From Cenococcum geophilum (taxonomy: Eukaryota), in assembly GCA_050273025.1 (NCBI GenBank), contig CP158635.1, positions 19,592,001 through 19,656,000 on the forward strand: a stretch of 64,000 bases of DNA, read 5' to 3'. Below, piece by piece: positions 1 to 64,000 of the stretch. The position numbers and the translations under genes were made by a program. The notes under the pieces are model-generated. The model made no database searches. It was given only the letters and a program-made list of their open reading frames with translations, and was not told where the DNA came from. Within the stretch, counting starts at the first letter, position 1. Every line of letters starts with the position of its first letter.

Positions 1-2326
1 GTAAAATCCGTTTATACTATAGGGGCCCGTTACTACGTCTGTTTTTCCTTTGGCCTACCTAGGTCTATTCCTTGGTACGTACGGAGCTAGTTCTTAATAT
101 ACTCTAGCTGTCCTTTATTACCGAGCCATAGAAGTACAGGTCTAGGTTAATCGCGCGTCCCCGCTACTAGCCTTCCTTAATTAGATAGATGTATAAATCC
201 TTACAGAATAAGATCCTTTAAGCCTTAACATTCGTGCTCGGTGAAACGGTGACTTCCTCCGCATCTAGAATAGGTCTGCTAGCCTTGTCTTCGTGTGCCT
301 TGCTGACCCTATACGTCCTACTGCGGCCGTCTAAAGGTAGTAAAATCTTACGGATATTGATAGTTTTGCGGATATTAAGAACCTTGCGGATATTGAGAGC
401 CTTGTGGAGGTTAATAGTCTTATAGGATAAAGGGAGCTTAGGTGCTGTTCTGCCAGTCTTCGTACCCTTATGCTAGGCTTTAAACTATAGCCTAGTCTAT
501 AGGTGACTGCTACTACATTAGAGCTCCTCTATGTACACCTAGTCTAGCCGGCTACTAAGTACGGAATTGTTCAACTAGCTGATGAAGGCTCTGCTCCTTG
601 GGGTCTATTTTCGGCAAATAATCTGCGCCCTTATATGAACTAAGCCTGTCCTTTATAGCCCTCTATAGCTAATAGAAGTTAAAGGACTCTTATTTATTAG
701 GATCAGCTTTTGTCTTAGCTATAGTATGTCTTTAATATTTAAGCGGGAGTCCTTTTATAAACTAGTACCCTCACTAAGTGTTCCCTAGATTACCTGCCTC
801 CGTGACCCTTTAGGAGATTAGTGTGAACTGCCTATAGTACTTACGTATACTGCTTGGCGGATTGTCCCTATACTGCCGTATATAGGCTTTTAAGAATTCT
901 ACCGTTTCTATCTATTGAAAATGGTCACTTTCTTAGTATTCTGCCCTAAGCTTTTTTATAAGCTCCGTCCAGTTACTAGCTGTGAATTTAGGTAGGCTTT
1001 GGATTCACATCCCTATCTAGTAATTGCAGTACTCTAGAAGACCCTAGTGCTTCTCTTTGCTCGTGACGTGATATTGGGCGCATAGTCGCTCGTACTGCTT
1101 AATAAACTATAACACGTTCTGTCCTATAAAGTAAGGAGTCCTAACAGTTCCTGGAGCCGGCATAGGTTAAACCATAATGTAGGTCTTGTCTTGAGCTGTT
1201 GACTGCTAGCTGCGTGCATCTAGAGCTTCCTCGGGAGCTTGTAGGTGGTCCTTACGGTTTATATCCTTTGTCTGCTGAGGGTTATCGGTCCTAGGTATTA
1301 CGGGTAAACGCTACGGTAGGTCTGCTTACATGGCCGTAGTCTTGACAGAGGGTGTCCTAGATGGCTGTCCTGGCGGGACCTTGATAGGTATATGCTGCGG
1401 CTGGTCTACTTGTACAGCTATATCCCTAACGGAGGGTACCTACTTCTTGGCGCCTAAGGGGGGGTCTCCCTGGGAGAGCACGGAGTCTTTATTATCTATT
1501 ACCACTGGGTCTTAATACGCCCGTCTGTTTTGGCCTGCCGTTGCTCCGCGCGGTAGGGTGCTACTAAGCCTTACGCTTCTGCTTATATCTACCTCTTTGC
1601 GGAACGCCTTTAGAGCTACTGCTAATATAATCCGGACGACTTAAAAGAGGATAAAGCTAAGCCAGAATAGGAAGCTTTTAAGGACAGATCCGATCTCGTG
1701 TGCTTACAACCTTACTCGGTATTATGTCCCTTATTTGTGAATAGCAGTACTAACTTTCTTTACCGCTAGATACCTTAGATCTCGTTTCCATCTAATTAAT
1801 TGGCCCTTAGCTTATTGTCTTTACATCTTTAATAAAGGTCTGGCTATGCTTGGTAGTAGATCTCGGTAATTTTAACCGCCGGTTAAAGCTGTTTAATTGG
1901 CTCGCTGGTTCGCCTAACGTCTTAGTATGTAACTATTCGAGACCCTACTTTTTCTGTGACTACGTGGATAACTAAGTTAGTAACTAAGTCAAGGTGGTAA
2001 AGAAATCTGATTTAGGTTAATAGACCTATAGTCTTTTGCTTCTTATTGCTACTCTTTAGCCTATACGTTGAGTTTGGCTGTTCTGTCTTTTTCCGGTACT
2101 GCCTGGTTCCCCTTATTATTTGATATTGCCTGGTTCTCTTCTACTATCTCATCTATCTAGCTGGCGGTTCTTCTATAGTCGTAGTATTTTTCTGCGTATC
2201 TCCTGTGTATCTCCTATATATATAGCACTAGACTTCTAATCTAAAGAGCTTGCCGTCGTCTCTATGTGGAATGCCATAAAATATATGGGAGGGTACGACC
2301 TCTCTAAGATGGGAAAGTCACAGTGC

Positions 2327-2535
2327 TGTCAGTCTGTCTGTCGGTCGGTCGGTCGGTCGGTCGGTCGGTCGGTCGGTCGGTCGGTCGGTCAGTCAGTTAT
2401 AATTAGTCAGTAAGAAAGAAAGAAAAGAGTGTATTTCCAGTAACTGGTAAGGTCGTGATATGTATATGTATATATGATAGAGGGAAGAAGGAAGGAAGCC
2501 GAAGGCTCTATAAATATAGGAAAAATGCTAAGACA
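2327..2535 (-). repeat. Putative 5' LTR (209 bp) of the partial gypsy element
   Basis: It begins TGTC and ends GACA (inverted termini) immediately upstream of the gag region. The partner LTR is outside the window, so the call is unconfirmed. Confidence 0.55.
2336..2395. repeat. (TCGG)n microsatellite
   Basis: About 12 perfect TCGG units flanked by TCTG/TCAG variants. Confidence 0.95.
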
Positions 2536-2699
2536 GTAGGCGACGTCCAATCTACACCACCACAATATTATTAAGAGGCGGCTACTATTACTATCGCTGC
2601 TTTAGGTACTATTGCTACTAATATCCTAGCTTACCACAATTTTTATAGTTCCCCTTAGGTTAGGTTAAACCCCTAGCGGTATTATTTTACCCCGCCGTT

Positions 2700-3700
2700 A
2701 TATCGCTAGTAGTAGTTTTAAAGTCTGCTTTCCCTAAGTTACCTAACGGGGTAGTCTTTATATTTAAGCTTATGGCGCGCCTATTACTTCTAGCTTATAG
2801 GGCGCTTGCGCTCTTCTAGTTTTCCTTCAATAGGGCAGCTAGGGAAACTAGCTAATCTTAAGTTTATAGAAATTCCTAATAGTTAGTAACCGTAAGCTGT
2901 AGCTCTAGCCATAGCTTTACAAATAAATATATTATTAGATACTTTACCTTATAAAAAGGGTTAATTTATACTTTTAAGGAGATTAGGTAAGTAGTAAACT
3001 TATTTATAGGTTAATTAGTTCGCTGTATTGCCTTTATATATATTAGGGCTATATTAAGTTCTTAATTAATAGGACTTTTAATCTAGTTAAGTAGGAATTC
3101 TATTAGCTTTTTTTAGGTAAACTATATATCTAGATAGTTATCTTTATATTATAGCTAAAGGGTTCTATTAGTCCCCTTTATATATTATATAGTAAACATA
3201 ACTTTAATATCCTTATTCGCGAAGGCATTAGCCTCTAGGCGGAATACTAGCTTTAAGCTATTGCGGAAGTCTTAGTGCTCTTATATAGTCTTACTATAAT
3301 ATAAAGCAATCTTCTCTATTTTAACGGCCCGCTTTAATAGAGCGCCTATTATATTAGTGGCCTTCTACTTAAGGTTTAGATGCATTAAGCTACTATTTAA
3401 GTACTCTAATAGGATGCTTTAAGGTAGTAGATCTAGGTTAAAAACGGAAGTTAACGTTACCTTGCTATATTAACGCCGTCTTAACATTTCTACCTCCTCC
3501 CTAAGTAACTATAGTTTTCCTTACTCTAGGAGTTATAGCTTCTAATTCTCTAGCCGTTATATTTCTTCCTATATAATATCCTTACCTATAGCTTTTAGTT
3601 CTGTCCGGAACCTAGGTCCGCCTATATTATTATAGGGCTAATCCCTAAACTTAGTACTACGCACTACGCTAACATTACGCCTATGTCTCGGCATTAGGTT
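2700..3700 (-). pseudogene. RIPed retrotransposon gag-like ORF with no adjacent pol
   Basis: Minus strand reads YYSKTI*EH*DFRNSLKLVFRLEANAFANKDIKVMFTI*YIKG...FT*KKLIEFLLN...KFTTYLISLK...LFVKL.LELQ. This resembles fungal retrotransposon gag after reversing C>T and G>A changes. Boundaries are approximate. Confidence 0.55.
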
Positions 3701-3989
3701 AATAGGCTATAATATTGTTAATAACTATAGGTCGTCTTTTTAATAGAGGGCTGTTGCTATATAGTCGCAGCCTTAGCAAACCACTAGGTTGCTAGGCCGC
3801 TACCCCTAAAAAGAATAAGAATTTAGAACTGTTAGGACGCTAAGGCCCTAAGGGTATATAGTAACGTAATAATAGTAGCGGAATGCAATAGGTATCTGGT
3901 TCTTAATAAAGTAGAACTATAAAACTAAATTCTACTATTCTTTAGTGCGGGGCAACTACGTTTTATAGGCGCCTTGCCTACGCTAAGCC

Positions 3990-4700
3990 GGTTATAGTAA
4001 GTACGTCTTTATAGCCTAATACTTTTTAAGCCCTTTAATATTATAGCCGCTAGTAATTATAAATAGACCTTAATTAATAAAGTTAACGTATTAAATCTAG
4101 TCTTTATTATAGTAGACGCTATCTAATACCACTAAAAGCTTTACCCCCTATAGCGGCTATAAGGTTTTACCTTTTAATTACTATATATAAAGCTTAGTAA
4201 TAGTAAAGACGTAGCTATTTATAACTAAGTATTAGACTATCTCGTTAAATAGGACGTCTAAGGCCTCCTTATCCCATATCTTCCCTTCCTCCTTTATAGT
4301 TTCCTCCTCTATAACCGCGACTGCCTCTATAGCTGCTTTTTTCCCTAGCTACCCTTTTACCTACTTAGCCGTCTTCTACCTTTCTTTACCCTCTTACTAT
4401 ATTTCTATATCTCTTTTTATTTTAACTTACATTTTTAATAGCTAGTAACCTATAATTCTTAGTTAATAACTCACTGCTTTAAAAATAGGTAAAGTTTATC
4501 TTTTATTACCTAGGCGCCGTTTATATTACCTTCTAGTCTTATATACTAGTTTTTCTACTCTTTTTACTTTAGCTTATACGCCCTTATTATATTCTTTAAG
4601 CGCTAAGCCTTATAAATATTCTATATCCAAGCTGTTTAGGCCTTAAATTTACTTTAAAGGCTATAGAAGGAGAAGAAGGCTAGAGGGGCTTCCTTTAACT
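3990..4700 (-). pseudogene. N-terminal fragment of a CryptonF/Ndc10-like tyrosine recombinase ORF, RIPed
   Basis: Minus strand reads RLKNIIRAYKLK*KE*KN*Y...G...G..V.KDKLYLFL (de-RIPed approximately RPKNTTRAYEPKQKEWEDWC...DG..VTEDKLCLFL), then VINSYV..I.KLY and D.I..VNFIN*GLF.ITSGY (approximately FIDRG..T..SGY). These are motifs I recognise from fungal Crypton proteins. The catalytic region is not seen. Confidence 0.65.
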
Positions 4701-7700
4701 ATAAAGTATACTATAGAATAAGAAGTTTTTTAAAAGACTTTATATTTATAAGAGGTAAGAGAGAGTTATATAAAGCGTAGTATAGGTAAATAAAGCTACT
4801 AAACGCGTAAATATTAAAGGAGGAGAAGAAAAGGGCTCTATATAAGCTAGCGCAGGTATAGAGGCTAGTAACTAAAGTTTTTGCACCTTCCCAATTAGGA
4901 AGTATAGCTCACCGCCTACCGGCAGAACATGAAATTTAGCCCTAGCCGCATTAAAATTGTACTTAAAGCTTTGAACGAAAGGCAATATATATAGATTTAA
5001 TGGACTAATTAATAAGCTAACTATTTAGAAGGTGTTTAGCTTTGCGTAGGCGTAGCTTTCGGCTCTATGGAGGCTTAGAAAGGTCCCCCACTAGTTAAGT
5101 AGAGTCCCCTGCATGCTTAATTCGCTGCCGTCTTTCTGCCTTCTTCGAAATCTTCTATATAGAGCTTTAGTGTAGAGACTCTGGCGGAGGCTCTGCAGGA
5201 GGCTTTATAAAGCTTAAATCTACGTTAATAGAGCTTAATCTAACGTTAATTAACCTGCTAGTAGAGCTTCTGCTCTTATCTACGGTCTTATTAAAGGTAG
5301 TAGTAGAGCCCTTTTTCCTTACCCACTTCCTTATTAGCTAATTAATTATATTCCACCTAGTATCTACCTTATAGTATTAAACTTCCTTTTACCGCCGCTC
5401 TGGCTGCTGCTGAACTTAAGGCTCTATAAAGCCGACTTTAAACGCTACCTTCTTTAAGTTTCTGCCCTTTATATCTAGTCGGTTCTGAATTAATTAAGGC
5501 TATAGTGGGGGAGGCTTAAGTGGAGGAGGCTTAAAGGTAGCCGTTGGCTAAGGGCGAGGCTGGTTAGGTACCTATATGGCCTATTAGCGGCGGTAAAGCT
5601 TTAGGGTATAAATTTGGTATAGAGACTTGATATCCATTAAGGCGTTTAGTAGATAAGGTCCTATTTGCATATGCTGCGAAAGTTCTAGTAGCTAAGGCTT
5701 CCTAAATAGAGGCTTATTCGGATTAATATAATTAAGGCTTAAAAGCACCTGCTGTCGCATATAATTAATTACTTGGCGGCAATATTAATTTATCTATTTA
5801 AGCGCCTTCCAATCTCTTATATCATTAGCAGCACCCTTATAATATTCGTTGCCTCCTTTGTAGCGAATAACCTCTTAAATATAATGTGGAATTCGCTCTA
5901 TCTAAGCTTAAATCCGCCACTGTTTAAGCTCATCCTATGCCTTCTACCAAACTCGCTTAGCTTTTGCTTAATTCTTTAATACACCCTTCTTTGTAGTAAC
6001 TTGTTTGAGGTAGTACTAGTGTTACAAACGCTTTAAGTACGATGTTACAACTACTTGGAGAAGAGACGGAAGAAGCTAGTTGGTTGATTTAGGCACGGTT
6101 TAGGATAGAGCCGATAGAACTATATGATGAGGAATAATAACCGAGGTTATATAACATGCTACGTATTAAATGAGAGGAACAAGAGGAACTTACGTACCTT
6201 ACGTATAAGACGTACATCACGTATAAGAAGGATTTTATAGGAGTATGGTTGTGTATTTAAGGATCCTTAATCCCTACCTAGATAGTTTCTTCCTTATAGT
6301 AATTCTTAGAATACAATTGGAGTTAATCTATTAGGTAACCACTCTACTAGTTATTATTACGTTAACGTCTTTTATACTTACATTTCCTATATACCTAGCC
6401 TATTAACGAGCCCATTATAGTTCTTACTACAAGGTTCCGTTATATAATCACTACCTAGTTACGGTATTAAGTACAGAAAGTCGGATAATATGCCACCAAA
6501 AGCAGCCACCATAACGCCATCGACGGCGGCAACTACTTTAAGGTTAGGTAACGACACTAGTATAGCAGACACTAACTTATAGCAACCTATAACGGTCGGA
6601 CAACTATAAGAGATAGTTAACCAGCTAACAGAAAATAATATAACGTTAGAAAACAGGATTAATGGGATAGGCGTAGCAAAGGTTAAGTTACTATTAATTA
6701 AAAGATTCTCAGGGGAGAAATTAAAGCTTAAAGGATTCCTTACGTAAATGCATTTTAAGGTTACGTAAGAGGGAGCAAAGCTAGTAACACCTATAGATTA
6801 AATAGCGTACGCAGGATTGTTCTTAACAGGAAGGGCACTTAAATAGTTTAAGCCTTACCTTACGGAAATATAGGCGAATGGAATAATAACTACAAACTAA
6901 GAAGTACGGTTTATGTTTTTAAGTTAAAACGGATTTATGGAATAACTTATATAAATATTCGGAGACCTAGAGGTAGTAACTATAGTAGAAAGAAAACTCT
7001 AAGACATTACGTAATAAACCTTAGCGATTAAGTATATAATGTAGTTCCAGACGTTAGCAATATAAGTAGAGTGGAATAATAGGGCGCTTATAGCATAGTA
7101 TAAATAGGGACTTAAGGCTAAAGTCTAGGACGTAATTATTCTAATAGAAGATACGGACACCCTAAGGGAACTAATAGATTAAGCGATTAAGATTAATAAT
7201 TAGATCTACTAAAGGGAATAGGCTAAGAGAGGCTAGGATAGAATTCTATAGTTATATAAGGCGTAAAGTACGCAACGACTAAAGCTAAGTTAGAAACCGT
7301 AGTATGGCGTAGAGCTAATGGACCTAAGTAGTACTAAAGAAGCCTATAAGAGATGGAGTAAGAGACTATAAAAACCTAGGGGATAAAGATTAAGTAATTA
7401 AAGGCCTAAGGAGCAGAGGCTAAACTAGGGATCTTAGTAGCAGAAGACGTTTAGGCGGACTTTATAATAAGAAAAATGGTTTAAAGAGGGAGCTTATATA
7501 AATTGCGGAAAATAAGGTTATTATAGCAGAGACTATAAAAGTGGGTAAAGTTACTACGCAGTAAAAGGTATAAGACTAGTAGACGATATATACGTATAGA
7601 GGGACAATAATATACTACAAGGAACAAAAGAATGTTTAATTAGAAGTTTTACGTTTTATTATAATAACGCATACCAAATTTACAAGAACGCTAAGTACGG

Positions 7701-9246
7701 CGTAAGCTATTAGCTATAGGAGCTAAGTTTATTAAAATATTAAGGAACTAACGAACTAGTTCGTAGATTAAACATTAAAGACGATAAATTTAATGTAGGC
7801 GAAATATTTTATAATAATAAGGCAATAAGAGCGGTTTACTGGGAATATGCAGCCATTAGAGATATTATACTAGAGGTAGAGGATAATTCCACTATAGAAT
7901 AGGGAACATTAGTAGGGATCGAAACCCCACTAGATACAATATCTATCGCTTTATAAGATGCAAGAGAAGTAGGACAGCGAGCTACTTTAGCACTTAATAA
8001 AGGCAAAAGGCCACAAGCTTAAGATTCTTAAGATAAGATACAAGACAACTAAGATTCTTAAGAAGAGATAAGGTAAGCTTAAGGACCTATAACGGACGCT
8101 AACTAATGGAGTAGAGTAATAGCTTAGTTTAAGGATATACGAATAAGCTCGGGATAGAGTTTCCTATAGGCATAAGATTCTTAAAACGAGATGAGTGAGA
8201 TTTAAGACTCTTAAGACGAGATAAGAACACTAAGTAAGCCTAGTTGGACTAAGGCTAGAGCTAAGCTTAAGCTGGAAGCAAGCTTAGGATTAAAGAATCT
8301 AAGGGGTTAAGAATTTGGAGTGCGAATAAAGACACCCACAAATAAGAGGCAAGAGGCTTCTTTATAGATTAGGGAATCTGCAGTATAAATAATAGTTAGA
8401 CTAGGAGACAGATATATAGACCTAGAGGACTTACTAGGGGAACACAGTATTCGGCCTAAAGATTGAAAAGTCGATACCAAGATTAAGAAGTAGGAAAACT
8501 TTAAGAATTAGTCTACAAGATATAAACCAAAAGAAACTATAGAAGAATTTAGGCAAAGAATTATCGCATAGTAAGAACAAAAACTAGATAAGAGATCTAG
8601 TATATTAGGACGTATAAGGGATAGAGTACTAGTATAAAGAATTACTAATAGGCCTAAGGTAGGTACGCTAAGAGCTAAGTAACTTACTAAATTAGAAGAT
8701 AAAGAGGATCTAGGGATCCCAACTAGGTTTAAAGAACGATATATAAAAGGATGTTATAATATAGTAATAAGAAGATACTTCCTTACGGATAAGCCGTATA
8801 TACTCTAATAGCTATACTAAAAGTGGTATAGACAGCGACATAATAACGAGTGGGAAGATTTCTATATGTGGTTAGATAAAAAAGTTATTTAAGACTACCC
8901 AATTATAGAGAAGGCCATAACTTATATTAAAGGAGCCTTAATTATAACGTTAAAGAATCTAGAGGAATGATTAGAGGACTAGAGAAGTAAGAGACGCATT
9001 TTAATACCTGCGAATAAAGTTATAACGTTTAGATTAGCATAATAGAGGTTTAAACTTAAGAATAAAGACGAGCTAAGAGTTAACCTAAAGCACCTAGTAT
9101 ACTATACGCTATTATAGATCGTATACGTAGATAATATATGCGAGATATATAAGAATCCGAAAGAAAAGAATCGGAAATACCCTATAAGGATATACTGGAT
9201 AATAGATAAGTAATAGTATAGAAATGCTAAATATATATATAGATGG

Positions 9247-12200
9247 TGTTATAGAGTAAGTATAAGCGACGATAATATATAGCAAGGTAGATATTATTAA
9301 GCTATGTACATGAACTATATAAGGAGGTCAAGACGTTATATAAGGAAAGAAGGTAGGAGAACGGGAAGAAAGGGTATATATCGTTAACTTAGTTGCTTAG
9401 TTAACACGTATATGGGCAAAATAGGGTTTAGGTCGTAGTCCTGGCAGAACTTAATAGAATTTAGTAGAACTTGGCAGAATATGGCAGAATGCCGTAGATT
9501 GCCGTTAGATTGCTATTTCACGGTTAGTTTCTAATTGCTAAGTTAGTAGAAATAGGTGGACGTGTGCAAGGTGTTACGGGGGTGTCCTATAACAGTACCC
9601 CCCCTTTAAACTTAAGCTTTTGCGAGATAGGGCTATAGTAGTTCTAGGTAGAGTTCGTGAAAGTCTTTTGCGGCTTATATAAGTCCTATAGAGTTAACGG
9701 GTTCCTATAAGGACTTAGTAAAGCCTCTCCATTTTATAAGATATATATATTAGCGTTTCCGTTTATCGTACTTAATATCATTAATTCTTTTAATAAAGTA
9801 CTTGTTCTTACTATCTACTTCAACTAGTAGGGGAGGTTCTTATATCTGTTTAGGCAGGGCGTCTAATATAGGGGTAGTAGGGTGGAGGACTAACGTATGG
9901 AATACGGGGTGGATTTTAACCGTATTAGGGAGCTTCAGTTGGTAGGTATAAGGAGAGATAACCTTTTCAACCTTATAAGGGCCAGCGTTCTTTTAATTAA
10001 GTTTCTTAGTAGGTTGTTTCGTGTTTAGATTTCTTATATCTAGCCAAATAAAATTACTAATTTAGTAGGCCGGTGCTGGGGTTTATTTCTTATTCGCTAC
10101 GGCTTTATAGACAGATTAAGCCTATATTATCTTATTAGTAAGGAACTGTTATAGTTCCTCTATCTTCTTTATAAATTTATTTACTTCTATAACTTATAAG
10201 GCGTAATAAGCGGGGTAAGGAATATTACTAAAGGGTTCAAAACCTATTTATAGGTACTAGCCGTAATTAGCTAGGAACGGGGAGACTTTCGTGGTTTCTA
10301 AGACGGAATTATTTATAGTAAACTCAGCAAATATGAGCTAGTTAATCCAGTTATCCTATAAATACGACGTATATATCCAAATATACTATTCTATTATAGC
10401 ATTTACGCGTTCTATTTGGCCATCCGTTTCTAGGTAATACGCAGTAGATAATAGTGCTTTAATATAGAGTTAAGTAGTTAGTTCTTTCTAGAATGCTAAG
10501 ACAAACTAGCTGCCTTTATCGGAGATAATTATTTTAGGGAGTCCGTGGAGTTTCTATACGTAATCTAGGAATAATTAGGTAACGGTAGGCATTAACATAT
10601 TAGGGTAGGCGATTAAGTATCTTATTTTAGATAGTCGGTTTATAACTACTATAATGTTTATGCAGCCTCTACTCTTAGAAAGGTTAATAATAAAGTTAAT
10701 TAAGATATCCTTTTATCTTCGGTCCGGAACAGGTAGTGGCTTTAAAAGGCTGTTATACGTCTTATGCGAGGCCTTAGCTTATTAGTAGGTGTGGCAGCTA
10801 GAGACATACCTTCGTGTTATATTATATATATTCGGCCAATAATACTCCCGTTAGAGTAGTTCTAGGGTCTTTTTTTAGCCTGGGTGGCCAGCAATAGGTA
10901 GATTATGTACGTGTTTAAGGAGTTTAAGCTTAAGCTTATCGTAATTAGGGATAACTAGACAGTTTTAGTAATACAAGCGGTTTCCGTAAGCTTCGCATTT
11001 ACTTAGAGAAATCTTTTTAGAGCGTCTGATGCCATCTTATATTAGCTTAAGCATCTCTTAGATAAACTTATTATTTGGGTATTCGTTAACTATAATCTAT
11101 TTAATTAATCAATTAGTTATTTTAAGGACGTATACTATAAGATCTTTAGTAGGAGGGTTAAATAGTTTAGGGCGAAGTAGGGTCTAATTTTGGTAAGAGC
11201 GCGCTTCTTCTAGGGCTAGCGCGTCTTGCGAGCCTTAGGTTAGGGCATTAGGCTTCTAACCTTAGACGCCTAAGCGGTATATAATTAAGAATCGGAAACG
11301 AGACAGATATTCTAACTAGCGGGCCTAATAATGACTTAGCTGTTTTGTAGTTATAAAGTATTATAGGTTCTTATAGTTGCTAAGGACCTTAATTGGAAAT
11401 CTAGCGCCTTCTAGTTTGGGTTGCCATTATTTAAAATATCTAATAATAGCTAACAATTCCTTATCGTAGATCTCATAGTTGCATTCGGCTAGGCTTAGTT
11501 ATTTTAAGAAGTATACTACAGGGTGTAATACTCTATCCTCGTTATATTAAGATAGGATGCCTCCAGTAACGTAGTTAGATAAGTTGGCTTCTATAATACT
11601 TATTTAGTTTGGGTTAAAGTATTAGAGCATGGGCGCAGTAATAAATATAACCTTTAGATAGGTAAAGGCCTTTTTATATTTCTTATTAAAGATAAAGACT
11701 TTATCCTTTTGGGTTAGAGCTATAAGGGGTAAAGCTAGGGCGGAGAAGTTATTAATAAACCGTTGGTAGAAATTAGCGAATTCTATAAAGGCTCTTACAT
11801 CCTTAACGTTCTTAGGTTCTTGCCAGTTTACAATTACTTCGATTTTCTTTAGGTCTATTTATATACCGTTCGTAGAAATAAGGAGTCTAAGGTATAGGAC
11901 TTCCGTTTTATGGAACTCGTATTTATCTATATCTAATTATAAACCAGCTCTGTGCAGGGCTTATAGGACAAGGTTAATATATTTCCGATATTCGGTTAGG
12001 TTATTACTATATATTAGGATGTCGTTAATATAAGCAGTATAGAAGATGTCTAGGTAGGGGCGCAGGGTGTTATTTATACAATGTTAAAACGAGCTTAGAG
12101 TGTTTACGAGGCTAAAGGGTGTTACTAAATACTTAAATAGTCCATATTAGGTACGAAATGTAATAAGCTATTTGTCCCCTTTTATAATATAGAGACGGTT

Positions 12201-15162
12201 AAATATAGAGATAATATTAAGCTTCGTATAGTAATAAGCCTTACTTAGTTAGTTTAGCGTCTCTTATATTAATGGAATTGGATATTAGTTCTTAACGGTA
12301 ACGGCGTTAAGAGCTCGGTAGTCTATATAGAAGCGCAGGCCGCCACTAGGTTTCTTAATGAAGATTACTAGTATAGCTATAGGCGATAAGCTTGCTCTAA
12401 TAAATCTTTTGCTTAGGTTCTCGTCTAAATACTTTTATAGCACTTAGAGTTTATTTTAGGACATCCCGTATAAGGGTCTAAATCTAGGCTGCTTTCCTTC
12501 TTTAAGTATAATCTTATAGTTATATAATTGGTGTTTTAGTAGCTTATCGGCTTCCCTTTATAAGAATGCATCTAGGCGATAATAATACTCTATTGGTACC
12601 TTTGTGGTAGGGTTAGTGTACTTCTTTAATACTAAGGCCTTCTTAATATCGGCTATCGTGACAGCGAAGATTGTATGCTTAGGTTTTTTAGTAAGTTGCG
12701 CTAGTGGGGTAGCTCTAATTATGCGGATATCTAGGGTGCCGAGCTCGCTTGGATTGTCCATAGTTTCTTATTTAGGTTTAGGTTTAGTATTAGGTACGGA
12801 ATTAGTATTAGATTTAGGTTCGGGTTCTTTAAGAATTCTTTTTATAGTGGAATACCAGTCCTTCTAGTATTTTTGTGTATAGAGCTTAAGCTTTTACTTA
12901 GCTTAAGGCGGTGTAGTGCTTAGTAATAACTTATGGAATTTAGTAGAGTTTTCGGATTATTGGTGGAATTTAGTAGAATTCCTAGGTTAATGGAATCTAG
13001 TGGATTTCTTGGGTATAGGGTGGATAGTTATAGAAATTTTAGACTAGTGGATCGTAGTGGATTTTTTAGATTTTAGTTCTGGGTCTAAGCAGCGAGTTAT
13101 AAGGTACTTCTACTTATAACAAGAGGCGGTAAATAGAAGCTTAAGGTTGTCCTAATTAATAGTTACCTTATATAGCTTTATTTAGGGTTGTCTAAGGATT
13201 ACTAAGTAACCTAGGGTGGTAACAAAAAGTTTAATTAATTCTTCGTAGTTTAGGTATTGGGGTCTTAGGAATACTACGTGGGTAATACGGCCTAAGATAG
13301 TGCGTTTACTATTAAATCCAAATACGTTAATATGCCGATTAAGGGGAATTAGGGTAAAACTATTATTTTACACAAAGATCTTGTTAATAAATCCTATGCC
13401 GCTAGCTCCTGTGTTAATTAGGATTTAAGCGTTAGCCTATTAACTATTCTGCCAAAGACGGCAGTTAATAGTTATGCTATAGTCCTAAGAGTCGGAGTTT
13501 GTGATATTAAATACGTTTAACGAGATTCTATAGTAGAGCTGTCTTGGAGAGCGACTTAGCTCTAGGACCTTCCTTTTAAAGGCAATTAGGGTGGGGTTCT
13601 TATAGGACGTTGGCTGTAGCTTCGTTTTTATAAATAGTGCTTACTAGATATAGGGCTGGAACTAGGTAGAGATTAGGGACGGTAACCGGAAGATCAATGC
13701 GGTGAACGGCTGCTAGTATTAGCCGTTCGTAATTTATGTTTAGGTATAGGGACGGAGCAGTAGTTAGAAAGGTAGGAGCTACTTCTATATTTAAAGCAGA
13801 GGCCTAGCTTAATGCGTTATTCTTATTTAGAGGACCCTAGTAGGGCGTACCCTAGGGTCCTAGTGTTAATATCCATAGCGTTAGAGTGCTTAGGCTAAAA
13901 CAATAACTTAGTAGATATTTACGGGGTTGCCGTATTATATCGTGGAGCGGGCTTCGGTGTTAGGCGTAGTATATTATTATATTGTTTATTAATGACGTTT
14001 ACGCAGGCATTAAGGGCTCCCGGTAGGTCTACGCCTATTAAGGAGGTTTTTAGTTTAGGGCTTAGTGATTTAATGAGGCTGTTAATTAGTGCGGAGTCGT
14101 TCTAGCCTATTTCCTTTGCGTAATAGTTAAATTTAGAGAAGTATATTAGGAAACTTTTCATTCCTTAAGTTATATAGTTTATCTTTCTTTAAGCAGTAGC
14201 TTAGCAGTTTGGGTTACTATACGTGGCTTTAAGAAGTACAACTAGGCTTTACACTAAGTTTAGCTAAAGCGGTTTAATAAGGTTAGCTGCATCTCCTCCT
14301 AGTCGACTTAGGGCGTAACAGAGTCGGTTAGCTTTAGTTAGGTAACGGTCGGCGTTACCAGTTAACTTATTTTTAAGCTGGCTTAGAAATAATTAAAGCT
14401 CTTATTATTTATTGGTGAATACTAGGGGGTCTAGTAGTTGTTTGGGTCGTTTTAGCGTAGTAACCGGCCTAGGGTAAATAGCTACTGTAGGTTTAGGGCT
14501 CGCATTCCGCGTATTTATCTCTAGAGATAGCGTTTAGTCTTAAGGTCCTAGCGTGGGTATTTTAAGGGCGCGGACTTCTTCTTAGAGGTCCTTAATTAAT
14601 TGCTAGTATCGTGCTTCTTATTCGGCTTATTATTAATTTAAAGTGGCTTGGTTCTATTTAAGGGCGTCTATAAAAGACTTCTATATCCCTACTAATTATT
14701 CTTAAAGTGCGGATATAATGCCAGCGGCCGTTATAGGGGCTTCGGGTTCGTTCTGCATATCGACGGTAGTATAGGTAGTTGACATAATATAGTGTCACGG
14801 AGTAAGTATAAGCGACGATAATATATAGCAAGGTAGATATTATTAAGCTATATATATAAACTATATAAGGAGGTTAAGACGTTGCGTAAGGAAAGAAGGT
14901 AGGAGAACGGGAAGAAAGGGTATATATTATTAACTTGGTTGCTTAGTTAATACGTGCATAGGCAGAATAGGGTTTAAGTCGTGGTCCTAGCAGAACTTAG
15001 CAGAATTTGGTGGAACTTGGTAGAATATGGCAGAATGCCGTAGATTGCCGTTAGATTGCCATTAGATTGCCGTTAAATTGCCATTTCGCGGTTAGTCTCT
15101 AATTGCTAAGTCGGTAGAAACAGGTGGATGTGTGTAAGGTATTACAGGGGTGTCCTGTAACA
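9247..15162 (-). mobile_element. Ty3/gypsy LTR retrotransposon B nested in element A, RIPed
   Basis: LTRs at 9247-9594 and 14793-15162 (TG...CA), TSD GATGG (9242-9246 and 15163-15167) and minus-strand polypurine tract at ~9598-9606. Protease LINTGASG at ~13410, RT AYINDILIY at ~12010-12036, then integrase and chromodomain at ~9650-9830. Confidence 0.95.
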
Positions 15163-18100
15163 GATGGCATCTAGCAGAAGTCTAAGAGAAAGGGAATTTA
15201 ATACTTTAGCTAGGAAGATTCCTTACGGAAGAATGCTTAAATAGATAATAGTAGTAGGAATGCCTAGAGAATACGTATCTATAGTATATTAAAAACAAAA
15301 AGCGAACTAGGTATTAGCTAAAGAATAAGCTAAGTATATAAGGATTAAGCAGCTAATAGTTAGGAAAAGTAAAGGCCTATAGGACTAGAGGGAGCCAATG
15401 GTAGAGCCTTAGACCCTTAAAGGAATTTAAGGACGACACCTAAATTTATAAGTTAAATGGCAAAATTAGCAGTTTAAAGCGCTAATAGATAGTGGAGCAA
15501 CGCGAAACTATATCTTACTAGCAGCAGTTAAAAGAATAGGATTACCTTATAGATAGAAGGAGCAATTTTACCTATTAGTTACGATTTTAGGAGATCTAAT
15601 AGTCTATAGAGGAGGGATTATTAATCTTAAAACAGGACCTATTTAGATAACTATTAAAGGAAGATAAATTGAGATATCTTTTGACATCCTACTATTAGGA
15701 AGAGATGAGGCAGTATTAGGGATGCCTTAGTTACAGGAATATAATCTAAAGATCAATTAGATTACAGGCCAAGTCGATATTAGAGATACTTAACGCCGCA
15801 AGATATAACAATAAGCTAAGTTAGTATAGTACTAAGTAGGAGTAACCTATAAGGAAATAGAGAAAGGACTAAGCTATATACTAAAGAGATACTATAAGTA
15901 CGGTAAGAAATTATAGTCACCAGAAAGTGAAAAGCTATTAGATTATATAGTATAGGACTATAAAATAGAATTAGAACTAGGAATAAGTCTAAGGTTCTTT
16001 CCAATCTATAAGCTTACTAAAGAAGAAGGTAGAGCACTAAAAGAGTTTATCTAGGAGAACTTATAAAAGGGATATATTAGACCATCGCAGTTATCAGCGG
16101 GTTATCTAGTACTGTTTATACTAAAGAAGAATAGCAAACTAAGGCTGTGTATCGACTATAGATAGTTAAACAGCATTACTTAGAAGGATAGATATCCTTT
16201 ACCCTTAATTAGCGAAATCTAAGATAGGATAGGCAACGCGCAAATCTTTATAAAGATAGACCTAAGATAGGCGTACCATTAAATTAGAATTAAGGAAGGC
16301 GACGAATAAAAGGCAGCCTTTAGGTCAAAGGAAGGACTGTATAAACTATTAGTTATACAATCTAGGCTTATAAATGCACCAGTAACGTTCTAGAAACGTA
16401 TTAATAAAATATTAGAAGAACACTTAGATGAATTTGTTATAGTATATCTCGACGATATTATTATTTACTTAATAACTAAGGAAGAACACGGAGAGCATAT
16501 TAAATAGGTTTTAAAAAGACTATAAGAAGAACAGATGCTAGTAGCAATTAAGAAATACGAGTTCTTTACTAGGAAGACCGATTTTGTCGGATTTATTATT
16601 AAACTAGGCCAACTAAGTATAGATCTAAAGAAGATTGAGGCTATAGTGAATTGGTAAAAACTAGAGAACGTTACGTAGTTAAGATTGTTCCTAGGGTTCT
16701 ATAACTACTATAGAAGGTTTATAGCGCAATAGTTAAAGGATATTAAGCTATTTACGCGGTTAATAAAGAAAGAAGAACTATAGGTATAGGGAAAGGAATA
16801 AAAAGAGCTATTTAAGCAAGTTAAAGAATTGTTTACCTAGGAGCTAGTTCTTAAAATCTATTAATTAGGATTAGAGACGGTTGTAGAGATAGATATATTA
16901 GACTATATACTAGGGGCATACTTTATATAAAAATATTAAGATAGATAGCACCTAGTAGCATATTACAGTCGGAAGATAATACCACTAGAGTTAAACTATA
17001 ATATCTATAATAAGGAGTTATTAGGTATAGTTATAGCACTAAAGAAATAGAGAGCATTTTTGTAAGGTATAAAGAAACCATTTATAGTTAAGACGGATTA
17101 TAAGAACCTAACGGGATTCCTAATAATAAAGGAACTTAACTAAAAACAAGTTAGATAGGTAGAGATGCTTATAAAATACTATTTTAAGATTTAGTATACT
17201 AAGGGTACAGACAATACATAAGTAGACGCTCTAAGTTAAAAGGCTGAACTATAAAGTAATAAAAAGCCATTAGGGGCTTTGTTGCGAAAGGATATAGACG
17301 GATTAATTAGGTATAATCATCCAAAAATTATAGCAACTTATAAAGAATTAGAAAAAGTCTACGAGATACTAAAAAGCTTTTAGGCGTAAAGAATTCTAAA
17401 AGCATAGCTAGAAGATCTATAGATGGATATATACGAAAATCGAGAAGTAAAGTATATCCTAAGAAGCATAGCAGAGCATTTTGTGGAAGATTTCTATAAG
17501 GGAATAACTTAAGGACACAATGGAGCCACGGGCCTAGTGTTAAGACTTTAGGAAGAGTACATTATTAATAAAATCTGGAATATTGTAAGAAAAGTGATAA
17601 AAGAATATCTAAATTACTAAAGGAATAAATTAATGAGGTATAAGCTATACGGAGGGCTATAACCTATTAAAATATTAAAGAGACCATAGGAGGTTATATT
17701 ATGGGACTTTATTATTAAGTTACTAAAGTTAAGAGATCCTATTACCGGATAAGATTATAACGTGATCTTAGTAATAGTAGATAAGCTTACAAAGTGGGGA
17801 TACTTTATAGCATGTATAGAAGAAATATTAGCGGAAAATATCGCTAGAATCTATATTAAAGAAGTGTTTATAAGATATAGAGCACTAAGTAAAATTATAT
17901 CGGATAGAGATCTAAGATTTATAGTAGTATTCTAGGAAGTGTTCTTAGCAGAGTAAAAAGTTTAAGTAGTAACTTCCACTATATATTATTTATAAATAGA
18001 CGGTTAAACAGAAAGACTAAATTAGACGCTAGAATAGTATCTAAGGCATTATATTAATTATACATAGAATAATTAGGTATCGCTATTACTAGTTATATAG

Positions 18101-18789
18101 TTTATATACAATATAACACCTTAAAAAGGAATAGGCATATTACTATTTAAGGCAAATTATAGATATAAGCTAAGAATATTATTGTTATTACGGTAAGTAA
18201 GGAAAATAAGTAGTATAGCTAAAGAAAGAATAAAGATGTTAATAAATCTTTATATAAACCTTATAGAATTAGTAAAAAGAGTATAAGAGAGAATAAAAAA
18301 GTACTGTAATACTAAGAGACCTAAGGGACCAGATCTTAAGGAGGGAGATAAGGTATAGCTACTATATAAAAATTTTAAGAGTTAACGACTAAGCAAGAAA
18401 TTGGACTACGTTAGACTAAGACCTTTTAAAATTACGTAGAAGATTTCACTGGTTACGTTTAAGTTAAACCTACTAGCCAAAATAAAGATTTACCCTATAT
18501 AGCACATTGTAATGCTAGAGCCAGTATATAGGAATATTAAGCCACTAGTTTACGAGGCAGATATATATAAAGGGTAAGAGGAAGACAAATAGCAAGTTTT
18601 AAAGATCGTTAGTTATAAGAATATTAACGATAAAATATAGTATAAGGTTAAGTAAATAGGCTATAATAAGACTACCTAGAAGCTACTAGAGAATTTAAAG
18701 AATATTATAAGAAAGGTATAGGAGTGTTAGAAGAAATTAGGTTAGGTAGCATTAATAAAAAAGGATCGCTAAAAAATAAGTCACCTAAG

Positions 18790-19360
18790 GGGGACCTAAG
18801 AAGAGCAGTTGCCGAACTACTTAGATTTATTTCCTTTTTTATTAGAAGAGAATCCGTTTTTTTATTGCCAAGTTCCTATAAACCTTATTCTACTAGTTTT
18901 TACTCCTTAGAATAAACCTTTTTATAACCCTTCTTAAGACGGAGTAACCGGGCGGACGCCGCGATATAGGCTTTAAGGGCCTTCTACTCTATATTATAAG
19001 AATATTCCAACTTAGCAAGAGCTTAAGATAGTTTACTATTTAGCCGCGTAGTAGTAGATTAAATATAGGACCCTAAGACAAATTAATTAGGGAACTAGAC
19101 GACTATTAAGAGTAATAGGTTGCGTATATTTAGTATTAGATATAGAGTAAACGTTATAAAATAAGTAAATATTCGCTTTAGTGCACTCTAAGTAAGAGGA
19201 CGGTTATTATAAAGATAGACTCGCCAACGCAATATAAACTAACCCCTCTTTTAAACAACAAGAACACGGAGACGGTATAATTTCACTAAGTAATAATATT
19301 GCAGCCATGGTGTGAGCACAACGTTAGGTGTATAAAGAAGAAGAAGCTTTAGGTATAATA
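18790..19360 (-). pseudogene. Antisense Cys-rich/coiled-coil ORF in the 3' region of gypsy A
   Basis: Minus strand reads MAAILLLSEIIPSPCSCCLKEGLVYIAL...SSYLECTKANI...YNV. With RIP reversed (TAT/TAC from TGT/TGC) this is C-x2-C-x6-C...C-x2-C...C. It is followed by a charged helical stretch, AYIAASARLLRLKKGYKKV. Confidence 0.5.
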
Positions 19361-20528
19361 AGTAACAATATTAACTAAATTAATTAGATGGATATTATAC
19401 CTCTAGTAAACGACTTAGAGATATTTTAAATCTTTAAGGACAAAGATAGAGAGGAGGGAGATGGTGTTATAAACGCTTTAAGTATAATATTATAACTACT
19501 TAGAGAAGAGACGGAAGAAGCTAGTTAGTTAATTTAGGTACGGCCTAGGATAGAGCCAATAGAACTATATAATGAGGAATAGTAACTAAGGTTATATAAT
19601 ATGCTATGTATTAAATAAGAGGAATAAGAGGAACTTACGTACCTTATATATAAGACGTATATTACGTATAAGAAGGATTTTATAGGAGTACGGTTGTGTA
19701 TTTAAGGACCCTTAGTCCCTACCTAGATAGTTCCTTCCTTATAGTGATTCTTAGAATATAATTAAAGTTAATCTATTAGGTAACCACTCCACCAGTTATT
19801 ATTATGTTAACGTCTTCTATATTTACATTTCCTACACACCTAGCCTATTAACAAGCCTATTATAGTTCTTGCTACAAGGTTCCGTTACAACTAGTATAGC
19901 TTAATTATATTTAGATTGGGTAAATTACCTAGCTAAAGTAGATACTAAAGGCCTGCTGCGTTAAAATTAATCTGCTAGTGCTTTAATAAATAAGTAGGAG
20001 CTTTATCCTCTTAGATAATTATATTTAGGCGATTAATCTAGTACTTAATTATAAAGGGAATAAGGATTAGAAGAAGGCACTTAGTAAGGTAGCAATACTA
20101 ATTAATACCACGTTTCTTAGCTGTACGCTTAATAGCGCCGTTTTCCTTACTTATTTAAAACTAAGGTTTCCTGCCTAGCTTATTACGAAGGCCCAGTCGT
20201 CTTAAACTAGTAGTAAGCTCCTATGCCTAATAAAGCTCTAGTTCTATCGCCTTATTAATCTTTTAAAGCTCTAGCTTTAACGCTTTCTTCTCCTCTATAG
20301 TCTTAGGCTTTTAGATTAGGTATAGCGACTTCTAATTATATAAAAAGGCGCCCTAAAATATAAATTTATTAGCCCTCTTAAATTAAGGACAAATAGCTAA
20401 CTTATTGACCTTTTCCTAAGCTAAGCGCTAGAGTTTATAGCCGCCTCTTCTATAGTGTAGAATAACGCCTGTCTTATTACTCTATATAACATTCTTCTAA
20501 TCCTTAATTATTTAATTCTTATATTATA

Positions 20529-23500
20529 TGTCACGGCTAGCTTCCCGTAGGAGCGATCCGATAGATTAAGCAATAATAAGGGGCTATATTATAAATAGAC
20601 TAAGGTAAGGGCTTAAAGAAAGGGGCGCGGTAGACGACTATGTACGTGTTCGGTTGTTGGGGCAACGCTAGGGCAACATTAATCCGTGACCGATGACGCC
20701 TCAATAGTAGCTATGTAGACGAACCGTTACATCACCCCCCTTTAAGCCAGGAGGATCGCCCTCGATCCTTATAGTTAGGCTCTCCTTATCCATCTTACCC
20801 TTCCATCCTTCTTTGCTTTATTGTCTTTCTCTAAGGGCTCTAGATCTACGTCCTTGTAATACGCCTCTAGCCATTGTAATAGCTATACGGGTGGTCTAGT
20901 GTTATGAGGTCTCTTGTCGTGGAACGCCTTAATCTTATGGGGGGCGCCGATAAAGCCGTCTGCGTTATACTAGGTGTTGTTTAGGTTGTGGCCTACCTAG
21001 TTAACCTTATACTATAGCCTTCTATAGTAGGTTCTACTAGTAAGGATCTTATTAATCTCGTACTCCGGCTCGCCGTTAATTAGGATTAACTCCTCTAGCT
21101 CTCTATTCTAGCTCGGCAGGGGGTTATCTAGGTCCTTTCGTAGTCAATTAGTATAGAAGACATTTAACATCTTTATATTTAGGGGTAGGTCGATGATATA
21201 CGAGTGTCCTTTTATGCCTAGAATCTTATAGGGCCCTACAAGCTATCTGTCTAGCTTAATACTTGGTTAGTTAGTAGCCTAGCCCTTTCTAGTAATGTAT
21301 ACTTAATTACCTACTCTGAAGTCTAGTTCGCGACGGTGCCTATTAGCTTGCCTTATCTACTACTCTTAGGCTTTTACTAGGTTATCTCTTGCCTATTTAA
21401 CTGCGTCCTAGGTCCTACGTATGAAAGCCTAAGCTTCTTATCGTGTTAGCTTCTTATAAGGTGTTAAGGTTACTTATATACATTCCTCCCAGTTAAAGTA
21501 AAGCCTTGGCTTAAATCCTAGCTCTAGCTTATATAGTATAAAGCCAGTAGATTTATGCGGTAGGATTGCCTATATAAAGTCTATATAGGGGAGGAGCTCT
21601 AACTAATTGTCCTGGTAGTGGTTAATAAAGGGTCTTAAGCGTTGGTTAATATACTAGTTCAGTACCTCCGTATTATTATTAGTTTGCGGGTAACCGGATA
21701 TAAAGAGCTTTTGCTTAACGCCAGTTAGCCTATATAGCTCGTCTATAAAGGCTAAAATAAATTAAGGTCCTCAATCTAATATAACCGTCTCTAGGAGGCC
21801 GTATACGCGCCAGATGTGCTAGTAGTACAGATTTACTACATCAGCCGCGGTAGTAGTTTTATAGCAGGATAGTAAGAAGGCTCTCTTACCTAGTCGATTA
21901 ACGACTACAAAGACGCTGTTGAAGCCCTTTTTGTCCGTTGGGAAGGACTTAAAATTAAAAGAGATGTACTACCAGCAGCGTTTACCAATTAGTAGGGGGT
22001 GTAGTAGGCCTAGGGTTTTGTCATAGGGTATATAGGTCCTCTTATAGGTCCTGCAGTTTCTTATATAGGTATCATAGTCTGAGGGTAGTCCTGGCTAATA
22101 GTATTAGTCTGCTACGAGTTTTCTAGTCTTTATCTTGCCTGGGTAAATAGTTACCTAGTAGGAGTATACCTCCGTAATAAGGTAGGTACGGAGGTAGTTA
22201 ATATTAGGGACTATTAGCTTATTAAAGCGGGTTAGTAATCCTCCTTAGAGCTTCTAGCCCTTTCTGTCTTACTTAGCTAGCTGGCGTAGCCCTACTAGCG
22301 ATTAACTAGTTCAGTTAGCCTGGAGGATCTGATTAACTAGCTTATATAGTTCCTATTCGCGATTTGCTGTAACTAGGAGGGGGTCCTTAGAGGTTACCTC
22401 TAGTATAGCAATTATAAGGGCGGGGTTAATTAAGTATATAATACGTGCGGCTACGTTCTTCTCCTTTTATATCTTTAGGTCCTCCTGCTTTCGTAATAGG
22501 GTATTAGTTACTATATTTACCATGCCTGGCCTATATATAATTCGTATATGGAAATTAGCTAGTAGGTCTACCTAGCGGGCTTGCCGTGGACTTAGGAGTC
22601 TCTTAGTTATAAAGTACTTAAGGGCTTAATAGTTTATGACCGCTATAAAGGGAGTATACTAAAGGCCAATAAGGTAACCTCGCCATTTCTATAGGCCTCT
22701 TATTACTGCTAGTATCTCTTTATTATAGACCTTATACCGCATCTCTACGGGGGATATTATCTTTAAGAAGAAGGCTACTGGCTTTTAGGTCCCATCGTCT
22801 TGCAGCTGGTTTAGTACCCTAGTTACTACTCTATTGCTCGCGTCTGTCTCTATATAGGTGTCTTAGAACGGTGAGTAGTGCTTGATTATACTGCTAGATA
22901 GTATAAGGGCCTTAACCCGTTTAAAGGCTTTAAGCTCTTCCTCCCCTAGTAGGTACTATGCTTCCTTTTTTATAAGCTTACTAAGCGGTTATGTGACTCG
23001 GCCGTAGTCTTTTAAGAAGGCCTGGTAGAAGTTATAAAACCCTAGGAAGGATTACACCCCTTTTATAGAGGTAGGGGGTTCCTAATCCTTAATTGTAGAT
23101 AGCTTGTTGGTGTTTATAGCGATCCTATTAGTACCGATAATGAAACCTAGGAACTTCGTCTCCGTAATATTGAACTTACTCTTCTTAATATCCGCTTATA
23201 AGCCTGCCTTTTGAAGCCTTTACAGGACCTTTTTAATATAGACTTCGTGCTCTAGCGGGTTATCCAAGTAGATTAGGATGTCGTCTATATAGGCTATATA
23301 GAAATCGTCTAGGTAGTTGAAAAGGACGTTATTAATAAATCTCTGGAAGGATATAGGGCTGTTGTATAGTCTAAAGGGTATAACGCGGTACTTATATAAT
23401 CCGTATCTTATACGGAAGGTAGTTAACTCCTCTACCTCTTCCTTTAGCTATATATGGTAGAAGGCCTGCCGAATGTCTAGCTTAGTGAAGATCTTAGCCC

Positions 23501-26500
23501 TTAATAGCCTAGTTAACATCTCCTTAATTAATAGCAGCGGGTAGCGGTCCTTCTTAGTAATTGTATTAAGCTTCTGAAAGTTAATATAGAATCGCCACCC
23601 CTTTTCTAGTTTCTTGGTAAATAGGACCGGAGCTATAAAGGGTGTATTGCTTGGTATAATAAACCCCTTTTATAGGTGCTCTTATAGGTAGGCCTTAACT
23701 AACTTTAGCTGTTCTAATAATATGTTATATAGTGGGCTAGGGGCTAGTTCTTTACTGCTGCCTTTAAGAATAATATTATGGTCCACCCCCTCGCGATGCG
23801 GTGGTAGTATATTAGAGGTAGCTTTTGAGAAACCGTCAGCGTACTCTTGATAGGGCTGTAGTAGCTTTTTATAGATAAGCCGGCGGAGTTCTTCCTTATT
23901 ATTAGGTAGGGCGTCTAGTCCCTTCCTATCCTCTATTAGCTGGTCTATTTTATAGAGGCTAGTATATCCAATTACTACATCCTTGTACTTTGCCCCTTAT
24001 AGGAAGTTTCTTACCTTAAGTAATATAATATCTGCTGCCCTAAACTGCCTAGTAGATAAAGGCCTCCTTACTCTTAGCTTTATTGGTGGAGCGGGCCTAG
24101 GGTGGAGCTAGTCTTCTATTTTCCTGATTGCGTCTTAGGTATTAATCTTTTAAGTATACTTATAGTTATACAAGGTCTGTTTGGCTTACTTTAGCCTAGC
24201 CTGTTCCTCTAGCTTAATTTTAGTAGATGACTTCCTTTTTTAAAGTTTATTGATTGTGACTATACGTTTAAGGATGCGTTAGGGGGTAGACTTAGACTCT
24301 TAATTTAGTAGTACGTTTCTTTAATCTGTATCTCTCTGGTAATCCTTATTAATTAGTAGGGGTAGGAGCTTCTTTCTTAGTATAATTACATCCTGCCTAC
24401 TATAGTAGTTCTTCTCGGTTCGCTATACTAAAACCCGGTGTTTATAATTAATAAGGGCCCTAGTCTTCTTAAACTACCTACGGCTGATAAGAAGATTGTG
24501 GCGGCCTGTATCGCAGAATAGGAACTATATAGGGACTCGTTAACTGTTTATAACTAGGTTCGCCTTAAAGAGCTATCTGATGGTGTCTGTCTGCTGATTG
24601 TTATGGCCAGATATAGCGACTTCTTGTCCTTTGATCTTGTAGAGCTTTAGTTACAGTTATTACTTAATAATTAGTAGTAGCTTATAGTGTATAAAGGCCT
24701 CTCCGCCCGCACTAGAGTTAAGCAGGCTTACTATATTAAGAGCTACGCCGCTTAGCGCGATCCTGTATAGCGTCGTAAGGGCTGCGCCTCCTAGGATCTC
24801 TTTTAGCCGCACAGGCGCTGTATTAACTGCTCCAATCTGCTCTAGGTAGGAGACTTCTCCTAAAGCTGCTTATTTTCCAACTTTGCCAAATTGGTGACTA
24901 TCTCGTACTCTTTGCTTTGGTTAATTACTTTAGCTTCCATCTTCTTTGGCGCTGTATAGTTGTTAGAATAGTGCCCTTACTTGCTATAGTTAAAGTAGGT
25001 AACAGGCGTTTTTATAGCTAGTGCTAGAGTTAGAGACTGCCTAGGGGGAAGACCTTTAATCTCTTTAGCGCCCCTAGTAGAAGCTCTCTTACTAGCCTGG
25101 GCTGCTCTGTGGTTACTTTATTCCTTACCTATCTGCTTTAAACCTCAGGCGTACTATTAGGCAGTCTTATAATAGGCCTGGAAGCTATAGTCTTTATCTA
25201 CCACCTTAACTTCTATTTAGACGCGTAAGCTGTTATAAAGCTTATTATAAAGCTCCTCTTTCTACTAATCTTACGGTATTTTTAAGATATTTGCTAGCCG
25301 TATAAAGTTAGATTAGAAATTATTAAAGTCTCCTAGGTATGGCATCTTAAGGCCTTTAAGTTCCTACCGGGCCTTAATGCGGTAATCTAGGTCCTTAAAG
25401 ACGTTCTCTAGGAACTCTAGTACCTCTTTACTAGTAGGGTTGCGTTCCACGTCGCGCTCTACCTTTAGGTACGGTAAGAGGTGGTTATAAGCTTTGCCTC
25501 CTACACGCGTCTCGATGTACGCTACTTTTACATCTTCTTCTTAGCCTAGGTCGTCCTGGTAAAACCAGTCTACATTAGATTAAAGCTTATTTTATACATA
25601 GCCGCTCTAGGCTTAGTAGGTAGGTTCTTTCTTATTTGTAAGCGTAGGTAGATCTAGGAACTTTGCCGTATAGATTAAGCCCATAGTGCTGCTTATCTGA
25701 GAGAATGGTGTCCCTTCTTATGTTGTCCGTGCTAGTATACCTTCTTCCTCTTTATTATTCTGCCAACCTAGGGCTTATACGGTAACCTTACGGCCTATCT
25801 TAGATATCTTCCGGTTAGCTTTATGGAGCTTATTAGTCCTATTATCTAAGTGCTCCTTAAGCTCCGCTATCTTTGCTTTAGCCTCCTCTTTTATATTAAT
25901 AGCCTTATACGCGTGGTTATTTGTAAGACGCTATAGTATAGCGATCTACTATTCCAACGCCTTTCTTTATATTCCCTAGAGCCTTAGCTCCTCTATAAGT
26001 TCGGTTATAGGTATCTCGGCTAGGCTTTAGGTGGTTACGGCTATATACTCCCTCTTTATCTCTATCTTAAAGTATATAGGGTTCTTGGCGTCTTCTAATT
26101 ACGCCATAAGACGGTCCTATTTGCTCTTTATATTGTCCGAAAGTTCTATCTCGCTATAGTATGGTTAGAGCTCTAACGGCTTAAGTGTTGCATTTATAGG
26201 TTCCTCGCGGCCTACTAGCGCTAGGTTAGTGGCTATCTCTAGTACACTAGGCCTTAATACGCTCTTTCTTACTATAGTGTCTCTTTTTACTTCCTTAGGT
26301 AAGTCCTCTTGCTGCTAAGATTGTAGTTAGGGTGATCCTTTTGATCTAATTGCCGTAGTCTCTTCTTTTAGCTGCTTAATCTGCTGTTGTAATTGCCTGC
26401 CTTGAGCAGGGCTTAGTGGGTTGGTTAATCTGTAGTTGTGGTAGTAGAACTGGCTACGCGTTTAACCGTTGGACCTAGTATTATATCGCCTCTATAGGCT

Positions 26501-26726
26501 AATTGAGGGTGACCTTAGTCTAATATCACGGCTAGCTTCCTATAGGAGCGATTTGATAGATTAAGTAATAATAAGGGGCTATATTATAAATAGACTAAGG
26601 TAAGGGCTTAAAGAAAGGGGCGTGGTAGACGACTATATATATATTTAGTCGTCGGGGCAACGCTAGGGCAATATTAATCCGTGACCGACGACGCCTTGAT
26701 GGTAGCTATGTAGACGAACCGTCATA
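20529..26726 (-). mobile_element. Ty3/gypsy LTR retrotransposon C, RIPed
   Basis: 203-bp LTRs at 20529-20731 and 26524-26726, TSD TTATA (20524-20528 and 26727-26731) and polypurine tract at ~20735-20743. Zinc knuckle at ~24970-25000, protease LLNSSAGGEAF at ~24700, RT AYIDDILIY at ~23270-23295, then integrase and chromodomain at ~20900-21070. Confidence 0.95.
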
Positions 26727-27387
26727 TTATAGGGCAAACTAATAGCGAGCTTCCTTTATAGCTTTTATAAGATAAGGCTTCTTTATAGGCTTTGTTTTTT
26801 GGTATCTATAACGTCGCAGAACTTACTAAATAGTTTAGGTAGAGTAGCCGCATTTGGCAGCAATATAAGCGCAGAACTTCTTTTACCTATATTAATTAGA
26901 GGTGACTTTCTTAAGGATTTGTTGTTTAAACTTATAAGTAACTTTAGACTTTCTACTAGGATATAGGCCGTTAATAATATAGCTATTAATAATAAGAGGA
27001 TTTATAGTAGGATTCCAGCTATAATTAATAGCTTTTATAAACAAATACTAAAGGGTGTGTTGTTTAATTAAGGTAACGCTCTAGATATACTTAAGGGTAG
27101 CTTCTATAGCTTTTATGGCTAGGGCCTAAGCCCTAGTCGCGAGCTGATGGAAAACCATAGTTGGTATAGCAAGATTTAAGCTTAGAGAGTCCTTACTAGC
27201 AATTTTAGAGCGGTAAAGAGGCTGCAGAAGTATTTTGCCGTCAGCGGTCAGTAGGCGGTGAGCTAAACTTCCTAATTAGGAAGGTGCAAAATCTTTAGTT
27301 ACTGACCTCCGTATAAGAATAAAAAAGGGTTAGAAAATAGATTATTAAGGCGATGGTAAGGTTAAAGGCGCGCTAAGGCCCTCTATA

Positions 27388-27815
27388 TAAGGGGGTAACT
27401 TAAGTAGGCTGCCGCCCTCCCTACTAGCGCTGGCGTGGGTTTAGGCCAAATAAAATATAGTTCCTTGTATTATAAATGCATATAGAAGCCACTAGAATAG
27501 AAAGATAATATAAAACAATAGGGGGGGAGTAAGAGAGCCTTGTATCTTATATCCTAAAATACTAAATCTTATTCGCCGGTGAATTCCCTTAATTTAAACC
27601 TAATTAAGAATATCTGGAGGCTGTTAAAGGGGAGAAGATAATAGAGGTTTCCTATAACGAAGGAGGAAGTTAGGGGGTACGTAAAGGTGGAATAACGAAA
27701 ATAACGAAGTATTAATACTAAATAAGCAATTGTTTTAATGTGGCGATATGGCAATATAAGCACTAGCAGAAAGTACTAGCAGGGAGGGCGGCAGCCCGCT
27801 TAGGTTACCTCCTTA
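27388..27815 (+). mobile_element. Internally deleted Tc1/mariner derivative (MITE-like, 428 bp), RIPed
   Basis: About 40-bp TIRs (TAAGGGGGTAACTTAAGTAGGCTGCCGCCCTCCCT... and its reverse complement) with flanking TA. It retains the transposase remnant PVNSLNLNLIKNIWRLLK (PANSPDLNPIENIWRLLK) at ~27575-27630. Confidence 0.85.
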
Positions 27816-28200
27816 TACTAACCTAGTACTAACCTAGGCCTTAAAAACGCGTTTAAAAAGTAGGGGCTACTACCCTAGGGAGGGTGGTATAATATATAGA
27901 CGATACCTCAATATAGGACTACACTATAGTAACTAAGACGCCTATTACGTAGGAATAGAACGCGTTTAGGTGTTTAAAATTCAGAGCAACATTACGCGAC
28001 TGCCCAGAAGTACCGATCAAACTCAAATTATGTACCTTTTCGCCCAAAATCGCGTGCGAGGGTACTCGGGGGTGGTCGCTGCGCGACCTCGTGCGGGGTT
28101 CGGGCGCGTTATCAGCAGGGGTGGCCCTAACCTCGTATTAACCCGGGTCGTAACCGCGCCAAATCAGCCCCCCCGATATGTGATAGTTATGGGGGCTCTA

Positions 28201-28576
28201 CAAGGGGGCAACATCAATGCCTCAGACGCCCCCCCTGTCAAAAACCGTGCGCAATAGGTGGTATATGCACCCGATATAGCTCCGTACGATTTCTATATAC
28301 AATTCACCACTTTATATGGCCTCCTTTCGCAAGAATTACAGCCTCACAGCGCTCATGCATCTAATCTATGTGCTTTTTAAAGTCGTCTACCTGTAGCCTT
28401 TCCCATTCTGCCCAAGTACCCCCCTACCAACATATTTTTAACTTCTCGAAGGCTCTACGAAGTATAGGTTTGTAAATATTCGAGTAGATTCGGTGGCAAA
28501 TTTTAGTGACAAATCCGCTGTAATACGCACAGATTTTGACGGGGGGGGCGTCTGAGCCATTTATGTTACCCCCTTG
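28201..28576. mobile_element. Tc1/mariner-type MITE (376 bp)
   Basis: About 55-bp TIRs (CAAGGGGGCAACATCAATGCCTCAGACGCCCCCCCTGTCAAAA... and ...TTTTGACGGGGGGGGCGTCTGAGCCATTTATGTTACCCCCTTG) with TA on both sides. No coding capacity is evident. Confidence 0.9.
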
Positions 28577-28595
28577 TATCGCCTAAGCGACAAGA

Positions 28596-28654
28596 TTTTA
28601 GGCGGTCTAAGAACCGCCTAAAACCCCAGCAAGCTTATGGGGGAAAGCCGCTAG
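28596..28654 (+). mobile_element. Helitron-like 3' terminus (hairpins + CTAG)
   Basis: Perfect 11-bp stem TTTTAGGCGGT/ACCGCCTAAAA (28596-28623), a second small stem CCCCA...TGGGG (28624-28642), then CTAG at 28651-28654 followed by T. The 5' end was not located. Confidence 0.45.
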
Positions 28655-28656
28655 TC

Positions 28657-29402
28657 CTAAAAAGGAAAGGGGAATCCAGTGCGAGACTGATCCCGGCTAC
28701 TCCAATCTTCTGAAGGTCCTTCAAGATTAGATTGCCCTCTTCCAACTTCATGATTACATTCAGCCTTCACCGAAAGCTCGAGTGAGTTTGATAACTTCAC
28801 TTTCCGAGACTCCACCACGTGCAGCGCGACCCAGACAAAGACAGTATTTGTCCCCGCCGCAAGATAGGCCTTCCCGCGTTCGATGGCTTCTGAGAGCTCA
28901 CCCCCGTGAACAAGGATGTCCGTATGAGCATTGATCATAAAGTCAGGCACTCCAATTGCTTTTGCTGTGGCCAAAGCCCTCCTAATTCGTTCCGCAGCAA
29001 CTTCGGCTGGATATATCTTTTGGCTTTCTTTGTCACGGTCTTCAAGATTGATTCCCACTACACCCTGGTCAACAATTGCTTTGATATCATCTTCAAGACG
29101 ATCACCACAGCCATCCTGGCAATCGGCGCTGAGTGGTTTTGGAATTCCTTTGCAACCGAAGCGAGAGCACGGATAGCAGCAAAGTTGGTTTCAAGAGCCA
29201 TATCATCGTCTTTAAATCTTGCTGCGGTTGCAACTGCATAACTAGCGGTGACAATGGCTTTGACGGAGGGTAAGCCTAGTACGGCAGGTGCCGTAGCGGC
29301 ATCATGAACGTTGGTGGAAGCGATAGGTCGACCTGGTATGTGCAGAGCACGAAATGCTTTTGGGAAAACATTCTGTCGACCTAAATCGGACCCGCCCACC
29401 AT
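28657..29402 (-). pseudogene. PEP mutase/isocitrate lyase superfamily protein, frameshifted
   Basis: Motifs FRALHIPGRP, NVHDAATA, TASYAVA, SADCQDG, GINLED, INAHTD and AIERGKAYLAAG are spread over different frames, with frameshifts near ~29135 and ~28830. Confidence 0.85.
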
Positions 29403-29404
29403 TT

Positions 29405-29465
29405 TTCAGCTGCTTACTCTAGTATATCTTACCACTCAGCTACTTACCCTTGTATGTCTTACCAC
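29405..29465. repeat. Imperfect 30-bp tandem duplication
   Basis: tcagctgcttactctagtatatcttaccac / tcagctacttacccttgtatgtcttaccac. Confidence 0.8.
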
Positions 29466-30395
29466 CTGCACTATGTATATAGTCCCTTTTTCTTCATAGA
29501 TCAATCTACACACGAGTCCGTTCAACACATTCTGAGTAGACATCTTTATAGAAAGGAGATATTGGAGCTGGCTAGCTTTGAAGCGATAGACCAAGGTAAA
29601 TATTATCAAACCTTTTACACGTGGGGAGCTTTGCGGGGAACATCTTATAAATTGTTCATGAGTGACGGAAGTTATTCTTCACCTCCTGATGCTGGCTAAA
29701 ATCATGCGTATGTTACCCCGTTGGAGCTCTCTAAAGTTGGGAAACTGATTAGGCAACTTTGATTCCAACGGGATTCCCGAAGAAAAATCTCTTGCCTACT
29801 TTCACATTTAGAAATGTAAATGATTAGGCAGGAGGCGGGCAGTGTGAGATGTGGCAAATTTATACAACGCTAACCGAATCTGGGCATGAGATTCCTCATA
29901 CTATATATCCTGAAATGGCCGCTTACATCAACACCTTGGACAAAACATCCCCAGCCCTATTTGCAATCTTGCAGAGCTCCCCCAAAGAATGCACAAATTA
30001 ATTCCACACGCACTAGAGTGACTCAACAGGTTCTTCCCCATGACGCCATCCAATCTTGTTGGTTTCCATGGACCATTGTTGCGAACAAGACTGAAACATT
30101 AGCTTATCAATAATATATTTGCAGAGGCTCTGCCGGCTTATCCGCGGCCAGGATTCCTAGTGAGATATCCTTCCTTACGTAATGTAAGTGAATGGTTGAT
30201 GTAGTAAGATGAGGAAGTTGTTCAGCAGTGATAGAATCATGTGCAGAGCAGAGGGGAAGATCTGAATGAGAATATAAAGCTTCAATTGGACTGCGAATCG
30301 TCTAAGATTAGCAAATTTTCTCTTGTTTTTCTTTCAATATAGATATCAAGTTCCACAAGCGTATTTCTTCAGTTTCTAGTAAATTTTCACTCAAA

Positions 30396-31128
30396 ATGTC
30401 CCAACCATGTATTGAAATTGCCCTCATCCCTATTGGAGGACGGACTATCGAAGATGAATTTACTGCGGATGGCCAGGCATGGACAGCAATTCACAAAAAT
30501 TTGATCGAAGTGCCTGGCTATCGGGGGGCTGCATGGGGCCGGCAAATCGACGCACTGGATACTCTCGTATTCCTAGTCTGTATGTCTTTTCTATTATTCT
30601 GATACTCGTATTGCGTCTAGAACTCATGCGTTATAGTCTGGGATACCTATCACAGTCATGTTGATTTTATGGAACGAATTAACTCACCTTTTAGCCCTGC
30701 ACTTCTAAATATGGCTACCGGCCCGTGCGATATGTACCATATCCATCCTAGCACGTCATCTCTAGCGTTTGTTAACGCTCCGATAACGACCCTGAAATTC
30801 TTTTACCAGCCAGAAGCTACAGAGTTTGCAAAAGCATATCCTGACTTCTTTCAGGCCATTGAGCGAAAAGCAGGATGTACAGGTTTGGCATTCGGTGGCA
30901 AAGCGGCCGCCATTGCACGATTCAACTGGATTCCTCACCAATGGACCGGGAGTTGTTGCAATGATTGGATGGAATAGCTCTATGTACCACGCTGCTGTGT
31001 TACTGGGCAAGGATGTGGCTGCGGCTGAGACAAAAATTGCAAATTCAGCCCGAAAGACGGTCACTTTCGAAGTCAACTTTACAGTCGTCGAAAAGACCGG
31101 ATATGAGCACAGTTGGCGTAAGCTCTAG
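30396..31128 (+). pseudogene. Fungal dimeric alpha/beta-barrel (ABM-like) protein, apparently frameshifted
   Basis: Exon 1 is 30396-30579 (PGYRGAAWGRQ). Intron 30580-30636 leads to exon 2, FWDTYHSHVDF...GCTGLAFG. The second-half motif MIGWNSSMYH lies in another frame (shift ~30895-30945) with no convincing intron. Confidence 0.55.
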
Positions 31129-31199
31129 GCGGAATTGTAAATTAATACTGGTATTTCCACTATCTTATTTTCTTCGATACTCTAATCTTCCATGGACGA

Positions 31200-32096
31200 T
31201 TTGCATTCATTAATTTAGCAAATATGAGCATTTACGTGTAGCTTGTATGTTTGCTAGCGTTGTTGGATCCGAGGCATTCTGCAATACCATTCCCACCTCA
31301 CTTTCTGCCTACCATGCTTACTGCCTCTCTGGTAAACACGCTGATTTCTGGAAGCATAAAATCGTATCAATTCGCGTCATCTTGAGAGTCCTGAAACACC
31401 AGTTGACAGGCCCCCATAGGATCATAGGAAGCGTTGCCTGTAGTGACAGCTGAATAGCATTGCTGAAGCATTCGGGCTGATGATTATTGCTGCCTATGCA
31501 TCCCAGTTATAGACAGCTTGACAGGACTTGCAGCGGATCATTATTAAAGTGTGATGGGGTAAGGGATTTATGTCCTAGGTGTGGCTGACTAGAGTTGACA
31601 AACTGTTCACCTAATTGAACAATAGCAGGCCCTACAATTGGTGGATGGCCAGTATCGTACAGAGGTATGCCACCAAAATATATAATGTATAGATGACCAA
31701 TGAGGATATATTCTTGTCAACGTGGAAAAATGCACCCCAATCTGCGACATCGTCAGTGCATTGACCTAATCTAACCAACTATGAATTATCAACTTACATA
31801 TAGGTAGCACAGCTAGGATGAAAGCCGTGAGCACTGCAGCTGAAGTGCTTCAGTCGGCTCTAATTGAGGCCTGCTACTGATGCAAACGTACTTGTAGCGG
31901 TCCGCTTCATGAATGTTCTTTTGCGAACATGGCCAAAGCAAGGGCCCCAAAAGCCCGCCGGTTGGGGAGGCCCTTCGTCCTTGCTTCCCTTTTCAGCATT
32001 ATTTATCTGATGACCATCTGAATTGCCTTCTTCCTTCGAGCTATTATCTTCTTGGTCGGAGCCATGCCGGCGCTGTTTCCCGGCAAGTGCTGACAT
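31200..32096 (-). pseudogene. SNG1-like (nitrosoguanidine-resistance/DUF3533 family) membrane protein relic
   Basis: Fragments PAGFWGPCFGHVRKRTF, WGAFFHVDKNISSLVIY, PPIVGPAIV, FNNDPLQV, AVYNWDA*AAIIISPNASAML and DDAN*YDFMLP occur with stops and frameshifts. The C-terminal half is not found. Confidence 0.7.
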
Positions 32097-32760
32097 GACA
32101 GACAAGTTAGGTATTAGTTGTAAACTTAAAAGGAAGGTGGTGTAAAGAGTCACGGGAAAATCAAGAGTCAAAGAGATGAAGTTTAAGCATACTTACGAAA
32201 TGACGTCGATCACCGCAATCACCAAAAAAGAGAAAGAAATTGTCATTGCGGAACTGACTACGTTGCAACATGATGATCTCAGTGGATGCTATAGTACGCA
32301 GTGCTATTACCTACTAATTGCCGATGGGTCCGCCATGGAGTCTAGATGATTAGCGGCTTAAGCACCTCGAGTGGAGTGGTGATGTCAAAGTCGACCCAAG
32401 TTAGATGGCTCGGGTGCTCCCGTCTTGTTCCTCACCGAAGACGTATTTTGCAGGAATACAAACTTTCCGAGCGTGATAGCATAGAACAGTTCAAACTTGC
32501 AACATTCATAGCTTAAGAGTCTAGGGCGAACAGAATTGTGTTATTCCGCAAGTACTAGCTACATTCTCATTTGTCCATCAACCGTTAGCCATCATTAACA
32601 TCCTACATTCCTGTCAGCGCAACAAAGGAGAGGCATAGACTGAAGAGCTAGACTAACACCAAGTTGGCCAATTTCGTTGAGCCAAGGGGTATATGTGAAA
32701 CACCAAAACACCAGCGAACGCATCCCATAATTCATGTTGGATCATCACTAAGAACCATGT

Positions 32761-34042
32761 TCAAGCGTCTGGGTCGCTTTCTGCGACGCTTGAGAATTCT
32801 GATAGTGCACCTTTCAGTTCCATCATCTTGTTCCGGCAGTGGATGACCAAAATGGCGACCGCTAGGCTGTTCCAGACATCATAGTCGCCTTGGCCATAGT
32901 CAAAGATAGCGACGGTTCGTAGAAAGGGTGTTTCGGCCTTGACGTCATAACTTACGAACCCCATGACTGTATGGCTGACAATTACACCATATAGTGTTGG
33001 AAGCTCGTGAGAGAACTCTTCGCTCGGAGGATCTTCCGACTGGGAACCATTCTCATCTCCTTCCTCATCGCGTTCTACGCTCGGACGTATGCGGAAAGCG
33101 TCGCGAAACCGAGATGCGATATTGCCAAGTTTGCGTAGCATGTTTTCCTGCAGCACCGATGTAGGCGTATCTTTGTGTGCTGCTTCTATGGCGAGCATTG
33201 AGATATTCGAGGGCGCATCCACTTTGCCGTCGGTTGTCGCCCACCGATTGTAGGCAGAGATTCCCCGACGAATGAGCTCTTCAGGAGTGCGTTGTGAAGA
33301 TTTGGTAATGATCGAGTCGCGAACACGTGCTCCAAGTTCTAGGAGCGTTCTCAAAGCTTTGGTTGCTATAGGATAAAAGTTAGCATTTATCTACAATAAA
33401 ATTCGCTTATCTGATTGTAGAAGAATCTAAATGTGCGCTCGACATACCTCGGAAATTGTTGCCATATGCGGGCTTAATGAACGCCTTTTCGAGATTGCTG
33501 GTGAATAGGGTTGATGGCATCATCACAAAGTCCATTGCCCAAGTTTCTGGCATTAGAGGCTCAAAGCCTCGCATGCCTAGTTTCTGGAACAGATATATCG
33601 CGTCCTTACTCCATCCCGCCGCTTGTAACTCCCTCCCTTGTTTGTCTCGTCTTCTGCGTTCTGTTTCCGGATCGTAATCCTTGGCTTCGTATTTGTCTTC
33701 ATCCACGACGATTGTCTCCTCATTGGCATCGAAAGCCTCATCATCAGATATACCGTCGATCAGCTCGTCGATCAATGTATCACCTTCAAAGTCGGTATAC
33801 GGTCTTTCCAATGAGGTTGGTGTAAGTGGTTGGTTTCTCTCCCCAGTCCCAGTGCCCGCGCTGGGAGTTGTCAGGTGCCAGCTGTTGACTCGTGCTGCAG
33901 GGCTCATAGAACGGGGGTTTAGCTTTGGAATAGGTTTGCGCGGTGTTGGCAGAGCTTTGAATGGCTTGTCGCGACGTTGCTGGGTTTTGCGAGGTGAGAC
34001 ATAGCCCCAGAACCGGTCGGAAATGTCACGAAGGAAAGCCAT
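32761..34042 (-). CDS. Conserved-looking fungal hypothetical protein (2 exons)
   Basis: ATG at 34042 (MAFLRDISDRFWGYVSPRK). GT-AG intron 33366-33447 joins the two ORFs in frame (…NFRA-TKALRTLL…). Stop at 32761. Motifs LGMRGFEPL and YDVWNSLAVAI. Confidence 0.8.
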
Positions 34043-34477
34043 TGCTGTGTGATTGTTGTAATATTGCGGATATGGCGTGTTGGGGTCTGGTTCGATTTGG
34101 AGGTTTCCGTGAAATATAGGGATTTTCGAGAATGTAATTTGAGCTCGGAGACGGGGATGCAAGTGGAAAACGCGACGGATGCGAATAGGTTAAGGTGTTG
34201 AGGCTGACGAGTGCATATTCAGAGAGCTTGAAAACGGAGAAAACGTAGGCCAGGATTCCTGCTGTTGACAATGGCGTTGTCTCACATACTGATTATTGCG
34301 GTCTCTTTGACGGTTGCGGTGACTCGTCGGAGGTGGTTGGGGGAAGGCTGGGAGAATACGTGGACACGTGCACAGCTGGCCACGCTAGTATGTAATGGGA
34401 AGAAATTATAATTTACCCCGCCACCAAAAAATCCGAGCAGCAACTTTGCCCGCCAAAATCCATATAGCTGCGCGAAA

Positions 34478-35570
34478 ATGGCTCCATCTGCGACTACGCC
34501 GGAAGAAAATACTATGCTAGCTGCGGATCCGCAAGTTATATCCCTCCGTGAAGTTCTCACATCCGAAACTGAACCCCTTGCACGCCGTTTCCGCGCCCTC
34601 TTCTCCCTCAAACACCTTGCGTCCCTTTCCCCTCCAACATTTCAAACTCTCCTCGCCATCGATGCTATCGCCGCGGCCTTCAACTCCCCATCCGCATTGT
34701 TAAAGCATGAACTTGCATACTGCCTAGGCCAGTCTCGGAATGCTGCCTCGGTGCCGTATTTGCGGCGTGTATTAGAGGACAAAGCGGAAGATGCGATGTG
34801 CAGGCATGAAGCCGCAGAGGCGTTAGGAGCTCTCGGAGATCAGGGGAGTCTAGAGTTATTAAGAGAGCTAAGAGATGATGGAAGAGAAGTGGATGTTGTA
34901 AGAGAGACTTGTGAGATCGCAGTGGAGAGGATCGAGTGGGAGCACGGAGTGAAGAGGGCGGATGAGAAATTGAAGAAGAGGTATGAACTCATCAGGATTA
35001 ATTTCAATTTCGAAACGACAGATCCGATGAAGCGAAGAGAAACTCATATAACATAGTGATTTTGCATCTATAGACCCTGCACCCCCTCTACCGCAAGCTT
35101 CGCAAACACCCTCAATAACTGAGTTGCAAAAGACATTATTGGACACGTCCTTGCCTCTTTTTCAGCGATATAGGGCCATGTTCGCCCTCCGTGACCTCTC
35201 GTCCCCTCCAGACCTTCCCACCGCCATTCCAGCAGTTCAAGCTCTGGCACGAGGGCTTAGCGATCCGTCTACTCTGTTCCGCCACGAAATTGCATTCGTT
35301 TTTGGCCAGTTATCTCATCCGGCATCAATACTAAGTTTGGTAGAGACGCTAAGCAACACAAAGGAAGCAAGTATGGTACGACACGAGGCCGCGGAGGCTC
35401 TCGGAAGCCTCGGAGACGAGGACGGTGTTGAGGATATATTAAAGAAGTTCTTGGATGATCCGGAACAGGTTGTTAGGGATAGTGTGATTGTGGCTCTGGA
35501 TATGGCCGAGTTTGAAAAGAATGGGGAGGTTGAATATGCGATTGTGCCAGAGGTAGGGAAACCAATCTAG
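34478..35570 (+). CDS. LIA1: Deoxyhypusine hydroxylase (DOHH)
   Basis: HEAT-like repeats with four HE motifs ([43 protein letters not shown]). Intron 34981-35056 is followed by the [10 protein letters not shown] linker. Confidence 0.96.
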
Positions 35571-35706
35571 GCATAAATTGGGAATTATTCCATAAAATTC
35601 CTGTTGAAGTATGCATGGCAGGCGTTCAGGCGGGGCATTATAATGGCATATGCATCGGTGGTGGCTTCATTTAATGTAAACGGGTATCAAAAAGCTTTTC
35701 ATACGC

Positions 35707-36206
35707 TCAGTTGTTGGTATTCCACCTGTTTATATATTAGTTATAGAAGTACTCAAATACAACACTAAAACATACTTATGGCCACACTCGCAGGTGTAGA
35801 AGACGGTGGTGCCTTCATCAGCACTACGTAATTGCTGAGTGTAAAAGCGAACCTTTTCCCTTCCGCACTTCTCGCAAGTCTGATTGATTGTGGCATCCGT
35901 CTGCATGTCCGCCTCGGTGAGCGTTTGCACTTCAGATTTCTTTGCGCGCAAGGATGATGGGAATGCGGTTGGCTTTGAACGCGTGACTACAACTTTGGAA
36001 GAAGCGTCTAATTGGTTATCAGCAGCTGAACACATGCAGGTGAAGCAAGATGCGAGAAGAGGCAACAAAATGAAGTGAAAAATGTCGAGACCTTTACATG
36101 AGGCGCCACAGACATCACAGATCAGTATGGCTTTCCCATTACCGGAGCTGCCATCGAGGAGATTCCCACAGTCAGTGCAGAATACCAGCGAGCCAATTGC
36201 GGACAT
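35707..36206 (-). CDS. RPA12: RNA polymerase I subunit A12
   Basis: N-terminal FCTDCGNLL...CDVC ribbon and C-terminal TFIIS-like CEKCG...QLRSADEGTTVFYTCECG. Introns at 36008-36091 and 35726-35775, with the final exon encoding (K)WNTNN*. Confidence 0.95.
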
Positions 36207-36546
36207 GGCTTCTGGAGATTTATTGAATAATCGGCGGAAAGTGAACGTTAGCGGAGATTGACAGCATTTCCGCTAGTGGGGCGGAAGAAAGGGGCAGAAT
36301 ACTTGACGTTCGGTTCACCGTGCCTTCCTAGAACAGGAGCCAAACGCATCCCTGCATTGTCTATCAGAATGTCTGGAAAATTATACGAACCTCTGTAAAC
36401 TCTGTCGCGGCCGTCATGAAAGTGGGATCATCATATGAGGGTACCATTATCTGTCCGAGTAGCGCCCTCTTCTCCATCCCCCTCTGTCTCCAACTGGCCT
36501 TGGGGACCCTCCATCAACGCCGGTGACCCCCACCGCAAAGTCCACC

Positions 36547-39500
36547 ATGAACGGTGCAAATGGGGGCTGGCACATGAGCAATGGAAGGCCTTTACCCTTT
36601 CGTCCTCCAACTGTTGATGAGGCTCTGCAATATTCGCCTCTCAGCTCGATCGTTCCTTTCTCTCCCAGTGAGCAACCTTCTCCGCTTCGTACTTAGCTAT
36701 CTCGCAGCGACATATCGTTTCTAATAGTGCATGACACTGATTCTTATCAAGGTATCATTCCATTCCCCTCCGCTGGACCTCCGAGCTCCTCCTCAATCTT
36801 TACCACCCAAGAAGAGCGGCGTGCGGCAAGACGCGCCTTAGACTCTTTCAACACGGAAAGTAGCAACACTCATAGTACATCTGCCAGGCTACAAAAGACT
36901 CTACAAGATCTGCAACAACTTCTGAACGCAGAGGAGCTTACTCAGTTGTAAGGTTTTTATGCTTTATGAAATATTGGTTGGGGCAACAGAAGGCTGATAT
37001 TGTGTAGCAACTTTAAGAGCACCCCTCACTTGGCCAGCAACCCGAATTATCGAAATGTGCCTGTGTCTGTGAATGGAACTCCTAAAACCGCCAAAGAACC
37101 TCAGCTCGGCCAATTCGCCAAGATGATCCTGAACAACACAGATATTTCTTTCAGATGTAGGGCTTTTGTTCGATATATTCAGGTCAAATAACTGAATTTT
37201 CTTAGACCCTACGCCTGTTTCACCCACGAAACCCCCCCAGAAAAATGACCCTTCTAGCCGAACTCCTCAACAAGCACCTCCTAAAGTGCAACCTCAGGTT
37301 ATTATTCATAATGATACATCGTTCAAACAAAGTTCAGCAGTGCAATTCTCGCCCAACGTCAAACCGCCATACCGGCAATCTCCTGTTGAATCGTCGGTAG
37401 TCAGGCCCGCAGTCATAATTCCGGGGTTACCGTCCTCGTCGCAGCGTGAAGAATACGAAACTTTTCCTCACATTGACGCCCATGATGCCATTCCGAAGAA
37501 GCGTAAAAGAGAAGATATTGCTGCAGACAACGAGCCCTTGGCTCTTAGCTATGATCAGAGACAGAAAGCGGATGCCGCCGTAAATAACCTACGGGGTCTA
37601 CTTCGGGACATTTTTGAGGCGGAAGATCAATACCAACCGGATACCTCTGGATTCACCTCTTCAAATGCTGCAAATTTCTTCACCTCTAATCCTGTCGGAG
37701 AATCAGAGCGTCCAGTCCTGGTGCATTCCATTCAGACTCGCTTAGAGTCAGCGGTTCAGAAGGTTATCTCTGCTGGGAGAATAGCTATGATACCGGTGGA
37801 CCATTTAAGCCGAATGCAGAGGCTTTGCGAAAGCTCCATAACAGCAGTCAATGATTCTTCTCTTACCATTGGAGCTGAGTGGAGCGATAGCGACATAGAA
37901 GAGTGGTTAGCTCGCGTATCAGTAGCTGAAAATGGGCTTCAGGCTGCCAAGATTATGCTAAGGATTATGACAGCTGGCCGTGAGGAGAAGCAGATTTACT
38001 CAGAAGACCACCTACAAGCTGCCATAACTATCCTAAAACATGTGCTTCAAACATGCCTCGTTCCAATTGTGGAAGCGCGGAGTACAGACGGCGGATCCGA
38101 TATCTTTAAGATTGCTTCAGCCCAGAAAAAGCCTCTCACAACACTTTTACAAGTCTGTGGGAGGGTTCTGCGACTCTTGGGTGATCTTATCATTAAAGTT
38201 GATGTTGTGGACCATGCCATAACTTCTGTCGAGTACATATCGACAATGCTGATCTTTGTGGAAAATGCTCATAGTGAAAAAGATTCCGCGCTTGGCATTC
38301 AGAGATTTGAACTTGTACGGCGCATCGCTATGGACGTTTTGGCGAAGATATTTGCTCGCTACGAGGATCAAAGGACGTTCATCTTTGATGAAATCTTAAC
38401 TTCGTTGGAGAAATTGCCAGTTACTCGTCAGAGCGCAAGACAATTCAAGATGATTAATGGGAAGCCTATCCAGTTAGTATCAGCATTGCTTATGCGACTG
38501 ATACAAACAAGCGCCACGAGGTCCATCCAAGATAAGAAAAAGACTAGTCAAGATTTGGTTGAGGGGGATGAAGACGACAGCACGTCCGAGGTGGACGGAC
38601 ACACTCCATCGAAACATACGCGCCATGCCAATAACGGCCACGACGATTCGTTACAAAGCTTATCCGACATTGTGAAGCGCCTCCATGATGATACGCTGAA
38701 GAACGCCTCCTACCTCGTGAACTTCATGGTTCAGCGAGCACTTGGGGCGACTAAAACAGGAGACCAGCCTTACCGCAACTTACTGGATATATTTATCGAG
38801 GATTTTTTAAGCGTGCTTGGTTCTCCGGATTGGCCTGCTGCAGAAATACTTCTTCGGACTCTTCTATCAGTCATGACGCATCTAGTTCAAAGTGACAAGT
38901 TTGCAGTACCGGCAAAAAACATGGCACTGGATCTCATGGGGCTCATGGGCTCCGGAATATCAGATTTAAAAATGCACGTCAGGCAAACCACCCGAACTCT
39001 AGACACGAGTCAATCTGAGCTGTCTGCTCGATTGGTTCGATTATCGGAAGATGTCTTAGAGGATAAGGTGAATGAAACAGATATTCTGGATTTTGAGGGA
39101 CCGTACCGGGTTGTGCTGGAGTATCTACAGTTGTTGGCGCGAGACGACGATTCTCAATTGCAGAGTGCGCAAGGATGTCATATTACGCTATGGGCTAAAC
39201 ATGTCTGCAATCTCCTTGAGGTGGACGATGGCACCGATGATTATGAGCGCTCTATGCTAAATTCCCTGGAGAAACGGCTCAAGCACATGGTCTTGAATCC
39301 TAAGTGGCTGGCAGCCGAATAGTGAGTGACTGTGTACCATTTCGAAACGTATCTGCTAACTTTTCTGGAAGTGAATTTGAACCTATCTCTACTGTACAAG
39401 GCCGTCTCGCCGCGGGCATTACCACACTTCGTATGCCATTTTGCAAGTACCTGACCAGTATTTTCAGGATGCTTCTAAGCTCGATGACAAGTAATCATGC

Positions 39501-42270
39501 CACGATGAAGAGTCGTAGCTTGAAGAGCATCGTCCAACTTCTTGAAAAAGATCCTGATATCCTCGATGATGACGTAGTTCAACGAATCATTAGATTAACA
39601 TATGATTCTTCTCCATTAGTCAGAGACTCTGCTCTCATGATTCTCGGCAAATGTCTTACCTGGAAACCTGATGTTGAACGTAAAAATTTGGACAAAATAA
39701 TTTCTCGGGCTGGTGATGCAGCAATTGGCGTTCGCAAGCGGGCCATGAAGATTCTCAAAGAAATATACCTGCGTAACGAGGGAAAGGATGTGAAGTCCGC
39801 AATCGCAGATGCCTTGTTACAACGAGTTAAGGATCTCGACGAGAGCGTTGCAGAGTTGGCCCGGCAGACATTCGAAGAAATCTGGATATCGCCATTCCAT
39901 GATTCAACCAAAGCCGACCCAGTCAAAACAAAGCTGGCCCTTCGAAATCAAGTCTCTCTTATCGTCCGAACTGTGCAACGTGGCGAAAGTGTGCTCTCTG
40001 TTCTTGAGGCCTTATTACAAAATGTTCTTTCGAACGCCTCAAAGCACGCAGCGACGAATTTCAAAGTTTGCAAAGACATGGTTGCAGTAATGTTCGACGG
40101 GGTTATCGACAGTGACGAACTACCGGACAGGCCTGCTCAAGCACACATCTTGCAAACCTTAACTATTTTCGCGAAAGCGAACCCGAAGTTATTTACAGGA
40201 GAACAGCTTGAGTCATTGCAACCGTATACGCAAAATATTGAACAGTCCGATAACCTACTGGTTTATCGTTCCGTTCTCGTCATTTTCCGCCACGTTTTCC
40301 CTTCACTTACTTCCTACCAGACTAGCTTCTTGAGCACTGTTCAGGGTGCCTTGATGAAATACATAGCTAAGATGGGCAAGATGGAGCTTAATGAGATTGC
40401 TCAATGTCTCTGGATTATCAACGGGGTCCTTAAAGACACAGCTGAACGCTTGGTTCGCCTTGCATGCTCGGTAATCTCAGGAATCGACAAGGAAAAAACC
40501 AAGAATCCCATGGATGACGCGACAATCAAGAAAATAGTTAGGTACTTGACGATCCTGGGCTATTTTGGGAAGTCCTGTGACTTTGAGAGCCACGTAGACT
40601 TATTTAGAGCGAAAATGCCTGGGTGGAAAGGCACAACTGTTGCAGGCCTTATTGTCGACACCATCTGCCCCTTCACGCGACAGAAACACCCCCACATGCT
40701 ACGAGAACAGGCCTTTGAGAGCCTTGGGATGATGTGTCAAAGCTGGCCTAAGCAATTTCTTAGATCCGATGTTACCACAGCTTTCGATCTCGTGTTCGCC
40801 AACAACGATGTACGGCTGGAACGCATTGCACTATCACAATTCAGCGGGTTCTTCGCACTTGAAGAGAAGCGGTCTGAAACAGGTGCTGAAATTGCCGTTG
40901 GTGAAGGCGCAGTTCATGGAACTGAACGACTAGGAATTTCTCTGGTTGCCAATGACAATGATGGAGTGTCAACATACATCGCCCAACGCTTCCTGATACA
41001 CATCGTCCGCATTGCTTTGGGTACACCAGATGAGCTTGCGTTGACAGCAACTCAGATCATCGTAAGCATCAATCGCCAGGGTTTGGTCCATCCAAAGGAA
41101 TGCGGCCCAGTTCTCATCGCCCTTGAGACATCTCCAGACCCCACGATCTCGAAAATTGCCTTCCAGGAACATCGAAGTCTTCATCACAAGCATGAAACTA
41201 TGTTTGAAAAGGAGTACATGAAGGCTGTGTCTCAAGCATTCGACTACCAACGAGATGTTCTGCATGACACCCATGGTGCGACTACTCAGCCTTTCACATC
41301 AAAGCTGCATCTGCTCTTTGAGGTGTTGAAAACAGGAAATGGCAAAGTCCGGAAGAAGTTTCTTTCTAACTTGTGTGAACGCATAAACTTTGAGCTTCCA
41401 AAGCTTAGTAGCAAAGATGACCCACCATCAAGCCTTCTGTATGCTCGCTTCTGTGTGCAAAACATCGCATTCTTTGATTATGCTCGCGTAGATGAGATTC
41501 TGCATCTCGTATCATGTTTAGAGAAGGTCGTCACTGGGACAGGGACCGTCGTCGCGCATGCTATTGAGACCGAGATACTTGGAATTCGCCTGGACCCAGA
41601 GCCACACTTGAGTCAGCAAGTGCCTTCAACATCTACTCTTGGTAACCAGGCTGTTGTCCTTCCGAGCACTGAATCAGACATCGTACGACCTGAACCTTCT
41701 ATTAGAAATACGGTGGATGAAGCTCAGCTCCGCCACCTCACTATCGCAACTATGATTCTGACCATGATTTGGGAAACACGGACATTCCTTCGCCGTCAGT
41801 GGGGCTTGCATAAGCAGCGCGAGGGTAAGGCAAATTCTAAAACAACTATTAAAGACCTGAACAGGGCTCCTACTAAAGCCCCTGGTGTCACGGGTGACAA
41901 GTATTGGGAGAGAATCTCAGAAATAATGTCCGCGCTCAGCAGTCCGGATACTATGACAGCGCAATGCAAGACTTTCGCAGAGCTGCTTGCTGTGGATAAC
42001 GAGCTTAAAATTGCTTCCGAAGACGATGAGGAAGCAGAGTTGACCAGAGCAGCTGCCGGTTATGAGACTCCTAACGATGATGAAAACGGAGGTGAGAACG
42101 TACCACTCAGTGGAGGAGCCAGAGGGAGAAAGAGGAAAGGATCGATGAGCGCCGCGGGCACACCGAAGAAGGCGAGGAAAACAGGAACTGGGAAGCCTCG
42201 TGTTCGACCCAGAAAGAACCGGAGCGGTTCTAGCGTGACGCCTGAGGGTGATGACGGAGGCTGGAACTGA
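36547..42270 (+). CDS. SCC2: Cohesin loader subunit Scc2/Mis4/NIPBL
   Basis: N-terminal TVDEALQYSP, cohesin-HEAT motifs (DSSPLVRD, DAAIGVRKRAMK, SPDWPAAE) and Nipped-B C-terminal QGLVHPKECGPVLIALETS. Introns at ~36668-36751, 36948-37007, 37157-37205 and 39322-39371 restore one frame. Confidence 0.95.
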
Positions 42271-42979
42271 GACTTGGCTTCGCAACGTTACGCTTTCTTT
42301 CGGTTTCGCAGATTCCAATTGCAGGCGTTTGGTGATGTGACTGGTCAGTTATAAGTAATAGCAGAGGACTTTGCTGACATGGGTTACCTTTCTAGGTTTG
42401 CGCAGCAGTTATGGGTTTCCTGAAGCTGGGTAGGCCTTTTGTTTTCTTCTTTCCGTTGCTATGTCCGGCTATTAGCGTTGATGGCCTGGTTCCTTTGCAT
42501 GGAGGCTCGACTCATGGAATTAGGCGTTAGGCTGTCAGGGAAGCATCGCCGAATCAGGCGCATTCAGAGATGTCTAGGCGTTTTGGTGACGGCAATGAAC
42601 TGCTTTTTGCTGAGGGAATGGGAGCGATGGAAAGGATTCATCACCACTAAAATTACAGGCATCTACCCTTGACCCGGTGGCGTCCTAAGAGGATATGGCC
42701 CGTGCATAAACCTTAGGAACACCAAACAAATCTAGCTTTCTAATTGGCCAGTTCCTTATCGATAACTACAGGACGAATTCCACCGTGTTAAGGGATATAT
42801 CAATTCAAATAGTCCACTCATCAAAATTTGCGATTAGCGCCAGTTTAGAAAGCTCAAATGGATACGGAGACTACCCTGACACTTAGGTTAAAGACTAGAT
42901 ATTTACGGCACGGAATCGTTTGAGTAAATGGGGAAGCCATGATTCTGAGACACATGGAGCCCGTGATAATTCTCCGATA

Positions 42980-43400
42980 TTCTAAGGCTGTGCTCCACTG
43001 CCTAAGCTTTTGCCCAGACGCCAATGTAGATCCATCCCACGAGGCCGATCAGCCGTTGTTTCAACCTGGCCCCAGCCCTACGGTACCTGGCCGACGCTTT
43101 TCATTCGCCGCACCTAGCGGCTTCGCTCGACAGTGTCGTTCTGGTTTATGGGGATGGCATCAATCCAGAACGTCTTTGATATTCCCGGGTGTCGAAGTTC
43201 CCGTAAAGCTAAGAGGAGATTTCCCGCGACGTTGAAGAGTTTCCTATTGAGCGAAATTGAAGCAGTTATAGTAGGGTCTCCCCAAGTGTATGACAAGGCC
43301 CAGTATGGTGGTGGATCATCTCCATTCACGGCCTCAAGCCTGCAGGATACCTCTTCATTGCCTCTTGGGAAGTATGTGTACAAGACGGATATCCCATGCA
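42980..43400 (-). pseudogene. Heterokaryon-incompatibility (HET) domain fragment
   Basis: YWALSYTWGDP, NLLLALRELR and FWIDAIPINQND..ERS followed by a stop (*VRRM) and degenerate sequence. Confidence 0.8.
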
Positions 43401-43957
43401 TGCTCGAGTGTTCAAAGAGAAGACCTTGAAGACTGTGGAAGCCGTTAGACCGGCAAGTGCGGCGGGTGGTTGCTGGAGGATCAGCCAGCTAAGGTTCGGT
43501 GCATTGAAGATCGCTAGCATAGAAAATGTGATCACTGAATCCTTGCTGTTCCCAGTGGCAATGTTTTGATTGTTAAAAAAAATGTCCGCAGGAGCCGTTC
43601 AGACAAACTAAATTGACAAGGCTTCAGAACCATTTTTGGTGCTATAGTTGCGAGATCTGTATTAGCATTCCTAAATAATATGGATGAGTTTTGAATAAGC
43701 TGCTTCCAGGCTTGATGAACTTTAGTGCCAGACGACATGGGGAAGCGTGCACGGACTTGAATTTCCGCAGATTCCTCCCAAAAAGCGTCATCATACTACT
43801 CAGCTCCGCTACGATAGTGTCGCCCTAAATTTACCATGTCCTACCTCGAATTGCAGTAGTCCCCCTCTCCAGGCCTCCTGCCAATGCAGCTGCGGCCTTG
43901 AACTCGAAACCCAGCATACCCAGACGGAGTCGTCCTTTGGATTCTCCTTTATGCACA

Positions 43958-46128
43958 ATGTCGACATCCCCAGAGCCTCTCCGTAGACCACAGGAAGCCT
44001 CCTCCCAAAGTACAGACGATGCTTCGACACACTTAACCCCATCATCGGAGTCAGACGATGACGATGGATTGACGATGGTTGGAGACAGCTACACCGGGCA
44101 AAGCTTTCGCATGAAAAGTCTATCCTCGACCAGCAGAGAAAGAGTTAGAAAAGGCAATACTGCGGAGGGCCCAAAAAAATACGATGGGGAATATGAAGGA
44201 GGCGAAGATGAAAGTACACAGTTTCTGGAGGAATCCCGCCGGCTATCGCACAGCTCGTCGGTCCAGACCTTTGAGTTGTATACACCAGACGAAGATCGTT
44301 CAGTGTTGAAGAAGCTTGATAGGAAACTGGTGTTGTTCATGGCCTTATTATATCTGCTCAGCTTTCTAGATCGGTCGAGTAAGTGGTTTTTTAGCTTTTA
44401 CGTTCGTGGATTTGCTTTATAACAACCATGATTGGGATTGAATCCTCGATGGTTGGCAGATTGACAGGGGCTTGACAGAGCTGACAAAACAATAGACATT
44501 GGGAATGCTAGAATCGCTGGTCTGGAAAAGGACCTTAACTTGAGTTCACGGCAGTATGAGTGGCTGTTGACCGCTTTCTACATCACTTATATCGTTTTTG
44601 AATGGATGACATTGATGTATGACCTTTTCACATCCCTGCATCATCCCGTCATGTACGAAAATATTGCTGTATTACAGCTGCGTGTAGATCTCGGGTCATG
44701 GCCCTCTATTTGGCTGTTTGCATATGGCACTGAACTACCTACTGACCGCTCCCAAGGTATCGAATTATACCTCCTCATATCTATATATCCCTATGCGTTT
44801 TATCTTGGGGACTGATAGCATCGCTTCAGTCAGTGACGACATCTTTTGGATCCCTATTAATATTAAGAGCCCTTCTTGGTGTCAGCGAGGCAGCCTTCGG
44901 ACCCGGAGTTCCGTTCTACTTATCGTTCTTCTTCCGCCGCAACGAGCTCGCATTTAGAACTGGTTTGTTCATCTCTGCGGCTCCACTAGCTACATCCTTC
45001 GCCAGCAGTCTTGCTTGGCTCATCACTAAGCTTGGTCAAGACGGACCTCTTGCACCGTGGCGGCTTTTACTACTTGTCGAAGGCTTTCCTAGTGTGATTG
45101 TTGCGGCCTGGGCCTGGGAGTTCATCCCGGATAGTCCTGGCACGGCATGCTTCCTAAGCCCGAGACTAAGGGATGTTGCCGTGATGAGACTCAGCCAAGA
45201 AAATGAGGTATATGACGGGGATAACATGGAGAAAAATGAGTTTTCGGCGGAGAAGAAGATGGGCGTTAATAAACGGGAGGTTTTCCAGACGCTCATGGAT
45301 CCTAAGTGTTATCTCACAGCCGTAAGTATCCCTCATCAACGTTGGGATCATAAAATCAACCACAACCTTTCGATTTCAGCACGTCATTGCGTTAATTTAC
45401 GGGCTGACATTTCAAATAGCTCATGTTCTTCAGTTGCAACGTAGCATTCAGCTCACTGCCTGTATTCCTCCCAACCATAATCAGGGAGTACGTCCTCAAA
45501 CCCCAGGTTATATGAACAGTTTACTAAGTCTCTTCTCAGCATGGGTCACACAGCCCTCTATTCTCAGGCCCTCTCCGCACCCCCTTATATATTCTCTTTT
45601 GCTGTCGTCCTCCTAACTGCGTACCTGTCCGATCGTCTCCAAACTCGCAGCACGTTCATTATCTTCCATGCTATCCTAGGCGCAAGCGGTTACTCTCTTA
45701 TTGCTCTTGCAGGTTTTCGACGTTGGGATCATGTGTGGCGATACCTCGGAATCTACCCTGCCGCCGCAGGGTTCTTCTCTGCCATTACTATTATCATCAC
45801 TTGGACCATTAACAACCAGGAATCGGACTCGAAAAAGGGAACTGGCATGGCCATGCTGAACATTATTGGCCAGTGTGGTCCATTGGTTGGTACGAGACTA
45901 TATCCGGATACGGATAAGCCGTACTACGTACGAGGCATGTCGATTTGTGCGCTGTTCATGCTCGCTGTTGCGGGTTTGGCGTTTCTCCTAAGGATTGTAT
46001 TGAAGAGGGCGAATGGCTGGACTAGAGATAGCAGAAATAAAGAGGGAAGCAACCAAGAGGACGGTGTGCCTCTCGTGAGCGGAGGAAAGGTCAAGAGGGA
46101 GAAGAAAGCATTCTATTTCATGTTATAG
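43958..46128 (+). CDS. MFS transporter, anion:cation symporter/allantoate-permease-like family
   Basis: KKLDRKLV..MALLYLLSFLDRS(N)IGNARIAGL, RALLGVSEAAFGPG, WRLLLLVEGFP and YLSDRLQTR. Approximate introns at 44379-44495, 44617-44756, 45322-45419 and 45488-45539. Confidence 0.92.
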
Positions 46129-46434
46129 CACATATCTTCCTGCAAAATAGAAAACTCCCTGTATGATTATTATATATATTGTTCCACTCCAGGCTCATAA
46201 CATTTCGTTTGTTGTGGACCAGATCATTGCGCCGCCGGAGTCCGAATTCGGCCTGATAAGCGGTATTTGATGACGTTTCCGCCGAGAACGGATTCTTTCT
46301 ACCGCCATGCTTGTAGAATAGCCTATCTTATCGCCCATCGACGACATACACCAGTCAATCCGGTTCTAATTACCGTGTTCATATTTTCCCCTTTCCGAAA
46401 GTCACGTGAAAGCACCTGAACCTGATCCTCACAG

Positions 46435-46470
46435 TTATCTCATAAATCAGACGTCTGATTTATGAGATAA
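46435..46470. mobile_element. Perfect 36-bp palindrome flanked by an 8-bp direct repeat (minimal TIR-only insertion)
   Basis: TTATCTCATAAATCAGAC-GTCTGATTTATGAGATAA, with CCTCACAG at 46427-46434 and 46471-46478. Confidence 0.75.
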
Positions 46471-46623
46471 CCTCACAGCAAAAAAGCCCTAGATAGAAAA
46501 AATACGAGGAATCATGAATATACCCTTTCACCCTTCATACTGAGAGAAGCTGTATATCTCACATAGTCAGTCAATATACAATGCTCCGCCTCTTTAAAAG
46601 TAGTAGTTTTATGTATATAGTGG

Positions 46624-47767
46624 TTATCTCAGTAAGCGACTCAGACGGCAAAGGCAAACTGAAGGCGCACTCACTAATACTAAAGTATCACTAGTCTCCA
46701 TCCTAAAAACCGCCACTTTCTTTTAACCAATCAGCTATCTACCGACCTTAAGTTTGCCCTGCCGTCTGAGGGCCTATGGTGCGAGCTTTAGTGAGGCTCG
46801 ACTTTAATTTTCGCAATTTTGTATAAGAGACACTCTCTCCCATATATTTAACTCCTTAACAATACCTTTTTAACCTAATAAGCTAATAAGTTAAATTAGA
46901 CCAGTCTCCTCTATAATCGATTAGATTTTTATTAAAAAATAAATCTGTTAACTAGGTAAAGATTTAGGTAGATTTTGCGATATTTTGTAACAAAATCGCG
47001 CCTAGGCGAGGCTCTAGCAAGACAGCATTAAAATCACCTTTTTCACTGCCGTATCTCAACCCTTTTATAACGTCTAGTTATTATAAAAATACTACAAGGT
47101 AGGAGCTCTTTAGCTGCTCTATCTATTGCATTAAATAACGACATTGTAGCTATATTATATAAAATATTAGATATGGGTAGTCGGTCGCATTTTATCTAAA
47201 ATCATTAAAATACACCTTTTTTACTGCCGTATCTCGACCCTTTTATAACGTCTAGTTATTATAAAAATACTATAAGGTAAGAGCTCTTTAGCTTCTCTAT
47301 CTATTGCATTAAATAACGACGTTGTGGCTATATTATATAAAATATTAGATATAGGCAGTCGGTCGCATTTTATCTAAAACTCGTCGCTTTAAGTCGACGA
47401 GTCGGCACAATATGTTGATTTGATATTTTTCTACCTATAATTTTAACAACTTACTTTTATACTATAGGGTTTTTATATAAATATTCTTAAAAAGTAGCTT
47501 TAGTTATATAATCGATTAGATTTTTAAAAATACGTTATTTAGGGTAGAGGTAGGGCATTAAAAAAGGTAAAAAAAGATTTTAGTCTTGAATCGACCCTCA
47601 TATATTTTCGCACTAAAGGCCCTCAGACGGCAACCGAGACAGCATTGTTAAGTAATCCTAACTAGCCCAAATTCTATCACACTAGTAAGGGTCTGGTAAA
47701 GCTATGCTACTTAAGTACTAGCGAGATTTACTGTCTTGGTTGCCGGCTGAGTCGCTTACTGAGATAA
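46624..47767. mobile_element. Non-autonomous TIR element (1,144 bp) with 8-bp TSD, superfamily unassigned
   Basis: TIR TTATCTCAGTAAGCGACTCAG(A/C)CGGCAA at both ends and TSD TATAGTGG (46616-46623 and 47768-47775). The interior is AT-rich, RIP-like and without ORFs. Confidence 0.9.
47026..47379. repeat. ~177-bp tandem duplication inside the TIR element
   Basis: Copies at 47026-47201 and 47203-47379 are nearly identical, differing mostly by C/T and G/A transitions. Confidence 0.92.
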
Positions 47768-48114
47768 TATAGTGGTGTTCTTTGGGACGCTTTGACCGGG
47801 TCTTGGACAAGACGGGAGCTCCAAACGTAGCACTAGCGCCACGGCCATCACATGCACCTCTCTTCCTCTAGCCACCGCAATTCTCATCCTTTTGGCTTCG
47901 GGTTCTTGAGATTCTACCTATCCACCTATTATGTTCCAAGGACTAAAGCACATGGGTGAGGTTGCAAAAAGCTTGTTTGCTGATGAGTGACGTCAATTCT
48001 CGCACGCCTGCATGTCGCACGACTGTTCTGGAGCATCATGGAATGAAAAGAAGTTGATCAGAAACATTACCACTAATTTCAAGGAGGCTGTGATCCCTTG
48101 AAAAGGAAGTTGAA

Positions 48115-51100
48115 ATGGATCATACAAAGCGACAGTCCGATATGAGTGAGCGTGGGAGTTTTGAGCGACCATCTTCAGGCACATCTAAGGCTGAACAGCT
48201 AGAAAAACGTTCAGACAAGAGCCAAAATGCTGACAACCACTCGGAGGATTCCACTTTGCGAGAAGACCATGAGGTCTTCAGCAATGACCCGCCCGTGAAT
48301 GATTACAAACGCGAAGTTGAATCGGAGAAAGAACCTGCAGCACTCCGAGACACAGAACACCTGGAATTTGAAGGTGATGAGGAAGAGCCAGCTATACCGC
48401 AATGTTTCCAACGGTCTACCAGCCCCGCCGTCATGCAAAGAAACAAGGGAGCTGCATATGAGAAAGTTGGTGAAGAAGGTATAAATAAGATGCACAAATT
48501 CTCCCTCTATGAGACCAGCACTCGGTTTTACCTCGTCGGCGGAGACGTTATGGATAGGCATTTCCGGGTACTTAAAATTGACCGCACAGCGCCTCCTGGA
48601 CATTTGAATATCTTCGAGGATGACATTGTGTATGACAAGAGAGAGATGAACCAGCTTCTAAATGCCATCGATGATGGAAACAAGGGAACCGGCGGTATGA
48701 AGCTAAAGTGTAGCACCTGGGGACTTCTCGGCTTCATCAGATTTACCGAAGCGTACTACATGCTTCTCATCACCAAAAGAGCTCAAGTAGCGATGATAGG
48801 TGGGCATTACATATATCAAATCGATGGTACAGAGTTAGTACCACTCACCACGGGTTCTACATCTCGATTTCAAAGAGACCGCAACCCGGAAGAAGTAAGA
48901 TTTCTCAGCATTCTGAACAACCTTGATCTGAGCCGGTCATTTTACTTCAGTTATTCGTATAATATTACTCGTAGCCTTCAGCAGAACATTATCCGAGAAC
49001 GGGAAGCTCTGTGCCAAGGATTTCGTTATTCAAACTACGACTTCAATGACATGTTTGTTTGGAACAACTACCTTTTGGAACCAGCCCGAGCTGCGCTGAA
49101 AAGTACTTACGATTGGTGTCTTCCAATTATTCATGGTTTCATTCACCAATCTTGTATGTGTTCGTAATTTTCCTGCGCCTAAAAATACTGATCATGAATT
49201 AGCGCTGAATGTGTTTGGTCGACGAGTATACATTACAATCATTGCCCGGCGATCAAGATTCTTTGCCGGCGCACGCTTCTTAAAACGTGGTGCAAACGAC
49301 TTAGTGAGCAACTACCACTTTCTACACCTTCGAATTTATTTAATAAGTCTTAGGGCTACGTCGCCAATGATGTCGAAACAGAACAGATCGTTTCCGAACT
49401 ACTCAATACTTCATTTCATGCCCCCGGACCTCGACTATACGCCAACCCCACATACACATCTTATCTTCAGCATCGCGGAAGTATCCCCTTGTACTGGACG
49501 CAGGATAATACAGGAGTAACTCCAAAGCCAGACATCGATCGTATGTATGAGTTTCCACGAGTAATGAATTGCTTCATTAACCTCTGTCCAGTAAATCTTG
49601 TAGACCCTTTTTACAGTGCCGCAGCACTTCACTTCGATAATTTATTTGAGCGATATGGCGCGCCCGTTTATGTGCTTAACTTGATCAAGGTGAATTGGCC
49701 TATGGCGCAATAACGCATAGCCTTGCTAATGAGTTATAGTCGCGCGAGCGTACTCCACGGGAGTCAAAGCTTTTACACGAGTATCAAAACGCCATAAAAT
49801 ATCTTAATCAATCTTTGCCGACTGACAAGAAGATATTGTACGAGGCATTCGATATGAGCAGGGCCTCTAAAACGTGAGAGAAAGCATGCCTTGTGAATCT
49901 AGGTATCATTCCTAACATTTTGCAGGCGAGGTCAAGATGTGATAGGGACTCTTGAGTCAATCGCGGAGAAAGTTCTCCAAAAGACAGGATTCTTTCACAA
50001 TGGAGATAGCAATTTTAATTCGCCGCAGATTCAAAACGGTGTTGCAAGGACAAATTGCATAGACTGTCTGGACAGAACAAATGCTGCTCAGTTCGTCATT
50101 GGTAAGCGTGCTCTGGGCCGGCAGCTTCAAGCAATTGGGGTCCTCGCCGGGAATACGGTTGAATACGACACTGACGCGGTGAATACCCTCACCCACATGT
50201 AAGTTCCATTCTGGAATTAATCTACTTAGATGCTGATTTGGGATAGGTTTCACGACCATGGAGATACCATCGCAATCCAGTATGGTGGATCACACCTTGT
50301 CAATACAATGTCAACATATAGGAAGATCAATCATTGGCAAAGCCACTCACGAGACATGGTAGAGAGCTTCAAACGTTACTATCACAACTCCTTTCTCGAC
50401 TCTCAGCGACAAGAAGCTTACAACCTCTTCCTTGGAAACTATATATTCGCTCAAGGTCAGCCCATGCTGTGGGACCTAACAACTGACTACTACCTGCACC
50501 ACGCCGATCCACGCGCATGGCTTAACAAGGGCCGTCGAGATTATATTAATTGGTATACGCCGTCCTTTCTCGAACCACGTGCTCTGCCAGCGTCCACGGA
50601 GCCGAACGTTGAATTATTGAGGAAAGGCGTTGGCCTCTTTGATGATTACTGGCTGGAATACTACCGCCCACTGGCTATCTCCTCCTTTCTAAAGATTTTC
50701 TCCTTTCGCCTCAATTCCCCTGCCCGCTACTTGCCAGACAGGTCCCTCCAGTCACGCGACTTCGACCTCTCCCCCTTCTGTCCACGCAAGCAGCCCCATG
50801 AGAACGAATCACCAGAGAAAAAACCCCTTCGAAAGGGTGTCACAATCGTCGATCCCAGCGAGACAGACTCCCAACGCCTTACCATCGCTGGCCGCCGTAA
50901 CCAAGCACGCCTCGCGCCTCCTGCAACAAACGAAAGTAACTCACCCATCAAACAAAGCATCTTACGTGACCCTCACTTTAAAACCCAAATACTCCCATCC
51001 ACAAGCTCAATGAGCATGTCTCTCTCAAACTCCAACTCTTCATTTAAACCCGCGGACAAGAGTCTTATGACCCAATGGACACTCGATCAGTTCTACACCA

Positions 51101-51516
51101 ACTCCCTTAACCCCTCCGTCACGGATGCGGAGGCTTCAGAATACGAGCACTACATTTCCCACCCGCTCAATCTGCCCCTCGTTGTGTCTACAGAAACTCC
51201 CGAAGATTCCAATCTCGACTTCGTCGAATATCTCAGCATTACTGCCCCTTCCACCTTTGGTGCCTATAAATCAGGGCTCGGTGAAGGCGGAGTGAACGGT
51301 ATTGGAGGTTCAGATGGAGATGGAGGACGCTGGGATGTCAGCGAAGAGGATATAGCGCACTATGCAGAATTCTTGACTGTCGCAGAGAACCCGCTAGATG
51401 TCAAAGAGGGGGATGGTGGGAAGAAGAGGTATAAGGCGTATCGGCAATGGTTGAGGGGGAAGAGTTTGTTCAAGCAAAGTAAAGTTGATCCGGAGTATCA
51501 GATGCAAGAGAGATAG
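48115..51516 (+). CDS. FIG4: Polyphosphoinositide 5-phosphatase Fig4 (SAC domain)
   Basis: GLLGFIRFT...[46 protein letters not shown], catalytic [15 protein letters not shown] and [10 protein letters not shown]. About six introns lie between 49154 and ~50250. A short upstream exon near 47931 is possible. Confidence 0.95.
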
Positions 51517-52643
51517 ATATGAGTTTGCATGCTATCTTTTCATCGACCAGTTTTGTAGGCTATCAGCAGTTTGGACTCGGTGTTGTGTATGGCTAGCGTG
51601 GGCATAGAGCATGGTTAGGTGATTCTCAGTGTTGGGTATTGATATTCTTTGCTAGAGATAATGCAACTACTCAATAATCTAGAGGTATATATTCCTCCTA
51701 TACTAAGAATGTACGAGTAGCGCACATCACGATAAGCCTTCATGTGTTTTTACTCAAGTCAGGGTGATAGCCATCAAAGCTAACTGCAGCTTCCGTCTAG
51801 TGCTTAAGCAACATTGTAAGCAGTACTTCAAACATATCCTGCCTCATGTTAAAGAGCACGGTCACTCTTATAAGTGCATGCCTATCCTCTTCTGACTGAC
51901 TAATAGCCTGACCTGTTGATGCATCACTCCATTTTGAGGTATCTTCATGCCAAAAATTCATAATTTTATCCGCCCTCCCGTCCCAGCATCGGGCCTTCTG
52001 TTCTCCGTAATATAGCCATGAGCGACGGGATTTAATCCATGGCTCGCATTTTCTGGAAGTGGGAACGGTGGTTTTCGTAGCTGTTCTGTAAAAAATACTG
52101 GATGTCTGATAGCACTGTCATACCGATGTTGCATGAGATCAGTGACCCGAGACTGCAACATAGGCGCTTGAGGCATAGGGCCGAATGGAGGCATCGCCTC
52201 TAACTGATTCCTATGTTGACGTGCACCGGGAATTTCGGTTGGTTGCCGTATTTCTTGGGGAGGTTTGAAGCTACCGGACAGCTGCTGTTGAGAGCGAGTC
52301 TGTTGGTGGAGGTAGCTTGGTCCTGGCTGCGGCGGGTACTGCGGCGACTATTAATCATTAACTGTAATTAGAAGGGATATAGGTACGAGAAATATACCTT
52401 TGGTCGCGACGGCTGCAACACTGGAAGCATGCCAGGACGAGTTGGAAATGTTCATATAAGCTTTCGTGACGGTTGCTCGAAATGCTTCATGCCTCCACAT
52501 GCCGAGGTCCATTGCCCGCGAGACGTCATTAAAATTGCTGCTGCTACGGAAGACCATACCTTCTAAAGACGCCAATGGGAGCAGGGGTATACAGAAATAT
52601 ATATTCGAAGTTTGTATGACTCAAGCTCAACTAACAAAACGAG

Positions 52644-54834
52644 ATGCAAGGAACAGCTGCACTTTTCTTCGCTGCTTCAAAATGTTGCAGTTTCAATGCT
52701 TCTTATAGATTACTTAGCACGCCCATAATACAAATCTCCAACGGCACCTTTTACCGCCAGCATCCCGCATTGCGACCTCCGCCGGGGCAGGACGCTCCTC
52801 CAAATCTACCATTGTTCCCTCAATTGACCCTGTCTCTCCCTTCTTTCTCGTCACCGAACCAGCATTGGGCTATCCTAAGCCCTTCTTCGACCGTGAGGAC
52901 TGCATTCCTCCAAATTCTCCGTGGCCAGTTGCTGTGCTTTCCGCCCACGGCTCGATCATACCCGTACCTCCTCTCTGACAAGATCGCCGCCAAGAATCCC
53001 AAATTGCGCTTTCCCGAGAGAGCTATAGAATATGTTGGCTTCGACGTGGAGAGGAAAGCGTTTGGGGGTGCATACCTAAGCGCTCGGTATGAGAGCCGTG
53101 TAGAAGAGACGGATTTCTCGTTGGCCCAATACTTGACTGGGGTTACCGGACTTAATGTTGGAGAGGAGTATGTGAAAGAGCGCCTGCCGGACCAGGATGC
53201 AATGCTCCAGGTTGTAAAGGATCTTGGATTGGAGCCATACTTCCACAAACCTGTTAGCACTCTGAGTAATGGGCAGTCGAGACGCGCAAGGATTGGGAAG
53301 GCTTTGCTGAGCAAGCCCGAGATGCTACTATTGGATGCACCATTTAGTAAGATCGCCTTATTATTAGTTCGGTAATTGACTAACTGTACTAGTCGGTCTT
53401 GATCCGTTTGTGTCGAAGCATATCTCCCAAGTCTTGCATGGGCTAGCTGAAGCTAATGCACCCCGCGTGGTGTTATCGTTAAGGCCTCAAGATGTTATAC
53501 CAGGATGGATAACCCATGTTGTCTATGCAGGCGAGGACGGCAAAGTTGACGCCCTAGGGCCAAAAGGAGAGGTCTTTCAGTACCTTAAAGAACAGTATGA
53601 GTCAGTAGAGTCAACGTTAAGGAATTCTAAAAGAACAGAAGGGGTTAGCGCAGGTGAACACGCCGAACTGGATCCAAAATTAGTGGAAATTAGAAAAGTA
53701 GGACGTCACATGTCCGAGAGAGGAGACTTCGATTTGGCATCTCAAGTCGATGAGTCTACCACTTCTCATAGTTCTGCGCTCAGCCGGGATGCGTATACGA
53801 AAATTGATGAGTCTCGAGTACCTATCGGCGACCCCCTCGTTGAGATGGAAGGAATCAGAATCAAGTACGGGACCAACTCTGTCCTTGGGAACTGGCAGCA
53901 AGACATAGAGGGCTCCGTAAAGGACGGTCTGTGGTGGAATATTCACCGAGGGCAGCGGTGGGGTATATTCGGAGCAAACGGTAGAGTCAAACAGGTACGA
54001 GAACAGGCAAATCATGCTAATCTCTGAATAGGGTCCGGAAAGACCACGCTCCTATCCCTAATCACATCTGATCACCCACAAACATATTCTGCTCCAGTGC
54101 GTATCTTTCAACGCTCACGATTGCCATCGCCAGGTGTTCCCGGAATCTCAATCTTTGACATCCAATCTCGAATGGGCCACTCATCTCCAGAAGTTCACGC
54201 GCTCTTTCCAAAGGATCTCAGTGTTAGACGGACACTAGAATCTGCTTGGGCAGATACTCCATTGACCAAACCTGCGCTTAACTCTGAGGCAACTCAACGA
54301 GTTGAGGCGTGTCTGCGCTGGTTTAGGGCAGAATTAAATCCGCTCTTCGATAACGCTGAAGCACTAAATAACACAGAGTCTTCTTCCCTTGGGTGGACCT
54401 CACACATCATATTTGGAGAGCTCTCGTTTTCGGCTCAACGTGTCGCGCTCTTCCTCCGCGCCACCATTCGCAACCCTGATATCGTAATACTAGACGAGGC
54501 ATTTAGCGGCATGGACGACCTTGTCCGGGACAAATGCTTATTATTTCTAAGCAGAGGCGAGAGCATGACGCTGCATTATCATGATACTGGCCCCAGGCCT
54601 ACAGAGAATGAGCTCTCTCGTCAAGGCAAAGTGAGCGTTCCAGGCCTCCAGGATCACCAGGCGTTGTTATGCGTTAGTCACAGTCACCAGGAAGTCCCAG
54701 GCTGTATAAGAGAATGGATATGTTTGCCTGAGCCTGGAGCGGGGCCGCCAAGATTTGGGCGTCTGGATGGGCCCGTAGAGTTGAGCTATGAGCGCTGGAA
54801 TAAGATTTGGAATTGGCCTACTGGAAAGCCGTAG
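52644..54834 (+). CDS. Soluble two-NBD ABC ATPase, ModF/YDR061W-like
   Basis: NBD1 has signature LSNGQSRRARI and Walker B LLLLDAPF. NBD2 has Walker A GANG-SGKTT (across intron ~53981-54031), LSFSAQR, IVILDEAFSGMD and VSH. Another intron lies at ~53348-53391. No transmembrane domain. Confidence 0.88.
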
Positions 54835-55299
54835 AACAGCGGGGTATTTGAGTGTTGTGTTATAGAAAAATGGCACTTATTAAAGGTGATTCGAGAAAGA
54901 CTAAAGACACCCTGAGGGAACCTTCAGCGCACGAGCATCTAGGCACATAGGGTCCAGATGGAGGGGATCAGTCAGATGTCCTCCACATTGGGGGTTTGCT
55001 GGGGTTTGCTGGGTGCCTCGTTGGGTGCTAAACTAGCGAACTCCTACAATACATAGTCTATAACAAACGGTCGTGGTCCTGGATAATGTTGGCGGGTTTT
55101 ACTGGATCCGTAGTGCACTCTAGGTAATAGGCTAGATTAGTACAGTTATGCTTATTTGTGTGCTAGTTCATATTACTGTAGTAACTCTACCTCCGTTTTA
55201 GAGGGTTCTGCTGCCGCTTTTAGCAGTTCTTGCACCTAAGTATTAAGACTTATTGGAAGATGTAAGACAAAGACTCTGCTTATAACTCTGCTTAGTTAT

Positions 55300-55900
55300 C
55301 TACATAATGTAGAAACTGTGGTGCGCTATAACCTATGCTCTACCCTAGCAATGCAACACCCAACCGGCTACCTTAGTAAGGGCCTCAATTACACCATTAT
55401 ACGGCAACGCTTTGCCTCTTTGACGCAGCCCTCTATGGTGAGCTGTCTAAAACGCGTCACAGGCCCTGCTAAGAGCTGTGGTGCCGTCGGTTAAACTCTG
55501 GTTGAGGTTCGCTCTAAGCTCTGTGATAAATGTCTGAAAGACAGCGGCTATATCCACCGGGATATTAGCCGATCCTTTTGCCTTCTATGCTGCGCCGGCA
55601 TTAAGGACAGAGATACTAGTAGTTGCCGTCCTGGACTATAGAGTATTAGCTTGCGACTATATAAGGAAGTTAGACACTTACTAAGACACGAGATTTCATT
55701 GATAGTTACTCCGTAAAGATTAATTAGAACATTCTCGTCACGTCGTTGGTGGATGGTATAAAGTCTTGCATTGGTAACCGCATCACCCTTATAGGCGGCT
55801 ACATTACCGTTTCTAATTCTGGTACGTCCTTCATCAGTAACGTCCCGCCGGACATCTCGGCGATAGACACCGATGAATCTATGCTTCGCTGAGTACCTTA
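55300..55900 (+). pseudogene. Possible degraded fungal protein-kinase (FunK1-like) relic
   Basis: Only the motif LKDSGYIHRDIS (~55534-55569) is recognisable. The surrounding frames are broken. Confidence 0.25.
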
Positions 55901-56636
55901 AGGCACTCCATGAGGGTTGATTAAGTGTACATAATTAACTTAGTAAAACCACTTCGGGGCACACCTGATTAATCTATCACGCATATTCTGCAAATCTTTC
56001 TTCTGGAGCCCGTCGACGAGGCGTTTGGTGTTCCCATTCCTGGTACTCCTTGAGATCGTTTGTGTTGAAATGGACGATCAAGGGGAGTCAAAAGTAGGAA
56101 GGTATACATCAATAATTAGGTGGCTGGTAACAGCCACCATATATTGGGCCTAGCCATCCGATTCTCAACAATTTGGCGTCGGAGCGAACCCTTTTAGGAC
56201 GGGAAGAATTGTGCCACCGGTGTTTTGGATGAGACGACAAGTGATGGGATGCTCTTTTCTCCATCTGCTAGTGGGGAGGAGGTTGAGATGGTTCTATTTT
56301 AGCTCAAGTATTAAGCCAGCATTGGGATATTTGCGCCGATATTCCTTCGGGCTACTCGCTGGATAGTACGGTTTTGTGGTCTGGTTCGTCATTACTGTAA
56401 AGCCTATGGCAGTGAGTGGGTTACGAATGTATTAAGAACGAGCTCTCGGGGTAGGATATTTAGCAGTTGTAATCCCGCTGACTTAATTCAATGTTAAGGC
56501 GCTGACTTGCGTAGCAAGTCTACTGAGTAGCTTAGATTGCCTTTGAAGAAACGATTAAGGGCAATAGTTTGTAAAGGGTTATTAATTCCCCTCCTTGATG
56601 ATTATATAATACAAGCTGCATTTTTTCACTCAAAGA

Positions 56637-56818
56637 CAGGGTTGCATATCAATCAACGAAGTTTCAATATTGAATTGAATTGATTGCCAAGACTTAATCA
56701 ATTCAACCAACTGAGAGTTCGCTGGCTTGGCAACCTAATCAATCTAGAGGCCCTGATTGAATTGAATTGATTGATAAATATTGAAGCTTTTGATATTATT
56801 GACCCGAGGTACGAGTGG
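56637..56818 (+). mobile_element. Left end of a hAT-like element
   Basis: It begins CAGGGTTGC and has subterminal AATTG/CAAT(C/T) repeats. A GAATTGA(TTGA)TAAATAT block parallels the left end of the complete hAT at 60729. Confidence 0.55.
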
Positions 56819-57006
56819 TCTATACTTTTAGGTGTAGGTGTTCGAATTTTCAAACTCCTGCCAAGCCAGCTTTTGATTGGTTAGAAAAACCCGCCAAGCT
56901 AGCTTCTGGTTGGTTAGAGAAAAAGTCGCGGGCGGTATCTACCTGCAGAATACACGTGACGAACATTAAAATATTTAAGATCTTACTATCAAAAAATCAA
57001 CCTCTT

Positions 57007-59769
57007 CAATGGAAGAGGTGGAACGGAAGATGTTTGCGGCAAAGCCTTGGAAAGCGCCAGGGGACGACGGCCTACCAGCGATGGTGTGGAGGCAGATATG
57101 GCCGGTAATAAAAGACAGGGTCCTGCTCCTCTTTCAGACCTCACTAGACGAGGGCAACCTTCCCAACCAATGGAGAAATGCCAAGATTATACCGCTTAAG
57201 AAGCCAAATAAAGGAGACTATACGAAGGCAAGGGCATGGAGGCCTATCTCTCTGCTGTCTACGTTAGGCAAGGTGCTAAAGTCTATAGTCGCCGAGAGAA
57301 TATCGCACGCAGCAGAGACCTTTGGACTACTACCTACAAATTACTTTAGGGCAAGGAAGAAGCGCTCCACTAAACAGGCGCTGCTACTACTGCAAGAACA
57401 TATCTATAACGCGTGGAGGTCTAAGAAGGTACTCAGCCTTATTAGCTTTAATATAAAGGGTGCATACAACGGAGTATATAAAGAGAGGCTACTACAAAGG
57501 CTCATAGCAAGAGGTATACCGCCAGTGCTAGTGCGGTGGATTAATACATTCTACTCTAATCGTACGGCGACTATCTTAGTTAACGGCCATACCTCTAACT
57601 AGTAATAGTTACTACAAGCAGGACTACTACAAGGATTGCCGCTCTCGCTAATACTATTCCTCTTTTTTAACGCCGATCTAGTCTAGCACCGGCTTAATAT
57701 AAATAGAGGCTTAATAGCGTTCGTGGACGATTATAATGCATAAATTATAGAACCATCAGTAGCAGCAAACTGCGAAGGCATTTAGGCTATTATTAATAGA
57801 GCAATAAACTAGGAGAAACAAAGCGGCGCAACGTTTAAAGGTAAAAAGACTATACTAGTGTACTTTATAAGAAACGCGGACCGGACCAATACTACCCCAT
57901 TTATAATTAAAGGAAAAACAGTTATACTAGGGCATACAGCTAAGATCCTAGGGGTAGTTATAGATGCGGAGCTTTGGTATAAGCAATATATCGCAAAAGC
58001 AGCCACCAAGGGCCTTATCACAGCTATAGCACTAAAGAGACTCCAGATAGTATCCCCTTTAACCACAAGACAACTATTTAGGGCAACGGTAGCGCTAGTG
58101 GTGGACTACGCCTTAAACATCTAGATATACGCCTATAGGGGTTCCACTATAGCCGCAATAAATAGGGTACAAAAAATTGGAGCGTAGGCAATTATAGGAA
58201 CTTTCCGTATAGTAGCTACGGTTATTAGGGAGGCCAAAGTAAGCATACGGTTAGTACGCGAGCGGCATTTAAAGAGGGCCACTAAGTTATAGGTTAACCT
58301 TAACACGCTATATAAGACGAACCCGCTCTTAAGGCTCCGCATAAAGGTGCTCCAGAGGTTCACGTCCCTACTACAGAAGATAGCCTATATATATTAATAT
58401 ATACTAATAGATAAGATAGAGGTCATTTAGCCCTATATAGTACTACTATAGGAGGACTAACTGCCTATAAGCATTAACCTAGATAAAGATAGGGCAACTA
58501 AAGCCGCTAACTCCACCTAAGGCATATAGATCGCAACAAGCTCGTCTAGGAGGAGAGGCATAGTAGGGATGGGAGGTATTGTCTATAACACCCTTAGTAA
58601 TACGCCAAATAGGGAAGCTATTATATACTCAATTATACTAAAACTAAGAGTAGAACAGAACCTATACATAGCTAAACTAGCGGCAATATTAATGGTAATA
58701 AGGTGCTTACTGCTAGATCTATAGAAGAGATAGATTACTATATTCACTAGTAATTAAGCAGCACTACTAGCGATTAGCTAACCTAAGCAACAATCTGGCT
58801 AAATAAGTATTGCATAGATCTATAACATAGCCCGCATATTAAGGCAAAGAAGTAACCGTTTTCTTATTATATGGGTCCCTTAAGGGGAGTTTAAACTAGG
58901 CAAGAAGGTAAAAGTAGTAGTACGGCGAGCTACTATATAAGGACGCCTACTGTAAGGACAACAATACTAGGCTAAGGCTATAATAATAAACACCGCAAGA
59001 ACAAAACAGTAGGGTAGGAAAACACTACTGGAAGGAGTAGGAAGGTATTTAAGAAAAATGGACACAGTACTACTAGGTAAATATACCCGTAGGCTATATA
59101 ACTCCCTTAAGCGAAAAGAGGTAAATATATTAGCCTAGTTACGGATAGAAATAATATAACTTAATGGGTATCTACACCGCATTAGAGCGGCAGAATTAGA
59201 TTAATATAATTACGGATAAGTAAGAGAAATAGTTAAACACTTTCTCTTTAGGTGTATAAAATGGATATTATATTAAGAGCAAATGCTGCAGCAAATAGAT
59301 ATAAAAAGAGGCAGCTTATCCTTCTATCTTAGGGGGAAGGCGTTAAGTAACTCTAAATAGTAGATACCAAACGTAGACGCGGTCCGAGCAATAGTAAAAT
59401 ACGCAATAGCTACTAGATAACTTAAGGCAGAATTAAATTAATAACCCGTCTACCATAGTCAGAAACTCCCCCCCCTTCTCTACGCTTTAACTAACCTATA
59501 CTATACACCCTCGTGCCACCAGTAGATCTCGCTTTAATTACTAAAGATAGAACACTAAATACTTAAAGGAATAGCCCCCCAAGACCACCTACTACTAACC
59601 ACCTATAAGATCTCATAAAATAAGGCATAAGTAACACTAGGGAATACTAAATAAGGCATATATACGGGCTTATACAAGAATATGGCGAGACTAAAGGAAG
59701 CGTAATTATATAATATAGTACTAGTGCCCTTTAGGCTTAGTGCCTCCGGGCGGAATAAACTTCATTATC
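57007..59769 (+). mobile_element. 5'-truncated Tad1-like LINE (RT + RNase H + C-terminal zinc finger)
   Basis: KAPGDDGLP, WRPISLLSTLGK, NIKGAYN, GLLQGLPLS and FVDD (~57720), then an RNase H-like region at ~58530-58950 and ...RE.VKHFLFRC at ~59220. The TSD is ~12 bp: AATCAACCTCTT (56995-57006) and AATTAACCTCTT (59770-59781). Confidence 0.92.
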
Positions 59770-60305
59770 AATTAACCTCTTTGTTAATATCTCTATTAAT
59801 ACTACTATATGCGTCTTATCTATAGTAGAACCTGCTTTAATTAAGTGCAGCAAGTGCTATTTAATATAACCCTATATTAATTTTATTAAAAACGGCCCAT
59901 CTACTAAGCTTTTAAAGCAATGTTAATTGTGTCGGTTAAAGGCGTGTTTTTCCTATATATTACTTCTACTTTTACTTACTTTCCTAGGGCTCTAAATATA
60001 GTTTAAATAGGCGGAAAGCAGAGCTTGGTTCTACTAAGACTCGTCCTACAAAGCGCTAGTGAAATGCTTTACCTAAAACCGATACTAAGGACGTCTTCTT
60101 ACCTCGCGGCTAGAACAGTTAAGATACCCCTAAAATAGCTTAACGGCGGAAGACAATTAGGGTAATATAACGAGAGCACCGCATTCTTAATCGGCGGAGT
60201 AAAGCTCACTTGCCTACTCCTCCGCTATATACTACAGATAAAGCTCCGTATAGTGGGAGAGGCACTCTAAATAACCTAAATGCGTCCTTGCCGTAACTAG
60301 CTCCT

Positions 60306-60402
60306 ATGCCTACTCTACCGCTAATACCTACACTACCGCCAATACCTATACTACCGCTAATACCTACTCTACCGCCAACACCTACTCTACCGCCAATACC
60401 AC
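60306..60402 (+). repeat. 18-bp tandem repeat encoding (M/I/T)PTLPP in the Helitron ORF
   Basis: About five units of ccTACTCTACCGC(C/T)AAta. Confidence 0.85.
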
Positions 60403-60728
60403 CTTCCTTACGGCAAGCTCCCTCTTAGCGGCAAGCTCCCTCTTGGCAAGCTCTAACTACGGCTACACTACTACCTGTTTTAGCTATTAATTAGGAGCGG
60501 ATTAAGAAGTTTAGGAGTATACTATAGGCTAAATATATAGAGACGTGTAGTTGTTGCAAGGAGTAGTAGTTCCAAATAGGCCTAGCTACAGAGGGTAATA
60601 ATATAGGTGTATGTAAAGCCTATATTAAGGACGCCGATAGTCTTAAGGATCTAACCCTCCCCCCCCTATTTAGTAAAAGTAATGGGCTTAATCTGGGGCC
60701 TGTTCCTAGCTTCCTGCCTATACTTACC

Positions 60729-63700
60729 TAGGGGTGCCGGTAAATCTTCCCATTAAGTCCGAATTGACTTAAATTAATTATAAATTAAATCAAATTAAAT
60801 CAGTTTGAGGTCCTCTGCTAAGCTAATTCAAATCAAATTAAAGGCTGAATTGAATTGATAAATATATAGAATATAGAAATATTTTTACCTTTGGTGTTGA
60901 TGTTTAATAGATGCTCTTAGTTGGCGTATAAAATGCCGATTCTTTAAACTTTATTAGGTAAACCTATATAACCTAGCAATTGCCGTCATCGTTAAGCTAG
61001 ATCCGAGTCATCGGCTAGGCATATAACCTATATGAAGATATTCGCACCTACAAAGGTCCTTCTAAAATTGCTACCTTATTAACCTTTTAACACCACCACT
61101 CTATATTATTATAATGGATATTAAATCCGATTCTAAACCACTTTCTGCGCCTCCTAGTATAATTGAGGTACCTATTGAGCTTCAGAAGACCTCTGATTTT
61201 GATTCTCGCGCCTAGAATACTGCGAGAGACTTATCTTTTTCTAGCGATGATAAATACAAAGACCTTAATTGGCTGAAGTTTCCCGGCTTTTAGATTCCTC
61301 CTCCATTAAAACGAGACCGCCGATTGCATATCTGGAAGTATTGCTATAAGATCTACCAAACAGAAACAGGAAATCTCTATATAGTATGTTAGATTTGCTA
61401 TATAAAACACAAAATAAAATATGCCACTAATTACCGCTGGCTTGACGCCTTAACTGGTAGAGCTGCTGAATACCTCCTAAAAAAGCATAATATTGGTAAG
61501 AATGGGCCAATTAAGCTTTTAGATTAATTTTAATTAGTCGCCAGTATATGAAACAAAACACCTACTAAGTAAGCCGAGCTTAATTAACGTTGTAGGAGCT
61601 TTAACGAACGCCAATTTCAGAAGCTTCTGATATAGTGGGTTATTTAGGACGGAATCGCATTTAATTAAGTCGACAGTAAGTATTTTCGTAAGCTAATTAT
61701 CTACCTAAATAAGAACTCTAAAGAGATTCTCCCTCACCGAATGATAATACGCGATTGGATTATTAAGGACTTTAAATAATATAAAGGTATAGTAACGGAG
61801 CTTTTTAAGCGCGTGTATAGTCGAATATACGTCTCTATGGATATATGGACCTCTTAAAACCTCCTAAGCCTCTACAGAATTGTTGTTTACTTTATTAACA
61901 ATAAGGGTAACTATAGAACCTTCCTACTTAGTATACCAAAACTCGCTGGGCGACATATAGGCGTTAATATTGCTAACGGCGTAGCCGCGATTCTTACGGA
62001 GTTTAATATTGGTGATAAAATCGGGTATTTTATACTGGATAATGTGTTAAATAATAATACCTATATGGAGGCTCTAGGTAAGAAGCTTAGATTTAATTAG
62101 AAGGAGCGTTAACTTTAGTGCGCTGGCTATATAATTAACCTAGTGGCTTACTTAATCCTCTATAGTAAGGATATGAAGGCTTTAGAGGATAAGCTTAAAG
62201 AGGCTAAAGATAAGATTAAGCACCTAGAGCTTTGGAGGAAGCAGGGCCTAATTAAAAAGCTTTATAATATTATCATTTATATATTATCTACGTCATCCCA
62301 ACGCGAGTAGCAATTTAAGGAGTTTTAATATATCTATTTAACTACTATGCCATCGTTTTTAGACGGCTCTACGACTTAAACTACCTGGAAGCTTATCCTT
62401 AATGTTAATACGCGGTAAAACTCTACTTTTGATATAATTAAGCGCGCGCTACACCTTATGGCTGTAATTAACGCCTTTATTGAAAAGGAGCAACGGGATT
62501 GAGAGGCTTACTATAATTAGGCCACTAAAAACGGCATAAAGCCTTACCTAAAAAAGGGCAAGAAGAAGCCTTTAATTATCAACGACGCCTTAGGTAAGGA
62601 GGAATAGCAGATTCTAAAGGAGTATATATAGATATTAGCGCCGCTTAAGGAGGTTACTAAGACTCTAGAAGGCAAGGCTTATAACGGTAAGTTAACCTTA
62701 ATTAGGGTTTAAAAATATCTACTAATTTATAATAAATTAGGTAGAAACGGAGCTCTATAGGAGGTCCTTTCGTCCCTAAAATACCTTATTAAGCAGATTG
62801 ACCTTCTTACGTTTTAATATAAGTATAACCTAGAGTCTTACTTTTACACGGGCCTTTAACTTAAATGGCAGAAACTTAATAAGTACTATAAGCTTACTAA
62901 TAAATCCGCCGCATACATCGCCTCTATTGCTCTACACCCGTAATATAAATAAAAGTGGATTAAGAATAAGTGGAAGAATAAGAAGAGATGGATTAGAGAT
63001 ATAAAAGAGCGTGTTTAAATAGAATGGGAGACATACAAAGGCCTTAATTTAGGTAGGAGAGTTAGTACACCACCATCTAAGCGCCGGCGATGCGAGGTAG
63101 AGGGTCTAAGAGCCTTCCTAGATAAAGGCCTTAGCAACAACTCGGAAGATAATAAGGAGGAGGATAAGTATAAAGCATAGATAAGGAAGTATCCAAAATG
63201 GAATAGGAAGGTTAATAATCCAATTAAGTATTAATAGGAGCTTTAATTTAACTATCCACGCCTCTTACGCTTCGCAATTAATATGTTTAGTACGCTAGCA
63301 ATAAGCAATAAGCCAGAACGAGTATTTAACCTTACTGGTAATATGGTGCGGCCTAATAGAGCAAAGCTTAAAGCTAATGTTATTAGCGCTGCAATTAGCT
63401 TAAAGCATTGGGATATAAATAAGGTTATTAATATAAGCCGCTGAAGCCGGTAAGTTAATATAGAGGTGTTCTAAAAGTATATAGAGTGCTAATATTTGTA
63501 TAGGAACGACGACTTAATCCTCCTTACTATTACCTAAGCCTCTACCAGAGCCTCTACTAAAGCCTCCTCTACCGCTTCTACTACGCCAGTAATGTTATAT
63601 ATCGCGAGATCCTTATATAGGCGGAAGGGTTAAACAAAAGGCCTTATTTATAGGCGGGCATTAAGTAATTTCAGGTAACTGCTGCGCAAAATACTATACC

Positions 63701-63857
63701 AAGACTTTATATAGCATTATATTAATTCGTTAATTTAATTCCAATTTGAGCCTTCCAAATCAACTCAATTCTTTTAATTCGCCTAATATAGAACGCCAAG
63801 CAATTCAATTTAATTCAAACCTCTTTAGAAGACTTGAAAGGTTTACTAGCACCCCTG
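60729..63857 (+). mobile_element. Complete hAT transposon (3,129 bp), RIPed
   Basis: TIRs TAGGGGTGCCGGTAAA.../...TTTACTAGCACCCCTG and 8-bp TSD TACTTACC (60721-60728 and 63858-63865). Transposase motifs: BED finger, SMDIWTS, ILDN..NNNT, CAG.IINL, NTR*NST and dimerisation domain YPRL...PERVF. Confidence 0.95.
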
Positions 63858-64000
63858 TACTTACCGCGGTAGAGGAGCTTCTAATTACGCGCGTATACGT
63901 TTATCTACAAGTTATACGTATACGCGGCCAGCAACATCGCTATACTGGCCATATCTGCTGCTTTGGCTAGAATACACTAAAGACTTAGAGGCAGCTACTA

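Follow-up and report, generated by a model that had tools for sequence, protein, structure and literature searches.

Drosophila P elements leave footprints that keep up to about 17 nt of each terminal repeat, and the ends of hAT transposons begin with CAG/TAG-type sequence. One study of the P element (PMC7776569) describes an enzyme that makes 8-bp duplications and cuts the 5′ strand at 17 nt within its inverted repeat, a cut position that leaves repeat sequence on the flanks of the donor site. The enzymes of hAT, Transib and MULE elements are described in another paper (PMC5499845) as forming hairpins on the flanking DNA, so that hAT footprints would consist of flank bases and not of 18 nt per end. 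Zisupton/Dileera (KDZ) elements are fungal DNA transposons that also make 8-bp duplications (PMC12730594). Excision footprints varied in a comparison paper on rice, and the literature searched held nothing specific on published footprints that retain the ends of the repeats. Miniature elements (MITEs), together with derivatives of interrupted gap repair, form a further known kind, being non-coding and flanked by inverted ends and a target duplication, with an interior that was lost from a longer element.

The structure considered here lies in a 64-kb stretch of the Cenococcum geophilum genome, referred to below as the window, where positions 46427-46478 read CCTCACAG / TTATCTCATAAATCAGAC + GTCTGATTTATGAGATAA / CCTCACAG. 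The left copy of an 8-bp target-site duplication (TSD), CCTCACAG at 46427-46434, is followed by an 18-nt terminus on the forward strand, TTATCTCATAAATCAGAC (46435-46452), which matches the canonical end of a transposon group in 18 of 18 positions. Its exact inverted copy (GTCTGATTTATGAGATAA, 46453-46470, reverse strand) abuts it with no interior at all, and the right copy of the TSD, again CCTCACAG, occupies 46471-46478. The perfect palindrome is 36 bp long (46435-46470); a repeat finder reports arms at 46434-46452 and 46453-46471, 19 nt each, 100% complementary and with a spacer of 0 nt, as one further pair, the G that ends the left CCTCACAG copy and the C that begins the right one, lengthens the palindrome to 38 bp. 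Direct reading and the repeat finder thus bear out the earlier note, which had described a spacer-less 36-bp palindrome exactly bracketed by 8-bp direct repeats. An MFS-type gene (44746-46128) lies on one side of the site and a SacI-domain gene (from 48094) on the other, and the DNA of the window is eukaryotic and resembles that of fungi, with AT-rich blocks. With up to three mismatches allowed, the 18-mer TTATCTCATAAATCAGAC occurs in the 64-kb window at these two sites only. Traits of two known kinds of sequence are combined here, those of a MITE (short, non-coding, with inverted ends and a target duplication) and those of an excision footprint (both CCTCACAG copies kept, with leftover terminal element bases between them).

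Elsewhere in the window, a search that tolerated C-to-T and G-to-A decay detected no degraded arms. The stretch at 46554-46572, which resembles an arm, was considered as a third end and rejected, its edit distance of 5 being at chance level, with 117 such sites in the window and 105-146 in each of 12 shuffles. Other element-like stretches are present in the window. Positions 28194-28583 have 63-nt inverted ends, 84% complementary and 264 nt apart, with no obvious duplication, and contain CTCAGACGCCCCCCC, a sequence reminiscent of the family's TCAGACG motif. Four further stretches (9255-11628, 13020-15162, 17367-19890 and 27965-28190) are 80-92% identical to metagenome loci; three match interiors of elements with canonical ends (L045, L015 and L096) and one matches the flank of L067. 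Most of these are situated in the AT-rich, strand-skewed left part of the window, and no recognisable arms were found at the four, transitions allowed.

The abundance of the 18-nt terminus became apparent from metagenome contigs, which were scanned for TTATCTCATAAATCAGAC in 12 of 64 parts. At least 124 arm copies were obtained in at least 123 loci, with an estimate of about 680 stretches in all. The eight bases outside the arm differ in 123 of the 124 listed copies, the one repeat being the same locus in two samples, and grouping of the interiors gives 35 clusters, with 43, 21 and 18 members in the three largest and 27 singletons. Such different flanks and so many interiors mark TTATCTCATAAATCAGAC as the common tip of many transposon families. 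Among the listed ends, conservation reaches about position 24 (95% have C at position 20 and 85% have G at position 24), and the two ends of an element are unlike at position 19, so that a C-type end (arm followed by CCC or CCT) can be told from a G-type end (arm followed by GCT). At positions 19-24 the palindrome reads GTCTGA; the family consensus S-C-Y-C-S-G is absent there, with T and A standing where family ends have C (position 20) and G (position 24).

A mate end and an 8-bp duplication were recovered for seven listed elements of 159, 175, 215, 447, 701, 1086 and 1447 bp, the duplication being perfect in six and 7/8 in one. In addition, arms that face each other on one contig were found twice, at distances of 8638 and 8661 bp and with 7/8 duplications (CCCCTGAG/CCCCCGAG and CCTGTTTC/CCTATTTC) that each differ by a transition; these are full-length copies with transition-type decay. 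There is a weak target preference for C or G at positions 1 and 8 and T at position 3, to which CCTCACAG conforms. The arms of the palindrome are thus the exact termini of a group that makes duplications of the very length seen here. Internal-deletion derivatives are common in the group: elements of 1.1-1.3 kb retain about 230-270 nt per end of the 8.6-kb form, and those of 159-218 bp (159, 175, 215 and 218) retain 20-34 recognisable nt per end. The genome to which the window belongs holds, at the least, real family members with this arm. A contig of single-copy depth (37.6) from one public run, X1, joins 46453 to 46453 through 38 other letters, and by eye 35 of those 38 match the interior of the L018 cluster beside a G-type end; the joint may come from another place in the genome, where a putative relative of 75 bp would consist of arm, 38 nt and arm.

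Some arms directly adjoin fragments of other arms, their flanks ending in ...AAATCAGAC, ...GGTCTGATT and ...CTCAGACGTG (L084, L113 and L109), pointing to nested insertions within element ends or beside them. Open reading frames beside some arms were considered as genes of the elements and proved to belong to the host (DEAH helicase, G-patch, ATG11, UreD and others). The terminal sequence TTATCTCATAAATCAGAC was found in no paper of the literature searched, nor was a published name found there for transposons that combine these ends with DUF6589, and the family behind the palindrome appears to be unnamed in that literature.

DUF6589 (PF20231) is the domain of a protein encoded by the long elements of the largest cluster, where the gene starts about 1.25 kb inside the C-type end. 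A relative with 28% identity occupies the same position in L006, a member of a different family (the loci concerned are L008/L009, L050/L051, L010 and L006). The protein family has 1148 representatives at E ≤ 0.001, with intact forms of 750-1060 aa among them. It is fungal, and Basidiomycota is the most frequent phylum of its three top-scoring Atlas clusters. PF20231 was the sole Pfam family to pass in 5 + 12 DUF6589 proteins, and forms of 719-1062 aa have no other; the THAP, P-transposase, hAT dimerisation and KDZ Pfam families were found in none of these 17. A profile search of solved structures by sequence returned nothing useful (one match, E 0.45), and Foldseek by itself was weak, with a best E of 0.025 for an AlphaFold model of one of the proteins (P0030, pLDDT 80.4). 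Comparison of this model with known structures gave a best 45 rows made up entirely of transposases or RAG1, led by Hermes (Z 9.8, rmsd 6.9, 288 aligned) and the P element transposase (two matches, Z 8.7 over 373 aligned residues and Z 8.4 over 352), and including Tn5 (7.6), ISCth4 (6.6), Transib (6.2) and RAG1 (5.8). The model places candidate catalytic D, D and E residues on strands 295-307 and 457-461 and helix 711-729, D300 being on strand 1, D462 after strand 4 and E716 on the helix that follows; they are conserved in 32 of 34, 59 of 63 and 62 of 63 sequences, respectively. Judging from this modelled fold, we conclude that the DUF6589 protein is in all probability a DDE cut-and-paste transposase. 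DUF6589 appears, moreover, to be the transposase of a widespread fungal transposon group with full-length copies of 8.6 kb. In the literature searched the term occurs in one paper, in which the domain is enriched in pathogenic fungi and nothing further is said, and no paper there names DUF6589 as the transposase of this group.

With the P element, the group shares 8-bp duplications and a fold similarity of Z 8.7 / 8.4 for the model, and P element chemistry can leave about 17-18 nt per end between intact duplications, as in the palindrome. It differs from the P element in its unrelated ends and its fungal host, THAP and P-transposase Pfam families went undetected in 17 proteins, and a staggered cut would have to be supposed for the DUF6589 group. 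With hAT elements such as Hermes and Ac/Ds, it has in common the 8-bp duplication, inverted ends, many internal-deletion derivatives and the best fold match (Hermes, Z 9.8), but a hAT dimerisation domain was not detected in the 17 DUF6589 proteins, and the ends begin with TTATC and not with the CAG/TAG type of hAT. The Z values for Hermes and the P element lie within 1 of each other, so that the fold cannot separate a P-like staggered cutter from a Hermes-like hairpin maker. KDZ elements resemble the group as fungal DNA transposons with 8-bp duplications (PMC12730594), but the KDZ transposase Pfam family was not found in the DUF6589 proteins. The size series of the listed loci, from 1.4 kb down to 159 bp, is MITE-like. 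The palindrome, in contrast to MITEs, has an interior length of zero, retains less than the conserved end and is single copy within 464 kb and 124 listed arms, and it looks like a dead end and not the founder of a MITE family.

A second member of the group is found a short way downstream. It is a non-autonomous relative of 1144 bp with variant ends (46624-47767, forward strand), which has inverted ends of 28 nt that are 96% complementary by the repeat finder and the TSD TATAGTGG at 46616-46623 and 47768-47775, which bears out the 1,144-bp element with an 8-bp TSD of the earlier note. Its ends consist of TTATCTCA, a 9-nt spacer and TCAGAC, and it carries an internal tandem duplication of 178 bp whose unit shares about 90% identity with subterminal regions of elements with canonical ends; this likeness and the variant ends place the neighbour in the transposon group of the palindrome. 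The arm of the palindrome had been described as a compressed version of the neighbour's terminal repeat. The two are indeed related, but it is the palindrome arm that is canonical and the neighbour that is an expanded variant with a 9-nt spacer. Among 131 listed ends, the spacer between TTATCTCA and TCAGAC is TAAA in 124, TGAA in 4, and GTTC, CTCG and GTTGAC in one each, and TTATCTCA and TCAGAC are kept in all the variants, which makes the arm of the palindrome the standard form and not a compressed one. The 1144-bp sequence reaches about 100-fold the depth of its flanks in all four public runs that were compared, where many contigs begin at 46624 or stop at 47767; it is a high-copy, recently mobile non-autonomous family.

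The same public runs allowed the age and the reality of the palindrome to be judged. Part of the stretch is contained in 20 of the 23 runs listed, from 11 studies, and four were compared (X1, X4, X8 and X13). In X1 and X4, which are different samples from different studies, one contig stops at 46463 and the next begins at 46442, each with 0 other letters, as expected of a 31-mer graph, in which a perfect palindrome of 38 bp forces a split. In both, the word that closes the left contig crosses the centre, and the palindrome is present in the reads of two independent samples. In X8 a single contig covers 45488-46614 colinearly and without gaps; 16 of its letters differ, 11 of them upstream of 46033, so the 52-bp structure exists there with at most 5 differences, and since the contig is unbroken, this copy is probably not a perfect palindrome. 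In X8 and X13 alike, 46614 is joined directly to 47767 and 1152 letters (1144 + 8) are left out, which is a precise empty site for the 1144-bp neighbour, and the palindrome is accordingly older than that insertion. In X13, the pieces of one contig point to the absence of 46352-46567 (216 bp, palindrome included). The edges of this gap are an 8-bp direct repeat, CAGTCAAT, at 46352-46359 and 46568-46575, and the 208-bp segment between its two copies has no inverted ends. The loss looks like a short-repeat deletion that the palindrome may have triggered, and says nothing on an empty site of the palindrome itself.

Chimeric reads can yield perfect palindromes, and an assembly fold-back, or else chance, would be a further account of the structure. 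The chance of either is negligible. The same words, the centre-crossing one included, recur in the X1 and X4 contigs, which break at the edges of the palindrome, and X8 is colinear and gap-free, observations that contradict the fold-back artefact raised beforehand. Chance would give 0.06 matches to the 18-mer, and none of 100 shuffles reached two. The earlier note had left two interpretations, an extremely small mobile unit made only of two fused ends or the scar of a larger family member. For the former, in which the 36-bp unit would itself have transposed into CCTCACAG after being mobilised in trans by the family transposase, one can cite the two exact termini, with the terminal TTATCTCA and the TCAGAC motif, the perfect 8-bp duplication and the fact that short non-coding derivatives of the family do get mobilised. 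Its arms, however, end before the conserved positions 19-24 (C at 20, 95%; G at 24, 85%), the shortest listed relative with a target duplication has 159 bp, and a transposase complex would have difficulty in bringing together two element ends that directly abut. An inverted arm directly follows the arm in 0 of the 124 listed metagenome copies, and a scan for ends paired at a distance of 16-150 bp, with up to two mismatches allowed in the duplication, run over 400,581 bases of loci and the window (464 kb), found no ends-only unit besides the palindrome of the window. With these counts, which are those of 12 of the 64 metagenome parts and the window, a mobile unit finds no support and is very unlikely. 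The palindrome is most likely a scar that a lost element left behind, as opposed to a tiny mobile unit; a scar fits arms that are the exact termini of a large family with 8-bp TSDs, and a deletion between the TCAGACG motifs, as had been suggested, is compatible with the junction. That it is the relic, left in place, of a larger element, by whichever route, we hold to be true with a probability of about 0.8.

As to the route by which such a relic would have formed, both break points lie exactly between nt 18 and 19, which suggests a process gauging its distance from the tip. In the scenario that we favour, a member of the fungal cut-and-paste group with the invariant end TTATCTCATAAATCAGAC, whose long copies of about 8.6 kb encode the DUF6589 DDE-type transposase, would have inserted at CCTCACAG, duplicating those 8 bases. 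The element would later have left the site or lost its entire interior, and the first 18 nt of each end, head to head, would have remained in place with both CCTCACAG copies. Excision may have been carried out by the family transposase through a staggered cut of the 5′ strand 18 nt inside each end, much as the P element enzyme cuts at 17 nt, with end joining that retained 18 nt per end. The analogy would draw on a P element enzyme that cuts 17 nt inside the repeat and makes 8-bp duplications (PMC7776569). It would also draw on a modelled fold that resembles the P enzyme no less well than it does Hermes. From enzymes of the Hermes kind, remnants of 18 nt per end would not be anticipated. Against excision stands the search of X1, X4, X8 and X13, in which neither a full element nor the empty-site allele with a single CCTCACAG that had been anticipated was seen at the locus. 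The 3′ tails predicted by the staggered cut are, moreover, identical and not complementary, so that joining with full retention would need fill-in at 0-2 nt of homology. No second scar was seen in the 124 listed arms and 464 kb, from which it follows that scars of 18 + 18 nt, if made by a transposase, are rare or short-lived. On balance, we put excision followed by end joining at even odds. It seems to us improbable that a staggered cut at 18 nt, made by an undescribed fungal DDE group (DUF6589), regularly leaves such a palindrome at the donor site. A relic could also have arisen with no transposase at work, if a resident and probably already short element underwent a structure-driven deletion of its interior, a possibility that we regard as rather doubtful. 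The ends would pair on single-stranded DNA, and everything beyond the perfect stem would be removed and the remainder rejoined. The C-type and G-type ends lose complementarity at nt 19, exactly at both break points, so the number 18 would be explained with no new chemistry. The stem is stable, a single-stranded fold of the stretch giving -15.2 kcal/mol against -2.8 ± 1.4 for shuffles. Relatives as short as 159, 175, 215 and 218 bp occur, and the 216-bp loss at an 8-bp repeat in X13 looks as if the palindrome were fragile. Slippage, however, would be expected to take stem and loop together between the direct repeats, giving an empty site and not a stem-only product, and no intermediate was present at the locus among the four runs. 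We know of no described pathway that would give the stem-only product by trimming a loop to zero and then religating.

By itself, the palindrome is a small scar of a known kind, a transposon relic or footprint. Its wider interest comes from what it exposes, namely a very widespread fungal transposon group in which many families share one identical 18-base tip, and whose transposase is filed merely as a domain of unknown function (DUF6589). For genome annotation, ends-only relics of this sort mark former insertion sites that are missed by repeat finders. The exact retention of 18 + 18 nt also yields a testable prediction of the cut site, whether the cut was made by the enzyme or in subsequent repair. 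If the palindrome is indeed the regular product of an 18-nt staggered cut, P-element-like cleavage would have arisen in a group that is not part of the P superfamily, and the position of the cut could be read from the scar to the base.

Follow-up and report, generated by a model that had tools for sequence, protein, structure and literature searches.

A putative non-autonomous DNA transposon with TTATCTCA termini and a stem-loop module at each end in Cenococcum geophilum, with a 36-bp palindromic relative beside it

The transposases of hAT elements combine a BED finger with the hAT dimerisation domain (PF05699), and those of P elements are of the THAP/GTP-binding type (PF12017, PF12596). According to the available text of a survey of fungal transposons, hAT elements are ubiquitous in fungi (33,376 transposase-bearing copies) and, along with Mutator-like elements (MULEs), the dominant ones in their genomes, whereas in Ascomycota P, Merlin and Zisupton elements are rare or absent. 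Duplications of 8 bp at the target site are described as the hallmark of hAT, subterminal repeats help in the recognition of hAT ends, and hAT excision, as studied, proceeds with hairpins formed on the flanking DNA. Among the fungal hAT elements presented in PMC4316626, Roamer has terminal repeats of 28 bp, the longest reported for hAT so far, and in Rover1 the last six bases of the terminal repeat recur, forward and reverse, in the 200-bp subterminal regions. For the Verticillium element VdHAT3, ATTTG ends are listed and a duplication was not found (PMC3441728).

The window analysed here is a 64,000-nucleotide stretch of a Cenococcum geophilum contig. It contains a 1,144-bp element in the intergenic region between the gene of a major-facilitator transporter and the gene of a SacI-domain phosphatase, ~340 bp upstream of the first ATG of the latter (Table 1). 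The original prediction had described terminal inverted repeats of ~28 bp and an 8-bp target-site duplication at this locus, and both were borne out: the repeats matched at 27 of 28 positions (28 nt, 96% complementary in a repeat scan), and perfect copies of TATAGTGG were found on both sides. A 9-bp duplication (ATATAGTGG) could also be read, but it requires the right end to be one base shorter than the left. The 8-bp reading is preferred because it keeps the ends symmetric and agrees with the second element described below. Duplications of the PIF type (3 bp, TTA/TAA) or the Tc1 type (TA) were rejected, since they leave the 8-bp direct repeats unexplained. The 21-nt terminus had exactly two occurrences in the 64 kb, where 0.01 were expected, and two were reached in none of 100 shuffles. 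When the whole window was scanned for inverted termini (exact 10-mers) flanked by direct repeats, 27 candidates came up. Direct repeats of at least 5 bp were present in only three of them, namely the 1,144-bp element, a nearby 36-bp palindrome, and a low-complexity pair at 60777. The sequence TTATCTCA itself was present six times in the window, and four of these occurrences are the termini of the element and of the palindrome. RIP was rejected as the maker of this odd terminus, since it is stochastic, and TTATCTCA is identical in all four termini. With a probability of about three in four, we interpret the region 46624–47767 as a non-autonomous class II (cut-and-paste, terminal-inverted-repeat) transposon mobilised in trans, and the palindrome as a related remnant.

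Table 1. Features of the putative transposon and of the neighbouring palindrome (positions in the window).
Feature	Positions	Strand	Remarks
Putative transposon	46624-47767		1,144 bp; outer limits of both terminal repeats
8-bp target-site duplication TATAGTGG, left copy	46616-46623	.	sequence read directly; identical to 47768-47775
8-bp target-site duplication TATAGTGG, right copy	47768-47775	.	sequence read directly
Left 28-bp terminal inverted repeat	46624-46651	+	starts TTATCTCA; 27/28 vs right
Motif copy 1 (CTCAGACGGCAA)	46640-46651		inner 12 bp of left terminal inverted repeat
Right 28-bp terminal inverted repeat	47740-47767	-	27/28 vs left
Left 131-bp stem-loop module	46640-46770	+	arms 46641-46665 / 46746-46769, 80-nt loop
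Motif copy 2	46760-46769	-	within left module
Left inner conserved block	46760-46801	+	inverted repeat of 47591-47632; perfect 16-bp core 46760-46775
AT-rich non-coding internal region	46802-47590	.	29% G+C, RIP-like dinucleotide bias; includes tandem duplication
Internal tandem duplication, 2 x 178 bp	47026-47379	+	94% identical; TRF and repeat scan
Right inner conserved block	47591-47632	+	inverted repeat of 46760-46801
Motif copy 3	47623-47632	+	within right inner block
Right 130-bp stem-loop module	47622-47751	+	arms 47622-47642 / 47731-47751, 88-nt loop
Motif copy 4 (TCAGCCGGCA)	47741-47750	-	within right module
8-bp duplication CCTCACAG, left copy	46427-46434	.	flanks 36-bp palindrome
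36-bp perfect palindrome	46435-46470	.	two 18-nt termini, TTATCTCATAAATCAGAC and reverse complement
8-bp duplication CCTCACAG, right copy	46471-46478	.	flanks 36-bp palindrome

The palindrome is located 153 bp upstream of the 1,144-bp element and has TTATCTCA as its terminus on either side. Most probably, a second member of the same terminus family inserted here independently, and only its ends are left. The palindrome with its own 8-bp duplication is newly found here, and repeat finders will miss a 36-bp element of this kind. It was recovered by the repeat scan as an inverted repeat of 19 + 19 nt (100%) and also by the scan for terminal repeats with duplications. Its fold has an energy of -13 kcal/mol (z -8.9), and two Rfam matches on it (E about 0.6) remained below the gathering score. 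At its centre stands a self-complementary dinucleotide, and 18 + 18 nt of the ends are kept. The original prediction of a DNA transposon making 8-bp duplications is supported by this second TTATCTCA-ended insertion with its own perfect duplication. The same prediction had named the presence of 8-bp duplications at other copies as its test, and CCTCACAG provides it. According to the Repbase rule, non-autonomous DNA transposons are assigned to the same family if their duplications are equal in length and positions 1–11 of the termini can be aligned with at most one mismatch. Between the palindrome and the element, terminus positions 1–8 are identical, and positions 9–11 differ at two sites in an ungapped alignment or by one 1-nt gap.

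The history of this remnant can be reconstructed only conditionally. A related element would have inserted, duplicated its 8-bp target and lost all but 18 nt per end, leaving the palindrome in situ; its interior may have been lost through excision with end-joining or through abortive gap repair. The palindrome is not read as a mobile unit, since a duplex of 36 bp lacks the length and flexibility needed to unite its own two ends for transposition. Two indels separate its ends from those of the 1,144-bp element, and therefore nothing ties it to an excision of that element itself. For Ac, P, Tc1 and Mutator elements, deletion derivatives are ascribed to abortive gap repair (PMC3814204). Like the miniature elements derived by gap repair and microhomology in that account, the palindrome keeps both termini and the duplication, and its junction falls on a 1–2-nt self-complementary microhomology. 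However, its 36 bp are far below the sizes reported there, it is very probably immobile, and this mechanism, as described there, does not predict that equal lengths of the two ends are kept (PMC3814204).

Each end of the 1,144-bp element contains a stem-loop module beginning 16 bp inside the element end, and with 131 and 130 bp the modules are almost equally long. A stem-loop with a loop of 80–90 bp had been proposed for each end, and the loops are of 80 and 88 nt. Folded as single-stranded DNA, the left end yielded -23.4 kcal/mol (z -3.96) and the right end -25.9 kcal/mol (z -3.77); none of 200 shuffles was as good in either case. In the repeat scan, the arms of the right module paired over 21 nt at 90%. 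The same scan confirmed the proposed perfect 16-bp inverted repeat between the inner arms (46760-46775/47617-47632) and extended it to 42 nt at 79%. The motif TCAG(A/C)CGGCA (TCAGMCGGCA), said to occur four times in alternating orientation, was indeed found in four copies in the order + - + -, all inside the element; the expectation was 0.07, and four copies were reached in none of 100 shuffles. The paired inverted motif envisaged by the original prediction takes the form of an 11–12-bp word at conserved spacing, and these pairs are candidate transposase-binding sites.

Apart from the inner block (26 of 32 aligned columns) and the outermost 28 bp, the two ends were not conserved relative to each other. 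In the middle between these conserved parts, 44 of 111 positions were identical, and the similarity of the loops was reached in 41 of 500 shuffles. The stems run 9–14 bp past the shared motif, and there the sequence is unlike between the ends, yet pairing is kept within each end. This indicates that the inverted-repeat or hairpin geometry itself is maintained, beyond the protein-binding word. Such ends would be recognised by a DDE transposase whose gene lies at another place in the genome, and we infer mobilisation in trans. Each end would comprise a 16-bp terminal cleavage region beginning with TTATCTCA, followed by the 130/131-bp module bounded by two inverted copies of CTCAGMCGGCA, which would be the likeliest sites for the DNA-binding domain of the transposase, two per end. 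Integration occurs via cuts staggered by 8 bp, as shown by the two independent perfect 8-bp duplications.

Since each module is itself an inverted repeat, the two are near-equal in length, and the interior differs from the ends in composition (29% vs 44–48% G+C), the locus could also be viewed as a composite, in which two copies of a short foldback miniature element of ~130–160 bp stand by chance on either side of unrelated AT-rich DNA and were mobilised jointly on one occasion. We regard this as very improbable, because both inner arms are without the 16-bp TTATCTCA terminal segment and run on into the block common to both sides, with its 42 nt at 79% and its perfect 16-bp core. The inner boundaries are homologous and symmetric, which points to one ancestral end architecture and not to two independent insertions.

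The single transposon favoured here has no coding capacity. The longest stop-to-stop ORF wholly within the element has 50 aa, and none of the 15 ORFs of 31–50 aa within or overlapping it had a Pfam match above the cut-off, one match with an E value of 0.068 lying below it. No Rfam family above the gathering score was found, and no tRNA was found in the window. The RIP indices TpA/ApT and (CpA+TpG)/(ApC+GpT) were 1.43 and 0.69 for the whole element and 1.35 and 0.59 for the internal region, while the flanks gave 0.70–0.78 and 1.22–1.23. The two copies of the tandem duplication differ by 10 transitions, one transversion and two one-base indels. The element has acquired RIP-like mutation, as seen from its composition and from the transitions that make up 10 of the 11 substitutions between the tandem copies. 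The RIP-like mutation implies that the element was once multi-copy; it is probably immobile now.

Other copies of the element were not found in the window by blastn, the best matches outside it being of 19 nt or less with E values of at least 0.74. A search with degenerate terminal repeats tolerant of RIP (C/T; G/A; 2–3 mismatches allowed) matched only the four known termini in the window. The segment 46538-46557 was considered as a third decayed end and dropped; it agrees at 16 of 20 positions with the reverse complement of duplication plus terminus, and about one such chance match is expected in the region. The 21-nt terminus had no exact match in a collection of bacterial and archaeal genomes, a result that says nothing on fungi, and the terminus sequence (as a 12-mer and as 8-mers) was in no relevant paper found by a literature search. 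An autonomous partner was sought among 111 stop-free ORFs from AT-rich regions of the window. Only reverse transcriptase, integrase, the hAT dimerisation domain of a TAGGGG-ended hAT, and DUF6570 were detected, and an autonomous copy was not found in the window. Miniature inverted-repeat elements (MITEs) are non-coding, high-copy, homogeneous and shorter than about 600 bp, the size limit being taken from PMC4316626; the element is likewise non-coding, but its length is 1,144 bp, and the window contains one copy. As a non-coding transposon it is fairly ordinary in kind, and its ends are unusual.

That one full copy is visible in the window, and that it is without a transposase, would also be in line with inverted repeats of chance or structural origin in AT-rich intergenic DNA that are no part of a mobile element. 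We give this reading hardly any weight. A pair of 21-nt termini and the fourfold motif are too rare by expectation (0.01 and 0.07 times), the two separate perfect 8-bp duplications have a chance of about 1.5e-5 each per given end pair, and the RIP-like composition is confined to the element.

Assignment of the transposon to a superfamily is tentative. hAT is the leading candidate, at somewhat less than even odds, on account of the priors, the 8-bp duplication and the reuse of the inner-repeat motif, although the termini are not hAT-like. Both of the two insertions have duplications of 8 bp, as in Rover1, mRover1 and Roamer, and the 28-bp repeats equal those of Roamer in length, at the upper limit for hAT elements, whose terminal repeats usually measure less than 20 bp (PMC4316626). 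As in Rover1, the terminal repeat's inner part is found again, in both orientations, within about 200 bp of the ends, and mRover1 is likewise a non-coding derivative with pronounced DNA secondary structure (PMC4316626).

On the contrary, hAT termini conform to (C/T)A(G/A)NG, whereas those of the element begin with TTATC. At the 5' side, CAG, CAT or TAG opens all 18 Rover and Roamer rows compared; one Rover4 3' repeat starts with CAA, and TTATCTC is absent from the Rover/Roamer terminal-repeat table (PMC4316626). A typical hAT with usual ends had been indicated at 60729 of the same window; it was identified there with TAGGGGTG... ends (TAGGGG/CAGGGG) and TACTTACC as its 8-bp duplication, and positions 63247-63441 encode its hAT dimerisation domain. 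Comparison with this element and with the Rover and Roamer rows of that table supports the earlier statement that the termini studied here are unlike typical hAT starts. The subterminal repeats share the principle of those in Rover1 but are far fewer and longer. Each end has one extra inverted copy of the 11–12-bp word, four copies in total, versus many short hexamers in hAT; up to 16 scattered hexamers are described for Rover1, while the two copies of the word at each end found here keep a fixed span of 130/131 bp and have extended stems (PMC4316626). The central TA typical for one Verticillium hAT is absent from TATAGTGG and CCTCACAG, a weak indication given only two sites (PMC3441728). In addition, hAT excision is not expected to leave 18 nt per end, so under hAT the palindrome needs a gap-repair explanation.

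We consider it doubtful that the element is a non-autonomous MULE, whose ~175-bp composite ends would be long imperfect terminal repeats of the Mutator type, moved by a MULE transposase. When the right 167 bp are reverse-complemented, the left 167 bp do align with them and the outer and inner blocks are conserved, which resembles a partly decayed long repeat, but the middle of this "long repeat" is no more alike than shuffled sequence. Both insertions have exactly 8 bp, against the 9–11 bp usual for MULE duplications, although 8 bp is sometimes found. MULEs are ubiquitous in fungi according to the survey, and VdMULE1 of Verticillium is reported as a fungal MULE with an 8-bp duplication and 86-bp terminal repeats (PMC3441728). 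Hop and VdMULE1-3 resemble the element in their long end regions (VdMULE repeats of 53–86 bp) with subterminal repeats. However, the GGNAA terminal consensus of Hop-like fungal MULEs is missing from the TTATC termini, and the conserved parts of the ends stand ~100 bp apart with unconserved sequence between them (PMC3441728).

It is improbable, too, that the element belongs to a P-like or another long-stagger family and that the palindrome is a true excision footprint. Each flank would then keep a fixed 3' overhang of ~18–19 nt, and the overhangs would join at self-complementary CG tips (17 + 2 + 17 = 36 bp). P footprints typically keep about 14–18 bp per end; our literature search returned no descriptions of P footprints. 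The equal 18 + 18 nt and the self-complementary centre would arise more naturally from a fixed stagger than from two independent gap-repair tracts, which could probably have annealed via the much longer inverted motifs deeper in the ends. As in P elements, the 8-bp duplication is combined with terminal repeats and, set apart from these, subterminal inverted repeats, and the zebrafish P-like element Pdre2 has exactly this layout, with a distant 12-bp subterminal inverted repeat (PMC10983969). The transposase of Drosophila P cleaves the ends with a stagger of 17 nt (PMC10983969); the 18 nt per end kept in the single palindrome are close to this and compatible with it, and could equally be made by gap repair.

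The terminal sequence, however, does not begin with CAT as in Pdre2 (CATACC; PMC10983969), and the subterminal repeat of the element studied here copies the inner part of the terminal repeat in inverted orientation and forms a hairpin with it. P elements are almost absent from fungi: the available text of the survey gives 11 transposase-bearing copies as "single occurrences", with RepBase entries only for Pucciniales and Allomyces. There is one remnant only, abortive gap repair yields the same product in any cut-and-paste family (PMC3814204), and the two indels leave the palindrome without a link to excision of the 1,144-bp element.

The remaining probability, beside hAT, MULE and P-like families, is assigned to other or undescribed superfamilies. 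The length of the duplications also fits Merlin, Zisupton (KDZ) and Novosib elements (8(-9) bp). In the survey as available, Merlin has single occurrences in Dikarya, Novosib is recorded only without transposase, and KDZ elements are listed for Basidiomycota, Rhizophagus, Mucoromycotina and Allomyces. As a long shot, the TTATCTCA elements might represent a cut-and-paste lineage unrecorded in Pezizomycotina, either P-like or unclassified, that cuts its strands ~18–19 nt apart. The palindrome would be a preserved footprint reporting this cleavage geometry, and hairpin-forming 12-bp sites at a 130-bp span would be required for end recognition.

The 1,144-bp element and its 36-bp neighbour should both be annotated as class II repeats, and the former could affect the promoter of the SacI-domain gene. 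The terminus TTATCTCA, the candidate 12-bp binding word and the conserved geometry of the ends are handles with which the family and its transposase may be retrieved genome-wide. If the transposase proves to be an ordinary hAT enzyme, the range of hAT termini would be widened and a tidy two-site end architecture would be demonstrated. Should it be of another type, the family would count as a rare or new superfamily in Ascomycota, and the palindrome would be a natural record of its cutting.

The 1,144-bp element that separates a SacI-domain phosphatase gene (first ATG at 48115) from a major-facilitator transporter gene (end of the last ORF near position 46125) is a non-autonomous cut-and-paste transposon with unusually tidy, two-site, hairpin-forming ends and termini unlike those of hAT elements. 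The TIRs are as originally described (27 of 28 positions complementary), and their outer 21 nt had two exact matches in the 64-kb window, where 0.01 were expected and none of 100 shuffles reached two. The predicted 8-bp TSD, TATAGTGG, is present at both flanks. A 9-bp reading, ATATAGTGG, needs a right end one base shorter than the left, and the 8-bp reading was preferred since it keeps the ends symmetric. Coding capacity was missing: the longest stop-to-stop ORF wholly within the element has 50 aa, 15 ORFs of 31–50 aa gave no Pfam match above the cut-off, and no Rfam family above the gathering score or tRNA was found. The window contained neither further copies, RIP-type changes allowed for, nor a candidate autonomous partner; the 21-nt terminus had no exact match among bacterial and archaeal genomes, a search uninformative for fungi. 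The element has RIP-like dinucleotide indices (TpA/ApT 1.43; (CpA+TpG)/(ApC+GpT) 0.69) and its flanks normal ones (0.70–0.78 and 1.22–1.23, respectively), which suggests that it was formerly multi-copy.

Features of the window (window positions; strand where assigned)
Feature	Position	Strand	Remark
Tf2-type integrase SH3 fragment	9843-9992	-	within AT-rich block
Reverse-transcriptase fragments	23223-23669	-	within AT-rich block
PEP-mutase-like gene	28660-29190	-	
HEAT-repeat protein	34412-35567		
TFIIS-type zinc-ribbon RNA polymerase subunit	35733-36272	-	
Cohesin loader Scc2/Mis4	37196-42267		two exons
MFS transporter	43829-46125		
Palindrome (probable remnant)	46435-46470		duplication at 46427-46434 and 46471-46478
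Large element	46624-47767		TIRs 46624-46651 / 47740-47767; 46616-47775 with both TSD copies
Left module, bounded by two inverted shared-word copies	46640-46770		131 bp; arms 46641-46665 / 46746-46769
Interior 28-nt unit, direct copies	47036-47063, 47214-47241		
Interior 28-nt unit, inverted copy	47541-47568		
Right module, bounded by two inverted shared-word copies	47622-47751		130 bp; arms 47622-47642 / 47731-47751
SacI-domain phosphatase	48094-49710		
ABC-type ATPase	52635-54831		
Reverse-transcriptase domain	56979-57599		207-aa open frame, E 3e-13
hAT transposon	60729-63857		duplication at 60721-60728 / 63858-63865
hAT dimerisation domain	63247-63441		E 4e-7
DUF6570 match	63734-63967		78-aa frame, E 3.5e-6 (above cut-off)

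Each end is itself an inverted repeat, as the original prediction had it, with a loop of 80 nt on the left and 88 nt on the right. Folded as single-stranded DNA, the left and right 150-nt ends reached -23.4 kcal/mol (z -3.96) and -25.9 kcal/mol (z -3.77), and for neither was any of 200 shuffles as good. Between the two ends, the inner arms do match as an inverted repeat, perfect over 16 bp and extendable to 42 nt at 79%, and the word TCAGMCGGCA (M = A/C) does occur four times in the window, always within the element and in the order + - + - (0.07 expected; 0/100 shuffles reached four). With one added base this shared word reads CTCAGMCGGCA. It begins 16 bp from the terminus at either end, and the modules that it bounds are near-equal in length despite unequal loops and stems (25 vs 21 nt). 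Alignment of the left 167 bp to the reverse complement of the right 167 bp gave 97 identical columns out of 171; the outer repeat agrees at 27/28, the inner block at 26/32, and the stretch between them at only 44/111. Loop-to-loop similarity was matched by 41 of 500 shuffles and is not significant. The stems run past the shared word by 13–14 bp on the left and 9–10 bp on the right. Since these extensions are unlike in sequence between the ends, yet pair within their own end with one mismatch, the inverted-repeat geometry has been maintained independently at each end.

The interior (46802-47590) has 29% G+C and contains a tandem duplication of 2 x 178 bp with 94% identity, the copies differing by 10 transitions, 1 transversion, and 2 one-base indels. 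A 28-nt unit, ACCTTTTT.ACTGCCGTATCTC.ACCCT, is present in direct copies within the tandem repeats and once inverted with 82–86% complementarity. It joins TGCCGT, similar to the shared motif, and TATCTC, similar to the terminus, and could represent either an additional binding site or a former internal end.

Upstream lies a perfect 36-bp palindrome absent from the original prediction, composed of TTATCTCATAAATCAGAC and its own reverse complement and flanked by a perfect 8-bp duplication, CCTCACAG. It starts and ends with the same eight terminal bases as the large element, followed by TAA and then TCAGAC, the start of the shared word. Having the same terminus, two indels relative to the large-element TIR, and a duplication of its own, this palindrome is a separate insertion, probably of a sister subfamily; that the 8-bp TSD recurs where this terminus family inserted a second time strengthens the first observation. 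Under the Repbase rule for non-autonomous elements, two members should share their duplication length, and positions 1-11 of their termini should align with at most one mismatch; here positions 1-8 agree, and then two sites differ in the ungapped alignment, or one gap is required. Scanning the whole window for outermost pairs of inverted 10-mers bordered by direct repeats gave 27 candidates, only three with a repeat of at least 5 bp: the large element, the palindrome, and a low-complexity pair at 60777. Of six TTATCTCA occurrences in the window, four are the termini of these two insertions. Since all four are identical, the odd terminus is original, and its creation by RIP was rejected. A candidate third end at 46538-46557, which agrees at 16/20 positions with the left duplication and terminus in reverse complement, including TACTGAGAGAA against TACTGAGATAA, was also rejected, about one chance match being expected in the region.

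The palindrome is most likely a remnant left in situ, not a mobile unit. By established DNA mechanics, a 36-bp duplex, being far below the persistence length, would be too short to juxtapose its own ends. It could have arisen by abortive gap repair or end-joining following excision, processes held to yield deletion derivatives of Ac, P, Tc1, and Mutator elements (PMC3814204). Alternatively, a transposase with widely separated strand cuts would leave a fixed TIR piece on each flank; the Drosophila P transposase makes a 17-nt staggered cut (PMC10983969). The palindrome is readable as 17 + CG + 17, as if overhangs of equal length had met at a self-complementary tip and been joined. That both ends kept the same length speaks slightly for wide-stagger excision, in what is a single event. 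P footprints typically keep about 14–18 bp of each end.

The superfamily, initially left unclear, could be given from the window only as probabilities. We put the probability of a hAT origin at about 0.45, given the 8-bp duplication, a TIR as long as that of Roamer (28 bp), and an inner TIR part that recurs subterminally in both orientations, in principle as in Rover1 but here in fewer and longer copies (PMC4316626); hAT elements are ubiquitous in fungi (PMC5751038, Table 1). However, the termini do not conform to (C/T)A(G/A). In the Rover/Roamer TIR table (PMC4316626 Table S4), 5' ends start with CAG, CAT, or TAG in 18 of the 18 rows displayed, one 3' repeat starts with CAA, and TTATCTC does not occur in the table. 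One Verticillium hAT is reported to have ATTTG ends but no duplication (PMC3441728). The element at 60729 is, as predicted, a typical hAT, with TAGGGGTG.../CAGGGGTG... ends and a perfect 8-bp duplication, TACTTACC; it is RIP-mutated and structurally complete, its ends TAGGGGTGCCGGTAAA and CAGGGGTGCTAGTAAA having 3 mismatches. The DUF6570 match spans its right end and flank.

Mutator-like elements (MULEs), which typically make 9-11-bp duplications, are an unlikely source: long end regions would fit, but the ends show neither GGNAA termini nor conservation in their middle part. One fungal MULE does have an 8-bp duplication (PMC3441728). Less probable still is a P-like origin, although a TIR with a distant 12-bp subterminal inverted repeat and an 8-bp duplication is the Pdre2 layout (PMC10983969) and the remnant is compatible with a long stagger; the fungal survey reports 11 transposase-bearing P copies, and RepBase entries only from Pucciniales and Allomyces (PMC5751038). 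In the same survey Merlin, Zisupton/KDZ, and Novosib are rare, absent from Ascomycota, or without transposase, and they were weighed by this fungal occurrence. Other origins take the rest of the probability.

The host is an ascomycete, its cohesin-loader protein being nearest to Dothideomycete sequences. The best named match of the Scc2 N-terminal half (37196-39319) was 57% identical (Lepidopterella palustris) and one other record 89%; judged by these, the lineage is poorly sampled. The genes around the large element (28660-54831) are ordinary housekeeping genes. A sharp border near 28 kb separates this gene-rich part (45–50% G+C) from an AT-rich block (1-28000; 29–40% G+C, TpA/ApT 1.6–1.9) with decayed LTR retrotransposons. 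The open reverse-transcriptase frame lies in a second RIP-like stretch (56–60 kb), just upstream of the hAT.

Two independent integrations thus each carry an 8-bp duplication, the termini are conserved, and each end of the large element has an inverted pair of 11–12-bp words at a fixed span. A transposase encoded elsewhere would bind the shared word at two putative sites per end, cleave at the TTATCTCA termini, and integrate by 8-bp staggered cuts. There is a slim chance that Pezizomycotina contain a P-like or new long-stagger lineage, of which the palindrome would be a naturally preserved footprint. Stem pairing kept independently at each end is more than a protein-binding word alone would need. 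The extended stems point to a role for the hairpin or looped shape as such, possibly in end assembly, in cruciform or single-stranded DNA, or in a hairpin RNA.
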